Notes under the pieces: generated by a model | What the model was told of the DNA's origin: nothing | Databases searched by the model: none | The model's input: the letters and a program-made list of their open reading frames with translations, nothing else | Origin: Spironucleus salmonicida | Lineage: Eukaryota | NCBI RefSeq assembly: GCF_000497125.1 | Contig: NC_090601.1 | Location: forward strand, 434,001 to 498,000 | Length of the DNA: 64,000 bases | Direction of reading: 5' to 3' | Part shown: positions 1 through 64,000 of the stretch, one piece after another | Layout of the letters: each line of letters begins with the position of its first letter | How positions within the stretch are numbered: position 1 is the first letter of the stretch | Translations under genes and position numbers: made by a program

Positions 1-973
1 TTTATGTAATATTATAGCCTAATATAATAAACAAATAATATTTTATTTATTAATATTTAAAAGAATAAAAATACCTTTAATAGTTATTAATAATATATTC
101 ATTTCTATGTTTATTAAATAAAAATATTGCAGCTGGGAGGATTTGCCATTTAGGGAATACAAAAATAATAGTTTAAATTTTATCTATATTATTGATACAA
201 TTTATTTTTAGATATAAACATATAGTTATGGAAGAAATTAAATTGTTAATAGTAATATATAATTTTGTATGTAGGTTTATAATATATTAACTAATAAATT
301 TTTTTATATGTGTAGACACATATTACTACTATCAAATTACTAATTGATTAATTATTAATATTATATGATCAAATAAGTCAGTTAGTTAATTTAAAATTTC
401 AAAATGCTTGATAAATAGAGGTTTTAATATATTAACATAAGTATGTGCCTAGGAGTTAAAATTAATTAATATATATTTAATTATAAGTATTATAATATGT
501 TGTTATACAATTAAATATCTAAAAATAATACAATAAACTAGTAACTTAATATTCGATATTCATATTCAATAGTATAAAGTGAAATAACCTTAACTAGCAT
601 TTTTACAATTATCTTATTCTACAATAAATTGATAGCTGCATATTAGAAATATAAGACATACTTTAACAAAAGGAATGAAATCATATTATTTTTAAAAATT
701 ATGCTTTAATACTATTTTAATTATTCTCGTATCAAAATATCTTATATAAAGTAATTTCACATAACTATTAATTATATGTAATAAAAAATATAATTAGCAT
801 TTATTGTAATGTTTTTAAAATTATAATATAAATATAATTTAATTATTTAGTTATTATAAAGATTTTTACAGATTGATTTATAATTAATTATAATTATTGA
901 ATGTCAATAGTTATCAATCATTGTGAAGAAAATTAATAATTATCAATATTATATACTAATAATAATATAAATT

Positions 974-3900
974 ATGGCAATAGATTTGCAAATGACTGAA
1001 ACTATTCCATTATTTGATGCTGAAATTGCATCAGACTACAAGTATACAGCTACTGAATTACGTGATATAGTAAAGAATCGTAATAAATCCAAATTTACTG
1101 AAACTTTTTAATCTCAGGAGTAAGTTGGTCATTCTTTACACACGACTGCTTTAGCAGGTATTTCATAAAATACAGTTTAACGTAGAATATAATTATTTGG
1201 CAGAAATCTAGTTGCTCCCCCACCATCAAAGCCATTCTGGTGGCTTTTGCTTCAACCTCTTAAGGATCTCACCATGATGATTTTGTTAGTTTCCGCTATT
1301 ATCTCTATCATATTAACTACCACAGTTGCTGACCCAGCAGAACTAGAGTGGATTGATGGTGTGGCAATTTTGTTTGCTGTTGTCATAGTAACTTTGGTCA
1401 CAGCTTGCAATGATTATTCAAAAGAGAAGCAATTCAGAAAGCTTAATGCGGTTAAGGATGATAAAAAAGTTAAGGTTATAAGATAAAGCCAGTAATGCGA
1501 AATTTCTATTCATGATGTTGTTGTTGGAGATATTATTTTACTTATTACTGGAGATTAGATACCTGCTGATGGACTTTTACTTACCGGATCGGAGATCAGA
1601 GTCGACGAGTCAGGTATGACTGGAGAATCTAATGAAATTAAGAAAACTCCTACTGGTGATTGCTTTATGATAGGTAGTAGCCTTATTACTTCAGGATCAG
1701 GCAGAATGGTTATTACAGGTGTTGGTGAAAACTCTATTTATGGAGATATTCTACTTACTCTTTAAGAAGAAGATACTCAAACTCCTCTTTAAGAAAAATT
1801 AGATATTTTAGCAAAACTTATCGGCTATATTGGAATGGGCTCTGCTGGTTTGACTTTTCTTACTTTAGCTATCAAATTTTTCACTTCACATGATTCAGAA
1901 TTTTTGACAGTTCCTAAAAACTATATTGTATTTGTTGACTATTTAATTTTAGCAATTACTATTATTGTTGTTGCTGTTCCTGAAGGTTTACCCCTTGCAG
2001 TTACAATTTCACTTGCTTATTCTATGAAATAAATGATTGTAGATTAGTGCTTAGTACGTAAATTAGAGGCATGTGAAACTATGGGTGGTGTTTCTAATAT
2101 ATGCTCGGATAAAACTGGAACACTTACACTTAATTAAATGAGAGTAGTGAGAGCTAAATTTGGCAAATAAGAGTTAAGTAAAGGTGATGAGGACTTTGGA
2201 AAAACTGTTCAGAAGACTATTTCTTAAGAAGCATTAAATGCTTATTGTTTGGCTTCATCTATTAATTCTACTGCTGTTATCTAGAAAGAGACCCATGCTA
2301 AAATGAAATCTAAAGAAACCACGGAAAAACTTGTCGTAGTTGGAAATAAAACAGAAGGTGCTCTTATTTTGCTTACGTAAGAAATGGGTGTTAATTATTA
2401 AAATATTCGTGATGCTCTTGTTAAAAACGAAGATGCAGAGGGTGCTGTTGCTTATAAAGTTGATTTCTCATCTGAAAGGAAGAGAATGACATATGTTATT
2501 AAAAATGATGATTTAGCTAGTAAGTCTTCGTTAAATTTCGGTTAAACTAACTTAACTGCATTAACTAAAGGGGCGCCTGACATGCTTTTCCCATTAGTTA
2601 AAAATTATATTTCTGAGAATGGCTCAATTTAATAATTCACTGATGAAGTAAAGTAAAGTTATATAGAAACCATGAAGGTATACGCTCATGCTGCTTTAAG
2701 AACATTTGTTCTTGCTTATAGAACTTTAGATTCTTCTTTTGACTTTTCTTTGCCTCAAAATGTTACTGAAGAGGAATATAAAATTTAATAAGATAAATTA
2801 AACAACAAAATTGAATCTGATTTAACTTTAATATGTCTGGTTGGTATTGAAGATCCTCTTCGTGACGGCGTTAAAGATGCTGTTGCTAGGTGTCATGGTG
2901 CTGGAATTACCGTTCGAATGGTAACAGGTGATAACAGGGATACTGCAGTTGCTATTTCTAAAAATGCTAATATTTTACCATCTGATTACGTTGATTCTGA
3001 AGATTCTAAATTCGTTATTGAAGGTCCAAAATTTAGAGAGTTAACTGATGCTCAAGTTGATTAGTTACTACCTACTTTAGTTTGTATGGCTCGTTCATCT
3101 CCTAAAGATAAATATAGACTTGTTACTCGTTTAAGAAGCAAACGTGAGATTGTTGCAGCTACTGGTGACGGTAGTAATGACGCTCCTCAACTTAAGGCAG
3201 CTGATGTTGGTTTAGCGATGGGTATTGCTGGTACTGAGGTTGCTAAAGAGGCTTCTGACATTATAATTATGGACGATAACTTCTGCTCTATTGTGCGTGC
3301 TGTAGAATGGGGTAGAACTGTTATGTCGAATGTTCGTAAATTTGTTTAGTTCCAACTTTCAGTTAATGTAGTTGCTTTGGTCATTGCATTTTTAGGTGCA
3401 GCTGTTTTAGATGAATCTCCACTTTCTTCAATTTAACTTCTTTATGTTAACCTAATCATGGATTCTCTTGGTTCATTAGCACTTGCTACGGAATTTCCAG
3501 CATCCAACGTTCTTGAAGCTGACCCCGTTTCACGATCTGCGTCATTGTTGGCTCCTGGCATGATCAGAAATGTTTTACTAGTTTCTACTTATCAAATTAT
3601 TGTTATGTTACTTTTCTTGTTCCCTACTCCTGGTAATGCAATAACTTTTGTACCTTAATCTATTATTGATGGTGTTGAATATGGTCTTCCTGGTTATTTA
3701 GAATTAGCTCAGATCTATCGTTATACTGCTATTTATAACTTCTTTATATTTGTTCAAATCTTTAACGAATTTAATTCGCGCAGAATTAATAATGAGTTAA
3801 ATATATTTGCAGGCCTTAAAAAATCGCCAATGTTTTTAATTGTTATCGTTTTTACTATTGTTGTTTAAGTCATGATAATGCTTGTTCCTGGAATGCGTGA

Positions 3901-4183
3901 TATATTTGGTGTTTTTACTTGCGGTAAACATGCAATGAAATAATGCGTTTAATCTGATGTTACTGGAATATCATTAGCTACTTGGGCTATTTCTTTGGGA
4001 TGTGCTGCTTGTATATTTATTATTCATTTTATTGGAAGGAAATTTATTAAGCTAGATCTTGAATTTAAAGTTTCTGAAAAGAAAATCCTGAAAGACTTGT
4101 AAAACGATGAAAAGAGAAGAATTAAGGCTGAAATAAAAGAGTAAGAGAAAGAATAAAAATTAAAGGCTAAAAACTAAGAGTGA
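974..4183 (+). CDS. PMCA: Plasma-membrane Ca2+-transporting P-type ATPase (P2B/PMCA), ~1069 aa
   Basis: Single frame from ATG 974 to TGA 4181-4183 when TAA/TAG=Gln. Motifs [52 protein letters not shown]. Confidence 0.97.
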
Positions 4184-4736
4184 TAATGTTTTTCATTAGA
4201 TGTATTCATTCTGTAAGAGAGAATTAATATAAAATATTTTTTAAAACTTTTAATTGAACAAAGATACAATGTAGCTATTCTAGAAAAATGGTTATTTGTA
4301 AGCTCACACATATAATATAATTATACGTGTATACTACCAAATAAAAGTAAAATTCAAAAAAAGATGAAGATAATCGTAGTTATCTAAAAAATTTGATACT
4401 CAATAGATCTTAGTTAGTAATTATTTAATAAAAGGAAATCTTAAGGCAAGAAATTATAATCAGTTTGAAAATACATCTCGAGCTATATCGTTCTCCAGCG
4501 CTGTCTAGCCAGTTCATTCCCACCGCCAAGGCTTCCGCGTGGGCCCATAGTATGCGCAACCGCTCCCAGAGCTTGCGCACACGCCCTGGACGGCAACGGG
4601 GTCTGGGTACTTCCGCGGTCTCGGGCCAAAGCGAAATGCCGTGTATTATATATGTAACTTAACATTGTACTTTTCAAAATTAAACCGCCGTTCTGACCAC
4701 TATTAAACCCAAAGCGGCGATACCCGTTCCCTCCAA

Positions 4737-5228
4737 ATGCAGTCCGAGTATGCCGGCTCGGCCACCCTGGACCGCCTCCAGAAGCAGGCGCGCGAGCAGA
4801 AGCTGCAGGCTGCCAAGGAGAGCGAGACCTCCCACCGGCAGGCGGTGACGCCGCAGCGCCAGGCCAAGGCCCATCCGGCGCCGAACGCCTACCTGCCCAA
4901 GAAGGCGCCCCTGCCCCAGGTCCGGATCAACCAGGCCCCGCGGCCCAAGTCGGTCTTCGACGTCGCCGATAACCACGTCCCGGGCCCCAACCGCTACGAC
5001 GCCTCCCTGCCGCGGCTGCAGCGCGCCACGAAGTTCCCGAACGCCGACCGCTTCCGCCTGGCCGAGGTGGAGGGGCGGCCCGCGGAGACAGCGAGCACAC
5101 CAAGCTGCATGTGCAGCCGGCCCTGCAGGATCAACGGCTCCGAGCGCCGGCGGCCCGTGAAGGTGACCTACCTGGCGAGCAAGGTGGCGCCGAACACGTA
5201 CCACATAAAGTGGAAGGGCTGGAAGTGA
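4737..5228 (+). CDS. SHIPPO/sperm-tail PG-rich repeat protein (ODF3-like), 163 aa
   Basis: PAPNAY, PGPNRY and APNTY repeats; C-rich leader; ends AAG-TGA. Confidence 0.75.
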   Translation: MQSEYAGSATLDRLQKQAREQKLQAAKESETSHRQAVTPQRQAKAHPAPNAYLPKKAPLPQVRINQAPRPKSVFDVADNHVPGPNRYDASLPRLQRATKFPNADRFRLAEVEGRPAETASTPSCMCSRPCRINGSERRRPVKVTYLASKVAPNTYHIKWKGWK

Positions 5229-5236
5229 GGAAGTCG

Positions 5237-5686
5237 TCACTGAATCTCGAGGCGCACGGCGTTGAAGATGTCCAGGATCATCCCCGTGTCCAGCTCGGTC
5301 TGCTGCGACCCGAGCAGCGCCCACATCAGCCCCTCCAGCTCGCCCCGCGTGAGGTCGATGCCGACGCTCTGGGCCAGCTCCGCGAGCCGGGCGGTGGTGA
5401 TGCGCGGCCGGCCCTCGTCGTTGGAGTTCTGCAGCAGCTCGCGCACGTTGTTGTAGTCCTTGTTCGAGAGCAGCACCGAGAACTCCTGGCAGAAGGCGAA
5501 GAAGTCCAGGAAGTCCATCTCCTCGTTCGGCCGCGACGTGATCGTGTTGAGCATCAGGTGCGGCGGCGGGAAGGCCCGGAAGAAGCGCGCGAAGATGTTC
5601 CGGACCTCCAGCGCGTCCAGGAAGCCGTTGCGGGAGGTGTCCACGAGCTCGAAGAGCCGGACGTACGTGTTGATGGAGGCCTGCAT
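5237..5686 (-). CDS. EF-hand protein (calmodulin/centrin-like, divergent), 149 aa
   Basis: EF loop DTSRNGFLDALE, MDFLDFF segment, calmodulin-like length. Confidence 0.75.
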   Translation of the reverse strand: MQASINTYVRLFELVDTSRNGFLDALEVRNIFARFFRAFPPPHLMLNTITSRPNEEMDFLDFFAFCQEFSVLLSNKDYNNVRELLQNSNDEGRPRITTARLAELAQSVGIDLTRGELEGLMWALLGSQQTELDTGMILDIFNAVRLEIQ

Positions 5687-5725
5687 TTTGCGGACTCTTA
5701 TATACCCAGGGTACAACTGCCCGAA

Positions 5726-6871
5726 ATGGACCCCGACGCCGCCCGCCGCTACCTCGCCAGCTACCCCTTCCTGGGGCTGCTGCTGCTCGACGCCTACCCG
5801 GCGGAGTACCCCGCCGTCATGGCCGCCTTCGACGCGGAGGCCCAGCTTTTCCTCGAGCGCCTGACCCCGGGGCAGGTGTCCCAGCTGCTATTCGGGGAGC
5901 ACGAGGGCGCCGTGCCAGCGCAGCTCCAGCGCTTCATGGACGACTCGGTCCTCCCGCGGCGGACTGCGCTCCCCAGGCACCCCGACCCCAAGGGCGCGCA
6001 GGTCGCCAGCATGGTGGCCGTCGTCCGCGAGCTGCTCCCCGCCGGCGCCTCCGTGCTCGACGCGGGGTGCGGGGTCGGCAAGCTGAGCCAGGCGCTGGAC
6101 GGGCTGGGGTGCTACTCGGTCCTGGGCGTGGACCGGGACGCGGCCCTGGTGGCGAGGGCGAGCGCGCTGGGCCTGCAGCACGCCTCCTTCGCGGTACGGG
6201 CGCTCGGGCCAGCGGGCCTCCCGGCGACCACCGCCCTCATCGCGCTGCACGGCTGCGGGGACTTCGGGGCCGACGTGCTGGACGGCGTGGAGAGCGCGCT
6301 GGTGCTCCAGGTGCCCTGCTGCTACCAGTCCATGCGCCACTTCCCCCGCAGCAGGGCGCTCGGCGGGCTCAGCTTCGAGGACCAGGCGCACCGGCGGGCC
6401 TTCCTGAACCTCGCGTGCGGGAGCTTCGGCATGGACGTGGGGCGGATCCTCGCCAAGCGCCTGCGCCGCGCCGCCATGCAGCCGCTGGTGGACTACTTCC
6501 GCGACCGCCACGGCCTGCAGCCCGGCCAGGCCATCTGCAAGCGGAGCCGGCGCGACGAGATCGGGACCTACCTGGCGGAGCAGGTGGGCGCGCTGAAGCG
6601 GAAGGCCGGGTGCGCGCGCCCCGCCGAGGCCATCGTGCGGGACGTCTACGGCGACTTCGGGGCGTTCTTCCGGCAGTTCTGCGCGGACAACCGCCAGCGG
6701 TACCTGGTGCAGATCTTCCTCAGCGGGGTGTGCGCCCGCACGGTGGAGCTCATCGCGATCACGGACCGGGCTGCACGGCTTCAGGAGCGCGGGTACCGGG
6801 TGCACACGCGGGAGCTGTGCGCGGAGGAGGTGACGCCGCGCAACGTGCTGCTGGTGGGCGAGCGGGAGTGA
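5726..6871 (+). CDS. SAM-dependent methyltransferase, METTL25/RRNAD1-like, 381 aa
   Basis: VLDAGCGVGKLS motif I, LHGCGD, VPCCY and C-terminal TPRN. True start is ATG 5726, not the ORF-track start at 5111. Confidence 0.8.
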   Translation: MDPDAARRYLASYPFLGLLLLDAYPAEYPAVMAAFDAEAQLFLERLTPGQVSQLLFGEHEGAVPAQLQRFMDDSVLPRRTALPRHPDPKGAQVASMVAVVRELLPAGASVLDAGCGVGKLSQALDGLGCYSVLGVDRDAALVARASALGLQHASFAVRALGPAGLPATTALIALHGCGDFGADVLDGVESALVLQVPCCYQSMRHFPRSRALGGLSFEDQAHRRAFLNLACGSFGMDVGRILAKRLRRAAMQPLVDYFRDRHGLQPGQAICKRSRRDEIGTYLAEQVGALKRKAGCARPAEAIVRDVYGDFGAFFRQFCADNRQRYLVQIFLSGVCARTVELIAITDRAARLQERGYRVHTRELCAEEVTPRNVLLVGERE

Positions 6872-6897
6872 GCGGGGTATCGCAGTGGGGGAAAGAA

Positions 6898-7378
6898 TCA
6901 GTCGGGGCAGCTGGCGTCGTCCGAGTCGTGCTCCTCGTCGGCCGCGTTCTGCGTGAGGAGGCAGCCAGGGGCCTCGGGGGCCGGGAGCCCGCGCATGAAG
7001 TCGTCCACATCGCCCGGGACGAACTCCTCCTCCTGCGGCAGGGCCTGGTTGATGGGCAGCTCCACCTCCTGCGGGGCGCCCAGCAGCACCGCCTGGAGCA
7101 CCTGCTCCTCGGTCTGCCTCGCCTCGTCCTTCTGGTCGTCGTAGTGCATGCTGGGAACCGCCTCCGCCTCCCCGCTGCTCTCGACCTCCTCCAGCTCAGG
7201 GGCGTCCGAGACCTCCTCGATCTCCATGATCTGCACGCCGACCCTGCCCTCGAAGAACTCGCGGCTCACGACCTGCACCTCGTTGTCAGCCCAGATGCGG
7301 CCTCTGCCCACACCGCACACGGCGCTGACGCGGCTCACCTTCTCCACGGCGTCGATCTCACCGGTGTCCTTAAAATGT
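6898..7378 (-). pseudogene. 5'-truncated duplicate of the DNAAF1 C-terminal acidic tail
   Basis: Identical to 17492-17972, but the LRR-coding 5' part is absent and an in-frame TGA lies just beyond the repeat edge. Confidence 0.8.
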
Positions 7379-7547
7379 ATAATAATGTTTCATACCAAAG
7401 TTTTTAATTTAAATGTTAACATAGATTTCATTATTAACTAGCGTATTTAATAAGATAAATACATTATCATATTTTATCTAGATATAATTGTAGATTTATC
7501 TTTAGTAAACGACGCACTTATCAAGCAAAAAATGAGTGAATGAAATG

Positions 7548-8216
7548 TCACTACAGTACTTTAACATCATTTTATATTAGCCATGATATGATTTATTAAG
7601 ATGCGCTGCTAGCATGAATTAGCTTGCGGATAAACGGCTGCGCAACGCAAATTACAACTATTTTAATGGCAAACTCTGCATGACAGAGCAGCTTCTTTTC
7701 GTTGATAATGTTAAGATTCTGTTTTATTGCACCTACTAAATTTTCGTAATTACCTAGAACTGGAAACTTAGTGAACTGCTGTACTAGCCGTTACGCGTTT
7801 CGAGTCGGGAAGATAACTCCTGATATCTAATTATGGAATAACGTATCGAGGGTGGAATATAGTGTCTAATACGATTCTATCGTCGAATTCACTAGCATAG
7901 ACCGTATCTTTAGATCTGGGACGAAATGAAAATCCACTGCTCGATTCTAACGCTGCTATTGTGCAAGCGCAATATAGTTTGAAAGTCTGATAAAGTCTAT
8001 ATGTGCGAAGGGTTGAACAGATAATAAAAGGATGTCGGGATTCTGTGTAGTTGTAGTGCCAGTTAGAGTTAGTTCGATGATCGACTCCATATCCATTTTG
8101 GATAACCACAATATAATATTAAATATCATAGTTTCATTAAAATTCGTATATTGCAGGATCACCAGGGGTTGTTTATCTATCTACTAGAGTTGCATGTTAC
8201 ATTTAACAGTTATCAT
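7548..8216 (-). CDS. Hypothetical protein, ~222 aa
   Basis: Open under table 6 from ATG 8216; ends TAG-TGA (AGTGA). Confidence 0.65.
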
Positions 8217-8441
8217 ATATTGTTATAATATATTTCTGAATTCAGCCCACTGTGCTTTCTATCTTGTGTTATATTAGCGAATATTTAAACCAAATCAATG
8301 CAGCCTAATGGATACACTGTTAACATCTAGGTATGGGAGCGTAATTTTCTGGTTGCGTCTCAATTGTAGGAACATAAATTACTACTATTTCTTAATCTAG
8401 TAACCATGCAATAGCCAGAAAAACGTCATTCGTGGGTATTG

Positions 8442-8984
8442 TCATAGAATGCCCTTCCATTTTGGGCTATACAGAGCTGGGCTACGCTCTGTTATTTCGT
8501 ATGATATAAACTTGGCCTTCCGCCGTTCACTTCTGCAGATCCGGATGTCTGCTGGCTGGTATTGGTCTTTGAGTGCCAAGAACTCCGGCTACTCTTTGAT
8601 CTTGCACATCTGGAACCTATCAGATTAACATATCTTGGGGGTCTTGCCAATAGATGGTAGCGAGAGGTTCGTGTACTAGCCTGGCCCTGGTGTAGTGATT
8701 TATTTATCCTCCTTACTTCTGTCATACGCATTGATGTGTTTGCCATTCTATGTGTGATGACGAATATGGTAGGTGTTAGGTGCTGGACTGTCAAAGTTAA
8801 GCTGCGACAGGAATGAGTATGACCGGTCGTCAGGTTGCACACGTGAGGTAAGGTGTGGAGGGAGGGGCTTTTTCTTGACTTCCGGCTTCTGAGGACGGAT
8901 AAGCTCCGCTATCTCCAGGAGCCCCTTTGCCTGAGCTAGGAGTCCAGGAATCTCCTTCCGCTTGATCACTGTTTCCAGCTGCAT
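8442..8984 (-). CDS. Second SHIPPO-repeat protein, 180 aa
   Basis: SPAPNTY, TPGPGQY and SPALY repeats; C-terminal KWKG shared with the 4737 protein. Confidence 0.75.
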
Positions 8985-9092
8985 TTTTGGCAGGATATGG
9001 AATTCATATATAGAGTGTGGGAAAATTCTTCATAGAAACGGAGTGCGTTCAATGACCTGGATCACCCGTCCTATCCTGGTAATAACGTTATC

Positions 9093-9548
9093 TCACATGC
9101 TGGTACTGGTCTCGCTCTCCCGGATCTCACTGCTACTGACCTTACGGCCGTTCTCCTCCACTACACCGCATATGTGCACCACCATCTCCACTAACCCCTT
9201 CTACCGTCTTAGCCGATTCAGCACCTTTGCACCGTCCTCGGTTTCCTTGCTCACAACGAGCTAACACTCTTCAAGCTCTAGCACTGGCCCCACAGGGTCG
9301 TTCAGTTCCACCACAGAAATATCTCCTGTTAATGGGCCCAGCCCATCCAGGAATTCCTACACGTTCTGGCACCGTGCCTCGAAGGGCTGGATAAACTTCG
9401 ACAGCGACTTCTTCTACACGTATGCTTGTGACATCACTCCAACGATGATCCTATCACCGCGTTATGCTACCTCTGCTACCTTCCTTAGTAGGGCATGGTG
9501 ACCTACGTGGAGACGGTCGAAAGTCCCGGCGGCGCAGATTGTTGGCAT
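9093..9548 (-). CDS. PPAT: Phosphopantetheine adenylyltransferase (eukaryote/archaeal-type, monofunctional), 151 aa
   Basis: GTFDRLHVGH (HxGH), DPVGP, VVSKETEDGAKVLN, KVSSSEIR. Missed by the standard-code ORF track. Confidence 0.9.
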
Positions 9549-9587
9549 TTCGAGAGAACTAAAACTATATATAATAATCCAAATCAG

Positions 9588-9848
9588 TCAGTAAGTTACA
9601 GGTTGGGTGCGAGTCTTGCCTCTGAAGCCCCTTGTACTAGGCTGGTACTTTCTGAACAGGTGCTACACATCGTAGTCGAAGCTGACGGCTGCCCGCCTGC
9701 TGTACGGGGAGTCCATCAGGACATAGGGCGTGTAGGTTTCCTCCATCTGGATTCCACGAAACACGTCGTACCTGAATGCATCGTCTATGTTTTTGGGTGT
9801 CTTTGGATCCTATAGCATCTTGAGCTTGGCCGAGCGTGAGAGCATCAT
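9588..9848 (-). CDS. Small hypothetical protein, 86 aa
   Basis: ATG preceded by TATAT and a C-rich tract; open to TGA under table 6. Confidence 0.55.
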
Positions 9849-10092
9849 TTTTAATTTGGGAGAGGTAGAGATATATCAGATACGTATGCACAAAATAACA
9901 TGATTCCTGAAAGAAAACTGTCCGTTGTTTATAATTATACAGCTTCTGTATGTCCAGTTTTTCCTTACCTGTTTCGAATAAACAAAACTGGTACTCAATC
10001 AGCAGCCTCTCCAACATATCTAGGTGGTTGCGGAGGTATAAAATTTTGGGAACGACCCTTTATATATCCTGGCCGTACACCTCACTCCCAAA

Positions 10093-11400
10093 ATGCAGAA
10101 TCCGCTCATCGTCGAGGCCCATGCACAGCTGGGGACAGGAAGCTTCCAGGATGCAGTGAAGCTGGCGCTAAATGCCCTCCAGTACCCAGGGATCACCAGG
10201 GACGAGGAGTTCGCGCTCTATCTCATCATCATCGAGGCCTACACGGCCGCTCGGGAGTACGCGCTCGCGGAGGCCAACGTGCTGCAGGTTCAGCAGGTCC
10301 TCCCAACACATTCCGGGTTGCGGAAGCAGTTCTACCTCGACGCGGCCAGGGTGTTCGTGGCCCTCGACAAGCCGCTGCAGGCTTTGCAGTTCCTCGACGA
10401 CTACCAGTTCGACGGGCTCCCCATGGAATCCGTGTTCTACTCGCTAAGCGCGGCGGCCCAGCTCAGGCTGCGGAACTACCCCGATGCGGCCGTGTCCCTG
10501 CAGAAGTGCGACTCGGTGGAGGCGCAGGCGCAGCTCTTCGCCGTCCAAAACGACGTACCCGGACTCGAGGGCGCGGCCGAGGTGCTGCTGCAGAACGACC
10601 CCAACTTCACCGGCCTGACGCAGATCTGCGCCAACCTCGCGGTGATGTCCGGCGAGTCGCAGAAGGCACTCTACTACGGCCAGAAGTGCCGGGAGTTCGC
10701 CGACATCTGGGGAAACTTCGACGGCGCCGAGCTCCAGCGCCAGGTCCAGTTCGTGGTAGAGGGCGAGTGCGCTGGCCCGGTGGAGGGCATTGTGGGGGCA
10801 TTCGTGCTGGTCAGCCGCCGTGAGTACCTCCAGGCCCTGGAGCACATCCAGACCCTGCGGGGTGGCAGCACCCATGAGAAAGCGCTGCTGGCCCTGTCCG
10901 CCCTCTGCTCTGCCGGGCTGGGGGATGCGCCGGCGATCATGACGAAGCTGGACAAGGTCGGGACGCAGACTTCCTTTGCCATGCACGTGACCGGAGTCTG
11001 CTTCCGCCTGCTCGGGAACTACGGCCGCGCCAAGCGGTGCTTCGCCGACGCCCTTAAGACGGTGCCTCCCCGGAGCCTCTTCCGCGCCGAGGTGCTGACG
11101 AGCCTGGGGGAGGTGAAGTGGGTCACCGACGACCTCCAGGGCGCGGTGCGGGACCTGGTGGCCGCGAAGGCGCTCGTGCTCGCCAACTGCGGCAGGGGTG
11201 GGTTCTACGGCCGGGTGTGCGCGCTGCTGGGCCAGATATACGACGTGCTCTACGTCCAGAGCGGCAACAAGGTGATCCGGGGCGAGGCCGTGCTGGTCGT
11301 GGAGGACGCCATCACGGGGCTGGAGGAGCGTGGCCTCGCGGAGGGGGCGGTGTGCAGGGAGCTGCGCGAGCTGCGGGGCAGAATACGCGCCAGGAGGTGA
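10093..11400 (+). CDS. TPR/alpha-solenoid repeat protein, 435 aa
   Basis: Helical TPR-like patterns such as GVCFRLLGNYGRAKRCFADAL; leader CTCACTCCCAAAATG. Confidence 0.75.
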   Translation: MQNPLIVEAHAQLGTGSFQDAVKLALNALQYPGITRDEEFALYLIIIEAYTAAREYALAEANVLQVQQVLPTHSGLRKQFYLDAARVFVALDKPLQALQFLDDYQFDGLPMESVFYSLSAAAQLRLRNYPDAAVSLQKCDSVEAQAQLFAVQNDVPGLEGAAEVLLQNDPNFTGLTQICANLAVMSGESQKALYYGQKCREFADIWGNFDGAELQRQVQFVVEGECAGPVEGIVGAFVLVSRREYLQALEHIQTLRGGSTHEKALLALSALCSAGLGDAPAIMTKLDKVGTQTSFAMHVTGVCFRLLGNYGRAKRCFADALKTVPPRSLFRAEVLTSLGEVKWVTDDLQGAVRDLVAAKALVLANCGRGGFYGRVCALLGQIYDVLYVQSGNKVIRGEAVLVVEDAITGLEERGLAEGAVCRELRELRGRIRARR

Positions 11401-11412
11401 GAATTGGTTAGG

Positions 11413-11859
11413 TCACTCGGGGTTGAACAGCTGTTTGAACATGACCGCCACGTCGAAGAACTCCACGTCGTCCATGAAGTCCTTGATGTCCTGGCTGGGA
11501 CCGCCGACGATCCTGCCGACCACGAGCTGCGTGAGCCTCTTTTCGAGCTCTGGCATGTTCTTACCGTGGTGCTTGATGAGGCACCTGAAGCTGTCGTCCA
11601 CGCCCATATCGGTGATCCTGTCCTGCCCAGGGTGCCGAGAGATGTAGTCAGTCACGTCAAAGACCACGCCGCCCATCACTATGTGCTGCCTGCCGTTCTG
11701 GTTGAGGTCGGCCGCTGTCATATCCTTGATGCTCATTCCGTTTGTATACTTAGCGAGGAGTTATCGAAGATAATATTGCGGTTTATCGTTACGCGAAGGT
11801 ACCGGAATCTAAACTGGACGCCAAGAAGGGCTCGCCGTTCTAGGAGTATTGGGTAGCAT
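11413..11859 (-). CDS. Cytochrome b5-like heme-binding protein, 148 aa (107 aa if started at 11736)
   Basis: GVVFDVTDYISRHPG with a second His in KHHG; frame extends upstream to ATG 11859 under table 6. Confidence 0.85.
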
Positions 11860-12186
11860 GCGGGATGGATCTGCCGGTGCGGGGCGGGGTGTCAGGGTCG
11901 GGCGGTTTCATGGGGCGCGTCCCGTTTACTTTTGTGGTAAAACTTACTATGAACGTTGGCAGTATAAAAGATAACGATTTTACAGATCACGGATACACTA
12001 TTTAACTCGATACATGATAAGATATTGCGAGCACTATTGAAAACTCATCTTAATGATGTTAAATCTCAGAACATGAATCAACTTGTTTATCATAATAAAT
12101 AATTTATTGTATACATATTTACGAAGAATATTAATATTTTATTAGTAATATTATATAATATTAGAATTAGGTATTTCCCCAATAGT

Positions 12187-12795
12187 ATGAATTACCGCAA
12201 TCGTGCTTCAGACGAATTCTTTGTTAAAAAGTAATATTTAGCTTCATCATATTAAAAAGATCCACTTGCAGCAGGAATTATTTCTGAAGGTATCTAGCAT
12301 ACCCATAATTATAATTGTAATTCACGAAAAACATAAATATAATCTCATTTATCTTATAACCCAGTAAAGCCTTTACCTTATAAGAATCTTCACCCTAATT
12401 ACTAAAAATAATTTTCTGATACATAGATCGATAAAGGACCTTAATAATAGCCATTGCTTTAACCGAGAAGGCCTTTTATTGTAGCAGACAATATAAACAT
12501 CCAATTTGATGATCAGAGTACAAAAACATAAAAAAGTTTATTATAATAGCGAATTTCAAATTATATAAAACCTGAACACCATGTTACTGATTAGTCCATG
12601 CAATTAAAAAATAGTCTACGCACAGATTTCTATAATCCATCAATTCGTTCGCATGATGTATTTTCAATGCCTTAGGTAGATAATAGAGCAAATTATTAAA
12701 GAACCTATTATCAGATTGATGATAAGATAATAGATTAGACTAGATTTGATTAAAGCAAAATAATGCTGAATAATGCTGAAAAGTATTTTGACTGA
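12187..12795 (+). CDS. Hypothetical protein, 202 aa
   Basis: Open under table 6; TTCCCC tract upstream of the ATG. Confidence 0.65.
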
Positions 12796-13273
12796 TTCAT
12801 ATTCATAATTTACCAGCTAAATTTCTTTATTTCTTATATATATTAAATTTTATATTAGTTTACTCCAACAGATTTAATTTTAAAAACAAATTCTTTTATT
12901 ATTGGTTATTATTCTAAAGCTAATTTATGAACTATGAATTAATGCTATAAATTTATGAATTAAAATATCAATTGTAAAGTAGTTTAAAATATTAATGCAT
13001 ATAACTAGATGTGCGTATACATTATCTATACACAAATTTACAGTAAGTTAAAATAACGTAATATTACAAAAAAATAACTTAAAAAAATATCTGATATTTT
13101 AAGTATTAATTTTGGCTCATTATATTAAAACAAATTAATATCTCAAAAATATACTCCAGTATATTAAATTATAGTCCTAAATTAATTTTTAATATAAATA
13201 ATCTCCCGTTGGAACTTGAACCAAAAATTATTAATTAGACTATAAAACTTAATACTGAACGAAAGAAAATAAA

Positions 13274-15046
13274 TCACAATAACTTTTCAAGCTCTTCTTC
13301 TGTAATATACCCTTTCTTAAATTTTTGCAAAAGGTCGTATTCTGCACTAAACTTCTAATTGTTGAATACTTTAGTTGGTTTTTAAAGAGGCTCAATTTTC
13401 TTAGTTGGAGCCTGCACTACCTTAACTTCTTCTTTGATCTACTTTTCTACTTTTTCTTCTCTTTATATTTTTCTTTCCTATCTTAATTTTTCTTTAGATG
13501 AGTCTAAATAGTTTATAGAATTTATGTCAACATCGCTACCTTTAAACCAAATAAATCCACTTTTTAATTCCTTCATACTCGGTAGCTTTAACAGTCCCAT
13601 AGACATTGCTAGTTACCCCAAATCTACTTTTTTGAAGTCGAAAATGTACTTCATTTCATATTCTTAATAAGCTCTCACCATGGCAATAAACGCTTCTTAA
13701 GCTAAGTCAAAAATTCCTCTATCTTCACACTGCATTTCACGTAAGATTTTACTAGATGGGAGCTCGAATATCTCCATTTTTTGTTTATTAAACTCAGCCT
13801 CCTCTGCTTCTAAAACACTAATTTTTTCTTCCAATTCCTTGATTTAAGCGTTTAGAATTAAAATACTTTTTCCGACACCCTTTTGGGTCTCGATTTCCAA
13901 ACTTTTTCTCTGCTTTTTGAGTTCTTTTTTGTAAAATTATATCTTCTTTGAGTCGCTAAAATTGCGTTATATTTGCTCCATTTCTTCCTCTTTTTTCATG
14001 AAAATTCCACGATTTTGAAGCATTTCCAACAGATCAATCTCATCATTATCGACCAAAATCAAGCATTTTCCGTCCCGTGTATTGCGCCCCGCGCGGCCTG
14101 CCCGGTGAACCAGCGTTTCCAGACGCTACGGAGGGTCGAATTGAAGCACAAAACTTACCGATTCGACGTCCAGGCCGCGTGCCGCTATATCAGTTGTTAT
14201 CAAAATCGCGAAATCGGTCGACTGCATGAAACGGTTCAAGTTTTTGACTTAAACTTGGCTGTGCTGCTTACCGTTCAAATTGAAGATTTTTTCCGTTTTC
14301 AGTGTCTTTTTGAGGAATTCTGCGATGAAACGGCTCCCCGCGCACGTAAGCGTGAAAATAAGAAGTTTCCCTGCAGTTTTGTCGAATTTTCGGATGAAAT
14401 CGACGAGAAATTCGTACTTTTGCGCGATTGGAACGATCGAGTATGAGATTTGGAGCGAGTTCGGTTTCAAGAACTCGTTCGTATCCGTCGTCAGTTTGAC
14501 GATTTTGCCGAGCATTTTGATGCCCTCGACCGTCGCGCTCGACATAACGAGTTTGGCCTTTTTCTGCGTGTGCAAGAACTTGCGGCAGTCCTCCATTTGC
14601 ACCAGACGGTCCGCTTCGTCGAGTACCAGAAAGTCGAGTTTTTTGAAAAGTTCCTCCTCGAAAAGGGCCTTTCCGGGCGTCGCTACGACGAAAAATGCGG
14701 TGTTTTGGTGCGACTCGCCGCCAATGAAAGAGGAAATCGGCAGGTCAAAAAGTGTGATAATTTCGAAAATCTAGCGCGCGAGGACGCGCGTGGGCGCTAG
14801 AAATAATACTTTCGGGGTGGTCGATAGAGCAAAATCGGTGTTTTCGTTGTAATAGTAGGAAAGAATGGGAAGGACATACGCGAGTGTTTTGCCTGAGCCA
14901 GTTTCAGCTTAAAAAATTAGCGGAAATTCGTTATGGAAATTCGGGATAATTTAGGCCTGTATCGGTTTTGGCTAGGTGAATGCAAATTTTTCAGTAAACT
15001 GGGCTAATAATTTTGGGTTTAAATTGAGATCTGAAAATGATGACAT
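13274..15046 (-). CDS. DDX55: DEAD-box RNA helicase, DDX55/Spb4 family, 590 aa
   Basis: AETGSGKT, DEAD, SAT, ARGLD, HRAGRAGR; C-terminus KKGYITEEELEK typical of DDX55/Spb4. Confidence 0.88.
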
Positions 15047-15787
15047 TTAGGAAAGAGAGACGGAGTGATATATTAATAATATTGTATTATAAATTTTAAG
15101 ATAGTAAAATGTGTGAATAAGCTGGTTAATTATTAACATGCAATATGACTTAAAGTATTTATCATATTGATTAAGAGCTTTAGAAAAACACTGAAAAATA
15201 TAAATATAGATATTTATTATTAGGTTTTTTTTTTAATATTCTTCCATTATGTTATATTTTTAGAAGTAATTGGTTAGATAGAGAAAAAAGTATGAATTTG
15301 TTAATTCTTTTAGGGTGCTAGGTTGTTTTATAAATTTCTAGAACTATAATCCATTTGGTAAACTTTCCAAAAACTTTTAGTGGTCGATTTTATCTTACTT
15401 GTAGTGGATCATTATCATGGATTATATAAATTGTATTATTACATTGCTGCAGCAGAGATGAATAGTCTATTAAAATATTAAGATTTGTTACAATTTATAT
15501 GTATATGTACACATTGGCATACATTTTCCGAATTTTCTAAGACTTTTTATTTAATTGACATTAACTGTGAAATATTATTATATATATTATTTTTAATTTA
15601 CTTATTATAAATAGTTTAAACTAATTGTCATGCTGTATAAATTCTGTCTATACGGTAAAACATATTAATAGATAATAATATTTAATTATAACATTTTGTT
15701 AGTTATTTGTTTAAATATTTTTTTATCATTTTAAGTATAATAATAAATCTATTTTTAATTGAAAAAGTACAAATTTTCATTCTATAA

Positions 15788-16075
15788 ATGCAGGAATTAA
15801 AAGATATTAAATTGTAGCATGCATAGCTTAAAAATAACCTAAAAGAATTTCATTTAATTAAAATGAAGAATATGTTTCTCTGTAAACGTGCATATGGAGA
15901 GCTTGTGGTTGAAATTTAGGAAAAACATTAAAGTAATTATGAATTGCGAGAATCACTTAGTTAATTAATGAAAGAAATATCATAATTTACTGACAATATT
16001 GATGATAGCTAACTGCAATAACTAGAAATTGTATTTGAATAAATCCCTCTCCTTACTAATGAATAACTTATATGA
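15788..16075 (+). CDS. Small coiled-coil hypothetical protein, 95 aa
   Basis: Open under table 6; rich in Q/E/L heptads. Confidence 0.55.
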
Positions 16076-16107
16076 CCGTTTTTCTTATTAAATATATATA
16101 ATCTAAA

Positions 16108-16440
16108 TCAATCTTCTTCATCTTCTTGCTCTAGGTAAACATCCGGCAGTAAAAATGTTTTTATTGATAGAGTAGATGGCTGAGCTGTTGTAGATGTCGG
16201 CATTAAATTACAATTTGAACACTCAAATGATTGTCTAGATATGGATAGTCTATTTTAGATAATATCATTTACCTCTCCTCTTTAAAAAATTTCAATTTCT
16301 TCCATTGACTAACGTATACTATAAGTTCTTACTGGTGCAATTTCAATAGATTATCTAACTTAATGAACTTATTCATTATCAGAAGATTCATCAGGAATAA
16401 CATGCATTGAGTCATCTTAATGTGAGACACAATTTCCCAT
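16108..16440 (-). CDS. Small protein with N-terminal MGNCVS acylation-type motif, 110 aa
   Basis: Gly2/Cys4/Ser6 pattern; acidic C-terminus; open under table 6. Confidence 0.65.
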
Positions 16441-16589
16441 TTCTGTAAAAAGGAGTGGGTCAATATTTGATTATAATATATATCAAAATATATCTTTGCA
16501 TTTTTGGTTTATCAAATTATCTTAAATAATTTTAAATATAATAAATTAATTATATGTCACTCATCATTATAATAATATTTAGTACATAA

Positions 16590-16592
<3 letters not shown>

Positions 16593-16622
<30 letters not shown>
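16593..16622. repeat. (TAT)n microsatellite
   Basis: About 9-10 tandem TAT units in intergenic DNA. Confidence 0.8.
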
Positions 16623-16623
<1 letters not shown>

Positions 16624-16691
16624 AAAGAAAGAAATTTAATATAATATGTATATATAACTGGTAAATTGGTAAAATTTATTCTTTCCCTAAA

Positions 16692-17972
16692 ATGTCGAAT
16701 GAATATGATATGACTCCTAAGCGTCTACGTGAAATTTGTAAAGAGCGTGGACATTATCAAACTCCTCATTTAAATGATATATTGTATTTCCATTATAAAG
16801 GGTTCAGAAAAATTTAAAATTTAGAGCCATATTATGGATGCAAATCACTTTGGCTTGAAGGTAATGGTGTTGTTAAAATTGAAGGTTTAGATACACTTGT
16901 AAATTTATCATGCTTATATCTTTAAGAAAATCTAATTCAAAAAATAGAGAATCTTGAGTAACTTTCACTTCGCTAAATTAACTTGTCAAATAATTCAATT
17001 TAAGTAGTAGAAAACATTTCGCAGTTAACAAATTTAGAATCTTTATATCTTTGCTCAAACAGGATTACTCATTCTACTTCTCTTCGTGGTCTTATTGGAT
17101 TAGACAATCTATCTGTTCTTGATTTATCGAAAAATTAGATTGATGATGAGGAATTTTTATCAGTATTAGAGTAACTTCCATCACTAAGGGTACTTACTTT
17201 TAGTGGGAATCCTATTTCAAAAACTATGAGAATGTATAGAAAACGTATTATCCATGCATGTCAATAGCTTACCTACTTAGATGATCGTCCAGTATTCAAT
17301 GATGAAAGACGTGCGACCGCAGCCTTCTTTTCTGGTGGTGCTGAAGCTGAAATAGACGAGAGAAGGCTTATTCTTGCAGAAAAAAGGGCGGAAGAGCGGG
17401 CCTAATTCGCTGGAATGTAAGCATTCCTAAGCGGTAAGACTCGTGAAGAATCAATAGTATTAAGTGAAAAAGCTAGATAGAAGGTAATCTAACATTTTAA
17501 GGACACCGGTGAGATCGACGCCGTGGAGAAGGTGAGCCGCGTCAGCGCCGTGTGCGGTGTGGGCAGAGGCCGCATCTGGGCTGACAACGAGGTGCAGGTC
17601 GTGAGCCGCGAGTTCTTCGAGGGCAGGGTCGGCGTGCAGATCATGGAGATCGAGGAGGTCTCGGACGCCCCTGAGCTGGAGGAGGTCGAGAGCAGCGGGG
17701 AGGCGGAGGCGGTTCCCAGCATGCACTACGACGACCAGAAGGACGAGGCGAGGCAGACCGAGGAGCAGGTGCTCCAGGCGGTGCTGCTGGGCGCCCCGCA
17801 GGAGGTGGAGCTGCCCATCAACCAGGCCCTGCCGCAGGAGGAGGAGTTCGTCCCGGGCGATGTGGACGACTTCATGCGCGGGCTCCCGGCCCCCGAGGCC
17901 CCTGGCTGCCTCCTCACGCAGAACGCGGCCGACGAGGAGCACGACTCGGACGACGCCAGCTGCCCCGACTGA
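16692..17972 (+). CDS. DNAAF1: Dynein axonemal assembly factor 1 (LRRC50/ODA7), 426 aa
   Basis: YQTPHLNDILYFHYKGF N-terminus, SDS22-like LRRs, LRRcap YRKRII...LTYLDDRPV. Confidence 0.92.
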
Positions 17973-17998
17973 TTCTTTCCCCCACTGCGATACCCCGC

Positions 17999-19144
17999 TC
18001 ACTCCCGCTCGCCCACCAGCAGCACGTTGCGCGGCGTCACCTCCTCCGCGCACAGCTCCCGCGTGTGCACCCGGTACCCGCGCTCCTGAAGCCGTGCAGC
18101 CCGGTCCGTGATCGCGATGAGCTCCACCGTGCGGGCGCACACCCCGCTGAGGAAGATCTGCACCAGGTACCGCTGGCGGTTGTCCGCGCAGAACTGCCGG
18201 AAGAACGCCCCGAAGTCGCCGTAGACGTCCCGCACGATGGCCTCGGCGGGGCGCGCGCACCCGGCCTTCCGCTTCAGCGCGCCCACCTGCTCCGCCAGGT
18301 AGGTCCCGATCTCGTCGCGCCGGCTCCGCTTGCAGATGGCCTGGCCGGGCTGCAGGCCGTGGCGGTCGCGGAAGTAGTCCACCAGCGGCTGCATGGCGGC
18401 GCGGCGCAGGCGCTTGGCGAGGATCCGCCCCACGTCCATGCCGAAGCTCCCGCACGCGAGGTTCAGGAAGGCCCGCCGGTGCGCCTGGTCCTCGAAGCTG
18501 AGCCCGCCGAGCGCCCTGCTGCGGGGGAAGTGGCGCATGGACTGGTAGCAGCAGGGCACCTGGAGCACCAGCGCGCTCTCCACGCCGTCCAGCACGTCGG
18601 CCCCGAAGTCCCCGCAGCCGTGCAGCGCGATGAGGGCGGTGGTCGCCGGGAGGCCCGCTGGCCCGAGCGCCCGTACCGCGAAGGAGGCGTGCTGCAGGCC
18701 CAGCGCGCTCGCCCTCGCCACCAGGGCCGCGTCCCGGTCCACGCCCAGGACCGAGTAGCACCCCAGCCCGTCCAGCGCCTGGCTCAGCTTGCCGACCCCG
18801 CACCCCGCGTCGAGCACGGAGGCGCCGGCGGGGAGCAGCTCGCGGACGACGGCCACCATGCTGGCGACCTGCGCGCCCTTGGGGTCGGGGTGCCTGGGGA
18901 GCGCAGTCCGCCGCGGGAGGACCGAGTCGTCCATGAAGCGCTGGAGCTGCGCTGGCACGGCGCCCTCGTGCTCCCCGAAGAGCAGCTGGGACACCTGCCC
19001 CGGGGTCAGGCGCTCGAGGAAAAGCTGGGCCTCCGCGTCGAAGGCGGCCATGACGGCGGGGTACTCCGCCGGGTAGGCGTCGAGCAGCAGCAGCCCCAGG
19101 AAGGGGTAGCTGGCGAGGTAGCGGCGGGCGGCGTCGGGGTCCAT
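17999..19144 (-). CDS. METTL25/RRNAD1-like methyltransferase, copy B
   Basis: Same protein as 5726-6871. Confidence 0.8.
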   Translation of the reverse strand: MDPDAARRYLASYPFLGLLLLDAYPAEYPAVMAAFDAEAQLFLERLTPGQVSQLLFGEHEGAVPAQLQRFMDDSVLPRRTALPRHPDPKGAQVASMVAVVRELLPAGASVLDAGCGVGKLSQALDGLGCYSVLGVDRDAALVARASALGLQHASFAVRALGPAGLPATTALIALHGCGDFGADVLDGVESALVLQVPCCYQSMRHFPRSRALGGLSFEDQAHRRAFLNLACGSFGMDVGRILAKRLRRAAMQPLVDYFRDRHGLQPGQAICKRSRRDEIGTYLAEQVGALKRKAGCARPAEAIVRDVYGDFGAFFRQFCADNRQRYLVQIFLSGVCARTVELIAITDRAARLQERGYRVHTRELCAEEVTPRNVLLVGERE

Positions 19145-19183
19145 TTCGGGCAGTTGTACCCTGGGTATATAAGAGTCCGCAAA

Positions 19184-19633
19184 ATGCAGGCCTCCATCAA
19201 CACGTACGTCCGGCTCTTCGAGCTCGTGGACACCTCCCGCAACGGCTTCCTGGACGCGCTGGAGGTCCGGAACATCTTCGCGCGCTTCTTCCGGGCCTTC
19301 CCGCCGCCGCACCTGATGCTCAACACGATCACGTCGCGGCCGAACGAGGAGATGGACTTCCTGGACTTCTTCGCCTTCTGCCAGGAGTTCTCGGTGCTGC
19401 TCTCGAACAAGGACTACAACAACGTGCGCGAGCTGCTGCAGAACTCCAACGACGAGGGCCGGCCGCGCATCACCACCGCCCGGCTCGCGGAGCTGGCCCA
19501 GAGCGTCGGCATCGACCTCACGCGGGGCGAGCTGGAGGGGCTGATGTGGGCGCTGCTCGGGTCGCAGCAGACCGAGCTGGACACGGGGATGATCCTGGAC
19601 ATCTTCAACGCCGTGCGCCTCGAGATTCAGTGA
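19184..19633 (+). CDS. EF-hand protein, copy B
   Basis: Same protein as 5237-5686. Confidence 0.75.
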   Translation: MQASINTYVRLFELVDTSRNGFLDALEVRNIFARFFRAFPPPHLMLNTITSRPNEEMDFLDFFAFCQEFSVLLSNKDYNNVRELLQNSNDEGRPRITTARLAELAQSVGIDLTRGELEGLMWALLGSQQTELDTGMILDIFNAVRLEIQ

Positions 19634-19641
19634 CGACTTCC

Positions 19642-20133
19642 TCACTTCCAGCCCTTCCACTTTATGTGGTACGTGTTCGGCGCCACCTTGCTCGCCAGGT
19701 AGGTCACCTTCACGGGCCGCCGGCGCTCGGAGCCGTTGATCCTGCAGGGCCGGCTGCACATGCAGCTTGGTGTGCTCGCTGTCTCCGCGGGCCGCCCCTC
19801 CACCTCGGCCAGGCGGAAGCGGTCGGCGTTCGGGAACTTCGTGGCGCGCTGCAGCCGCGGCAGGGAGGCGTCGTAGCGGTTGGGGCCCGGGACGTGGTTA
19901 TCGGCGACGTCGAAGACCGACTTGGGCCGCGGGGCCTGGTTGATCCGGACCTGGGGCAGGGGCGCCTTCTTGGGCAGGTAGGCGTTCGGCGCCGGATGGG
20001 CCTTGGCCTGGCGCTGCGGCGTCACCGCCTGCCGGTGGGAGGTCTCGCTCTCCTTGGCAGCCTGCAGCTTCTGCTCGCGCGCCTGCTTCTGGAGGCGGTC
20101 CAGGGTGGCCGAGCCGGCATACTCGGACTGCAT
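19642..20133 (-). CDS. SHIPPO-repeat protein, copy B
   Basis: Same protein as 4737-5228. Confidence 0.75.
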   Translation of the reverse strand: MQSEYAGSATLDRLQKQAREQKLQAAKESETSHRQAVTPQRQAKAHPAPNAYLPKKAPLPQVRINQAPRPKSVFDVADNHVPGPNRYDASLPRLQRATKFPNADRFRLAEVEGRPAETASTPSCMCSRPCRINGSERRRPVKVTYLASKVAPNTYHIKWKGWK

Positions 20134-20228
20134 TTGGAGGGAACGGGTATCGCCGCTTTGGGTTTAATAGTGGTCAGAACGGCGGTTTAATTTTGAAAAG
20201 TACAATGTTAAGTTACATATATAATACA

Positions 20229-20393
20229 CGGCATTTCGCTTTGGCCCGAGACCGCGGAAGTACCCAGACCCCGTTGCCGTCGAGGGCGTGTGCGCAAGCT
20301 CTGGGAGCGGTTGCGCATACTATGGGCCCACGCGGAAGCCTTGGCGGTGGGAATGAACTGGCTAGACAGCGCTGGAGAACGATATAGCGCTGG
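20229..20393 (+). ncRNA. Candidate structured non-coding RNA, family unassigned (partial second copy at 4482-4641, minus strand)
   Basis: Follows a TATATAAT box; three predicted stems: 20288-20297/20311-20320, 20327-20331/20347-20351, 20367-20373/20386-20392. Confidence 0.35.
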
Positions 20394-20715
20394 TGAGTTT
20401 TCAATATTCTTTTAGCATCATAATAAAATTTTGGTCTATATCGCAGTAAATTATAGTATTTAATGATGATTCATTAAACTCAACGTCGATCTTTTTTTTA
20501 TTATATATACTTTAGGGCTATTATTTAATTTACTAGCGAAATATTTATTTATAATAATTATAAGGTAATTTAAAAGAAAATTGAATACAATATAAACCTA
20601 ATTCGCTGTTTTATTAAATTAAAAATTTGTGTAAATTTTTATATAAATATCATTTATTCTTCATAATTTTTAATATGTTCGGCTATTATTTATAATCTTG
20701 TGTTATGTTTAAAAA

Positions 20716-21450
20716 ATGCTTCCTCAGACAAATATTAAAAACTTTCGATACAATATATTGAAAAAGGCATCCTATATTTTAGAATATAAACTAGTGTATA
20801 ACACACCAAAAAACAAAGCGTATGAGGAATGTAAAATATAAATTTAATCTGCTTCATTATCTAATAGAAAAAATTATTTGAGAGATAACTACTCTTTTAA
20901 TTCTTCAAGTTGTAATTTAGATAATTAAACTATTACGTTTTTATCTAACGAAGAGTAATTGCATATAGACTAAACTAATACTATAATTCAATAAGGAAAT
21001 ATAAATTTATTGAAAAAATTACATTTTGATTAAAGTATTAATATAAATTATACTATAATATTTTCTGAATTAAATTATGTATAAAGAAACTAATTGATAA
21101 ATGATATTATTAAGATAAATATGTAATAACCAGATAAAACATTGAAAGTTAATAAAACGTTGCTGAATAATATCATCTTTAATAGTAACAGGTTGGAAAA
21201 GCAATCTATATTAATGAATAAACAAAATCTAAAATAAAAGTAGTAAAATAATTTACTAAAATAGTAAATGTAAGAATACGAATTACTGTTTGGTATAAAT
21301 GGGTCTACACTGCAGTAATATCTAGCTTTTGTGAAATACTAGAACTCTAATGGTTAACATCTATAATTAAATGTTAATAATTTACCTCCTAGTTATGTAT
21401 TAATACCTATAACAAACGACGCACTTATCAAGCAAAAAATGAGTGAATGA
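20716..21450 (+). CDS. Asn/Gln-rich hypothetical protein, 244 aa; last 12 codons lie inside repeat R2
   Basis: Open under table 6; ends ATG AGT GAA TGA. Confidence 0.55.
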
Positions 21451-21454
21451 AATG

Positions 21455-22123
21455 TCACTACAGTACTTTAACATCATTCTATATTAGCCATGATATGATT
21501 TATTAAGATGCGCTGCTAGCATGAATTAGCTTGCGGATAAACGGCTGCGCAACGCAAATTACAACTATTTTAATGGCAAACTCTGCATGACAGAGCAGCT
21601 TCTTTTCGTTGATAATGTTAAGATTCTGTTTTATTGCACCTACTAAATTTTCGTAATTACCTAGAACTGGAAACTTAGTGAACTGCTGTACTAGCCGTTA
21701 CGCGTTTCGAGTCGGGAAGATAACTCCTGATATCTAATTATGGAATAACGTATCGAGGGTGGAATATAGTGTCTAATACGATTCTATCGTCGAATTCACT
21801 AGCATAGACCGTATCTTTAGATCTGGGACGAAATGAAAATCCACTGCTCGATTCTAACGCTGCTATTGTGCAAGCGCAATATAGTTTGAAAGTCTGATAA
21901 AGTCTATATGTGCGAAGGGTTGAACAGATAATAAAAGGATGTCGGGATTCTGTGTAGTTGTAGTGCCAGTTAGAGTTAGTTCGATGATCGACTCCATATC
22001 CATTTTGGATAACCACAATATAATATTAAATATCATAGTTTCATTAAAATTCGTATATTGCAGGATCACCAGGGGTTGTTTATCTATCTACTAGAGTTGC
22101 ATGTTACATTTAACAGTTATCAT
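21455..22123 (-). CDS. Hypothetical protein, copy B of 7548-8216
   Basis: Offset 13907; frame intact. Confidence 0.65.
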
Positions 22124-22348
22124 ATATTGTTATAATATATTTCTGAATTCAGCCCACTGTGCTTTCTATCTTGTGTTATATTAGCGAATATTTAAACCAA
22201 ATCAATGCAGCCTAATGGATACACTGTTAACATCTAGGTATGGGAGCGTAATTTTCTGGTTGCGTCTCAATTGTAGGAACATAAATTACTACTATTTCTT
22301 AATCTAGTAACCATGCAATAGCCAGAAAAACGTCATTCGTGGGTATTG

Positions 22349-22891
22349 TCATAGAATGCCCTTCCATTTTGGGCTATACAGAGCTGGGCTACGCTCTGTT
22401 ATTTCGTATGATATAAACTTGGCCTTCCGCCGTTCTCTTCTGCAGATCCGGATGTCTGCTGGCTGGTATTGGTCTTTGAGTGCCAAGAACTCCGGCTACT
22501 CTTTGATCTTGCACATCTGGAACCTATCAGATTAACATATCTTGGGGGTCTTGCCAATAGATGGTAGCGAGAGGTTCGTGTACTAGCCTGGCCCTGGTGT
22601 AGTGATTTATTTATCCTCCTTACTTCTGTCATACGCATTGATGTGTTGGCCATTCTATGTGTGATGACGAATATGGTAGGTGTTAGGTGCTGGACTGTCA
22701 AAGTTAAGCTGCGACAGGAATGAGTATGACCGGTCGTCAGGTTGCACACGTGAGGTAAGGTGTGGAGGGAGGGGCTTTTTCTTGACTTCCGGCTTCTGAG
22801 GACGGATAAGCTCCGCTATCTCCAGGAGCCCCTTTGCCTGAGCTAGGAGTCCAGGAATCTCCTTCCGCTTGATCACTGTTTCCAGCTGCAT
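22349..22891 (-). CDS. SHIPPO-repeat protein, copy B of 8442-8984
   Basis: Offset 13907; frame intact. Confidence 0.75.
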
Positions 22892-22999
22892 TTTTGGCAG
22901 GATATGGAATTCATATATAGAGTGTGGGAAAATTCTTCATAGAAACGGAGTGCGTTCAATGACCTGGATCACCCGTCCTATCCTGGTAATAACGTTATC

Positions 23000-23455
23000 T
23001 CACATGCTGGTACTGGTCTCGCTCTCCCGGATCTCACTGCTACTGACCTTACGGCCGTTCTCCTCCACTACACCGCATATGTGCACCACCATCTCCACTA
23101 ACCCCTTCTACCGTCTTAGCCGATTCAGCACCTTTGCACCGTCCTCGGTTTCCTTGCTCACAACGAGCTAACACTCTTCAAGCTCTAGCACTGGCCCCAC
23201 AGGGTCGTTCAGTTCCACCACAGAAATATCTCCTGTTAATGGGCCCAGCCCATCCAGGAATTCCTACACGTTCTGGCACCGTGCCTCGAAGGGCTGGATA
23301 AACTTCGACAGCGACTTCTTCTACACGTATGCTTGTGACATCACTCCAACGATGATCCTATCACCGCGTTATGCTACCTCTGCTACCTTCCTTAGTAGGG
23401 CATGGTGACCTACGTGGAGACGGTCAAAAGTCCCGGCGGCGCAGATTGTTGGCAT
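23000..23455 (-). CDS. PPAT: Phosphopantetheine adenylyltransferase, copy B
   Basis: Same motifs as 9093-9548. Confidence 0.9.
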
Positions 23456-23494
23456 TTCGAGAGAACTAAAACTATATATAATAATCCAAATCAG

Positions 23495-23755
23495 TCAGTA
23501 AGTTACAGGTTGGGTGCGAGTCTTGCCTCTGAAGCCCCTTGTACTAGGCTGGTACTTTCTGAACAGGTGCTACACATCGTAGTCGAAGCTGACGGCTGCC
23601 CGCCTGCTGTACGGGGAGTGCATCAGGACATAGGGCGTGTAGGTTTCCTCCATCTGGATTCCACGAAACACGTCGTACCTGAATGCATCGTCTATGTTTT
23701 TGGGTGTCTTTGGATCCTATAGCATCTTGAGCTTGGCCGAGCGTGAGAGCATCAT
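23495..23755 (-). CDS. Small hypothetical protein, copy B of 9588-9848
   Basis: Offset 13907. Confidence 0.55.
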
Positions 23756-23999
23756 TTTTAATTTGGGAGAGGTAGAGATATATCAGATACGTATGCACAA
23801 AATAACATGATTCCTGAAAGAAAACTGTCCGTTGTTTATAATTATACAGCTTCTGTATGTCCAGTTTTTCCTTACCTGTTTCGAATAAACAAAACTGGTA
23901 CTCAATCAACAGCCTCTCCAACATATCTAGGTGGTTGCGGAGGTATAAAATTTTGGGAACGACCCTTTATATATCCTGGCCGTACACCTCACTCCCAAA

Positions 24000-25307
24000 A
24001 TGCAGAATCCGCTCATCGTCGAGGCCCATGCACAGCTGGGGACAGGAAGCTTCCAGGATGCAGTGAAGCTGGCGCTAAATGCCCTCCAGTACCCAGGGAT
24101 CACCAGGGACGAGGAGTTCGCGCTCTATCTCATCATCATCGAGGCCTACACGGCCGCTCGGGAGTACGCGCTCGCGGAGGCCAACGTGCTGCAGGTTCAG
24201 CAGGTCCTCCCAACACATTCCGGGTTGCGGAAGCAGTTCTACCTCGACGCGGCCAGGGTGTTCGTGGCCCTCGACAAGCCGCTGCAGGCTTTGCAGTTCC
24301 TCGACGACTACCAGTTCGACGGGCTCCCCATGGAATCCGTGTTCTACTCGCTAAGCGCGGCGGCCCAGCTCAGGCTGCGGAACTACCCCGATGCGGCCGT
24401 GTCCCTGCAGAAGTGCGACTCGGTGGAGGCGCAGGCGCAGCTCTTCGCCGTCCAAAACGACGTACCCGGACTCGAGGGCGCGGCCGAGGTGCTGCTGCAG
24501 AACGACCCCAACTTCACCGGCCTGACGCAGATCTGCGCCAACCTCGCGGTGATGTCCGGCGAGTCGCAGAAGGCACTCTACTACGGCCAGAAGTGCCGGG
24601 AGTTCGCCGACATCTGGGGAAACTTCGACGGCGCCGAGCTCCAGCGCCAGGTCCAGTTCGTGGTAGAGGGCGAGTGCGCTGGCCCGGTGGAGGGCATTGT
24701 GGGGGCATTCGTGCTGGTCAGCCGCCGTGAGTACCTCCAGGCCCTGGAGCACATCCAGACCCTGCGGGGTGGCAGCACCCATGAGAAAGCGCTGCTGGCC
24801 CTGTCCGCCCTCTGCTCTGCCGGGCTGGGGGATGCGCCGGCGACCATGACGAAGCTGGACAAGGTCGGGACGCAGACTTCCTTTGCCATGCACGTGACCG
24901 GAGTCTGCTTCCGCCTGCTCGGGAACTACGGCCGCGCCAAGCGGTGCTTCGCCGACGCCCTTAAGACGGTGCCTCCCCGGAGCCTCTTCCGCGCCGAGGT
25001 GCTGACGAGCCTGGGGGAGGTGAAGTGGGTCACCGACGACCTCCAGGGCGCGGTGCGGGACCTGGTGGCCGCGAAGGCGCTCGTGCTCGCCAACTGCGGC
25101 AGGGGTGGGTTCTACGGCCGGGTGTGCGCGCTGCTGGGCCAGATATACGACGTGCTCTACGTCCTGAGCGGCAACAAGGTGATCCGGGGTGAGGCCGTGC
25201 TGGTCGTGGAGGACGCCATCACGGGGCTGGAGGAGCGTGGCCTCGCGGAGGGGGCGGTGTGCAGGGAGCTGCGCGAGCTGCGGGGCAGAATACGCGCCAG
25301 GAGGTGA
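24000..25307 (+). CDS. TPR protein, copy B
   Basis: Differs from 10093-11400 at two residues (I/T, Q/L). Confidence 0.75.
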   Translation: MQNPLIVEAHAQLGTGSFQDAVKLALNALQYPGITRDEEFALYLIIIEAYTAAREYALAEANVLQVQQVLPTHSGLRKQFYLDAARVFVALDKPLQALQFLDDYQFDGLPMESVFYSLSAAAQLRLRNYPDAAVSLQKCDSVEAQAQLFAVQNDVPGLEGAAEVLLQNDPNFTGLTQICANLAVMSGESQKALYYGQKCREFADIWGNFDGAELQRQVQFVVEGECAGPVEGIVGAFVLVSRREYLQALEHIQTLRGGSTHEKALLALSALCSAGLGDAPATMTKLDKVGTQTSFAMHVTGVCFRLLGNYGRAKRCFADALKTVPPRSLFRAEVLTSLGEVKWVTDDLQGAVRDLVAAKALVLANCGRGGFYGRVCALLGQIYDVLYVLSGNKVIRGEAVLVVEDAITGLEERGLAEGAVCRELRELRGRIRARR

Positions 25308-25319
25308 GAATTGGTTAGG

Positions 25320-25766
25320 TCACTCGGGGTTGAACATCTGTTTGAACATGACCGCCACGTCGAAGAACTCCACGTCGTCCATGAAGTCCTTGATGTCCTG
25401 GCTGGGACCGCCGACGATCCTGCCGACCACGAGCTGCGTGAGCCTCTTCTCGAGCTCTGGCATGTTCTTGCCGTGGTGCTTGATGAGGCACCTGAAGCTG
25501 TCGTCCACGCCCATATCGGTGATCCTGTCCTGCCCAGGGTGCCGAGAGATGTAGTCAGTCACGTCAAAGACCACGCCGCCCATCACTATGTGCTGCCTGC
25601 CGTTCTGGTTGAGGTCGGCCGCTGTCATATCCTTGATGCTCATTCCGTTTGTATACTTAGCGAGGAGTTATCGAAGATAATATTGCGGTTTATCGTTACG
25701 CGAAGGTACCGGAATCTAAACTGGACGCCAAGAAGGGCTCGCCGTTCTAGGAGTATTGGGTAGCAT
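25320..25766 (-). CDS. Cytochrome b5-like protein, copy B
   Basis: One L/M difference near the C-terminus versus copy A. Confidence 0.85.
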
Positions 25767-26637
25767 GCGGGATGGATCTGCCGGTGCGGGGCGGGGTGTC
25801 AGGGTCGGGCGGTTTCATGGGGCGCGTCCCGTTTAGTTTTGTGGTAAAATGTAGTACTGAATTTTTTACTGGAATAGATTTTTGATTATATAACTGGTAT
25901 TAATAACTATACGTTTAGGCATATGGTATATTCAATATTGGTGTTTGCATATTCTAAACTAAATTATTATTAAGTTCATACTAATAGTTTTCACATCTTA
26001 TTATTGATATAAAATGTAACTTCATTACTAATAAATAATATATTTAAATTTTTCTATTAATTTACTTTTCAAGATTGTATTAATTTTAAATTAAAAATTA
26101 CCTTATTTCTCACATATTATAATATATTTTAAATTATCCTCCTGTATTATAATTTTTTATAAAATTAAATATATACTAGATACTGTTCGAATTCTAAAAA
26201 TATAACTTAGTTTAATTAATAGCATTCAAAAATATATATTTAGCATAAATTTAGTTCATTAACAGTTTATAACCTACTAACAAAGATATATAACAATTGA
26301 TTATCTGTTATTCTATCATTATCTCTTGGTTTGTTCAATAAAAATATATTTATTAGTTAATTTTTATATTAAAATACTAATTCTGTATGAATTGATTTAA
26401 TAATATAATACATTGCGACTATTAAATTTTTATTTTAGAATAGTATAAAATCAGAACTACAAATCAATATGTGTTTCGTCATTAATATACCTTTAAATAT
26501 CTAATACTGATTTATATTTTTACTGTATTTAGATTAAAATACTATACATAACTATAAAGTCACTTAATCACTTAAGTGAAAAAACGAATTATCCTATATG
26601 AATATTATGTTCATATAAATATTATTAACGTTAAATA

Positions 26638-28257
26638 ATGTTAATTTTACTATAATTTTCTTGCTTTGAAGATGACTCATAGGTTATCTATAACCCTATA
26701 ACAGCTTAGGTTACATTTACAGCAAAATATATTACTACTGAAACTTAATTATGTAGTTTTCTTCTATAAAAAACTGCTACACCTCAGATAAAACTAGGAC
26801 CTATCAGTTTTATAGGAAATCCTATGATCTTTACTTCAGAAGATAACATATTTTTAGTATTAGATTGCCCTACTCCAATATGTGCTACAGAATGTAGTAC
26901 TTCATTTGATTCTAAAACCTGTCGAGATTGTAAGGTTCAAAGAACAAAACTTTGTGCACCAGCTTCTGAAGCAACTGTAGCCCAAATAGAATATATATTT
27001 AATGAAGAAAACATCTAGATGGAATTTGCTGCTGGAAAATTTCTAGTATCAGCTAGCATAAGAGGTGGGTGTTTTTAAAATTACAAAGTATTATATACAT
27101 AAAATCAACTTATTTTTAGTGGAACCCCATTTTTATGTCCTATTGAATTGACTGCAGAAGCGATAGCTGCTTAAGCAGCCAATAATTGCAAAAAACCAAT
27201 TGGGATAACTCCAGTAGATTGTCCATGGATATAGGTAGTAATAAACGATCAGGTTATTAGTGTCGATGCATATAAAAAAGAGGACCTCTTAAGTATGGGA
27301 TCTTTTAAAATGGATTGTGATGTTATAGATAGTTCTTATTAAAAATTATGTCAGTAACTCATGAAAGAAGTAAATTAGTTAAATGATGTAACTATTTAGA
27401 TTCAACTTGCTGTTGCTATTAAAAGAAATATTGGTACTACTCCGAAAATAGATATGCCTTTAATGGAATCATACTTAATAACTGGAAATGTTAATGAAAT
27501 TACAGCAAAAGATAGCTCAGATTGCTTTTAAGATATATAAATAGATGCTTTTGAACATGTTAGTATACTTCATTTAAAATGGAATAACAGTCCAAAGAAT
27601 TGTCCTGATGAAAAGTATGATCAAGTTATAGTTGAGATATCTGGTTTTACTAGCGATTTTTATCAATATAACAATATTTTACCCAGCATCACATCAGAAA
27701 TTGAATCATTTGAAATAGCTTGTACTAATGCAGTAAATCAGACTGAATGTATAGGGAATTATTCCATAGCATTAAATGACTATCGGGTGAATTAAGTTTT
27801 GTAATTAATCTATTTAAAGGATGAATAAATAGTATCTACGAACAAATTTTCAGTATCATTAGATTAAGAATAATTTAGGAACGCTACAATTGTTATTTTT
27901 GAAGAATCTATTTGTGTTCATATAGATCATGTTCCATGGGCTAAAGTTATATCAGGTGACCTTGATTTATAATTAATAATGAATGACTAAAATATTAAAT
28001 GGAGATAACTTTATAAATCAGACAAAACTCCTTATTGTTCCGCAATCTCACGATTGACATCATCCAAGATATCTTTTGATTGTCTTTCTAGCTAAGGACA
28101 ATTATTTGTAAATGGAAATGAAATGCCAGTAGAAAAGTGTTAAAATGCATAACCACCAGCATTATTCTGGAAATAAGTATTAATATTAGGTATAGGATTT
28201 TCTGGATTTTGTGCACTAGTGGTTTTAATCTTCTTCACAAGGCGTATAAAGGAGTGA
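26638..28257 (+). CDS. Cysteine-containing type I membrane protein, 539 aa
   Basis: Short hydrophobic N-terminus, spaced Cys, C-terminal TM (VLILGIGFSGFCALVVLIFF) plus basic tail; ends GAG-TGA. Confidence 0.8.
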
Positions 28258-28275
28258 GATAAAATATTTTTGCAA

Positions 28276-29706
28276 TCATAAGAATTTTTATTCATCCGTT
28301 TTGGCGTTTAGAAACGCTAGAGATAGGGAAAAACAAATAATCGCTATAAAGAATATTACTAATGTATTGTTTACATTTTATGAAACATGTATAACATAGT
28401 AATATTAAGTATAATAGTCAAGACCTTACTCTTTAACGGTAAGAATAAATTCAACATATTAACCTATATACTATTTATAATCATCAAATCTCCACGCAAA
28501 AATATATCTTTATACTTGGTATAATTCGGATCTTAACATATCCTCTCCAGGTATGTAAATCTCAGCTTGTATTTCAAAGTCTAGATTTTAAGTAAACACA
28601 AATATAAACTGTCCATCCTTAAAATAACTATATAGATTTATTTTGTATTACACTTCATCTATTATACTCTTATAACTAACTCTTCTCCACAATGCACCAG
28701 TTTTTTAGTTTTTCAAATATATAGTAACTGGGAATTCACGCAATAAATCTTAATTAATAATATGACGTGCCTACTAAATCTTATAAACACATACTGTATA
28801 TAGATCTATATCCCAGATGGCATTGCAGAATATACCAAAGTATTAATAAAACTCATCATATTCTAGAAGAAAAAATAATTCCCCAATCTAAACTTAAATA
28901 GATGTCTAATCTATCTAAGATGGTAATGGGTCATCATTTAATAGAAGAATGGTAGTTATAAACTAATCTTCATCGATAGACAATAGTTAAACGATGGAGA
29001 TATTCTATAGAGAATTAACAAATATATTGTAATAATCTAAAGTCGTTAAGAACCCAAAAATACTAAAATCTACAGTAATTGTAACTTGATTGTGTTAATA
29101 TAAGAACTATTATTTTAGGCGTTCATAACATTAAAATTCATTGCCACAACAATGATAGTATGCTTTATATTCAGCATCTGAATCTAAAGCAGCATCTTAA
29201 TTACAATCTATAGAATTTGAATTAGACAAATTAAGATGTTCTCTAGTAAAAGATTATTATACAATATCATCATTATCTGAAATAAAATAAACTGTAAAAT
29301 TTATGAGATGGATATTAAATGGACAATTATTATCATTGAATAAAAGTGCTAATATACCATTCTGAGCATTTATATGTAAACCAGTAAGTGATAAACAGGA
29401 AACCATTGTTTCATCGACAAAAATCAATTGATTTATTAACCTTGGTATATTTTAATCCAGATCGAGAGATAACGTTGCATATGTAATATCATCAACATTA
29501 ATATGATTAATATGAAACTACAGTGGATGCAATATGTCTGGATTTGCAGTTTATGAAACAAAAAAAGATTCTGTTCCAATTGTTAACTTTGCCGTAAATC
29601 TATTTAATTACTACCTATTATTTTTTATTCTAATATCAATTAAAGCTTTTGTTTAAGAGATCATCAAAGGTGAGGTGATTTAATAGTTTAAAATAAATAA
29701 TAGCAT
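28276..29706 (-). CDS. Type I membrane protein, 476 aa; distant paralog of 36379-37860
   Basis: Signal-like N-terminus, C-terminal TM, shared NGILALLFNDNNC and HCCGNEFQC blocks. Confidence 0.75.
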
Positions 29707-30242
29707 TTTTATAAAGATGCAATATAATATGTAAGTAAATATAATATGAATGAGTGGTTAATATGTTTACTATATAAGAATATATAATACTTAGAATATA
29801 TATTTGAGCTCGTATTAAGATAAATTATGACATAATATAAATATGTGATTATAATGCATTAACAATATTTATATTATTTTGAAGGAATTATTAAAAATAT
29901 AATTAAATTTGCTAAAATACGATATATGATTAAATATTTATGCTAATATAATATTCAAATTGTCATCTTTATAATATTATTTATTATTAAATTACATTAC
30001 CATTACGCCAATAAAATAAAAGGATGCGAATCTCAGTCACCTACTAAAATTTATATTACCATTCGAGGTTTATTATAGGAAATTAAAATCTCTTAAATCC
30101 TTAGTTACATCTCATAGTTACTAAAAAGAGTATTATTTTTTATAAATTCACACTACTTTTTTCAAAGTTTTATATATTATTATACATATTCCATGAATAT
30201 TAATTCCTCTACATTTGTAGGACCTAGCGCTTTATCTAATAA

Positions 30243-32825
30243 ATGCCCCTCCGCTAGCCAACGGATGACAAAACCACCATGCTAGAACACTAAATTACAG
30301 GCTCTATCGTCATTGATTCTGGCATTAAAACAATCCAAAAGCTCCCGCACAATCCACTGAAGCAGAAAAAACTCAACATTTTCGAGCAGCGTAACAAGAG
30401 CAAACCCAAGGCGAAGCAGGCTCAGCTACCACTGAAACCTCCCAAAGAGACCGTTGAAATCTCCCAGAATTCGTTCGAAAATTCCGTTTAGCACCTCCCT
30501 TCCGTTTCGAATTTCCGTTCCCCTGGATCAGTCCAGCAGACGACAATTCGCGTCGCAAACCCCGAAATCCAGGAGCTTACAGAACTGACTGAGGACTTCA
30601 ACACGGTCCCGCGTCCCCAGCTCCAGCATAGCTCCGTCGCGAAGCTCAACGCCGCGTTCCGGCAGAAGCGCTCCATCGATCGCTCGAATCAGTCAGTTTC
30701 AGACATCTCCATCTCGCAGAAGTCCGCCCATCGCTCCATGCTCCCGAACCGTGCCTACAAGCTGCCCAAAACGACCACTTTCGGGAAGCGCGAAATGGAG
30801 GTCACGCAGGACGCCAAGAAGTTCCTCCTCGGCTTCTCGGACGAGCGCATTGCGATCGCGCTCCAGAACTTCAAAAATGGCACCATCACGACCGATTTGC
30901 GCCAGATCCAGTCAGCTATTTACGTCTCGTCGATCAACACGCAGATCAACGACTACCACAAGAGCTTTATCGGGAGCGATATGTCCTCCGCCTGGCCGCA
31001 CTACTTGTGGATCAGCCTCTGGGTCATGCTGGCCTCCTGCGCAATCACGCTCAGCATCGTTTTCGGATGGATCAAGGTCATGCTGGAGATTCTATCCTAT
31101 ATGTTCTACTTTTTCATCAGTCTGGAGTACATTCTCATGTTTGCAGCACTCAAAACTGGATAATATCCTACAAAACCTGTTATGGGTGAGGATGAAACGG
31201 TAAAAATCAGGAACAACAAAATCTGCCTCATTATACCCGTGGGATGGGGTATTGGTGGGTTGGACGAACAATAGAAGATCGAAAAACGCTAAGGTAAAAT
31301 TGATGTACTTACAAACACAATTGATGCTGCCAATGATGTTTTCGAGGCGTAGGATATTTTCATTTTCCATAATTCATCGGATCAGGTGCTTCCTGACGAG
31401 GTTATGTTCAAGTGCTGTGAAAACCGTTCTATTTATGTTCCAATTGCTATGGGTTCAAAATCAATTGCTGCTTATTATGGAGCACTCTTAGGTCAACATT
31501 TAGGATACGAATATTGTATAGTAATGGACGATGATACTAGGCTGCCACGCGAGCTTGGCATAGTATTGAATTCTGATCTTAAAGATGATGCTTACTGTAT
31601 GGCTATAGCTGCATCGTCAAATGATGATTTATCAACTATTTCTAACAAAGCACGCCTGCTAATCGGACTTTAAGATATTGAATATAAATTGTCAGACCTT
31701 GCGAAACTCACACAATCAAATTGGTCAAACACCGCATCTGTGCTTGCCCCTCATGGGGCTATCAACATGTGGCGCACTAATATGCTTACAATTATCATGA
31801 ATGAGCATAACTGCATTTTCCACGGAGAGGATTACTAAATGGGTCTCATAATGAGAATGAAATGGCCAAAATCGAAGCTGGGCATCATAAGTAATTGCAT
31901 TATCAATACAGTAGCCCCTGCAACACTCAAAGAGCTCTATTTCTAACGCTATACCTCATGGGATCTTGCAGCACAGCAGTTCCTATGGGGTGGTTTTTGT
32001 GCTTCTCAGCGTTCAGCACATTACATGCAGGTACTTTTCTGCTTACCATGCTCTGTAGATAACATTTACCTCAGAATAACAACGTTAGAAGATGTGTGGA
32101 CGGTTATGCAAGATTATCTGCGCGTCGTCCTACTCTCATACCACATCATTACTTCAATGGTTTGGGGAATTGTGAATATCCCAGTAATGGTTATGTATTT
32201 AGTCGTTTTAGGCTCATAATGGGTCATTGCCTGGTGCCTCTAGTATGTAAAGTTCGGGAAGCGGCCAGATCTTGCGGTAGAAAAATAATTTAAGCTACGC
32301 ACGGTGCTAATCTTTCCAATTTACCGCTTCTGCTTCTCGTTCGTCCGTGTAGCAGCGTTGTGCCGTTTTATGCTCAAGTTTGAGAGTATAAAGCGGAACG
32401 CCACGCCGATCAAGTAGATGAACCTTCCGTAACCAGAAGTAGACGGGGGACTGTTCTGCGGGTCTAAGGAGCGGGAAGACGTAGACGTCGAAAAGATCTA
32501 GCAGGTTATCAAAATGACATTAGAGAAGGTTTAGGGCTAACGTAGGAATTTTGTTGCAGGTAGCTACATTGAAAATAGTTTTAGAGGTAAAAGTGAAAAA
32601 ATTGGAAGAGAAATGGATATAGAAAGAGGAAACTAAGGGGAAATTGGAAATTAAAGCGGACATTTGAATTTTAATGATAATGATACTGGAGTAGATAGTC
32701 GTAATTAAAGTCAAAATGGGATTGGGGAAAATGGTATACGGAATAGTTTCATTTAGGATAAAAGCATGCGAAAAGAGGGACTTGGTAGGCAGGAATTAGA
32801 TGTTTCTGTTGTCGAGGAAGAGTGA
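30243..32825 (+). CDS. Membrane-integrated processive GT2 glycosyltransferase (chitin/hyaluronan-synthase-like), 860 aa
   Basis: TM helices flank a catalytic domain with MDDDT, QDIEY, APHGAINMWR, GED and QRYTSW (QxxRW-like). Confidence 0.85.
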
Positions 32826-33006
32826 GCTGTTGGAATATTATATAGAAAATAGGTAGAATCCTATAAAGTGTGCAAACGTTAGTTTGACACAATAAGTGAT
32901 ACTAAATCATAATATTAATGTAATAAAAATTGTAGATATTTGTTAAAAACTTAAATAGTAACATTAGTAATATTCATTATTAATTACATATGAAAAACTC
33001 TATTAA

Positions 33007-33234
33007 ATGACGAAAGTGAATAATGAATATTCAGATTTAAAGTAAGCAATAACTCCTCATGCAACTTTTGCTGTGGATGATTTATATGAGTACTTACCGT
33101 TTACTTGCTTGTTCTTCCTAATCCTAGTGTTTTTACTTTCATTTATAGGATGCTAACATAAAGTTAGTAGATGGTCGAATATCTTTATAAACAGAAAATA
33201 TAGCTCTCTAAAATAAAGATATGCAGTTTTGTGA
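33007..33234 (+). CDS. Small single-TM protein, 75 aa
   Basis: Hydrophobic LPFTCLFFLILVFLLSFIGC; open under table 6. Confidence 0.5.
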
Positions 33235-34049
33235 GTTAAAAACATGACTTTTATTTTCCTTAGATTAATAAAAATTAATAGAATCTCCATTAGTGAATTT
33301 GGATTTTACTTACTATATAATAAGTATTATGTATAGTAATATTTTCCGACTAAAATGTTAATCATACATAAAGTTAATAAGTAACAAAGAAGCATCTTAA
33401 TTTTTATAAATCTTAAAATAATTATTATGTTTGCTAAAACATTAAGGGATTAGTAACTATACTTAGAATATTTTATGATATATTATTGTTAAATTAATAT
33501 AAGTACGAAAATAAAAAACTTATCTAGTTTAGATTATTATTAATTTGTATAGATAATGTTATATACTACATAAATATAATTTTTTCATTATAAATATAAA
33601 GAACATTCTAAATAGTTATTAAGATGTAATTAGCTAGGTATTATTATCATGAAAATTACCTTTGTAGTTTTTGAATTGTTGCAAAAAATTTAAATACAAA
33701 AAAATTATGAAAATATTGACAGGTTCCATTCACAAAACATGATTAATACTTGACATGATGTAGAAAAGATAAATTACTAGTCTGAAAGTAATTATTAATT
33801 GAGTTAAACTAAAAATACTGTCGTCAAAAACTACATATAAAAACTAATGTGAACTACGATTCCATATATAACTAGGTAAATAAAAAATATATAATTGCAT
33901 TGATACTACTTAATTGAAATCAAAAAAATGTAGTTTATATTTTTATATATCATTATATTTATAATATTAATATTTAAATGTATATGTACAACTGGACTTA
34001 TGAATATTAGTATATATATGATAGATATTGAGATTTTTAATAATTAAAA

Positions 34050-34541
34050 ATGTAAGATAAAATAGTAGCGAAACTTTACTCTTAAGTTCCTAGTAAATTA
34101 TCAAAATTGAATGAAAGAACATAATCATCTACTTTTTCTGTTACAAATTCTAAGTTCAGCGGTGTGTATGCGATCTACACGCCAAAGGTTGGTGTGGACA
34201 AGTTTCTTGACAATGCTAGCTGCATGCCCATGTACAACCAGGAGAATTTCAAGCTGGATAAGTTTGAAACGAAAGACGTGTCAGAAGGCGTTAAGCTGAA
34301 TACGCTGAGCTTGTCAGGACGGCATACCGTGGAGCTCAGGCTGATTACCGTTGCCTCCCAACTAGACGGTAAGCGGGCGGTCATCTAGTACTGCGAGGAG
34401 AACTTGAACGGTCATATTTTTGTTTAGGACGGTGAGAGCGTCCGCTTCTGGTCCCATTTCGACGTTCCTGGCGCCCCGGCGATGATATTGAACCTGGCAG
34501 CGAAGAAGAAGGCGCTGCAGCTGGCCATGCTGGACGAGTGA
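34050..34541 (+). CDS. Hypothetical protein, 163 aa (possibly START/SRPBCC-like fold)
   Basis: ATG 34050 to GAG-TGA; first 30 codons lie outside repeat R3. Fold guess is based only on the C-terminal DVPGAPAMILNLAA helix. Confidence 0.65.
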
Positions 34542-34715
34542 GCGAGGGGTGTTTTACTGACATTATTACCGTTTCACTGCTGCACGAGACTACCAGGATA
34601 CCTTAGATGCACTAGGCCCGATAACTGCGACCTCTGATTCAAATTTACCTCCGGTACCTTAAAAGGTCGCACCGCTATCCGCTCCATATACCGCCGCAGT
34701 GCACCAGCGACCACC

Positions 34716-35369
34716 TCAGAATACGTCGCCGTTCAGTATCAGCTTTCGGGCCATGTCCTCCTCGCTGATGTCCTCCTCCAGAAACTTCATCACCACATCC
34801 TCCTTGTAAATCCTGCCCAGGCCATCCTTTTAGTCCCTAATCTTCAAATCCAGCGCCTGGTTTTGTATGTCGAGCTTCTCACTCCCCAGCTGGACCAGCT
34901 GCCTGTTATCCATCTTCGCCATCTGAATCTGCTGCGCCACCTGCCGCTCCACCTCGGACAGCGCGCCAGCCTGGCTCAGCTCTTTGTACTTCTTCACTGT
35001 CTGCGCGCTAGTGACTCGGGACTCGGCCTCAAAGACCGTCTGCCTCAATACTTTCATCTCGGCGTCGCTCTTCCGCTAAATAGCCAGCATCGCGAACTTA
35101 TCGTGCTCCGCGAGCTCGGTTATGGCCTTTACCGCCTTCTACTTTAGCTGAATTTTCCGCTGCTGGTGCTGCGTCATCAGAATCTCAATCTGGTCTGTGA
35201 GGCTGAGACCCTGAGTGGCGCCGTATCGCGTTAGAACGTTTTGAACCTGGTGCATCAGCTGGCCTTGCTGCTTTAGCTGCTACTTGAGCTGCCTGTTCTC
35301 CTGGTCCAGCTCCTCGAGCAGCTCGCGCTGGGTCTGGTTCAGGAGCTGTAGATTGGTCGAATTTAGCAT
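34716..35369 (-). CDS. Coiled-coil protein, 217 aa
   Basis: CTTCCTCCAAAATG start context; Q/E/L-rich heptads. Confidence 0.75.
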
Positions 35370-35411
35370 TTTGGAGGAAGTTGGTATGCGTATAATAAAT
35401 ATACGCACGAA

Positions 35412-36326
35412 ATGGAAAGCTTGCACCAGCAGCTTAGCCTGGGCATCTCGAACGGAGTCAGCTGCACCGTTAGCATTGATGTTGCAGCTGCAGTTGTGCT
35501 TATTGAGCAGCTGATTTGTGAGTTTGCTGGCCCGTCGGCCACATTGCAGCTCGTCGTACTCTGCGATGACATTGACATCGCAGGGGCGCTGAGGGTGACT
35601 CAGAGCGTCCAAAAGGCACCGAAGGAGGCTGCAGTCGTTTCTCTGTCCAAGGAGAGCTTCTTGTTCTAGGAGCGGAGGCTTTTCCTGCGGATGAAACACG
35701 TGACTGCCATTTTTGCGATCAACGGCGTAATCGGGCGCGAAGACCTGCACCAGACCACCAATGCTGTATTTATATCGTTTACTTCGACAGGTGGTGCATC
35801 GAATGCAATCAGGCTAGGCCACCAGTCCGAGACTAGCCGGATCTACTATTACCGCCTACAGAGCCCAGCTTTAGTATTCACGCTGCTGCATAAGATACGC
35901 ACTGTGTACAGTGCAAGGCGGTAGGTTATTATAGTCTCGGATGCAGTTACCGTGCACTTTGCCTTCAAGAAGCGCTGCGTTCTCAGCGAGTGCTTCACCT
36001 CGGCCATGAGCCCGAGAACACGTGCGCTGGCCCTCTAGCGGTACTTTTCGAACCCTGCTCACACGCTCGTCTGCGAGGACTTGATGCTGGAAATCTCCAC
36101 ATTGCAGGACGTTAACCTCATAGTGGTGGAGTATCGAGAGGACCGCCTGCTCCATGATACCTTAAACCGCATCTAGCAGCTCAACTTCAGGGGGGACCTC
36201 GTGGTTTTTAGCTTTGAGCGCGCGCTGGCCATGCCTGGGACAGTGGAGCTGGACACGTCGTTCCGATAGTAGCGTTTGGGAACAGTTGGGATCAAACAGC
36301 CGAGGCGCGATGCCTGCGACCTATGA
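35412..36326 (+). CDS. Hypothetical protein, 304 aa, possibly a degenerate RecA-like helicase fold
   Basis: Open under table 6; alternating alpha/beta pattern; weak helicase C-domain resemblance. Confidence 0.65.
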
Positions 36327-36378
36327 TTAATACTAAAGAATACCTTCTACATTTCGGTTTTTCTGGAAAAGTATTTCC

Positions 36379-37860
36379 ATGACTAACGTATTTATAATGA
36401 ATGCACTAAATGTTTAAATGCTGATGCTCTGCTACTTTCATCGAATCATGTCCCCGCTGGTGATTTCGCAGAACCATGCACAAATAGATGTGCTGATCTG
36501 TAACAAAAACCAGTCGTCTAAGGAGATTGCGATTAAACTTACGGTTGGGCATCGCTTCGTATTCACAATAGCACACTCCGACTCTGATACCGTATAAACT
36601 CTGGTATTTGACCTGCGCAACCACTATATATCCAGTATTAACTACGCCTTGCTGCAGTTCGAAGTGTTTGGGACGCCGCTGTTGATTGAGAAAATAAAAG
36701 TCGTGGACGACACAGTCCAGACCTGCATCAAACTAGCACGGCTTGGAATCGACATCAAAGATGGCGTGATAGCCCTCCTTTACGACGACAACCAGTGCAA
36801 GGACGTGATCGCACTAATGAAGTTTACAGTGCACTTTCGCACCGATGACGGTAACTATTCGCATCTAATGTACTCCCGGGACTAGCTAAACCAAACCAGT
36901 CGCAAGAGTATCAACTGCAGCGTCGCTGGAAAGTACGATCCTAGCTAGGTAGAGCAGGCCTTCTTCAATTGCTGCGGCAACAACCTTCAATGCTTCTAGA
37001 TGCTGCGGGATAAATTCTAACTCAAGTCCAACTCCGCAAACATAACAGTGCACTTTGCTATAAATAACTTCGAGACCATTCAGCGATACCATAATGTCTA
37101 CGTGGACTCGGTGCAGCACGCGGAGGTAATATCCGAAATAGCACTGGACTATGACGAAGTCAAAGCTTTGTTGTTACTATTTTATGAGGATTTCCTGCCA
37201 AGTTATATTAACAAAGTCGAAATGTAGATTCAGATCGACGAGTATTTTTTCGTATTGCAGGCCGATGGCATTTCCATGGGATACTCAACATCGTGCGCAG
37301 TCGAGACCACTTACAACAGCTACTCTCTGTGCAGCATGAATATCATGAAGGCGAATGAGATCGTCCAGCAAAACACCCTGAGAGAGTTTCCGATTACCCT
37401 ATTTCTGCGGAACAACGAGACCAATATCCTTTTTCGAAAGGTAAGCTACAACAGCACGATTAACAGCTTCGAGAATAGAATCGACGTGGCGAACTACTTC
37501 CGCGGCGGCTACTTCTACTTTGTGTTCAATGCCAACATGGGCCTGGACATAGAGGCGGAGATTCATATTCCAGGGCGCCCGATGCTGAAGGCCCGCCTAG
37601 AGGCGTCGGAGCTGTATGTGTACCGCTGGAAATTCTAGGACTACAAGCAATTTACCGGCCAAACCGTGGACTTCATCCTGTTTATGGAAAACGAGCACAA
37701 CGCCGGCAAGACACAGTTTCTCTACTCGGTCCAGATTTACTAGCAGACCATTACGTGGTAAGTCAATTTAGTCATTTCTGCCGTTTGCTTCGGCCTGTGT
37801 TTGCTGTTTCTAGGGGAGAAGTACAGCGACGTAGACGAGGAGCAGTTCAGCATAAGCTGA
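36379..37860 (+). CDS. Type I membrane protein, ~493 aa (start may be 36397 or 36418)
   Basis: Single frame; CCGNNLQC block; C-terminal TM VNLVISAVCFGLCLLFLG. Confidence 0.75.
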
Positions 37861-37891
37861 ACGGCAATATTGCGTGAACATAACATCCCCC

Positions 37892-40342
37892 TCACTTGAA
37901 CTCCTGAAGCTTGTAAATGCCCCACTTTTCGTTCTTGCTGTTCATCTTCAGAATAAGGGCGTTCGCGGCGGCCTTGTTAAACCCGCCCACCTTGTTGAGG
38001 GAGTTCAGCAGGTAGAGCATCTTCTGCTGGGAGTTTTGGCAGTTCTTGGTTATCTCGTACACGCTCTCAAGCACGAACAGGGCGATGGAGGGGAAGTAGG
38101 ACTTGATCGGCGGCTGGTTCTCCTTCAGGCTGTTGTTGAAGTCCAACATCTTGTCCTGCTTCTCGATGTCTATCAGCAGCTTTCTCTGCGCGTAGAAGTA
38201 TGCCCTCGCGCCAAGCGAGGCGTGGTTGTTGTATCCAAACATGTCGAACGCGCAGAAGCCTATGGAGAACTGGGACTCCTGGAAGATCATCTTGAACAGC
38301 CCGACCACGCTCTTGATGTCATCCCACGCGGAGAACAGCTGAACTAATTCTTTCATCTTTTCGGCCAGAATACCCTTCTGTTTATCCTGGAAGCCGGTCT
38401 TCCCGACGAAGATGACCTCGAAGAAAGCGATAGCGTCGTCCTCAAACTTGGTCGTGCACTTGCTCGCAAAGGCGGGGAAGTCGGGCTGGTTAAAGTACGA
38501 GTAGGACTGCTGTGCGAAGATTTTGTAGATATCCGTCATGCCGTGGATGGCGAAGTAACTTTTATTCGCGATATCCCTCTTCGCTGCCTCCACCTCGCTA
38601 TCGGAAAACACGCCGTCGTACTCCTCGAATACCTGCAGATAGGCCTTCGCGATGACAAAATGAATGAAGCTGAAAATGAACTCGCGGGAGTTGGCTGCGT
38701 TGAACAGGCTGTACACGTAGAACTCAGTTTTCAGACAGAAATCTATGGCCATGTCGAAAAGGGCCTCGTTGCTATTGGTGCTATTGTAGCTATCGGCGAA
38801 GGCCGTCAGGATCTGCTCGAGCACATATTTCTCCGCACCCTTCGAGCACTTGATCTTCTGCAGGAGCTGGAACTTGTCCTTCAGGAGCTTCGCCTGCTGG
38901 TTATTCTCGAACACCTTCTGTATGAAAACGGCGAAGCATTGGCTGTTCTCGATCCTATCAACGATCTGCTCGTCGGTGCTGACATTGAGCATGCCCTTCA
39001 CTACATGAAGGAGGCCACAAGTGTTCCAAATTTGCAAAATCTCTGAAAAGGGCTGCTTCTCCATGCTAATCTTTTGGCGGTTGCTCTGAACCACCTTGGT
39101 GTCAACACTGGTATCTAGGCAGCACTTGATTTTGTAAATGACCAGGGAGTCCACGATGTCGGTGTTCAGCTGCTGGATGTACGCCCGGTACGCCTCGATG
39201 CGCAGGCGGGACATGAGTTCCGGGGAGTCTTTGTGCACGGCCTTATTTACCTGGTCGAAGATAAGGATGGAGAGCACCAGGTACTCGGACTTCTCGCGCG
39301 TGGTCTTGGAGAGCAGCGTTTTAACGATATCCGCCTTCACGCCCTCAAAGGTAGCCTCAGTGGCCGCGGCGAGTTTACTCAGCACCAGCTTGTCCTGCGT
39401 GTCCTTTCTCAGGTCGCGGAGAAGCACCTTGACGAGCGCATCGGTCACGAAGTCCTTGCTGCACAGGTTGCTGCTCAGCAGGTAGAGCTGCGCGATGAGC
39501 AGAGCGCACCCCTTGAAGTGGAGGTCGTAATTGCTGTTGAACTGCATGATGGCCTGCGGGTCGGCCTTGGGCGGTGGCCTGTACTGGGAGAGCGGGGTCT
39601 TGTAGGTCTCGATCTCCTTGGCTATGTTCGCCTTGACCGTCTTTTCGAAGACGTCGAGCGCGCTCACCGAGTGGGCATGCTTGTGCTGAAGCACCACGTA
39701 GTGAATGAGCCGCCCGTAGAGGTTAATGAACTTGTGCTCCAGCGCCGCCTTGTCGTACAGCTGCACGAGCATACCGGCCAGGCACTCCTCGAAGTCGGCG
39801 AGCTTGAGCCCGTCGAGCAGCTCCGCCGCACTCTTGCGCATGAGCTCGAACTGGTTCATGCTGTACTTGTTCAGCATCTCCTTCACCTGCCTGTTGAAGC
39901 TGTCCACCGGCTGCTCATTCCGCTTGACGCCCAGAATCTTGTTCTTGAGCCTGTCGGGAATCACACCGGCCTTCCGCGCGGACATGTACTGTTTGGGGTC
40001 TTCCTGCTTGCTCAGGTCGTAGTAGTGCTCGAAGGTCTCCATGTCCGCTCCCTGGGGCGGGTTTTCGCGCTTCTCGGTTTCGACGCGAAACTCGCACACC
40101 TTCAGCAGGACGTCGAACTTTTCGTCAAACTGCTCGAAGCTCTGGGGGCTGAACTCGAAGAGCGCTGCGGCATCTCGAAAGAGGCTCAGGTCGTCCACGG
40201 GGTACCGGTCGATGATGCTGTGGATCTTGAACTGGGGGTTGTCCTGCTTTTACGACTTCATGGAAGCTTTCATGGCTATCACTGCGGTTTCTTCCTTGGA
40301 GAGCTACTTATCTACGGTAAGAGAGAACTTATACTTATTCAT
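37892..40342 (-). CDS. MIF4G-domain protein, eIF4G-like, 816 aa
   Basis: VKEMLNKYS...LYDKAALEHKFINLYGRL matches the first MIF4G helices; frame extends to ATG 40342 under table 6. Confidence 0.78.
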
Positions 40343-41968
40343 TTTTAGTGAAAAGGAAAGATGGAAGTGAAAATATATACTATGATATAATTATAATAAT
40401 ATGCTAAATAATTACTAATTATGTTAAGTGTAAATTAGTAATTAAACAAGATGTCTATCCTATAGACCAAGTAACTAAAGCGATTTTTAGCTCTTTAAAA
40501 ACTACAAAATGATATGTATGCAAATATTCTTTTAAGGAATTAATAAAATACCATAAAAAGTGAAAATTTTATATGTAACTAGGCTGAAGAGTCAACAACA
40601 CTGAACTTGCTAAACAAGGTTATTTTTAAATAGCAGATATTAAAGATGATAACAGCCGACTTGTCTAAAATAGGAAAATGAGGAATGCAGAGTTATACAT
40701 TAAGTTCATATTCATGTGAGTATTACAATCAAATCAAGTAATTGCGAATAACAATGTTTTTATTAGGTAGTATTTGTTACCTATTCTTAATTAGACACTA
40801 ATAGAGATGAATTGCACGGATGGACTTGAAAGTCAGTTTAGATCTAAATTGAGTCTAGTGAATTTAAGTTATTTTACTATTACCTGCGGTAGTTTTCAAA
40901 TATAGGAAGTAATGGTTGGTATAGAAAAATAATCATAAATATAATAAATTTATAAATTTGAGTTAAAATAAACACGTTTTATCAGTCATATAATCAATAG
41001 GATCTTGTAACATTTCTTTATTCTATTAACAAATGTAGTTAATTCTGAACTCCAACTCTTTAGCTGAATGAATATTTAATTTGATTTTTTACATTATAAT
41101 GTAGATGTAATGATTATTTGCATTTAATATGAATTGAAACTTATTAGTTAAAGCAAGTACATTTCATAGAGCCGTCGCAGTATGTTGGACGAAACATATG
41201 GTGAATCTTGGTCTGAATTTTCGATATAAAAGTTTCAGTTACTTTATAATTTTATCAGTACTATTTTTTGCATTCCAGTCAATATTAAAATGTATCCTTA
41301 GAATATTCTTAAAAAAATATCATGGCAATTAAAATATTAAAGCTAAGTGCATTGTATGGCTATTTTATAATATATATTTTTGGTTATCAACCTATATAAA
41401 ATGTATAGCTAGAGTCATCTCCGGAGATCAAGCGTTTGCGATTTCAAATGCATATTCTAAATTAAAAATAGCTATAAGGTTAATTATGGATATAAATTTG
41501 GACACCTCAAAATGCAGAACAACTATTTAAACTCAAAGAATGTTTTCCTAACACTATTTATTATCCTAAAACTTAATTCTACTTCCTTGGAAGTGTCTTT
41601 ATCTATATTAACTTTATTATAATTAGTACCTTGAAATATCTTAATTGTTGCTGTATTTATTTTACATTCTATATTCTTTAGTAGTCTATATTTGTTAACT
41701 ATTATTTTTGGTTTTATCTAGATTTTACTACATCTTACTTAATTTTTATATATAAATTAATTAATGAATAATAATATATATTTTTAAAATTATTATGTAG
41801 TTTATACTATATATTTAAATATATATTCTAGCTATAGATCTATGATTAAATAAAATATACAGTTTCTTTATTTAAGATATTAATTCCATTCTGGAATTTT
41901 TATTTTAACCATTAAGTTGAAAATATATGAAATATTTATTATCAATAATCATTATACTTCAAATCAAA

Positions 41969-43264
41969 ATGTTAGCTGCTTTCTTCATGTACTAATGTTA
42001 TCTCTATTAGTATGACAAACCAAACCCAACTGAAATTGATGCAGGTATCCATATAATGATTACTAACCAAGGTCTTAGCAATTATTGTGAGAGGAATATT
42101 GGCCTAGCTATCTCCACTATTTAGTCAAACTTACCCCCAATAAACTTCAAGCTAAATCTGGGAATATTCACCATAGACTTAACTGATGGGAAGCTTCGTC
42201 AGTTAAATCTAGATGGAATAAGTCTCAAGGCCTATCAGAACCTAACAATTCTAAATATATCAAAGGTGCAGCTTGATCTGTATTTTTCTCTATAAATTCA
42301 GCAAAAATCTTTCCCATATCTCCAAGATACAGGAACTCTTAGCCTCATCGTGGAAGAACTCTCATTAAGCACTTAAGGGATGGTTGAGTTTCGTGATCCA
42401 GCATGCAAGAAAAATTTCACTATCGTTACTAGTAACACGATATTGTCAGTTAAGAGATTCTAAGTTACGTTTGAATGTGGATTGTAGGTTATTCTTAACT
42501 CCATTAGTGGCTTGCTAACAAATGTTATGCTCGACCAGCTTAATGGACAACTTGGTCAATCTTTGGCTAGCACGATTATGTAGACATTGCTAACACTACT
42601 ATCTAATATGGCCCAAGAAGCAACAGTGTGGTGGGATATTCGAGTATATACTGATCAACGTTCCATGGTTGGAATAGCGTTTTAAGATAATTTTCTGACT
42701 ACCATGTTTTCAGGGTAGCGCGTTAGACTGAATCTAAATAATATGGCTGCCGTTGGTTGGCTCGATACTCCAATTTCATCAAAGCCTAACTTCTACACAG
42801 ACCACGATATATAATATCTAGTGGAACGAGTTGTCTTCAATTCTGGCTTCCAGTTCTACTTCTCAGATGTAGGTGGATTCGAAAAGGTTAAGAAGACAAA
42901 GGGGATCACAATTCACAATATTACACTTCCTAGTTTCAAAAATACTGGAGCTAAACTTCTCGTTGATATTGAGTTCGGCGGGGTACGAGAAACTCTCATC
43001 TACCTAGAACCCATACGTTTGTTTAGCATCGACATGGGTAAAGGATTATTCTTCGGTAGCCTAGTCATTGAGTTGACAAATCTCGTGCCACAGTCCACAC
43101 TTCTTACGGATATGTAACTAGCCGACTTGGCTTCCTACTTCTCCAAAAGTTTCTCCATTTACCATTTTTCTATAAATAACGTAGTCGGTGTGGACCTCAC
43201 ATCGGTATAGATAATCTTTCTAAATGAGAACTGGATCCATGTAGGGATGAACATGGAGAAATGA
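41969..43264 (+). CDS. BPI/LBP/CETP-family (TULIP) lipid-binding protein, 431 aa
   Basis: Signal-like start; GIHIMITNQGLSNY resembles the BPI N-terminal motif; typical two-domain length. Confidence 0.7.
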
Positions 43265-43293
43265 CCTTTCTGATTAACACTCTCCGCTCCAAA

Positions 43294-44286
43294 ATGGAAG
43301 ACTGGCTACTTGCCGATTTTCAAGATCTCATAATACCTCATAAGACTACATCTTCTGTATCATATTTTGATACTACAGTTAATACTGTTGCGGACCTATT
43401 GGTATCCTTCACAACAACTGGACTTCAGGCATCCCAGCTGTCGCATGCCTACCAGATCATAAAACACGCAGCATCCTAACGTGAATAGTACTCCACTTTT
43501 TTATCTGCTACATCGTCTGTGATTTTATCCGGTGTACGTAATATTATTATACGCCTGTGTGAGCTTGGCTTTATACAGCTTCTTTCACTTCCATTCTGTG
43601 CTATCGAAGCAGATATTATTTAAGCACTTAGAGGATTATATAGAGATACAAAGGAATGCTAAGACGGACTTGTTTCTGATTCTGATATCCTTATTCCGTT
43701 TATGTCTGATGCGATTAAGGCAGCGGAACTGGCTTAGAAAAATAATTTTCATTTCACACCGTAGAGGTTTATTCACTTTCTAGGAGAGTATTTAAATAAT
43801 TAATCATTGATATCTACTTGTTCAAAAAAAAGAATTCCAATATTTTGCCCAGCTATTACAGATTGCAAATCTGCATAGCTATTTGCTGATTCCAATTTAG
43901 TTATTGATTTAGTGGGAGATACAAGAGGCTTGAATAGGGCAGCAAGAATAAGCAATTAGTTGCTAACAATTTGTTTAGGGGGTGGAGTTTCAAAACATCA
44001 AATTAACAAGGCTAGTATTTTTAATGATAGAGGAGCTGATAGTGCAGTATACTTTATAAACGGTGAAGAATTTGATGGTAGTGACAGTGGGGCTAGCCCT
44101 TTAGAAGCAATGGCATGTGGTAAACTTAAAATAGGGGGAGATTGGGCTAAAGTTCATGGTGAATGTAGTATAGGGTTTAGTATTGTCGGTGCTTAAATCA
44201 TAAAAGATATTGGGGAGTAGATACCTAGAAATAATGAAGACTTATAAGAAACATATTGGTAAGTATTAGAGGATTCTTTAAAGTGA
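43294..44286 (+). CDS. DHPS: Deoxyhypusine synthase (divergent), 330 aa
   Basis: TTGLQASQL, SGVRNII, IPIFCPAITD, LGGGVSKH, EFDGSDSGASPLEAMACGKL. Confidence 0.9.
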
Positions 44287-44821
44287 AATAAAGTTTTGAT
44301 ATTTTGTGTAGATGATAATAGACATTATAGCATAATAAAATAAGATAAAATAAATAAAAAATAATAATATGATTGCCTTCAGTTACAATAAAAACTATTA
44401 ATTAATTAGTTTTATTAATCTTATTTACATTCATGTAAAAATTATTAGACCATTACCATATTTTACTATATTTAATAAGCTCAGTGTTAAATTAATTATT
44501 GTTATGAATAAATTATATTTCTATTATACTATACTAGTTTATATTTTGTAATTATTATCATAAATTAATAATAAATAAAAATTATTAATGAATGATACTT
44601 GTTAATTTTTAATTGCTTTATTAAAAAATAATCTAAATGATAAAATATATTGGCTTATAAATTAAACGTTTTGATAAGACTATATCATCCACAGTAATAT
44701 AAATCGCAAATTAAAGTTAGAAGTATGTTTAAAATAATAGTAATTAATAATTAAACGACAACAAAGTAATATTTATTTTGTATAATATAAACCTTAGTAA
44801 TTTTTTACACTAATCTCATAA

Positions 44822-44995
44822 ATGCGAAAAGATGACCTTCTTTATATAATTCTCCTATTACTACTTATTATCTACTCATTTGGTACTTTTATTATAGCCT
44901 AATGCTCTGTTATCAATACAGCTTAAGTAAAGTAAAGAGCAAAAATACTAGATAGAAACTTAACGATCACTGATTTAGAAATTATAGAAAAATGA
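44822..44995 (+). CDS. Micro-protein with one TM helix, 57 aa
   Basis: LLYIILLLLLIIYSFGTFIIA; open under table 6. Confidence 0.4.
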
Positions 44996-45045
44996 TTATT
45001 ATATGCTATTTATCATTTTATTAATCCACTCCACTAACTTCTCTC

Positions 45046-46011
45046 ATGACGAATACTTGGACAGAACTTCACAGGCCAAAAAAGCTATCAGAAATAGCTC
45101 ATTAACCTCAAGTTGTGCAGTCTCTAGAAACATTTCTTAAATCAAATGATATACCAAACTTACTCTTTTTTGGTCCATAAGGAACCGGAAAAACAACGGC
45201 AATACATGCATTCGCCCGTGAACTCTTTGGCGATTAATACCGTTAGAGAATATTTGAAATTAATGCATCTTCAGAGCGTGGTGTAAACTCAATTAGAACA
45301 CGTGTGAAGCCACTTTCGTAGCTATCATTATCAAGTGGAATACGGCTAATAATTCTGGAAGAGGCAGATGCACTTACACGTGATGCTTAGGCAGCATTAC
45401 GAAGAATTTTAGAAGACTCAGCGGCCACCACACGAGTCTGCCTCTTGTGCAATTATGCATCCCAAATTATCGCTCCTTTGGCGTCTAGATGCGCTAAGTT
45501 TCGTTTCTTCCCTCTTCCATAAAGTGTAATTTCTTAGAATTTACTTAAAATTGCAAAGTTACAGGCTACATAAATAGACGAAATTGCAGCAGATTAAATC
45601 AGCGAAAATGCACGTGGTGATATGAGAAAAGCCGTTACAGACCTTTAAATGCATAGCTTAATCGGTCGTGGGATAGTTGATTTACAAACCTGCAGATTAA
45701 TCGAAAAGGTTTAAGGTGGAGTGGATAATCAAATTCTGAATTAATTGTTTGATGCTATAATTGACAAAAACGTAGCAGAAATAGAGTTTAAAGAGATAGT
45801 AAATCGCATCTTCGAGAGTCAAATTTCACCTTAGGAACTGGTTTTTGCACTTTTTGACAAGTTCTTAAATTCGGAGGAAATCAGCGACAGGTTCAGGCAA
45901 GTTTGTGCAGAGCAGTATTGCAAGTTTGGAGTGGTTTGTGCAAAGCGGGGAACTGAAAAATTGGCTCTGAGCAAATTTCTCTATGGGGTGCGCTGTGCTT
46001 GTTTTAAGTGA
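45046..46011 (+). CDS. RFC4: Replication factor C small subunit (human RFC4/yeast Rfc2-like), 321 aa
   Basis: [45 protein letters not shown]. Confidence 0.88.
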
Positions 46012-46488
46012 AAGATGACTTTAGTGAGGTTGATGAACTGGAGTTAATGATGCCATAACTTATTTGAATAATTTAATTTTTTAGAAGGTGCGTTAAATTA
46101 ATATGCACCAGAAAGATTGTACAAGAACAAAGATAAAAGTACAAGTTAATAATTTTATTATTAATTACTATATAATAGTATATTGTATTCAGCAGTTCAT
46201 AATTTCAATTTTATAATTTAATTTTAATACTTTACATTTATCTGAATAAAAGACTCATCAAATAGGATTTGCTCATATTATATATAAATTGTACTTACTT
46301 CAACTTTATGATGCTTTTGCCTATTTAAAAATAAACAATAAACTTTTAACGTTCCACAGAAAAAACGAACTAATCGATTAATTCGTCAAATGGTTTGTAA
46401 ATAAAGTTATCTATTTATATTTTTCTACACATTAAGTTACTAACTATAGACACTTTTCGAAATGGTATTACTTTTAACACTCCATTAA

Positions 46489-47427
46489 ATGTAAGCTGGT
46501 TTTGCTGGTATGCCTGGAAGAATGCCTGGAAGAGGTCCCATGATGATGGATTAGGCCGCACCAATCTCAGCATCTGATTTAATCTAATCTGCGTAGTTTA
46601 TCATCGCTGCGCAAATTGACTCATTCTAGGAAGGAATAGCCACCAGGTCTATGCCTCCCCAGTGCCACTATAAAATAGCTATTTCTAACGTACAGTAAAT
46701 CCGTGGAACCCTGCCTTAAACCGATGACTTGAAGCTCATCATTGTAGGTTTTGAGAAGCCTATTGTTGGCGAGCTTTTAGTGCTGTTAGGTCACGTTCAA
46801 GACGATCACTTTTCCTTCAATCATCAGCTCAAAATGACTTTCGAGGAAGCGCAAAAAATTGCCGAGGCTAACCCCCCTGGATGGTAAAATGGAGCATCCC
46901 CCTTCACTCAGCAGTTTGACGCCAAAATCAACTTAGAAAACGCAGTTATTTGCCCAAAATCTGGCCGTCCATCCTTCAAACTCCAGAACTTCTCGATGAA
47001 GGTTGAATAGGTCAAACCTGAAGTTCATGTTGAGTACCAGAACACCTATGGTGATGGCTTGTTCACCGTTGCCATTACCAATAACGGGCCAGCCCAAACG
47101 TGCAATGCTTTGTTTTAGGACAAAGACGGCAGCGTTTTGATTGAGCAGTCGCTCATTCTCAAGCTCAGTTCAATGGGAGCGGCCCGCAACCTCGTTTTCG
47201 ACGCCCCCTTGCCTGAAAACATCACCTAAGTTGCATTCAGTGAAGGCGAGACGAAAACGTTCGAGATCAACGTTCTCAAGCTCAAATCAATGAAAATCGA
47301 GCAGTGGCCCAGAGGCGGTATGAGAGTTTACATCCAGTTCGTTCTGGGCGACATCATCGAGTCCAACTTTTTCTATTACAGCAGCAAGCACCACGACGCG
47401 CTCGTCGAGAAGGCCGTGCAAGAGTGA
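46489..47427 (+). CDS. Globular protein of unknown function, 312 aa
   Basis: Single frame to GAG-TGA; distinctive motifs SMPP, CPKSGRP, QNTYGDG, WPRGG, NFFYYSSKHHD. Confidence 0.8.
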
Positions 47428-47450
47428 AAATCGAAGTATCACTTAAAACC

Positions 47451-49856
47451 TCAGTAATCGCCGTTCAGCCTCTCTGCGATCTCGTCAACCTGCGCCTTCA
47501 GCTCCTCGTTAATCCTCTGGATTTCGTCGATCTCCTTTATCACCTTCCTGTTGCTCGTGATGCAATAAAGCACCTCGCTTTCGACCCCCGCGAGCTCGTT
47601 TTTCGCCGCTTTCAGCCGCTCGCCGCCGGCGGCGCTGGCGGGCCGCCCGAGCTGCCGGATGTTCGAATTCGACGATCTGAGCGCATCCAGCGCCTGCGCG
47701 AGCCCGTTGACCTCGCTTTCGAGCTTTTTGCGCTGCTGCTGGAAGACCTCTTTCTGCTGGAAAAGGTCAGCCCGGCGCTTCCCGAAGCCGATAATCGCCT
47801 CCGCCTGAGCAGTTTTTGGGTCCACTTCCTCGGTCGAATTCTGGGCCTGCGCAGCGAGCGCCGCCACGCGCCGCGAGACCACAAAGCAGCGCGCTTCGAG
47901 TTTCGAGGTAGCGATTTTGCGCGATTTGAGCTCCATTTTTGTCGTGTGCAGGTCGTTTTGGAGCAGGCGCAGCTCGTTCTGCAGGATCGATCTTGCAGCA
48001 TAGAGCTGTTAGATCTTCAAGTTTGAGGAGATTTGGAGCTGTTCTGAACGATTTTCGAGACCAAAAGAAATTGCGGTTTTTTCTGTCAAATTCTGTAAAA
48101 TACGCTCCCTTGTGATCTTCAACTAGTCCATCAAAAGAAGAGATTCCTGGCGTTCTTCAGTTGTTTTTTGAACCGAAATAGTTTGTGTTTGAGAGGACAA
48201 AACTAGCTCGTTTAGCTGGTTCAGAACGCGGGATTTCTATGTTTGAACTTCGGTGAGTTGGCGCTTCACGCGGCCGATTTCGGCAAGAACTGATCCTGTT
48301 TATTGCTTCACAAGCTTTATTCCCTGGTTTTCCTTCTCTAATTAGTATTATAAGCCGTCTATGTTCTTTTTGAGAACAAGTTGTTCTTCAGCTGAAATAT
48401 CACCTCTAACATGCGAAAGTTTACGTGTCAATGCTTAAATTTAGAAATCTGCATTATAAATGTGACGACGTTATTGCTAAAGTTGATTTTCCATGTTTAA
48501 AATACGAGATTCTAGGCCTTTTAGACCAGCTTAATATGAAGAAATATTTGATTTTAAGGTTGATTCCTGATCTTTTAGATCAAATAAACGTTTTCCAGCG
48601 TGTTACAATTTTAATTGCTCGGCCTCAAGGAGCCTTTTGTTATAAGCATGATCTGATTTCACATCTTCTACTAATTATATTGTAGCTTACGTTCTTTCGT
48701 TGAGATCCATGTTTTTATTGTCCATGATATCTTGAACTTAGGATAAGATGTCATTTCGTTAAATAATCTCAAGCAGATTGGCTTTTCTAGCATTAAGAGC
48801 ATTCGAAAGTTCATTTCTTATAGTAGTTTGCCTCGTAATTGTCTTTTCCGTGTTATTTAATGCACCTTTTACTACTAAAACCTCACCTTCTAAATTAGCA
48901 AGATTTTTAAGTAAAATATTAACTTATTCTTGAGATAATTAACACTCTCTTTCAATTGCTTCCAATTCATGATCGGCGTTCACGCTTTCTTTGTTATAAC
49001 CTTCGATTTCAGCTGATAACTGTCTATCTTAGGCTTTTAAATCCTCAACTTCAAATTTCCTTTATTGCAGTAACTGTTATGTGTTATCAGAGTATTTTTC
49101 AATTCCTTCTAACTGCTCTAGGGCTGACTGATAATTATTTGTTAGCAATTCCCTATCCTCCTAAAGCTTTTTAAATTAAAAGGCAGATTTGTTCAGAGCT
49201 AATTAAGCATTTTGAGTTTCCTGTGTCTCGTTATCTAGCTAATTCTGTAGGCTGTTAACAATAGTTTCCTATCTCTTAATCTACTTTAACAGTTCCTAAA
49301 GCTATTTATCATCAATTGCTTTGTACTTCTCGAGTGCGAAGCTGTCGTCGGCCTTCTACTCTTGAGCCAATTTCCACTCCTGCTATTCGTCCAAGAGCCA
49401 CTAGTTCTCCCTGCCCAATTCTGCTAGCTTGGCATGCTACTTCAAGAGGTTTGTCTATTACGACTATCTCCTGTCCTCCAGCTCGATGTGCCGTGTCTCA
49501 AATTGTTTTGTCTTTTCTTTCATTCTTCCTATATCGCGCTCAATTAGCTTGATCATGTGCTCCTCGGCGTCAGTTTCGCGCTTTCTTCCGTCTAGAAGTG
49601 ACTGAGCATTTTTGAGTTCAGAAGTTACATCGTGCTAGTGGTTTTCGATGGTAATAACGTATGACTCCAACTTGATGAGTGTGTCTAGAAGGGTTGATAT
49701 TTTGGTTGATTTCGTTTTCAAATTATCGTAAAGTGCTGTGTTTGAATCGTCAGCAAAAAGCGGCAAATCTACCTCTAAAGGTCTCCAGATATCTTGCAAT
49801 ACTTTTTGAATAGAGGGTTAATCCTTTTTGTTACTCGATGGCTGAAGCTTCTCCAT
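47451..49856 (-). CDS. CCDC39: Axonemal ruler coiled-coil protein CCDC39/FAP59, 801 aa
   Basis: N-terminal LPLFADDSN and EEHMIKLIERDIGR patterns followed by long coiled coil. Confidence 0.75.
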
Positions 49857-50243
49857 TGCGGAAATTTTAGAAAAGATGAGCATATTATATTATATTTGAA
49901 AATTAATAAATTACTTAAAAAAGTTATATTGAATAATACTATATATAAGTTGCATATAATTGTTTTGTATTACTATAACAGTATATACTCAATAAAATAA
50001 TTCGATTTTTCTATTCACTAGATTTTCGTGATTAACATTGATAATAATCCATATCCTAGCAATAATGATCACTTAAAAATTCAATACCTTAACTAATAAA
50101 CACATTCTTGATTTAAACGATATTTAATCTGAGATAAGATTTATTAAATAAACAGTTTAACTCTTTTCTTTTTTAACCTGTACTTCTAATTATAATAAAT
50201 TATATAATTATAAATCATTAATTCTTTTACCACTTCACAAATT

Positions 50244-52589
50244 ATGTAGCTTCGAACTCCAAAAGGCGTTCGTTCTCAGACAAATTTCCCATCTGCATAG
50301 CAAAAGGCTAAAAAACATAATAATTAATGCCCTCCATTTTACCGTTAATTTTTGACGTGTCTTTATCGTCAATCTCTTTTTTTAACCAAGTCTCCTACTG
50401 CATATGGTGTAATCTTTATTGTTCCCATTTTCCTAGTTGGTTCTATGGCTATTATATAGTAGCTCATTTTTAGAAATTCAGAAATTGTTAACATTGCTCA
50501 AAAATAGAATTTAAATTTTGACAGAGTCATCCCTACAAAAATGCCTACTTGTGATACAGTTCCTTATGATTATTTACTGAAACCATGCGTTGATTTATCA
50601 TATTTCATCGATAGTAAGTTGGATACACATATGGTAGCAAATGCAACTAAAATGATTGAGATTTATGCTGAATTAGTAAATGCCACAAGATTAGTTAAAT
50701 ATGACAATTATACTTTATTTAAGTAAGGAATTTCAGATATTTCCAGAGGTACTGATACAATAGCTGCCTTTAGCTTAAGAAGAAATTTGGGTAAAGTATA
50801 GTATATACTTCACCATAGCTTAATGAGATATGGTGCTAAGTTAACTCCAGCTATGACATTTAGATTAGTTGATATGTAAACTGATTATTTAATTCCATTT
50901 TCTGAAAACTTATTTTCAGCATACCATAAAGCATATAACGGAGTCGAAGTACATCCCAAATTCACAGTTTAGGCCTGGCCAAATGAACCATACAATGGTT
51001 ATTAACCTATTACCTATTTTATTGGTATGCTTTCTACCTTGTCTATGACATCTGTATTATTATTGTTAACTACAATATTACTTGATGATTTATCTCATCC
51101 TTGTACGTCCTTATATGCATTTTTATCTGTATCAGTAGTTGCTAGAATCGCATCATGGTTCGTAATTTCATTACTTATTGCTACTGCTTAGCCATTTGTT
51201 CTGTATTGTATGGGAGTTTTATTCTCTATACCTTCTTATTCTGAGGTTGCATTTAAGTTAGGATTCTTACCTATTTTTGTACTTACTTTATCAATTATTC
51301 CAGTATCTCTATTAATTGCTATTTCAGTTACTCCTAATATCAGAAATCCATCATTACCTACTACATAACCTATCGTAACTGCGACATATATTATTGGTTT
51401 ATTGGCTATCTTGACCATGATTATTTTGGCTCCTCTTGCATCAACAGCAATTAAAGTAGCAGATGTGCATAGATCGTTATCAGAATTATAATCTCGTGAA
51501 ATACCATTTTCAATTGAATTTGTAGGATATTTCCTTAGACTTATTAATGTAGCTATCGGAGTAGCTCTATGTTCTTTAGGAGTTTCAGAGGGGTTTAGCG
51601 TTTAAGGAGTCGCATTTAATGAGTTAAGATGGCTAGGTATTGATTCCTTATGGATGATGTTATTAGCGTGTGGAATATTGGCTATTTAGCTTGACCTTAT
51701 TAAATTTACTAAAAAGAAATCTGAAATTGCTACTGATAATGTAATTGAAATAGAATAATTAACTAAGACATATAGTAAAACATGTACTGCTTTATCTGAT
51801 ATTAATTTCACTGTTTAAAAGGATGAAAAGATATTTATTTTGGGTAACGCTGCTGCTGGTAAGTCAACTTTATTACACGTTATTAATGGAATAGAAAGAA
51901 AATTCAAAGGTTCGCTCAAAAAAGATGGAGTCATTGGATTTGTTAGTTAATATAATACCTTATGGAATACTCTTACCGTTGAAAATCATATATAATTAGT
52001 TCTTTTGGTATCAGGTAAAAAATTTAGCGAAACTATTAAAGTTCTTTAGAAGGTAGGTCTTGAAGATTTTCCAAACCGTCTTTCAAAGGATCTTTCTTTT
52101 GGTATGAAAAGAAGACTTTGTTTAGGTATGGCACTTGCAGTTAACCCTGATATATTAATTCTTGATGAAGTTTCATCTGGTGTAGATCCTGTTTCTAAGA
52201 TGCTTATTCACAAAGTTGTGTAATCTTAAAAATGTGTTCTTATGGCTACGCATGATCTCCATGAAGCTGAAAAACTTTCTACTCGAATTATATTTATATC
52301 CAAAGGTTAGATCATTGAAGAAGGCAATATTGAATCATTATATACTAAAAATAATGTGAAATACACTTTAGAAATCTTTATTGAAGATAATACTGATATT
52401 TAACTTTTAGAGGAGAAATGCCAACGTACTATTAATGATTTAGGATTTGGTAGGTTCTCATGCGAAATTCAGAACCTCAATGAATACCAGCAGTGCAGCG
52501 AGAGGCTGAAGGGTCTGGAGGGCGTGGTTGACTGCAGGCTCAAGCCCCCGAGCATGGACCTGCTCTTCAAGCACCTTTGCGGCGAGTGA
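50244..52589 (+). CDS. ABCA-family half transporter, 781 aa
   Basis: TM1, exoplasmic loop and TM bundle; Walker A GNAAAGKST, signature LSFGMKRRL, Walker B LILDEVSSGVDP, H-loop ATHDL. Confidence 0.9.
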
Positions 52590-52755
52590 GGCTATTCGTT
52601 TTTATTCTTTCGTTTTGGCAGAATGTGGGATATATCCAGAAGTATGCTGACACGGCATATCAGTTCCCCTCGCGGTATACTTTATATGCGGTTGAAAAAA
52701 CTGTATACATTCAGTTCGGCATAGCCTAATACGCCAAATCCCGCAGTCTCCAGAA

Positions 52756-53030
52756 ATGGTGGTGCGGTCTTCCGCCTACGCCGGACAGGTCCGGTAACCG
52801 CTGGGCACGCACAGGCCGAAGCCGCACAACGATATTCGCATCACTCTAACATCCAGCGCCCTAGACGGCCTCACCAGGGACAACTCCCGGCGCGTCCTGA
52901 GGCACGCCCGCGAGGTGCACCGGCTCGACTTTGAGTCCAACTGGTATGCACATCCATCCGCAGCGACCTCACCCGGGCCACCAGCCTGCTCGAGGTGGAC
53001 CTCCCCGTCGATGCCTGGCGCGGCAAGTGA
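52756..53030 (+). CDS. Small hypothetical protein interrupted by a frame change (candidate 20-nt intron at 52944-52963, or a 1-nt indel)
   Basis: Two GC3-rich half-ORFs join in frame if GTATG...CAG is removed; ends AAG-TGA. Confidence 0.5.
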
Positions 53031-53035
53031 TTTTT

Positions 53036-53704
53036 TCAGCACCGGAACTCCTTCTCCAGCGCGGCAGCACCCGCATACTCCACCTGCACCGCGTTCCCGC
53101 TGCCACCGGCGACCCTGTCCCCCACCAGCATGCGGCAGATCGTCAGGAAGCCGCGGTACACCACCACCGCCACCGCGAGGTAGGAGGCCAGCGCGGCGTT
53201 GGAGGCACACTTCCCGTAGCGCGCGAAGACCTCGTACTGCCGCACGGAGAAGAGCAGGTAGGCCTGCGGGAGGCAGTTCGAGAGCGTCAGCAGCACGTCC
53301 GAGCGGTCGAAGCGCAGCAGGCCCAGCTTCTGCGCGAAGAAGGCCTTCCGCGTTATCACCATCAGGAACTGCCAGTTGATGAGCACGCCGATCACGATCA
53401 GGCTGCGGGCCTCCTGGCGCTTGGAGCTGTGCACCAGGCACGACTGGTGGAGGTGTAGGGCGTCGAGCAGGCAGATGACGTTACCGAAGTACTGCAGCAG
53501 GAGTGATAGTGCGTAAATAACCGGTATCGATTTTGCGAACGGGATCCGCTTCGCGTAGACAGCCAGCAGGGCCGCCGAGATTGCTAGCACCACGATCCCG
53601 GTAGTAAGATAACGAGTGCTCCACTTGAAGTCGCCGCTGTAGAAGAACCTGTCCGCCTTGCTCGGCCAGGGCGCGCGGTGGCGGTCCGCCTTCCAGCCAA
53701 TCAT
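53036..53704 (-). CDS. Multi-pass membrane protein, 222 aa
   Basis: Four to five hydrophobic segments; CTCCAAAGATG start context. Confidence 0.75.
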   Translation of the reverse strand: MIGWKADRHRAPWPSKADRFFYSGDFKWSTRYLTTGIVVLAISAALLAVYAKRIPFAKSIPVIYALSLLLQYFGNVICLLDALHLHQSCLVHSSKRQEARSLIVIGVLINWQFLMVITRKAFFAQKLGLLRFDRSDVLLTLSNCLPQAYLLFSVRQYEVFARYGKCASNAALASYLAVAVVVYRGFLTICRMLVGDRVAGGSGNAVQVEYAGAAALEKEFRC

Positions 53705-53870
53705 CTTTGGAGATTTTAATTTACACTAAATATAATAATAATTTATTATATATAGATTATTAATATTTATTTTTATTAAATATATTATATGTAATAAATG
53801 GCAATAAAATTTATACTCTTTTTTAAATAAATATTACGATATAATATAAACAAAGAAAAATTCTCTACAA

Positions 53871-54230
53871 ATGGATACTATTCTGCCACCAGATGCCGAC
53901 CCAGCAATGGTCTTAAATCCTACTAATTCTTAAAACCCCTATGAGAATGCAGCTTAGTAACTTACAACTCCAGAATTATCAACGTATGCCCCTGCGTAAA
54001 GTCCTCCATAGCCTGCTTTATTATAATCTTAAGTCTAAAATTAATAACAGCCCTAACAAGCGTAACCAGTATAGCCATAAGTTATAATGGTATAACCTGT
54101 TTCTAATCAAACTTAAAAATAAGATGGATGCTGTGCATGCTTAATGGGAGCATGTGCATGTCTAGCTTGCTTTAATCAGCTCTGTTTTGCGTTAAGAAAC
54201 ATTATGTGGTGTTTGTCTTGTTGCTTCTGA
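53871..54230 (+). CDS. CYSTM-like protein (Pro/Gln-rich with Cys-rich C-terminal anchor), 119 aa
   Basis: QQQPQQAQPVQPQ tract encoded largely by TAA/TAG; ends DGCCACLMGACACLAC...WCLSCCF. Confidence 0.75.
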
Positions 54231-55048
54231 ATGATGATATTTTGAATTTTTGGATATACATAATAATAAAGATACATCATCTATATCATATAACAGAACC
54301 TAATTTAGATTGACGTAGACTTTTTATAATATGCTGAAATTATTCGTACGTACGCATTAGATTATAATGAACATAGAATAAATATATAACTTTCACTTAT
54401 TATAATTAATAAAATTAAGTAAATTTCTACAGAACAAAGATCCATAAAATATAAATTTGTAGATAATAATCATGCACAATAATTGGATATATGGATATGA
54501 TAATTATTAATCTGGAGATTTAGTTAAGAATCACAAACAAATAACAATCTGAAATATTTATAAGCATATTATTTAATATTATTCCTAATTGTAGATTTTA
54601 GTATAGATTCAAAATGTAAATAGAGAACATTTATTCTAACTTAATATCATATTTATACTATTTACAATAAAGTAAGCCAACATTTAATAAATGAACGATG
54701 AATAACCTAAACACGAACTTTATGATACTAGTTATCAATCAGGCTTATTTACATAATTGTTAACACCTTCTTACACGTTTATTAATGATTAAAATACTCA
54801 GGTATTTAAGTTTACGAATTTAATTTTTTAAATAATCCTATTTGTATTTTCATTTATTGGACTTGACAAACTTGTGGATAAATAATTCTAAAAATTTCTG
54901 GTATAACGCTCAAATGTTTACTTTGAACACTATGTTCTCTAATGATATGCTTTTATTTTTATGTTTTCCACAAAATCAATAATGAATCATAGAAGTAAGT
55001 AATAAATATTATAGATTATATAATAACTACACTAACTCAATTTAAACC

Positions 55049-55327
55049 TCACTTCAATCCATTTTTACCTTTTAAGTATTAATCAGGCCTAAACAGTCCT
55101 TCTTCAAGGTCTTCTAAATTTATATCAGTCAAAATACGAGGATGATACATATGTTTTTAAGGGCCAATAATTGCAACTCTTTAATCCTTGTTTTTGTCTT
55201 CTGCAGGAGGTGTATATACTATATCGTTCTTATTGTTAAATCTTTGCTTGCACTTATGTTCAGTGATAATAGTATCTCTCCAGATCATGTCTTAGTGAAC
55301 TGCGTTTTTGATATTAGGTTCAGGCAT
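55049..55327 (-). CDS. Small protein, 92 aa, possibly a ciliary microtubule inner protein (FAM183/C20orf85-like N-terminus)
   Basis: NAVHQDMIWRDTIITE; ends AAG-TGA. Confidence 0.55.
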
Positions 55328-55410
55328 TTAAATGCGGAAATAAATATATAATTTTTAAATATAATAACTTATTATTATAATTTAGAATGTAATATTAAAA
55401 TTAATATATT

Positions 55411-55752
55411 TCAATCTTTTGTGGTCCCTCTCAGACCCCAGTTTTGACCGCTAATTTCATTGAAAACAACGTAAATACGATCTTTACCGATACCCATTTC
55501 AGCATCGAAAACGCTGCAAATAACACCCATGGTGAGCTTATTTTTCTCAGGTGAAATAGAAGATATTGCATTCAAAATAATACCTGCGCATGGAGCTGCG
55601 CTACCTGACAGCGACATTTCTGCAATCTTGAAGGAAGTCATGTACCTCTCCACAGCAACGTCAGTAGCTTTGGAAACTGCGTTGGTAATCTTATCTACGA
55701 ATGCTTTTTGGTCTTTTGGCTATATGTTAGATTCAATTTGTATATATGGCAT
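55411..55752 (-). CDS. MIF: Macrophage migration inhibitory factor / tautomerase family, 113 aa
   Basis: MPYIQIESN start with Pro2; DRIYVVF and NWG near the C-terminus; canonical length. Confidence 0.9.
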
Positions 55753-56030
55753 TGGATAGGAAGGGAGATTTGGAGAAGATGATAAAAGATTATTATACAT
55801 AATAATCTTTTATTTGAAACTTAGTATATAGTAGTGAATCGTTAAATGAAAAGATCTTATTAGAAGCGATAAATTGAATTAAAATTCATTTTTTTAAATA
55901 ATATATAAAATAATTGACTAAAATATGTATTATTATCAATCGTTGATTTCCTGTTTTTAACATTTATTTCAAACTTAAAAATATAAAACCTATTACACCA
56001 AATAAGCAGCTCCCCAATATAGAAGCCTCC

Positions 56031-58400
56031 ATGAAGTCGTAAAAGCAGGACAACCCCCAGTTCAAGATCCACAGCATCATCGACCGGTACCCCGTGGACG
56101 ACCTGAACCTCTTTCGAGATGCCGCAGCGCTCTTCGAGTTCAGCCCCCAGAGCTTCGAGCAGTTTGACGAAAAGTTCGACGTCCTGCTGAAGGTGTGCGA
56201 GTTTCGCGTCGAAACCGAGAAGCGCGAAAACCCGCCCCAGGGAGCGGACATGGAGACCTTCGAGCACTACTACGACCTGAGCAAGCAGGAAGACCCCAAA
56301 CAGTACATGTCCGCGCGGAAGGCCGGTGTGATTCCCGACAGGCTCAAGAACAAGATTCTGGGCGTCAAGCGGAATGAGCAGCCGGTGGACAGCTTCAACA
56401 GGCAGGTGAAGGAGATGCTGAACAAGTACAGCATGAACCAGTTCGAGCTCATGCGCAAGAGTGCGGCGGAGCTGCTCGACGGGCTCAAGCTCGCCGACTT
56501 CGAGGAGTGCCTGACCGGTATGCTCGTGCAGCTGTACGACAAGGCGGCGCTGGAGCACAAGTTCATTAACCTCTACGGGCGGCTCATTCACTACGTGGTG
56601 CTTCAGCACAAGCATGCCCACTCGGTAAGCGCGCTCGACGTCTTCGAAAAGACGGTCAAGGCGAACATAGCCAAGGAGATCGAGACCTACAAGACCCCGC
56701 TCTCCCAGTACAGGCCACCGCCCAAGGCCGACCCGCAGGCCATCATGCAGTTCAACAGCAACTACGACCTCCACTTCAAGGGGTGCGCTCTGCTCATCGC
56801 GCAGCTCTACCTGCTGAGCAGCAACCTGTGCAGCAAGGACTTCGTGACCGATTCGCTCGTCAAGGTGCTTCTCCGCGACCTGAGAAAGGACACGCAGGAC
56901 AAGCTGGTGCTGAGTAAACTCGCCGCGGCCACTGAGGCTACCTTTGAGGGCGTGAAGGCGGATATCGTTAAAACGCTGCTCTCCAAGACCACGCGCGAGA
57001 AGTCCGAGTACCTGGTGCTCTCCATCCTTATCTTCGACCAGGTAAATAAGGCCGTGCACAAAGACTCCCCGGAACTCATGTCCCGCCTGCGCATCGAGGC
57101 GTACCGGGCGTACATCCAGCAGCTGAACACCGACATCGTGGACTCCCTGGTCATTTACAAAATCAAGTGCTGCCTAGATACCAGTGTTGACACCAAGGTG
57201 GTTCAGAGCAACCGCCAAAAGATTAGCATGGAGAAGCAGCCCTTTTCAGAGATTTTGCAAATTTGGAACACTTGTGGCCTCCTTCATGTAGTGAAGGGCA
57301 TGCTCAATGTCAGCACCGACGAGCAGATCGTTGATAGGATCGAGAACAGCCAATGCTTCGCCGTTTTCATACAGAAGGTGTTCGAGAATAACCAGCAGGC
57401 GAAGCTCCTGAAGGACAAGTTCCAGCTCCTGCAGAAGATCAAGTGCTCGAAGGGTGCGGAGAAATATGTGCTCGAGCAGATCCTGACGGCCTTCGCCGAT
57501 AGCTACAATAGCACCAATAGCAACGAGGCCCTTTTCGACATGGCCATAGATTTCTGTCTGAAAACTGAGTTCTACGTGTACAGCCTGTTCAACGCAGCCA
57601 ACTCCCGCGAGTTCATTTTCAGCTTCATTCATTTTGTCATCGCGAAGGCCTATCTGCAGGTCTTCGAGGAGTACGACGGCGTGTTTTCCGATAGCGAGGT
57701 GGAGGCAGCGAAGAGGGATATCGCGAATAAAAGTTACTTCGCCATCCACGGCATGACGGATATCTACAAAATCTTCGCACAGCAGTCCTACTCGTACTTT
57801 AACCAGCCCGACTTCCCCGCCTTTGCGAGCAAGTGCACGACCAAGTTTGAGGACGACGCTATCGCTTTCTTCGAGGTCATCTTCGTCGGGAAGACCGGCT
57901 TCCAGGATAAACAGAAGGGTATTCTGGCCGAAAAGATGAAAGAATTAGTTCAGCTGTTCTCCGCGTGGGATGACATCAAGAGCGTGGTCGGGCTGTTCAA
58001 GATGATCTTCCAGGAGTCCCAGTTCTCCATAGGCTTCTGCGCGTTCGACATGTTTGGATACAACAACCACGCCTCGCTTGGCGCGAGGGCATACTTCTAC
58101 GCGCAGAGAAAGCTGCTGATAGACATCGAGAAGCAGGACAAGATGTTGGACTTCAACAACAGCCTGAAGGAGAACCAGCCGCCGATCAAGTCCTACTTCC
58201 CCTCCATCGCCCTGTTCGTGCTTGAGAGCGTGTACGAGATAACCAAGAACTGCCAAAACTCCCAGCAGAAGATGCTCTACCTGCTGAACTCCCTCAACAA
58301 GGTGGGCGGGTTTAACAAGGCCGCCGCGAACGCCCTTATTCTGAAGATGAACAGCAAGAACGAAAAGTGGGGCATTTACAAGCTTCAGGAGTTCAAGTGA
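56031..58400 (+). CDS. MIF4G protein, copy B, lacking the first 27 aa (789 aa)
   Basis: Starts at an internal Met 8 nt inside the repeat edge; frame intact. Confidence 0.72.
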
Positions 58401-58431
58401 GGGGGATGTTATGTTCACGCAATATTGCCGT

Positions 58432-59913
58432 TCAGCTTATGCTGAACTGCTCCTCGTCTACGTCGCTGTACTTCTCCCCTAGAAACAGCAAACACAGGCC
58501 GAAGCAAACGGCAGAAATGAGTAAATTGACTTACCACGTAATGGTCTGCTAGTAAATCTGGACCGAGTAGAGAAACTGTGTCTTGCCGGCGTTGTGCTCG
58601 TTTTCCATAAACAGGAAGAAGTCCACGGTTTGGCCGGTAAACTGCTTGTAGTCCTAGAATTTCCAGCGGTACACATACAGCTCCGACGCCTCTAGGCGGG
58701 CCTTCAGCATCGGGCGCCCTGGAATATGAATCTCCGCCTCTATGTCCAGGCCCATGTTGGCATTGAACACAAAGTAGAAGTAGCCGCCGCGGAAGTAGTT
58801 CGCCACGTCGATTCTATTCTCGAAGCTGTTAATCGTGTTGTTGTAGCTTACCTTTCGAAAAAGGATATTGGTCTCGTTGTTCCGCAGAAATAGGGTAATC
58901 GGAAACTCTCTCAGGGTGTTTTGCTGGACGATCTCATTCGCCTTCATGATATTCATGCTGCACAGAGAGTAGCTGTTGTAAGTGGTCTCGACTGCGCACG
59001 ATGTTGAGTATCCCATGGAAATGCCATCGGCCTGCAATACGAAAAAATACTCGTCGATCTGAATCTACATTTCGACTTTGTTAATATAACTTGGCAGGAA
59101 ATCCTCATAAAATAGTAACAACAAAGCTTTGACTTCGTCATAGTCCAGTGCTATTTCGGATATTACCTCCGCGTGCTGCACCGAGTCCACGTAGACATTA
59201 TGGTATCGCTGAATGGTCTCGAAGTTATTTATAGCAAAGTGCACTGTTATGTTTGCGGAGTTGGACTTGAGTTAGAATTTATCCCGCAGCATCTAGAAGC
59301 ATTGTAGGTTGTTGCCGCAGCAATTGAAGAAGGCCTGCTCTACCTAGCTAGGATCGTACTTTCCAGCGACGCTGCAGTTGATACTCTTGCGACTGGTTTG
59401 GTTTAGCTAGTCCCGGGAGTACATTAGATGCGAATAGTTACCGTCATCTGTGCGAAAGTGCACTGTAAACTTCATTAGTGCGATCACGTCCTTGCACTGG
59501 TTGTCGTCGTAAAGGAGGGCTATCACGCCATCTTTGATGTCGATTCCAAGCCGTGCTAGTTTGATGCAGGTCTGGACTGTGTCGTCCACGACTTTTATTT
59601 TCTCAATCAACAGCGGCGTCCCAAACACTTCGAACTGCAGCAAGGCGTAGTTAATACTGGATACATAGTGGTTGCGCAGGTCAAATACCAGAGTTTATAC
59701 GGTATCAGAGTCGGAGTGTGCTATTGTGAATACGAAGCGATGCCCAACCGTAAGTTTAATCGCAATCTCCTTAGACGACTGGTTTTTGTTACAGATCAGC
59801 ACATCTATTTGTGCATGGTTCTGCGAAATCACCAGCGGGGACATGATTCGATGAAAGTAGCAGAGCATCAGCATTTAAACATTTAGTGCATTCATTATAA
59901 ATACGTTAGTCAT
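58432..59913 (-). CDS. Type I membrane protein, copy B of 36379-37860
   Basis: Inverted copy; frame intact. Confidence 0.75.
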
Positions 59914-59965
59914 GGAAATACTTTTCCAGAAAAACCGAAATGTAGAAGGTATTCTTTAGTATTAA

Positions 59966-60880
59966 TCATAGGTCGCAGGCATCGCGCCTCGGCTGTTTGA
60001 TCCCAACTGTTCCCAAACGCTACTATCGGAACGACGTGTCCAGCTCCACTGTCCCAGGCATGGCCAGCGCGCGCTCAGAGCTAAAAACCACGAGGTCCCC
60101 CCTGAAGTTGAGCTGCTAGATGCGGTTTAAGGTATCATGGAGCAGGCGGTCCTCTCGATACTCCACCACTATGAGGTTAACGTCCTGCAATGTGGAGATT
60201 TCCAGCACCAAGTCCTCGCAGACGAGCGTGTGAGCATGGTTCGAAAAGTACCGCTAGAGGGCCAGCGCACGTGTTCTCGGGCTCATGGCCGAGGTGAAGC
60301 ACTCGCTGAGAACGCAGCGCTTCTTGAAGGCAAAGTGCACGGTAACTGCATCCGAGACTATAATAACCTACCGCCTTGCACTGTACACAGTGCGTATCTT
60401 ATGCAGCAGCGTGAATACTAAAGCTGGGCTCTGTAGGCGGTAATAGTAGATCCGGCTAGTCTCGGACTGGTGGCCTAGCCTGATTGCATTCGATGCACCA
60501 CCTGTCGAAGTAAACGATATAAATACAGCATTGGTGGTCTGGTGCAGGTCTTCGCGCCCGATTACGCCGTTGATCGCAAAAATGGCAGTCACGTGTTTCA
60601 TCCGCAGGAAAAGCCTCCGCTCCTAGAACAAGAAGCTCTCCTTGGACAGAGAAACGACTGCAGCCTCCTTCGGTGCCTTTTGGACGCTCTGAGTCACCCT
60701 CAGCGCCCCTGCGATGTCAATGTCATCGCAGAGTACGACGAGCTGCAATGTGGCCGACGGGCCAGCAAACTCACAAATCAGCTGCTCAATAAGCACAACT
60801 GCAGCTGCAACATCAATGCTAACGGTGCAGCTGACTCCGTTCGAGATGCCCAGGCTAAGCTGCTGGTGCAAGCTTTCCAT
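59966..60880 (-). CDS. Hypothetical protein, copy B of 35412-36326
   Basis: Inverted copy; frame intact. Confidence 0.65.
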
Positions 60881-60922
60881 TTCGTGCGTATATTTATTAT
60901 ACGCATACCAACTTCCTCCAAA

Positions 60923-61576
60923 ATGCTAAATTCGACCAATCTACAGCTCCTGAACCAGACCCAGCGCGAGCTGCTCGAGGAGCTGGACCAGGAGAACAGG
61001 CAGCTCAAGTAGCAGCTAAAGCAGCAAGGCCAGCTGATGCACCAGGTTCAAAACGTTCTAACGCGATACGGCGCCACTCAGGGTCTCAGCCTCACAGACC
61101 AGATTGAGATTCTGATGACGCAGCACCAGCAGCGGGAAATTCAGCTAAAGTAGAAGGCGGTAAAGGCCATAACCGAGCTCGCGGAGCACGATAAGTTCGC
61201 GATGCTGGCTATTTAGCGGAAGAGCGACGCCGAGATGAAAGTATTGAGGCAGACGGTCTTTGAGGCCGAGTCCCGAGTCACTAGCGCGCAGACAGTGAAG
61301 AAGTACAAAGAGCTGAGCCAGGCTGGCGCGCTGTCCGAGGTGGAGCGGCAGGTGGCGCAGCAGATTCAGATGGCGAAGATGGATAACAGGCAGCTGGTCC
61401 AGCTGGGGAGTGAGAAGCTCGACATACAAAACCAGGCGCTGGATTTGAAGATTAGGGACTAAAAGGATGGCCTGGGCAGGATTTACAAGGAGGATGTGGT
61501 GATGAAGTTTCTGGAGGAGGACATCAGCGAGGAGGACATGGCCCGAAAGCTGATACTGAACGGCGACGTATTCTGA
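60923..61576 (+). CDS. Coiled-coil protein, copy B of 34716-35369
   Basis: Inverted copy; frame intact. Confidence 0.75.
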
Positions 61577-61750
61577 GGTGGTCGCTGGTGCACTGCGGCG
61601 GTATATGGAGCGGATAGCGGTGCGACCTTTTAAGGTACCGGAGGTAAATTTGAATCAGAGGTCGCAGTTATCGGGCCTAGTGCATCTAAGGTATCCTGGT
61701 AGTCTCGTGCAGCAGTGAAACGGTAATCATGTCAGTAAAACACCCCTCGC

Positions 61751-62152
61751 TCACTCGTCCAGCATGGCCAGCTGCAGCGCCTTCTTCTTCGCTGCCAGGT
61801 TCAATATCATCGCCGGGGCGCCAGGAACGTCGAAATGGGACCAGAAGCGGACGCTCTCACCGTCCTAAACAAAAATATGACCGTTCAAGTTCTCCTCGCA
61901 GTACTAGATGACCGCCCGCTTACCGTCTAGTTGGGAGGCAACGGTAATCAGCCTGAGCTCCACGGTATGCCGTCCTGACAAGCTCAGCGTATTCAGCTTA
62001 ACGCCTTCTGACACGTCTTTCGTTTCAAACTTATCCAGCTTGAAATTCTCCTGGTTGTACATGGGCATGCAGCTAACATTGTCAAGAAACTTGTCCACAC
62101 CAACCTTTGGCGTGTAGATCGCATACACACCGCTGAACCTAGAATTTGTAAC
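61751..62152 (-). pseudogene. 5'-truncated duplicate of the 34050-34541 gene
   Basis: Lacks the first 30 codons; no in-frame ATG in the new flank before a TGA. Confidence 0.7.
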
Positions 62153-62223
62153 CTAGAGAGCAATAAAATTTACTATTATTTAAAATTTAACTTGTATTAT
62201 AAGCAAATAATTAAAATAAATGA

Positions 62224-63702
<1,479 letters not shown>

Positions 63703-64000
63703 TAGGTCAATGGAAAGATAATTTGAAGTTATATTTTTATTATTATACATAAATTAAAATATTATTTACAATCAATAACTTTTAAGAATCAGTTTTAACT
63801 CTCTGGTTTTAGAAAAAATCATATAGTCTTAATAATTTTTTAGAATATATTGTTAAACAATCGTTTCTATGTTTAATTTTATTGTATTTTATTAAAATTG
63901 CCCTGTTATATGAAAATATGCGTTATTATATAATTATTGTAATATATTTAATGAATATATTTAGATAAAGTTTGTATATTATATTGTTAATTATAACTAA

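Follow-up and report, generated by a model that had tools for sequence, protein, structure and literature searches.

An abrupt change in GC content within a DNAAF1-like gene of Spironucleus salmonicida coincides with a repeat edge and may reflect GC-biased conversion between duplicates

Introduction

How can a single reading frame hold two codon regimes? This question is raised by a DNAAF1/LRRC50-like gene in a 64,000-nucleotide stretch of Spironucleus salmonicida DNA, which was analysed as a whole and is called the window below. The gene is AT-rich at its head and GC-rich at its tail. Since one protein, one promoter and one level of expression go together with two codon regimes, it serves as an internal control.

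Abrupt GC shifts are not new to this species. Sharp shifts from 30% to 70% GC have been reported, and their cause is left open in the accessible text of that report (PMC1805757). In the accessible parts of the papers on the Spironucleus GC mosaic, genes with a high GC3s are described as lineage-specific and located in GC-rich regions (PMC1805757, PMC2874811, PMC9509377). For 14 genes with a GC3s >75%, all S. barkhanus orthologues are reported below 75% (PMC2874811, accessible part), and duplicated regions are reported at 44.7% versus 30.7% GC in S. salmonicida (PMC9509377, accessible part). In their accessible text, these papers give a correlation or leave the cause open, and gene conversion is named once, for surface-protein families. 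They report no compositional switch that falls within a gene at the edge of a repeat and name no biased conversion, unlike the present case. The accessible parts of PMC3916229, PMC7641422 and PMC11787283 are silent on what produced the GC islands. In the literature available as full text, beyond which lie most subscription papers, theses and supplements, we found no gBGC account of GC-rich Spironucleus duplicates.

An earlier, sequence-only reading of the window suggested that its repeats may be old islands of GC-biased gene conversion. The analysis presented here partly supports that reading. The switch in DNAAF1 is probably best explained by GC-biased interlocus conversion between duplicates, an explanation that does not extend to every GC-rich island. 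It would tie the published, unexplained GC shifts and extreme-GC3 genes of S. salmonicida to a definite process.

The switch within DNAAF1

The genetic code was taken as table 6, with TAA and TAG encoding Gln, throughout the window. Under this code the frame at 16692-17972 is open and reads 12 TAA/TAG codons as Gln, the last of which is codon 267 (17490-17492). The exact protein is present in a public protein collection. It contains the Pfam domains LRR_4, LRR_9 and LRR_8, and its matches to proteins named DNAAF1 have E values of about 1e-65 to 1e-55. Its LRR repeats, its conserved C-terminal cap and its best named matches, which are DNAAF1, together identify it as a putative DNAAF1/LRRC50. 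The main features are listed in Table 1.

Table 1. Genes, repeats and GC-rich islands in the window, with positions counted from its first letter.
Feature	Position	Strand	Description
R1 derived arm	4482..7378		Inverted; 2 mismatches in 2897 bp
R2 copy a	7507..11942		Direct repeat; four-fold GC gradient, 0.33 (left end) to 0.89 (TPR gene)
DNAAF1/LRRC50-like gene	16692..17972	+	Table 6, 426 aa; intact and native over its full length
DNAAF1 head	16692..17491	+	AT-rich, single-copy; GC3s 0.20, four-fold GC 0.13, Gln TAA/TAG 12/16
R1 parent arm	17492..20388		Four-fold GC 460/478; contains DNAAF1 tail, methyltransferase-like gene 17999-19144 (-), EF-hand gene 19184-19633 (+), 163-aa gene 19642-20133 (-)
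DNAAF1 tail	17492..17972	+	GC-rich, inside R1; GC3s 0.94, Gln CAG 10/10
R2 copy b	21414..25849		13 differences in 4436 relative to copy a
R3 parent arm	34140..40269		Four-fold GC 478/624; genes cut at both edges
Eroded homology outside R3 edge	40291..40330	-	24/40 bases match 55983-56022 after a 21-bp offset
CCDC39/46489-gene island	46590..48041		Counter-example; converging gene ends; CCDC39-tail four-fold GC 78/92
R4	52485..53727		ABC-gene tail and 222-aa gene 53036-53704; partner outside the window; four-fold GC 119/139
R3 derived arm	56023..62152		Inverted; 21 differences in 6130

The maximum-likelihood change-point in GC3s fell at 17499 (2dLL 251; 95% set 17496-17511), 7 bp inside the edge of repeat R1 at 17492. 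GC-ending codons numbered 52/263 before this point and 145/153 after it, a step from 0.20 to 0.95, which confirms the earlier description of an AT-rich gene with TAA/TAG Gln up to about 17491 and G/C-ending codons beyond. The use of TAA/TAG for Gln dropped from 12/16 in the head to 0/10 in the tail (Fisher p=0.0002). At a finer scale, the first two codons within R1 still end in T, and GC-ending codons were less frequent among the first 30 codons of the tail (23/29) than in the remainder (122/126; p=0.003). The last 260 bp of the head showed a slight rise in GC (24/86 vs 28/175; p=0.03).

The closest homologues of the product are diplomonad proteins, with orthologues matching at 48-57% over 77-80%. 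In an alignment of nine diplomonad sequences, invariant residues run past the junction to residue 330, and the tail keeps F269, T272, G273, D276, W296, V301, S305, R312 and P327-E330. By this alignment, the tail is native DNAAF1 sequence; the DNAAF1 locus is accordingly the parent, and the arm at 4482-7378 the derived copy.

It might be argued that the GC-rich blocks are foreign, i.e., introgressed or transferred, possibly from a donor with the standard code, or that they are an assembly chimera. The lack of TAA/TAG among the Gln codons of R1 (0/47) fits such an origin. However, the alignment of the tail with diplomonad orthologues is continuous over the junction, which excludes lateral transfer or a chimeric tail for DNAAF1 and supports the earlier doubt about lateral transfer. 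Furthermore, GC3 forms a continuum from 0.3 to 0.99 and is graded inside repeats, and TAA/TAG codons are retained for Gln in R2 (21/76) and R3 (17/117). In addition, 95-99% of the words sampled from 16000-21500 were found in four DNA runs, and contigs confirm R3. We consider a foreign or chimeric origin highly improbable. The case also cautions against reading GC content or missing TAA/TAG Gln in hexamitids as evidence of lateral transfer, contamination or a standard-code origin.

Near-identical repeats and their edges

Repeats were found by self-BLAST of the window. R1, R2 and R3 are all gap-free, and their arms are 99.66-99.93% identical over 2.9-6.1 kb. The two arms of R1 lie 13 kb apart on the same chromosome. 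In the derived arm, the headless DNAAF1 tail forms a 109-aa ORF (6898-7227, minus strand) and adjoins AT-rich intergenic DNA. The edges of R2 are intergenic. The genes that cross the edges of the R3 parent arm, the 34050 gene and an MIF4G-domain gene (37892-40342), are both whole there. In the sequencing contigs the R3 duplication is real: the derived arm has about double depth, and the flanks of the other arm appear as loose ends at 56023 and 62152.

Some further features of the repeats were noted. R1 and R2 alternate along the window, R1 in inverted orientation with respect to R2, and the gap between them measures 128 bp in one place and 1025 bp in the other. An inversion of 7379-17491 by recombination between the R1 arms could leave the sequence at the DNAAF1 frame junction unbroken. 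The far end of R1 (20134-20388; 255 bp) has a GC content of 0.54, and a short plus-strand ORF ends just beyond its edge. This far end had no match in Rfam; the window as a whole had none at the gathering threshold and one chance match, at 20432-20500. Similar ends (APNTYHI / SPKWKG-like) are shared by two genes, one of 163 aa in R1 (4737-5228) and one of 180 aa in R2 (8442-8984), which may be distant paralogues; neither had a match in Pfam.

The coincidence of switch and edge is not restricted to DNAAF1. In the 34050 gene, where a milder version had been pointed out at the R3 edge, GC3s changed from 3/33 to 87/124 at 34152 (95% set 34143-34158), 12 bp inside the edge at 34140. In total, all three genes that are cut cleanly by a near-identical repeat, namely DNAAF1, the 34050 gene and an ABC gene described below, switch at the repeat edge, and the change-point test that the sequence-only reading had called for placed all three switches at most 15 bp away. 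Change-points in raw GC fell at most 20 bp from 9 of the 12 edges in the window, where edges bordered by intergenic DNA are weak evidence.

Within R2, four-fold GC was 0.33, 0.47 and 0.55 in the first three genes versus 0.89 in the TPR gene, in line with the earlier caveat that the start of this repeat is only moderately GC-rich. The left 2.5 kb holds 6 differences between the copies at a four-fold GC of 0.33-0.55, and the right 1.9 kb holds 7 at up to 0.89. The two halves are thus equally homogeneous and unequally GC-rich, which counts against a simple conversion reading. A one-to-one relation between repeats and GC therefore fails, as the left part of R2 is far less GC-rich than the right, and a 97% identical duplicate elsewhere in the window (see last section) is only mildly raised.

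A shift of bases, not of codons

Four-fold GC in R2 was 360/538, between the higher values of R1 and R3 (Table 1) and those on the AT side, which amounted to 121/1057 for the four genes richest in AT, or 260/1588 when eight segments were pooled. The baseline of 0.11 used below refers to these four lowest genes; the eight AT-side segments give 0.16. C and G were about equally frequent at the four-fold sites of R1. The share of Gln codons that have C in first position tracked GC3s (rho 0.95; 28 of the 30 segments, namely those with at least five Gln). Similarly, Leu CTR/TTR was 53/0 in R1 vs 65/247 in AT-rich segments, and Arg CGR/AGR was 33/7 vs 14/99. The AT-rich pool for Leu, Arg and Gln leaves out the CCDC39 tail and the 46489 gene, which are GC-rich and unpartnered, and includes PMCA, the SPB4 tail and the 26638 gene, which were assumed to be single-copy. 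Intergenic GC was 0.49-0.62 within R1 vs 0.15-0.25 outside.

Hence, the force acts on bases rather than on codons. Since Leu, Arg, four-fold and intergenic sites shift alike, the loss of TAA/TAG is a by-product, another synonymous T-to-C change. The earlier suggestion that reassigned codons are purged as a separate effect was not borne out, as Leu TTR and Arg AGR fall likewise. A shift of amino acids towards those with GC-rich codons was non-significant in comparison with two distant orthologues (p=0.19 and 0.72).

Selection on codon usage or expression offers another explanation, for which the low Nc' of high-GC3s genes could be cited (Andersson et al., PMC1805757, accessible part). However, the switch occurs within a single reading frame, the intergenic DNA and the headless copy share the shift, and the intergenic shift contradicts codon selection. 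Moreover, the accessible part of the same paper puts highly expressed genes at a GC3s near 0.4. That selection wrote the switch is scarcely credible, and the earlier dismissal of expression level as its cause agrees with a shift that reaches four-fold sites, the first positions of Leu, Arg and Gln, and intergenic DNA.

Age of the repeats and signs of conversion

Raising four-fold GC from 0.11 to 0.96 requires a change at about 96% of the A/T four-fold sites. Such a change is impossible within the 0.07% divergence of the arms; therefore, either the arms were kept alike or GC-richness predated the duplication.

Traces of an older duplication were sought beyond the repeat edges. At the R3 edge 40269/56023, the flanks still match (Table 1; p=0.0025 vs shuffles, p=0.002 by local alignment). 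GC-ending codons in this eroded stretch numbered 12/22, and raw GC changes 56 bp beyond the edge of identity. We read the stretch as a probable former part of the tract, severed by an indel and now decaying; indels that end conversion tracts are described in the accessible part of PMC3924837. As homology continues in eroded form past the indel, the R3 duplication is probably older than the divergence of its core. Residual homology beyond the edge was absent at 5 of the 6 edges examined, including that in DNAAF1, so that the inferred age of R1 rests on its composition. A third copy, about 90% identical, of the 5' part of the MIF4G-domain gene (55897-56653) was also seen in the contigs, with an 84-base skip at 56467-56552.

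The differences between copies lay at most 100 bp from an edge in 6 of 36 cases, where 1.6 were expected (p=0.005), and in 5 of 35 (p=0.015) after removal of a difference 4 bp from an end. This enrichment depends on the size of the edge zone (p=0.20 at 300 bp), which was picked after seeing the data. Clustering of the differences was non-significant (p=0.27 and 0.33). Of the 36 differences, 28 were of the W/S type; unpolarised, the G/C allele was in the first-listed copy in 12 and in the second in 16. The notion of old, converted repeats thus finds support in the eroded homology of R3 and the differences near edges, and none in the five blank edges and the unclustered differences.

GC islands and the contig test

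Four further in-gene switches lack a partner in the window: in the ABC gene (52470), CCDC39 (48041), the 30243 gene (31131) and SPB4 (14050). The islands of the latter two span 14050-14900 in the SPB4-like helicase and 30243-31131 in an 860-aa gene, which has a second bump at about 32200-32500. For the eight stretches tested, the search for partners in the window returned only short low-complexity matches (blastn with word size 7, tblastn with code 6). The SPB4 and 30243-gene islands fall in single-member protein clusters, which speaks weakly against a current partner.

Partners elsewhere in the genome had been predicted for all four before the contigs were examined. The contig test covered 42300-62299 at ≥90% identity, using three DNA runs of one sample and one presumed RNA run, with R3 as a control that behaved as expected. 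At the ABC island, R4 in Table 1, each of the three DNA runs has contig breaks at 52513-52544 and 53698-53727. Run X4 carries a foreign flank at 52485, within the 95% set of the ABC change-point (52446-52488), and a depth of 20 vs 9-11; run X2 has two other letters. Depth was doubled in X4 only, and not in X1 or X2. As predicted, the ABC island has a partner, with an edge at most 15 bp from the switch, a conclusion that these contigs support moderately.

The CCDC39 island behaved differently from the prediction. Neither this island nor a bump at 49300-49700 had a partner at ≥90% identity, and an unbroken 9267-bp contig spans them in X1. Depth was flat and the island single-copy in all three DNA runs, and the breaks in X2 (47726) and X4 (48301-48417) did not coincide. 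Among the loose ends listed, none lay at the edges of the island, and no truncated copy of the CCDC39 protein was found among 3949 candidates. GC excess is therefore not confined to partnered sequence at ≥90% identity. The equation of repeats with GC islands holds for the three cut genes, all of which switch at the edge, but breaks down at the CCDC39 island, which equals R3 in GC and yet is single-copy in the contigs. This exception counts against the claim that all islands are repeat-conversion tracts and leaves R1 untouched.

The islands also show a strand skew. At four-fold sites of the plus strand, C prevailed on the left and G on the right within a single gene in CCDC39 (p=0.02) and SPB4 (p=0.024). 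The same skew was weaker across the different genes of R1 (p=0.03) and R2 (p=0.015), and R3 had none (p=0.77). Counts over 46489-48500 were 46/16 on the left and 5/14 on the right shoulder. Together with the R2 gradient, the skew suggests that the GC drive may centre on local initiation sites, with the repeat acting as template and the end of homology clipping the island.

These observations bear on an alternative order of events, in which GC islands came first, through allelic biased repair at single-copy break/repair hotspots, and the duplications are recent. The hotspots would also spawn duplications (0.07-0.3% divergence), and the repeat would be a by-product or would sharpen an existing island. 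The single-copy CCDC39 island fits this order, and so do the C-left/G-right skew expected of islands that grow outward from a centre, the GC gradient of R2 and the slight shoulder in the DNAAF1 head. However, breakpoints would need to have fallen, in three genes, at most 15 bp from a change in GC that was already present. At R1, moreover, the overall step from 0.20 to 0.95 is far steeper than the unpartnered steps (0.35 to 0.78, 0.30 to 0.57 and 0.37 to 0.72), and the eroded homology past the R3 indel suggests that this duplication is older than the divergence of its core. Just as well, an unpartnered island may once have been a repeat whose partner has disappeared. Overall, we consider it unlikely that the islands preceded the duplications.

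Proposed mechanism and strength of the GC drive

Under interlocus conversion, R1 would be an old segmental duplication whose breakpoint lies in DNAAF1 at codon 267/268. The parent gene would have stayed whole, while the second arm received a headless tail. The arms would then have served as mutual templates for repair, which would keep them 99.9% identical. If mismatches in the heteroduplexes were resolved to G or C more often, free sites, i.e., third positions, the first positions of Leu, Arg and Gln codons, and intergenic bases, would drift to G/C. The DNAAF1 head, without an ectopic partner, would remain near the AT-rich level of the genome, and the edge would be sharp because strand exchange stops where homology ends. 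We infer in this way the age of R1, the role of conversion as homogeniser and the GC bias of repair.

GC-biased conversion itself is a well-known process; its strength here is unusual. In its accessible part, the study of the mammalian pairs BMP8A/B, DDX19A/B and TUBG1/2 (Carson & Scherer 2009, PMC2720389) describes mosaic concerted evolution, in which, as here, part of a gene is homogenised and GC at third positions and in non-coding DNA is raised in the converted part only. Unlike in those pairs, the DNAAF1 copy is a headless fragment in a multi-gene block, and its step from 0.20 to 0.95 is sharp to ~10 bp. Primate X palindromes likewise have inverted arms >99% identical with GC above that of their flanks, and former arm sequence is proposed there to be GC-intermediate, a parallel to the R3 edge (Jackson et al. 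2021, PMC8981503, accessible part). The accessible figures for primate arms are 46% vs 41% GC, an equilibrium of 60.9% vs 39.9%, a bias of 0.70 and odds raised 2.3-fold. In R1, by contrast, the odds shift is about 130-198 (four-fold GC 0.96 vs 0.11-0.16); furthermore, the direct repeat R2 is affected too, and arms measure 3-6 kb. Non-allelic conversion between human duplicates has a reported GC bias of 67.3% and a far smaller effect, at 48.9% vs 39.6% GC (10.1101/135152, accessible part).

We calculated that a bias of 0.67-0.70 between two copies would raise a baseline of 0.11 to 0.21-0.23 only. The level of R1 requires a two-copy bias >0.99, a bias of 0.70 compounded about six times, or B of about 5. 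Since a bias of 0.67-0.70 between two copies falls short of 0.96, either the bias was nearly total or it was compounded over 4-8 copies per cell or in a recombining population. Diplomonads have two diploid nuclei (PMC9509377, accessible part). In a biased Moran process with the same bias and baseline, 8 copies reached 0.95-0.98 and 4 copies 0.53-0.62, figures that presuppose unbiased or slower allelic homogenisation and, being calculated from an assumed model, lend that model no support.

The shortfall of two-copy bias has also been weighed in favour of a different source of GC, namely unbiased conversion that homogenises the arms and a local GC-biased mutation, such as error-prone synthesis during ectopic repair, that enriches them. 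The strand-asymmetric distribution of C and G might likewise come more easily from synthesis or damage of single-stranded DNA than from symmetric resolution of mismatches. However, biased mutation predicts faster divergence of the arms, yet the arms are most alike in the repeat with the highest GC (2 differences in 2897 bp), and there is no direct evidence of such a polymerase here. In the literature on Spironucleus repair-gene inventories, nothing relevant appeared among the matches listed. We therefore regard a mutational source as very unlikely, and GC-biased conversion remains the preferred reading of the DNAAF1 switch.

A wider reading can be offered tentatively: that the GC mosaic of S. 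salmonicida, for which an explanation has been wanting since 2007, was written by recombinational repair, with a modest bias compounded over 4-8 copies per cell. On the same model, and just as doubtfully, the effective GC drive might be about two orders of magnitude above that of primates. If so, templates would be exchanged frequently between homologues and nuclei, or sex would be cryptic; any local duplication could alter codon usage in one half of a functional gene; and single-copy islands would mark either the loss of a partner or a hotspot of this repair. A shift of this size sets limits on the rate of repair-template exchange in a binucleate protist of debated sexuality, and DNAAF1 and the 36 marked arm differences offer places for base-precise tests.

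More divergent duplicates in the contigs

The product of the gene at 41969-43264 in the window is 428/431 and 420/431 identical to proteins named Spironucleus salmonicida. In the contigs, its duplicate differs at 29 of 1135 letters, an identity of about 97%, and the partner protein lies on another contig. Four-fold GC in this gene was 0.30, i.e., mildly raised. Conversion between human duplicates is reported to slow as copies diverge (10.1101/135152, accessible part), and the 97% duplicate suggests likewise. The duplicated stretch, 41969-43434, contains this BPI-like gene (named after a cluster member) and reaches the start of a deoxyhypusine-synthase-like gene.

A joint 53727-62299 to the opposite strand, along with loose ends at 62206, was seen in two runs. 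This suggests another duplicated block that starts at the 3' end of an AAA-ATPase gene, where GC3 is low (0.26), and perhaps adjoins the second copy of R4.

Follow-up and report, generated by a model that had tools for sequence, protein, structure and literature searches.

The gene at positions 30243..32825 on the plus strand of the window, the 64-kb stretch of Spironucleus salmonicida DNA analysed here as a whole, is best explained as encoding an active, inverting, membrane-embedded family-2 glycosyltransferase (GT2), with a predicted build like that of the synthases for hyaluronan, PNAG, chitin and cellulose. The group of fornicate orthologues to which it belongs stands as a good candidate, though an unproven one, for the cyst-wall GalNAc-polymer synthase, a reading to which we give a probability of about 0.45. 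The product would be the fibrillar polysaccharide of the diplomonad cyst wall, a beta-1,3-GalNAc homopolymer made from UDP-GalNAc, with processivity, donor, linkage and location all as predicted properties. On this reading, the long-sought 'cyst wall synthase' of Giardia would have its S. salmonicida orthologue in this gene. This candidacy, proposed in a preliminary description of the sequence, is strengthened by the present analysis.

The sugar polymer accounts for roughly 60% of the wall of the cyst (PMC4807828). Karr and Jarroll reported a cyst wall synthase (CWS) activity in 2004; it is highly specific for UDP-GalNAc, and the accessible text of a 2026 review still calls it 'tentatively' CWS (PMC13315228). 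No gene assigned to the synthase was found in the searchable literature, in agreement with the preliminary description, which had regarded the assignment as not firm. The S. salmonicida genome paper reports, in its available parts, all five enzymes of the UDP-GalNAc pathway together with cyst-wall proteins and does not name the synthase (PMC3916229). Both the vacancy in the literature and the presence of the pathway in this organism support the candidacy.

The coding sequence (30243..32825, plus strand) contains no intron, and its frame is open across 860 codons from ATG at 30243 to TGA at 32823-32825 under NCBI table 6, in which TAA and TAG are read as Gln. There are 22 such in-frame codons, and the standard code splits the frame into pieces of at most 223 aa. 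Code 6 is independently backed by the codons for Q477 in the QDIEY motif and Q568 in the QRYTSW motif, because both are TAA and sit at near-invariant Gln columns (114/115 and 113/115 relatives, respectively). A pseudogene riddled with stops was therefore ruled out, since code 6 accounts for all 22 codons and invariant Gln positions coincide with two of these. Similarity searching with the window protein found orthologues at E-values from 4e-234 to 6e-103, so that the gene is no chance reading frame. The G+C content increases from 0.14-0.24 to 0.42-0.60 near 30200 and falls back to 0.24 past 32800. An alternative start at ATG 29940 was rejected, as it lies in the spacer of 14-24% G+C and the orthologues stop short of it. 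Contigs from four public runs, all from a single study and of presumed type, match the gene with 0 differences and 0 gaps, every in-frame TAA and TAG included. No RNA run was among those listed as containing the gene. The contigs span 30234/30248 to 32826/32827, leave the AT-rich flanks without cover, and in three of the four continue into adapter letters past 32827. Such ends would fit a transcript almost without UTRs, and they are not counted here as evidence for transcript ends or expression. The open frame, the orthologues and the run contigs together bear out the gene placement given in the preliminary description. A search for tRNA genes within the 64-kb window found none.

The protein consists of a conserved core between two poorly conserved tails (coordinates below are all on the plus strand). 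The N-terminal extension (aa 1-224; 30243..30914), delimited by alignment and composition, is rich in S, Q and K; no Pfam domain was found in it, and by inference from synthase topology it would be cytosolic. Two N-terminal transmembrane helices follow (aa 250-273 and 277-305; 30990..31157; 26-49 and 53-81 in the core numbering of the AlphaFold2 model). They are supported by the model, by hydrophobicity and by invariant residues, namely E295-Y296 on the second helix in the orthologue alignment. The GT-A catalytic domain (aa 324-560; 31212..31922) comprises strands and helices 100-336 of the model and can be aligned with solved GT2 GT-A cores, and behind it lies an interface helix (aa 562-582; 31926..31988; model helix 338-358). 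The C-terminal membrane region comprises helices at aa 605-641, 646-672 and 681-711 (32055..32375), seen in the model, in the hydrophobicity and in the orthologue alignment, and it can be aligned with the helices at the C-terminus of CvHAS, BcsA and PgaC. The first half of helix 605-641 is polar and conserved (R611, D617, W619, Q623-D624-Y625 and R627), and helix 681-711 is studded with Arg and possibly amphipathic. The G/E/N-rich C-terminal tail covers aa 736-860 (32448..32822). The GT-A domain has two membrane helices on its N-terminal side and two to three on its C-terminal side, and hydrophobic 19-mers at about 255-301, 628-664 and 688-706 agree with its description as flanked by transmembrane segments.

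All of the catalytic motifs named in the preliminary description (DDD, QDIEY, GED and QRYTSW) were found, and DDD, Q..EY, GED and Q-R-..-S-W are invariant in 12/12 fornicate orthologues, save for the variable positions within the last one. Together with their near-invariance in 115 relatives, this supports the synthase candidacy. The first nucleotide-binding motif, identified by orthologue alignment and family counts, is H376-N377-S378 (31368..31376); it is mostly D-N-G in the wider family, with D in 73 and H in 32 relatives at the first position and N in 115/115 at the second. DDD (aa 429-431; 31527..31535), the DxD metal/UDP motif, aligns in hhalign to the DGD of Escherichia coli PgaC, and its columns hold D in 115, 108 and 115 relatives. 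In QDIEY (aa 477-481; 31671..31685), Q is conserved in 114, E in 115 and Y in 115 of the 115. GED (aa 528-530; 31824..31832) aligns to the 'TED' of PgaC, with E in 95 or D in 20 relatives followed by D in 115/115; D530 is the presumed catalytic base. The interface helix holds QRYTSW (aa 568-573), of which Q568, R569 and W573 are conserved in 113, 114 and 113 of 115 relatives. Compared with the QxxRW motif, Thr stands in place of the Arg of PgaC and BcsA, and an additional Ser precedes Trp; indeed, hhalign places QRLR-W of PgaC and QRIR-W of BcsA opposite QRV~SW, with a one-residue gap facing the Ser. These two departures from the canonical motif count against the candidacy.

The fold was assessed from an AlphaFold2 model with a pLDDT of 92.7 and a pTM of 0.91. 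The best 12 rows in Foldseek were hyaluronan synthases (HAS; E 3.5e-10 to 1.2e-8); chitin and cellulose synthases came next. VIA-align gave the highest score to CvHAS (8snc; Z 21.8, 359 residues aligned, rmsd 3.5), and the other synthases of the same fold class scored lower (BcsA 19.4, XlHAS1 19.0, the plant cellulose synthase CesA8 17.4 and the chitin synthase Chs1 17.1). For CvHAS, BcsA, XlHAS1 and Chs1, 355-377 residues were aligned each, the membrane helices among them; soluble GT-A enzymes reached Z 15.8 at most, with 175-266 residues. At the sequence level, the single window protein gave no match in NCBIfam or among PDB sequences, and its best match in Pfam was PF13641 at E 0.22. The family profile found only a chance match among PDB sequences (ZDHHC20, E 0.49). 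In hhalign, the family profile aligned to PgaC with a probability of 97.8% (E 1.1e-12) over 345 columns, from the second transmembrane helix to the C-terminal helices, as against a probability of 11.7% for BcsA. These results support the view that the modelled protein is a divergent, membrane-embedded GT2 that shares its architecture and fold with the synthases of hyaluronan, chitin, cellulose and PNAG, in line with the GT2 synthase proposed in the preliminary description, and the combination of the HAS fold match and the PgaC alignment through the membrane helices argues for the synthase candidacy. The fold cannot prove processivity, because PcManGT (6yv7), a membrane mannosyltransferase of Pyrobaculum that is not known to make polymers, fits as well as HAS (Z 21.2-21.3, 325-326 of about 346 residues aligned). 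This equivalence (Z 21.3 vs 21.8) weakens the candidacy.

Among characterised enzymes, class I HAS (CvHAS and XlHAS1) are the best structural matches, the match to CvHAS beginning at the second N-terminal helix and reaching the last C-terminal one. As in the window protein, two N-terminal transmembrane helices precede their GT-A domain, which is followed by the interface helix bearing the Q..W motif and by the C-terminal transmembrane helices. The identity is only 11-14%, QRYTSW stands against their QxxRW, and, unlike them, the window protein has long disordered tails at both ends. PgaC, the E. coli poly-beta-1,6-GlcNAc synthase, is the sole characterised enzyme aligned at the sequence-profile level, with DxD, E-Y, ED and Q-R-x-R-W in register. 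It is a processive homopolymer synthase that uses a UDP-HexNAc. On the other hand, PgaC retains the Arg, has a gap opposite the Ser of the family, is about 18% identical, forms a beta-1,6 linkage and requires PgaD. PcManGT is an archaeal enzyme with a minimal cellulose-synthase-like fold that acts on a lipid-linked glycan. The Q..EY and (G/L)ED motifs resemble those of chitin synthases. Membership in the chitin-synthase Pfam families was nevertheless ruled out, since the window protein has no match to PF03142 or PF01644 and those of its relatives are weak (PF03142 in 6/47, best E 4.5e-5; two individual matches, of 21.2 and 22.7 bits, fall under the 27-bit cut-off).

Each sampled fornicate has one orthologue, and these form a single clade that follows the species tree. 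The orthologue of Hexamita is 71% and those of Giardia are 57-59% identical to the window protein, and further ones were found in Kipferlia and Carpediemonas; the core is 56-71% identical from diplomonads through Kipferlia. A word-index search with a second alignment returned the same fornicate set and no more. A presence in encysting diplomonads had been named beforehand as a check, and the orthologues of G. intestinalis (P0157) and G. muris (P0007), besides that of Hexamita inflata (P0002), answer it. The inclusion of these two cyst-formers in the single clade supports the candidacy, and the orthologues in free-living Carpediemonas-like flagellates weaken it. Beyond the fornicates lies a family that is widespread in eukaryotes (fungi, Perkinsus, Telonema, Phalansterium and skoliomonads) and entirely uncharacterised, with the consensus QRxRSW. 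The preliminary description had suggested that the altered motif may point to an unusual substrate or linkage. The Ser before Trp is present in 97/115 relatives from many eukaryotic groups and is thus family-wide, so that the motif singles out no unusual substrate; what remains specific to the clade is the change of Arg to Thr, found in 14/115.

Some members of the wider family carry additional domains. A kinesin motor is present in some of them, which by analogy parallels the fusion of fungal chitin synthases with a myosin motor. In 7/49 distant relatives scanned, H-type lectin repeats are fused to the catalytic core. Since they are placed between membrane segments or behind a signal-like segment, these repeats point to the outside, the side on which a secreted polymer would appear. 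GalNAc is the ligand of the founding H-type lectins, and such outward-facing repeats support the candidacy. The argument is weakened by the position of the fused relatives, which are 25-31% identical and form a clade separate from the fornicate orthologues, and by the putative nature of the GalNAc specificity of these repeats; the title of a 2026 preprint states that discoidins bind methylated rhamnose.

Encystation expression was the other check proposed beforehand, and the data come from Giardia. The orthologue XP_001704207 / A8BY36 corresponds to GL50803_102322 by matching name only ('Glycosyltransferase, putative'), which weakens what follows. This like-named gene is induced during encystation, with log2FC values of 1.88 at 14 h, 2.16-2.41 at 17.5-31.5 h and 2.78 in cysts (PMC8700996, Table S1). 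The rise in this RNA-seq supplement thus starts at 14 h and is about 5-fold (log2FC about 2.4), over a trophozoite level of log2 CPM 5.6-6.2 (PMC8700996). UDP-GlcNAc pyrophosphorylase behaves similarly (log2FC 2.18-3.88), and GL50803_11642 and the epimerase reach 4.96 and 5.85, both from 10.5 h (PMC8700996). CWP1, the epimerase, GL50803_102322 and the orthologues of the latter in P15, GS and G. muris all appear in the sheet of Myb2 sites (PMC8700996), and the Myb2 motifs of GL50803_102322 are conserved. Glycosyltransferase genes are very scarce in Giardia, with five listed in PMC12548405. Among the 4 glycosyltransferases in the differential-expression table, only GL50803_102322 and GL50803_11642 rise in encystation; GL50803_11595 and OST are down over most of the time course. 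Induction, the Myb2 listing and the small number of competing glycosyltransferases favour the candidacy. Against it stand the modest size of the induction, its later onset than that of GL50803_11642 and the epimerase, and the trophozoite baseline; GL50803_11642 competes with it for the role of synthase. GL50803_102322 is absent from two Giardia proteome supplements. In S. salmonicida, no CWACAG (the Myb2 motif) was found in the 300 bp upstream of the gene, where the window mean is 0.2 per 300 bp. This absence would speak against the candidacy, but it is not informative; for Hexamitinae, an encystation motif is given in Fig. 2B of PMC3916229.

Other functions have to be weighed against that of a cyst-wall synthase. 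A membrane glycosyltransferase that is not, or only shortly, processive and transfers sugar to an acceptor that is a glycolipid or linked to a lipid, as in the conversion of hexosylceramide to di- and tri-hexosylceramide or on a dolichol-linked glycan, is rather unlikely. The high rank of PcManGT, the presence of just 4-5 membrane helices and weak GT21 Pfam matches in 7/47 family members speak for it, and the accessible text of PMC6668603 reports changes in di- and tri-hexosylceramides in Giardia encystation and does not name the enzyme. However, the Trp and Gln of the motif that stacks on the acceptor and the polar residues of the membrane helices are kept across very long distances, the PgaC match continues through the membrane helices, and the lectin repeats of the relatives fit a secreted product. 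Processivity is also established for hyaluronan synthases of about this size. If the enzyme is processive, it may instead make another secreted surface glycan, an oligo- or polysaccharide of HexNAc or hexose produced outside encystation too. This would agree with the basal transcript level in trophozoites, with the occurrence of the family in free-living fornicates and the other eukaryotes named above, and with a decrease of the Giardia gene by 5-10-fold upon host-cell contact, given in the available part of PMC7461913. It is unlikely nonetheless, since the gene is listed with cyst-wall genes for its Myb2 sites and its high level persists in cysts, and the accessible text of the literature searched mentions no second Giardia polysaccharide.

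The gene might also be the diplomonad orthologue of Giardia gGlcT1 (GL50803_11642) and encode a ceramide glucosyltransferase. gGlcT1 is the second membrane glycosyltransferase that Giardia induces during encystation. Some databases use the name 'Glucosyltransferase' for the Giardia orthologue of the window gene, and a fungal 'putative ceramide glucosyltransferase' cluster appears among the look-alikes in the ESM Atlas. Among the cluster members of the Giardia orthologue, 15 listed of 26 (6 of them named), none bears the name ceramide glucosyltransferase. Giardia papers and tables keep GL50803_11642 (ceramide glucosyltransferase) separate from GL50803_102322 (putative glycosyltransferase), and the window protein has no match to PF13506, which 7/47 relatives match weakly (best E 2.2e-6). 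Identity with gGlcT1, already disfavoured, was rejected on these grounds as very improbable. Finally, His for the Asp of the first motif and Thr for the Arg of QxxRW could be signs of a catalytically dead relic or scaffold. This is scarcely credible, as DDD, E-Y, the ED base, Q, R569 and W573 do not vary among fornicates, the His is shared by 32/115 relatives and the core has kept its high identity from diplomonads to Kipferlia.

For the preferred reading, a cyst-wall polymer synthase, a reaction path can be proposed. The cytosolic GT-A domain would bind the UDP-sugar through DDD, D530 of GED would deprotonate the acceptor, and W573 on the interface helix would stack against the terminus of the nascent chain, which may then exit through or along the bundle of flanking membrane helices. 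A broader and more speculative proposal, which we regard as unlikely, is that the orthologue group is the synthase of giardan (beta-1,3-GalNAc) and that the QRxRSW family represents an old and hitherto unrecognised eukaryotic group of synthases of GalNAc-containing wall polymers, in some of which the lectin would hold the nascent fibril and the kinesin would use microtubules to reach the site of wall deposition.

The cyst wall makes Giardia and its relatives transmissible. With a single conserved, encystation-induced gene that has the fold of a polymer synthase, the question of the cyst-wall synthase becomes open to direct knock-down and enzyme assay. If the candidacy is true, the synthase gene would give a parasite-specific target against transmission.

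The gene at 30243..32825 (+) can be read only in a variant genetic code. Under the standard code this region holds short frames only; under NCBI table 6, in which TAA and TAG encode Gln, a single frame runs from ATG 30243 to TGA 32823-32825, comprising 860 codons, 22 of them TAA or TAG, at 40-60% G+C. A longer table-6 frame from ATG 29940 was rejected and the start was kept at 30243, because the additional stretch is a spacer of 14-24% G+C that is not reached by any orthologue. Independent support for the code comes from two almost invariant glutamines. Q477 (31671-31673) in QDIEY and Q568 (31944-31946) in QRYTSW are both TAA codons, and 114 and 113 of the 115 relatives, respectively, have Gln at these positions, which shows cleanly from within the gene that this organism reads TAA as Gln. 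The in-frame TAA and TAG codons are not errors of the window assembly, since contigs from four public runs of one study recover the whole ORF with 0 differences and 0 gaps. The contigs start at points ranging from 9 bases upstream to 5 bases downstream of the first base of the start codon, and in three of the four runs they stop at 32826-32827, two bases past the stop codon, followed by adapter letters. The type of these runs is a guess; in the case of RNA, the transcript would have virtually no UTRs.

The encoded protein is, with near certainty, an active membrane GT2 enzyme of the synthase type, as predicted from its family and fold. As a single query it reached a best E of 0.22 in Pfam and had no match in NCBIfam or among PDB sequences. 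An exhaustive HMMER search gathered 323 relatives with an E value of 1e-3 or below, of which 154 reach 1e-10 and 10 reach 1e-30, and 47 aligned members were matched to Pfam: PF13641 in 40, PF13632 in 36, PF00535 in 13, and weakly GT21 (PF13506) in seven and Chitin_synth_2 in six. The family profile aligns with E. coli PgaC at 97.8% probability (E 1.1e-12) over 345 columns, from TM2 through the C-terminal helices, whereas its alignment with BcsA is weak (11.7%). The AlphaFold2 model made from the family alignment is confident for the core (aa 225-736; pLDDT 92.7, pTM 0.91). In order, it comprises two membrane helices, a GT-A domain, an interface helix with the QRYTSW motif and three long C-terminal helices, two or three of which could cross the membrane by their hydrophobicity. 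The first 12 Foldseek rows are hyaluronan synthases (E 3.5e-10 to 1.2e-8), and chitin and cellulose synthases come next. VIA-align agrees, with Z scores of 21.8 for the Chlorella virus hyaluronan synthase CvHAS, 19.4 for BcsA, 19.0 for Xenopus XlHAS1, 17.4 for CesA8 and 17.1 for Chs1 over 355-377 aligned residues, and at most 15.8 over 175-266 residues for soluble GT-A enzymes. The archaeal membrane mannosyltransferase PcManGT also scores 21.3, so that the fold class is clear and processivity is not proven by the fold.

The catalytic motifs reported in the preliminary description (DDD, QDIEY, GED and QRYTSW) are real, and are invariant in all 12 fornicate orthologues. Across the 115 relatives with full architecture, the Asp residues of DDD are kept in 115, 108 and 115; Q, E and Y of Q..EY in 114, 115 and 115; and (G/A)ED has E in 95 or D in 20, followed by D in 115. 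The last motif has Q in 113, R in 114, V in 75, then R, K, T or N (50, 23, 14 and 8), S in 97 and W in 113, and the family version of QxxRW is thus Q-R-x-R-S-W. In hhalign, QRLRW of PgaC and QRIRW of BcsA each show a one-residue gap opposite the Ser, which is therefore an insertion common to the whole family, and in this register Thr571 of the window protein occupies the canonical Arg position. The Arg-to-Thr change is limited to diplomonads and Kipferlia; Carpediemonas and Aduncisulcus have Asn. Because the Ser is family-wide and the Thr so restricted, the proposal that the altered motif reflects an unusual substrate is neither confirmed nor tied to a GalNAc polymer. At the first nucleotide motif the window protein has H-N-S, and most relatives have D-N-G (D in 73, H in 32 and N in all 115).

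The orthologue that was to be expected in encysting diplomonads is found in both G. intestinalis (57-58% identity) and G. muris (59%). The nearest named one is that of Hexamita inflata (71%), followed by Kipferlia (56%) and Carpediemonas and Aduncisulcus (40% each), and several other assemblies contain further orthologues. In a midpoint-rooted FastTree phylogeny (LG+gamma, 115 sequences, 467 columns), the window gene groups with that of H. inflata, so that its source is a diplomonad of the Hexamitinae, and the fornicate orthologues form a single clade branching in line with accepted species relationships. Its sister clade is made up of proteins that are encoded in AT-rich sequence and likewise carry H-N in the first motif, an unusual feature common to the two clades. 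These sister proteins (P0015, P0019-P0021, P0029, P0030, P0044 and P0048) have a high content of K, N, I and Y, and come from metagenome or run assemblies. Metamonad members of the wider family derive from 'Eukaryota sp.' GEM-RC1, TZLM1-RC and TZLM3-RCL, which we take to be skoliomonads; other named sources are Phalansterium, Perkinsus, Telonema and the fungi Knufia and Neolecta. All 30 named members examined are labeled as hypothetical or uncharacterised, or with a generic Pfam or COG name.

Some distant relatives carry additional domains. H-type lectin repeats are present in seven of 49 scanned, two of which add an N-terminal kinesin motor. The repeats are flanked by two hydrophobic segments, or by a single one together with a signal-like segment, which places them outside the cytosol, and the kinesin and GT-A domains inside. 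Judged from sequence, such a layout would be expected of a synthase whose polymer is exported and then retained on the outer side. P0033 (from 'Eukaryota sp. TZLM1-RC') and P0123 unite a kinesin motor, two outward-facing lectin repeats and a GT2 synthase core in one polypeptide, which parallels, with a microtubule motor, the fungal chitin synthases fused to myosin. GalNAc is a ligand of the founding H-type lectins. The title of one preprint points to other ligands.

The neighbouring genes give no functional hint. The upstream neighbour (28276..30003, (-); 25% G+C, 44 TAA/TAG codons) is a real gene, with 34% identity over 493 aa (E 3e-106) to an ORF at 36154..37860 (+) of about 48% G+C; each has a membrane helix at its C-terminus, and Pfam gave no match for either. 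The AT-rich stretches of this genome are thus not all spacer. A 539-aa Cys-containing ORF at 26638..28257 (+) (25% G+C), with a C-terminal membrane helix, a short basic tail and no Pfam match, may be another surface protein gene. The ORFs at 37892..40342 (-) (816 aa) and 24000..25307 (+) (435 aa) have weak matches to MIF4G (E 6.7e-4) and TPR, both below the Pfam cut-off. The window is a strong mosaic of blocks with 45-71% and 14-30% G+C, and in the AT-rich blocks code 6 opens numerous long ORFs that overlap one another on the two strands, so that ORF length alone is no guide.

No gene assignment for the Giardia cyst wall synthase was found in the full-text-searchable literature (subscription journals and bioRxiv supplements lie outside it), in agreement with the earlier statement that the gene is not firmly assigned. 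The pertinent passages call the activity 'not yet been molecularly identified' in 2010 (PMC2924369) and 'tentatively called' cyst wall synthase in a 2026 review (PMC13315228), and those in other papers (PMC3986054, PMC4807828, PMC5171811), another 2026 review (PMC13671459) and the S. salmonicida genome paper (PMC3916229) describe activity or polymer without a gene. The orthologue of G. intestinalis WB (XP_001704207 / A8BY36, 901 aa) is named 'putative Glycosyltransferase', and that of isolate P15 'Glycosyltransferase, putative'. We infer from matching names that it is GL50803_102322, since this is the only gene so described among the differentially expressed genes listed in an encystation RNA-seq study (PMC8700996), and a 2025 paper gives 'putative glycosyltransferase GL50803_00102322' separately from 'ceramide glucosyltransferase GL50803_0011642' (PMC12548405). 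GL50803_102322 is induced during encystation, with log2FC of 1.88 at 14 h, 2.16-2.41 at 17.5 to 31.5 h and 2.78 in cysts, and it appears in the Myb2 (CWACAG) site sheet, as do its orthologues from P15, GS and G. muris (PMC8700996). Upon host-cell contact it goes down 5-10-fold, according to the passage concerned (PMC7461913). In the encystation series, log2FC climbs from 5.3 to 7.7 for CWP1, from 4.05 to 5.85 for the epimerase GL50803_7982 and from 2.18 to 3.88 for the pyrophosphorylase GL50803_16217, and GL50803_11595 decreases (PMC8700996).

The rival candidate for the cyst wall synthase gene is GL50803_11642, which is induced with log2FC of 3.41 at 10.5 h, climbing to 4.96 (PMC8700996), and is annotated as a ceramide glucosyltransferase (gGlcT1). 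Against the window gene and its orthologues stand the modest induction, the mapping to GL50803_102322 by name only, the presence of orthologues in free-living flagellates that may or may not build such a wall, and the equal fold match to PcManGT, which is not known to polymerise. In their favor, the chemistry fits, with a predicted inverting UDP-sugar GT2 whose nearest sequence-level relative is a HexNAc polymerase; the gene is conserved in cyst-forming diplomonads; the name-matched Giardia gene is co-regulated with the wall programme; and Giardia has almost no other candidate. The best single reading, to which we give a probability of about 0.45, is that the window gene product synthesizes the beta-1,3-GalNAc polymer of the cyst wall.
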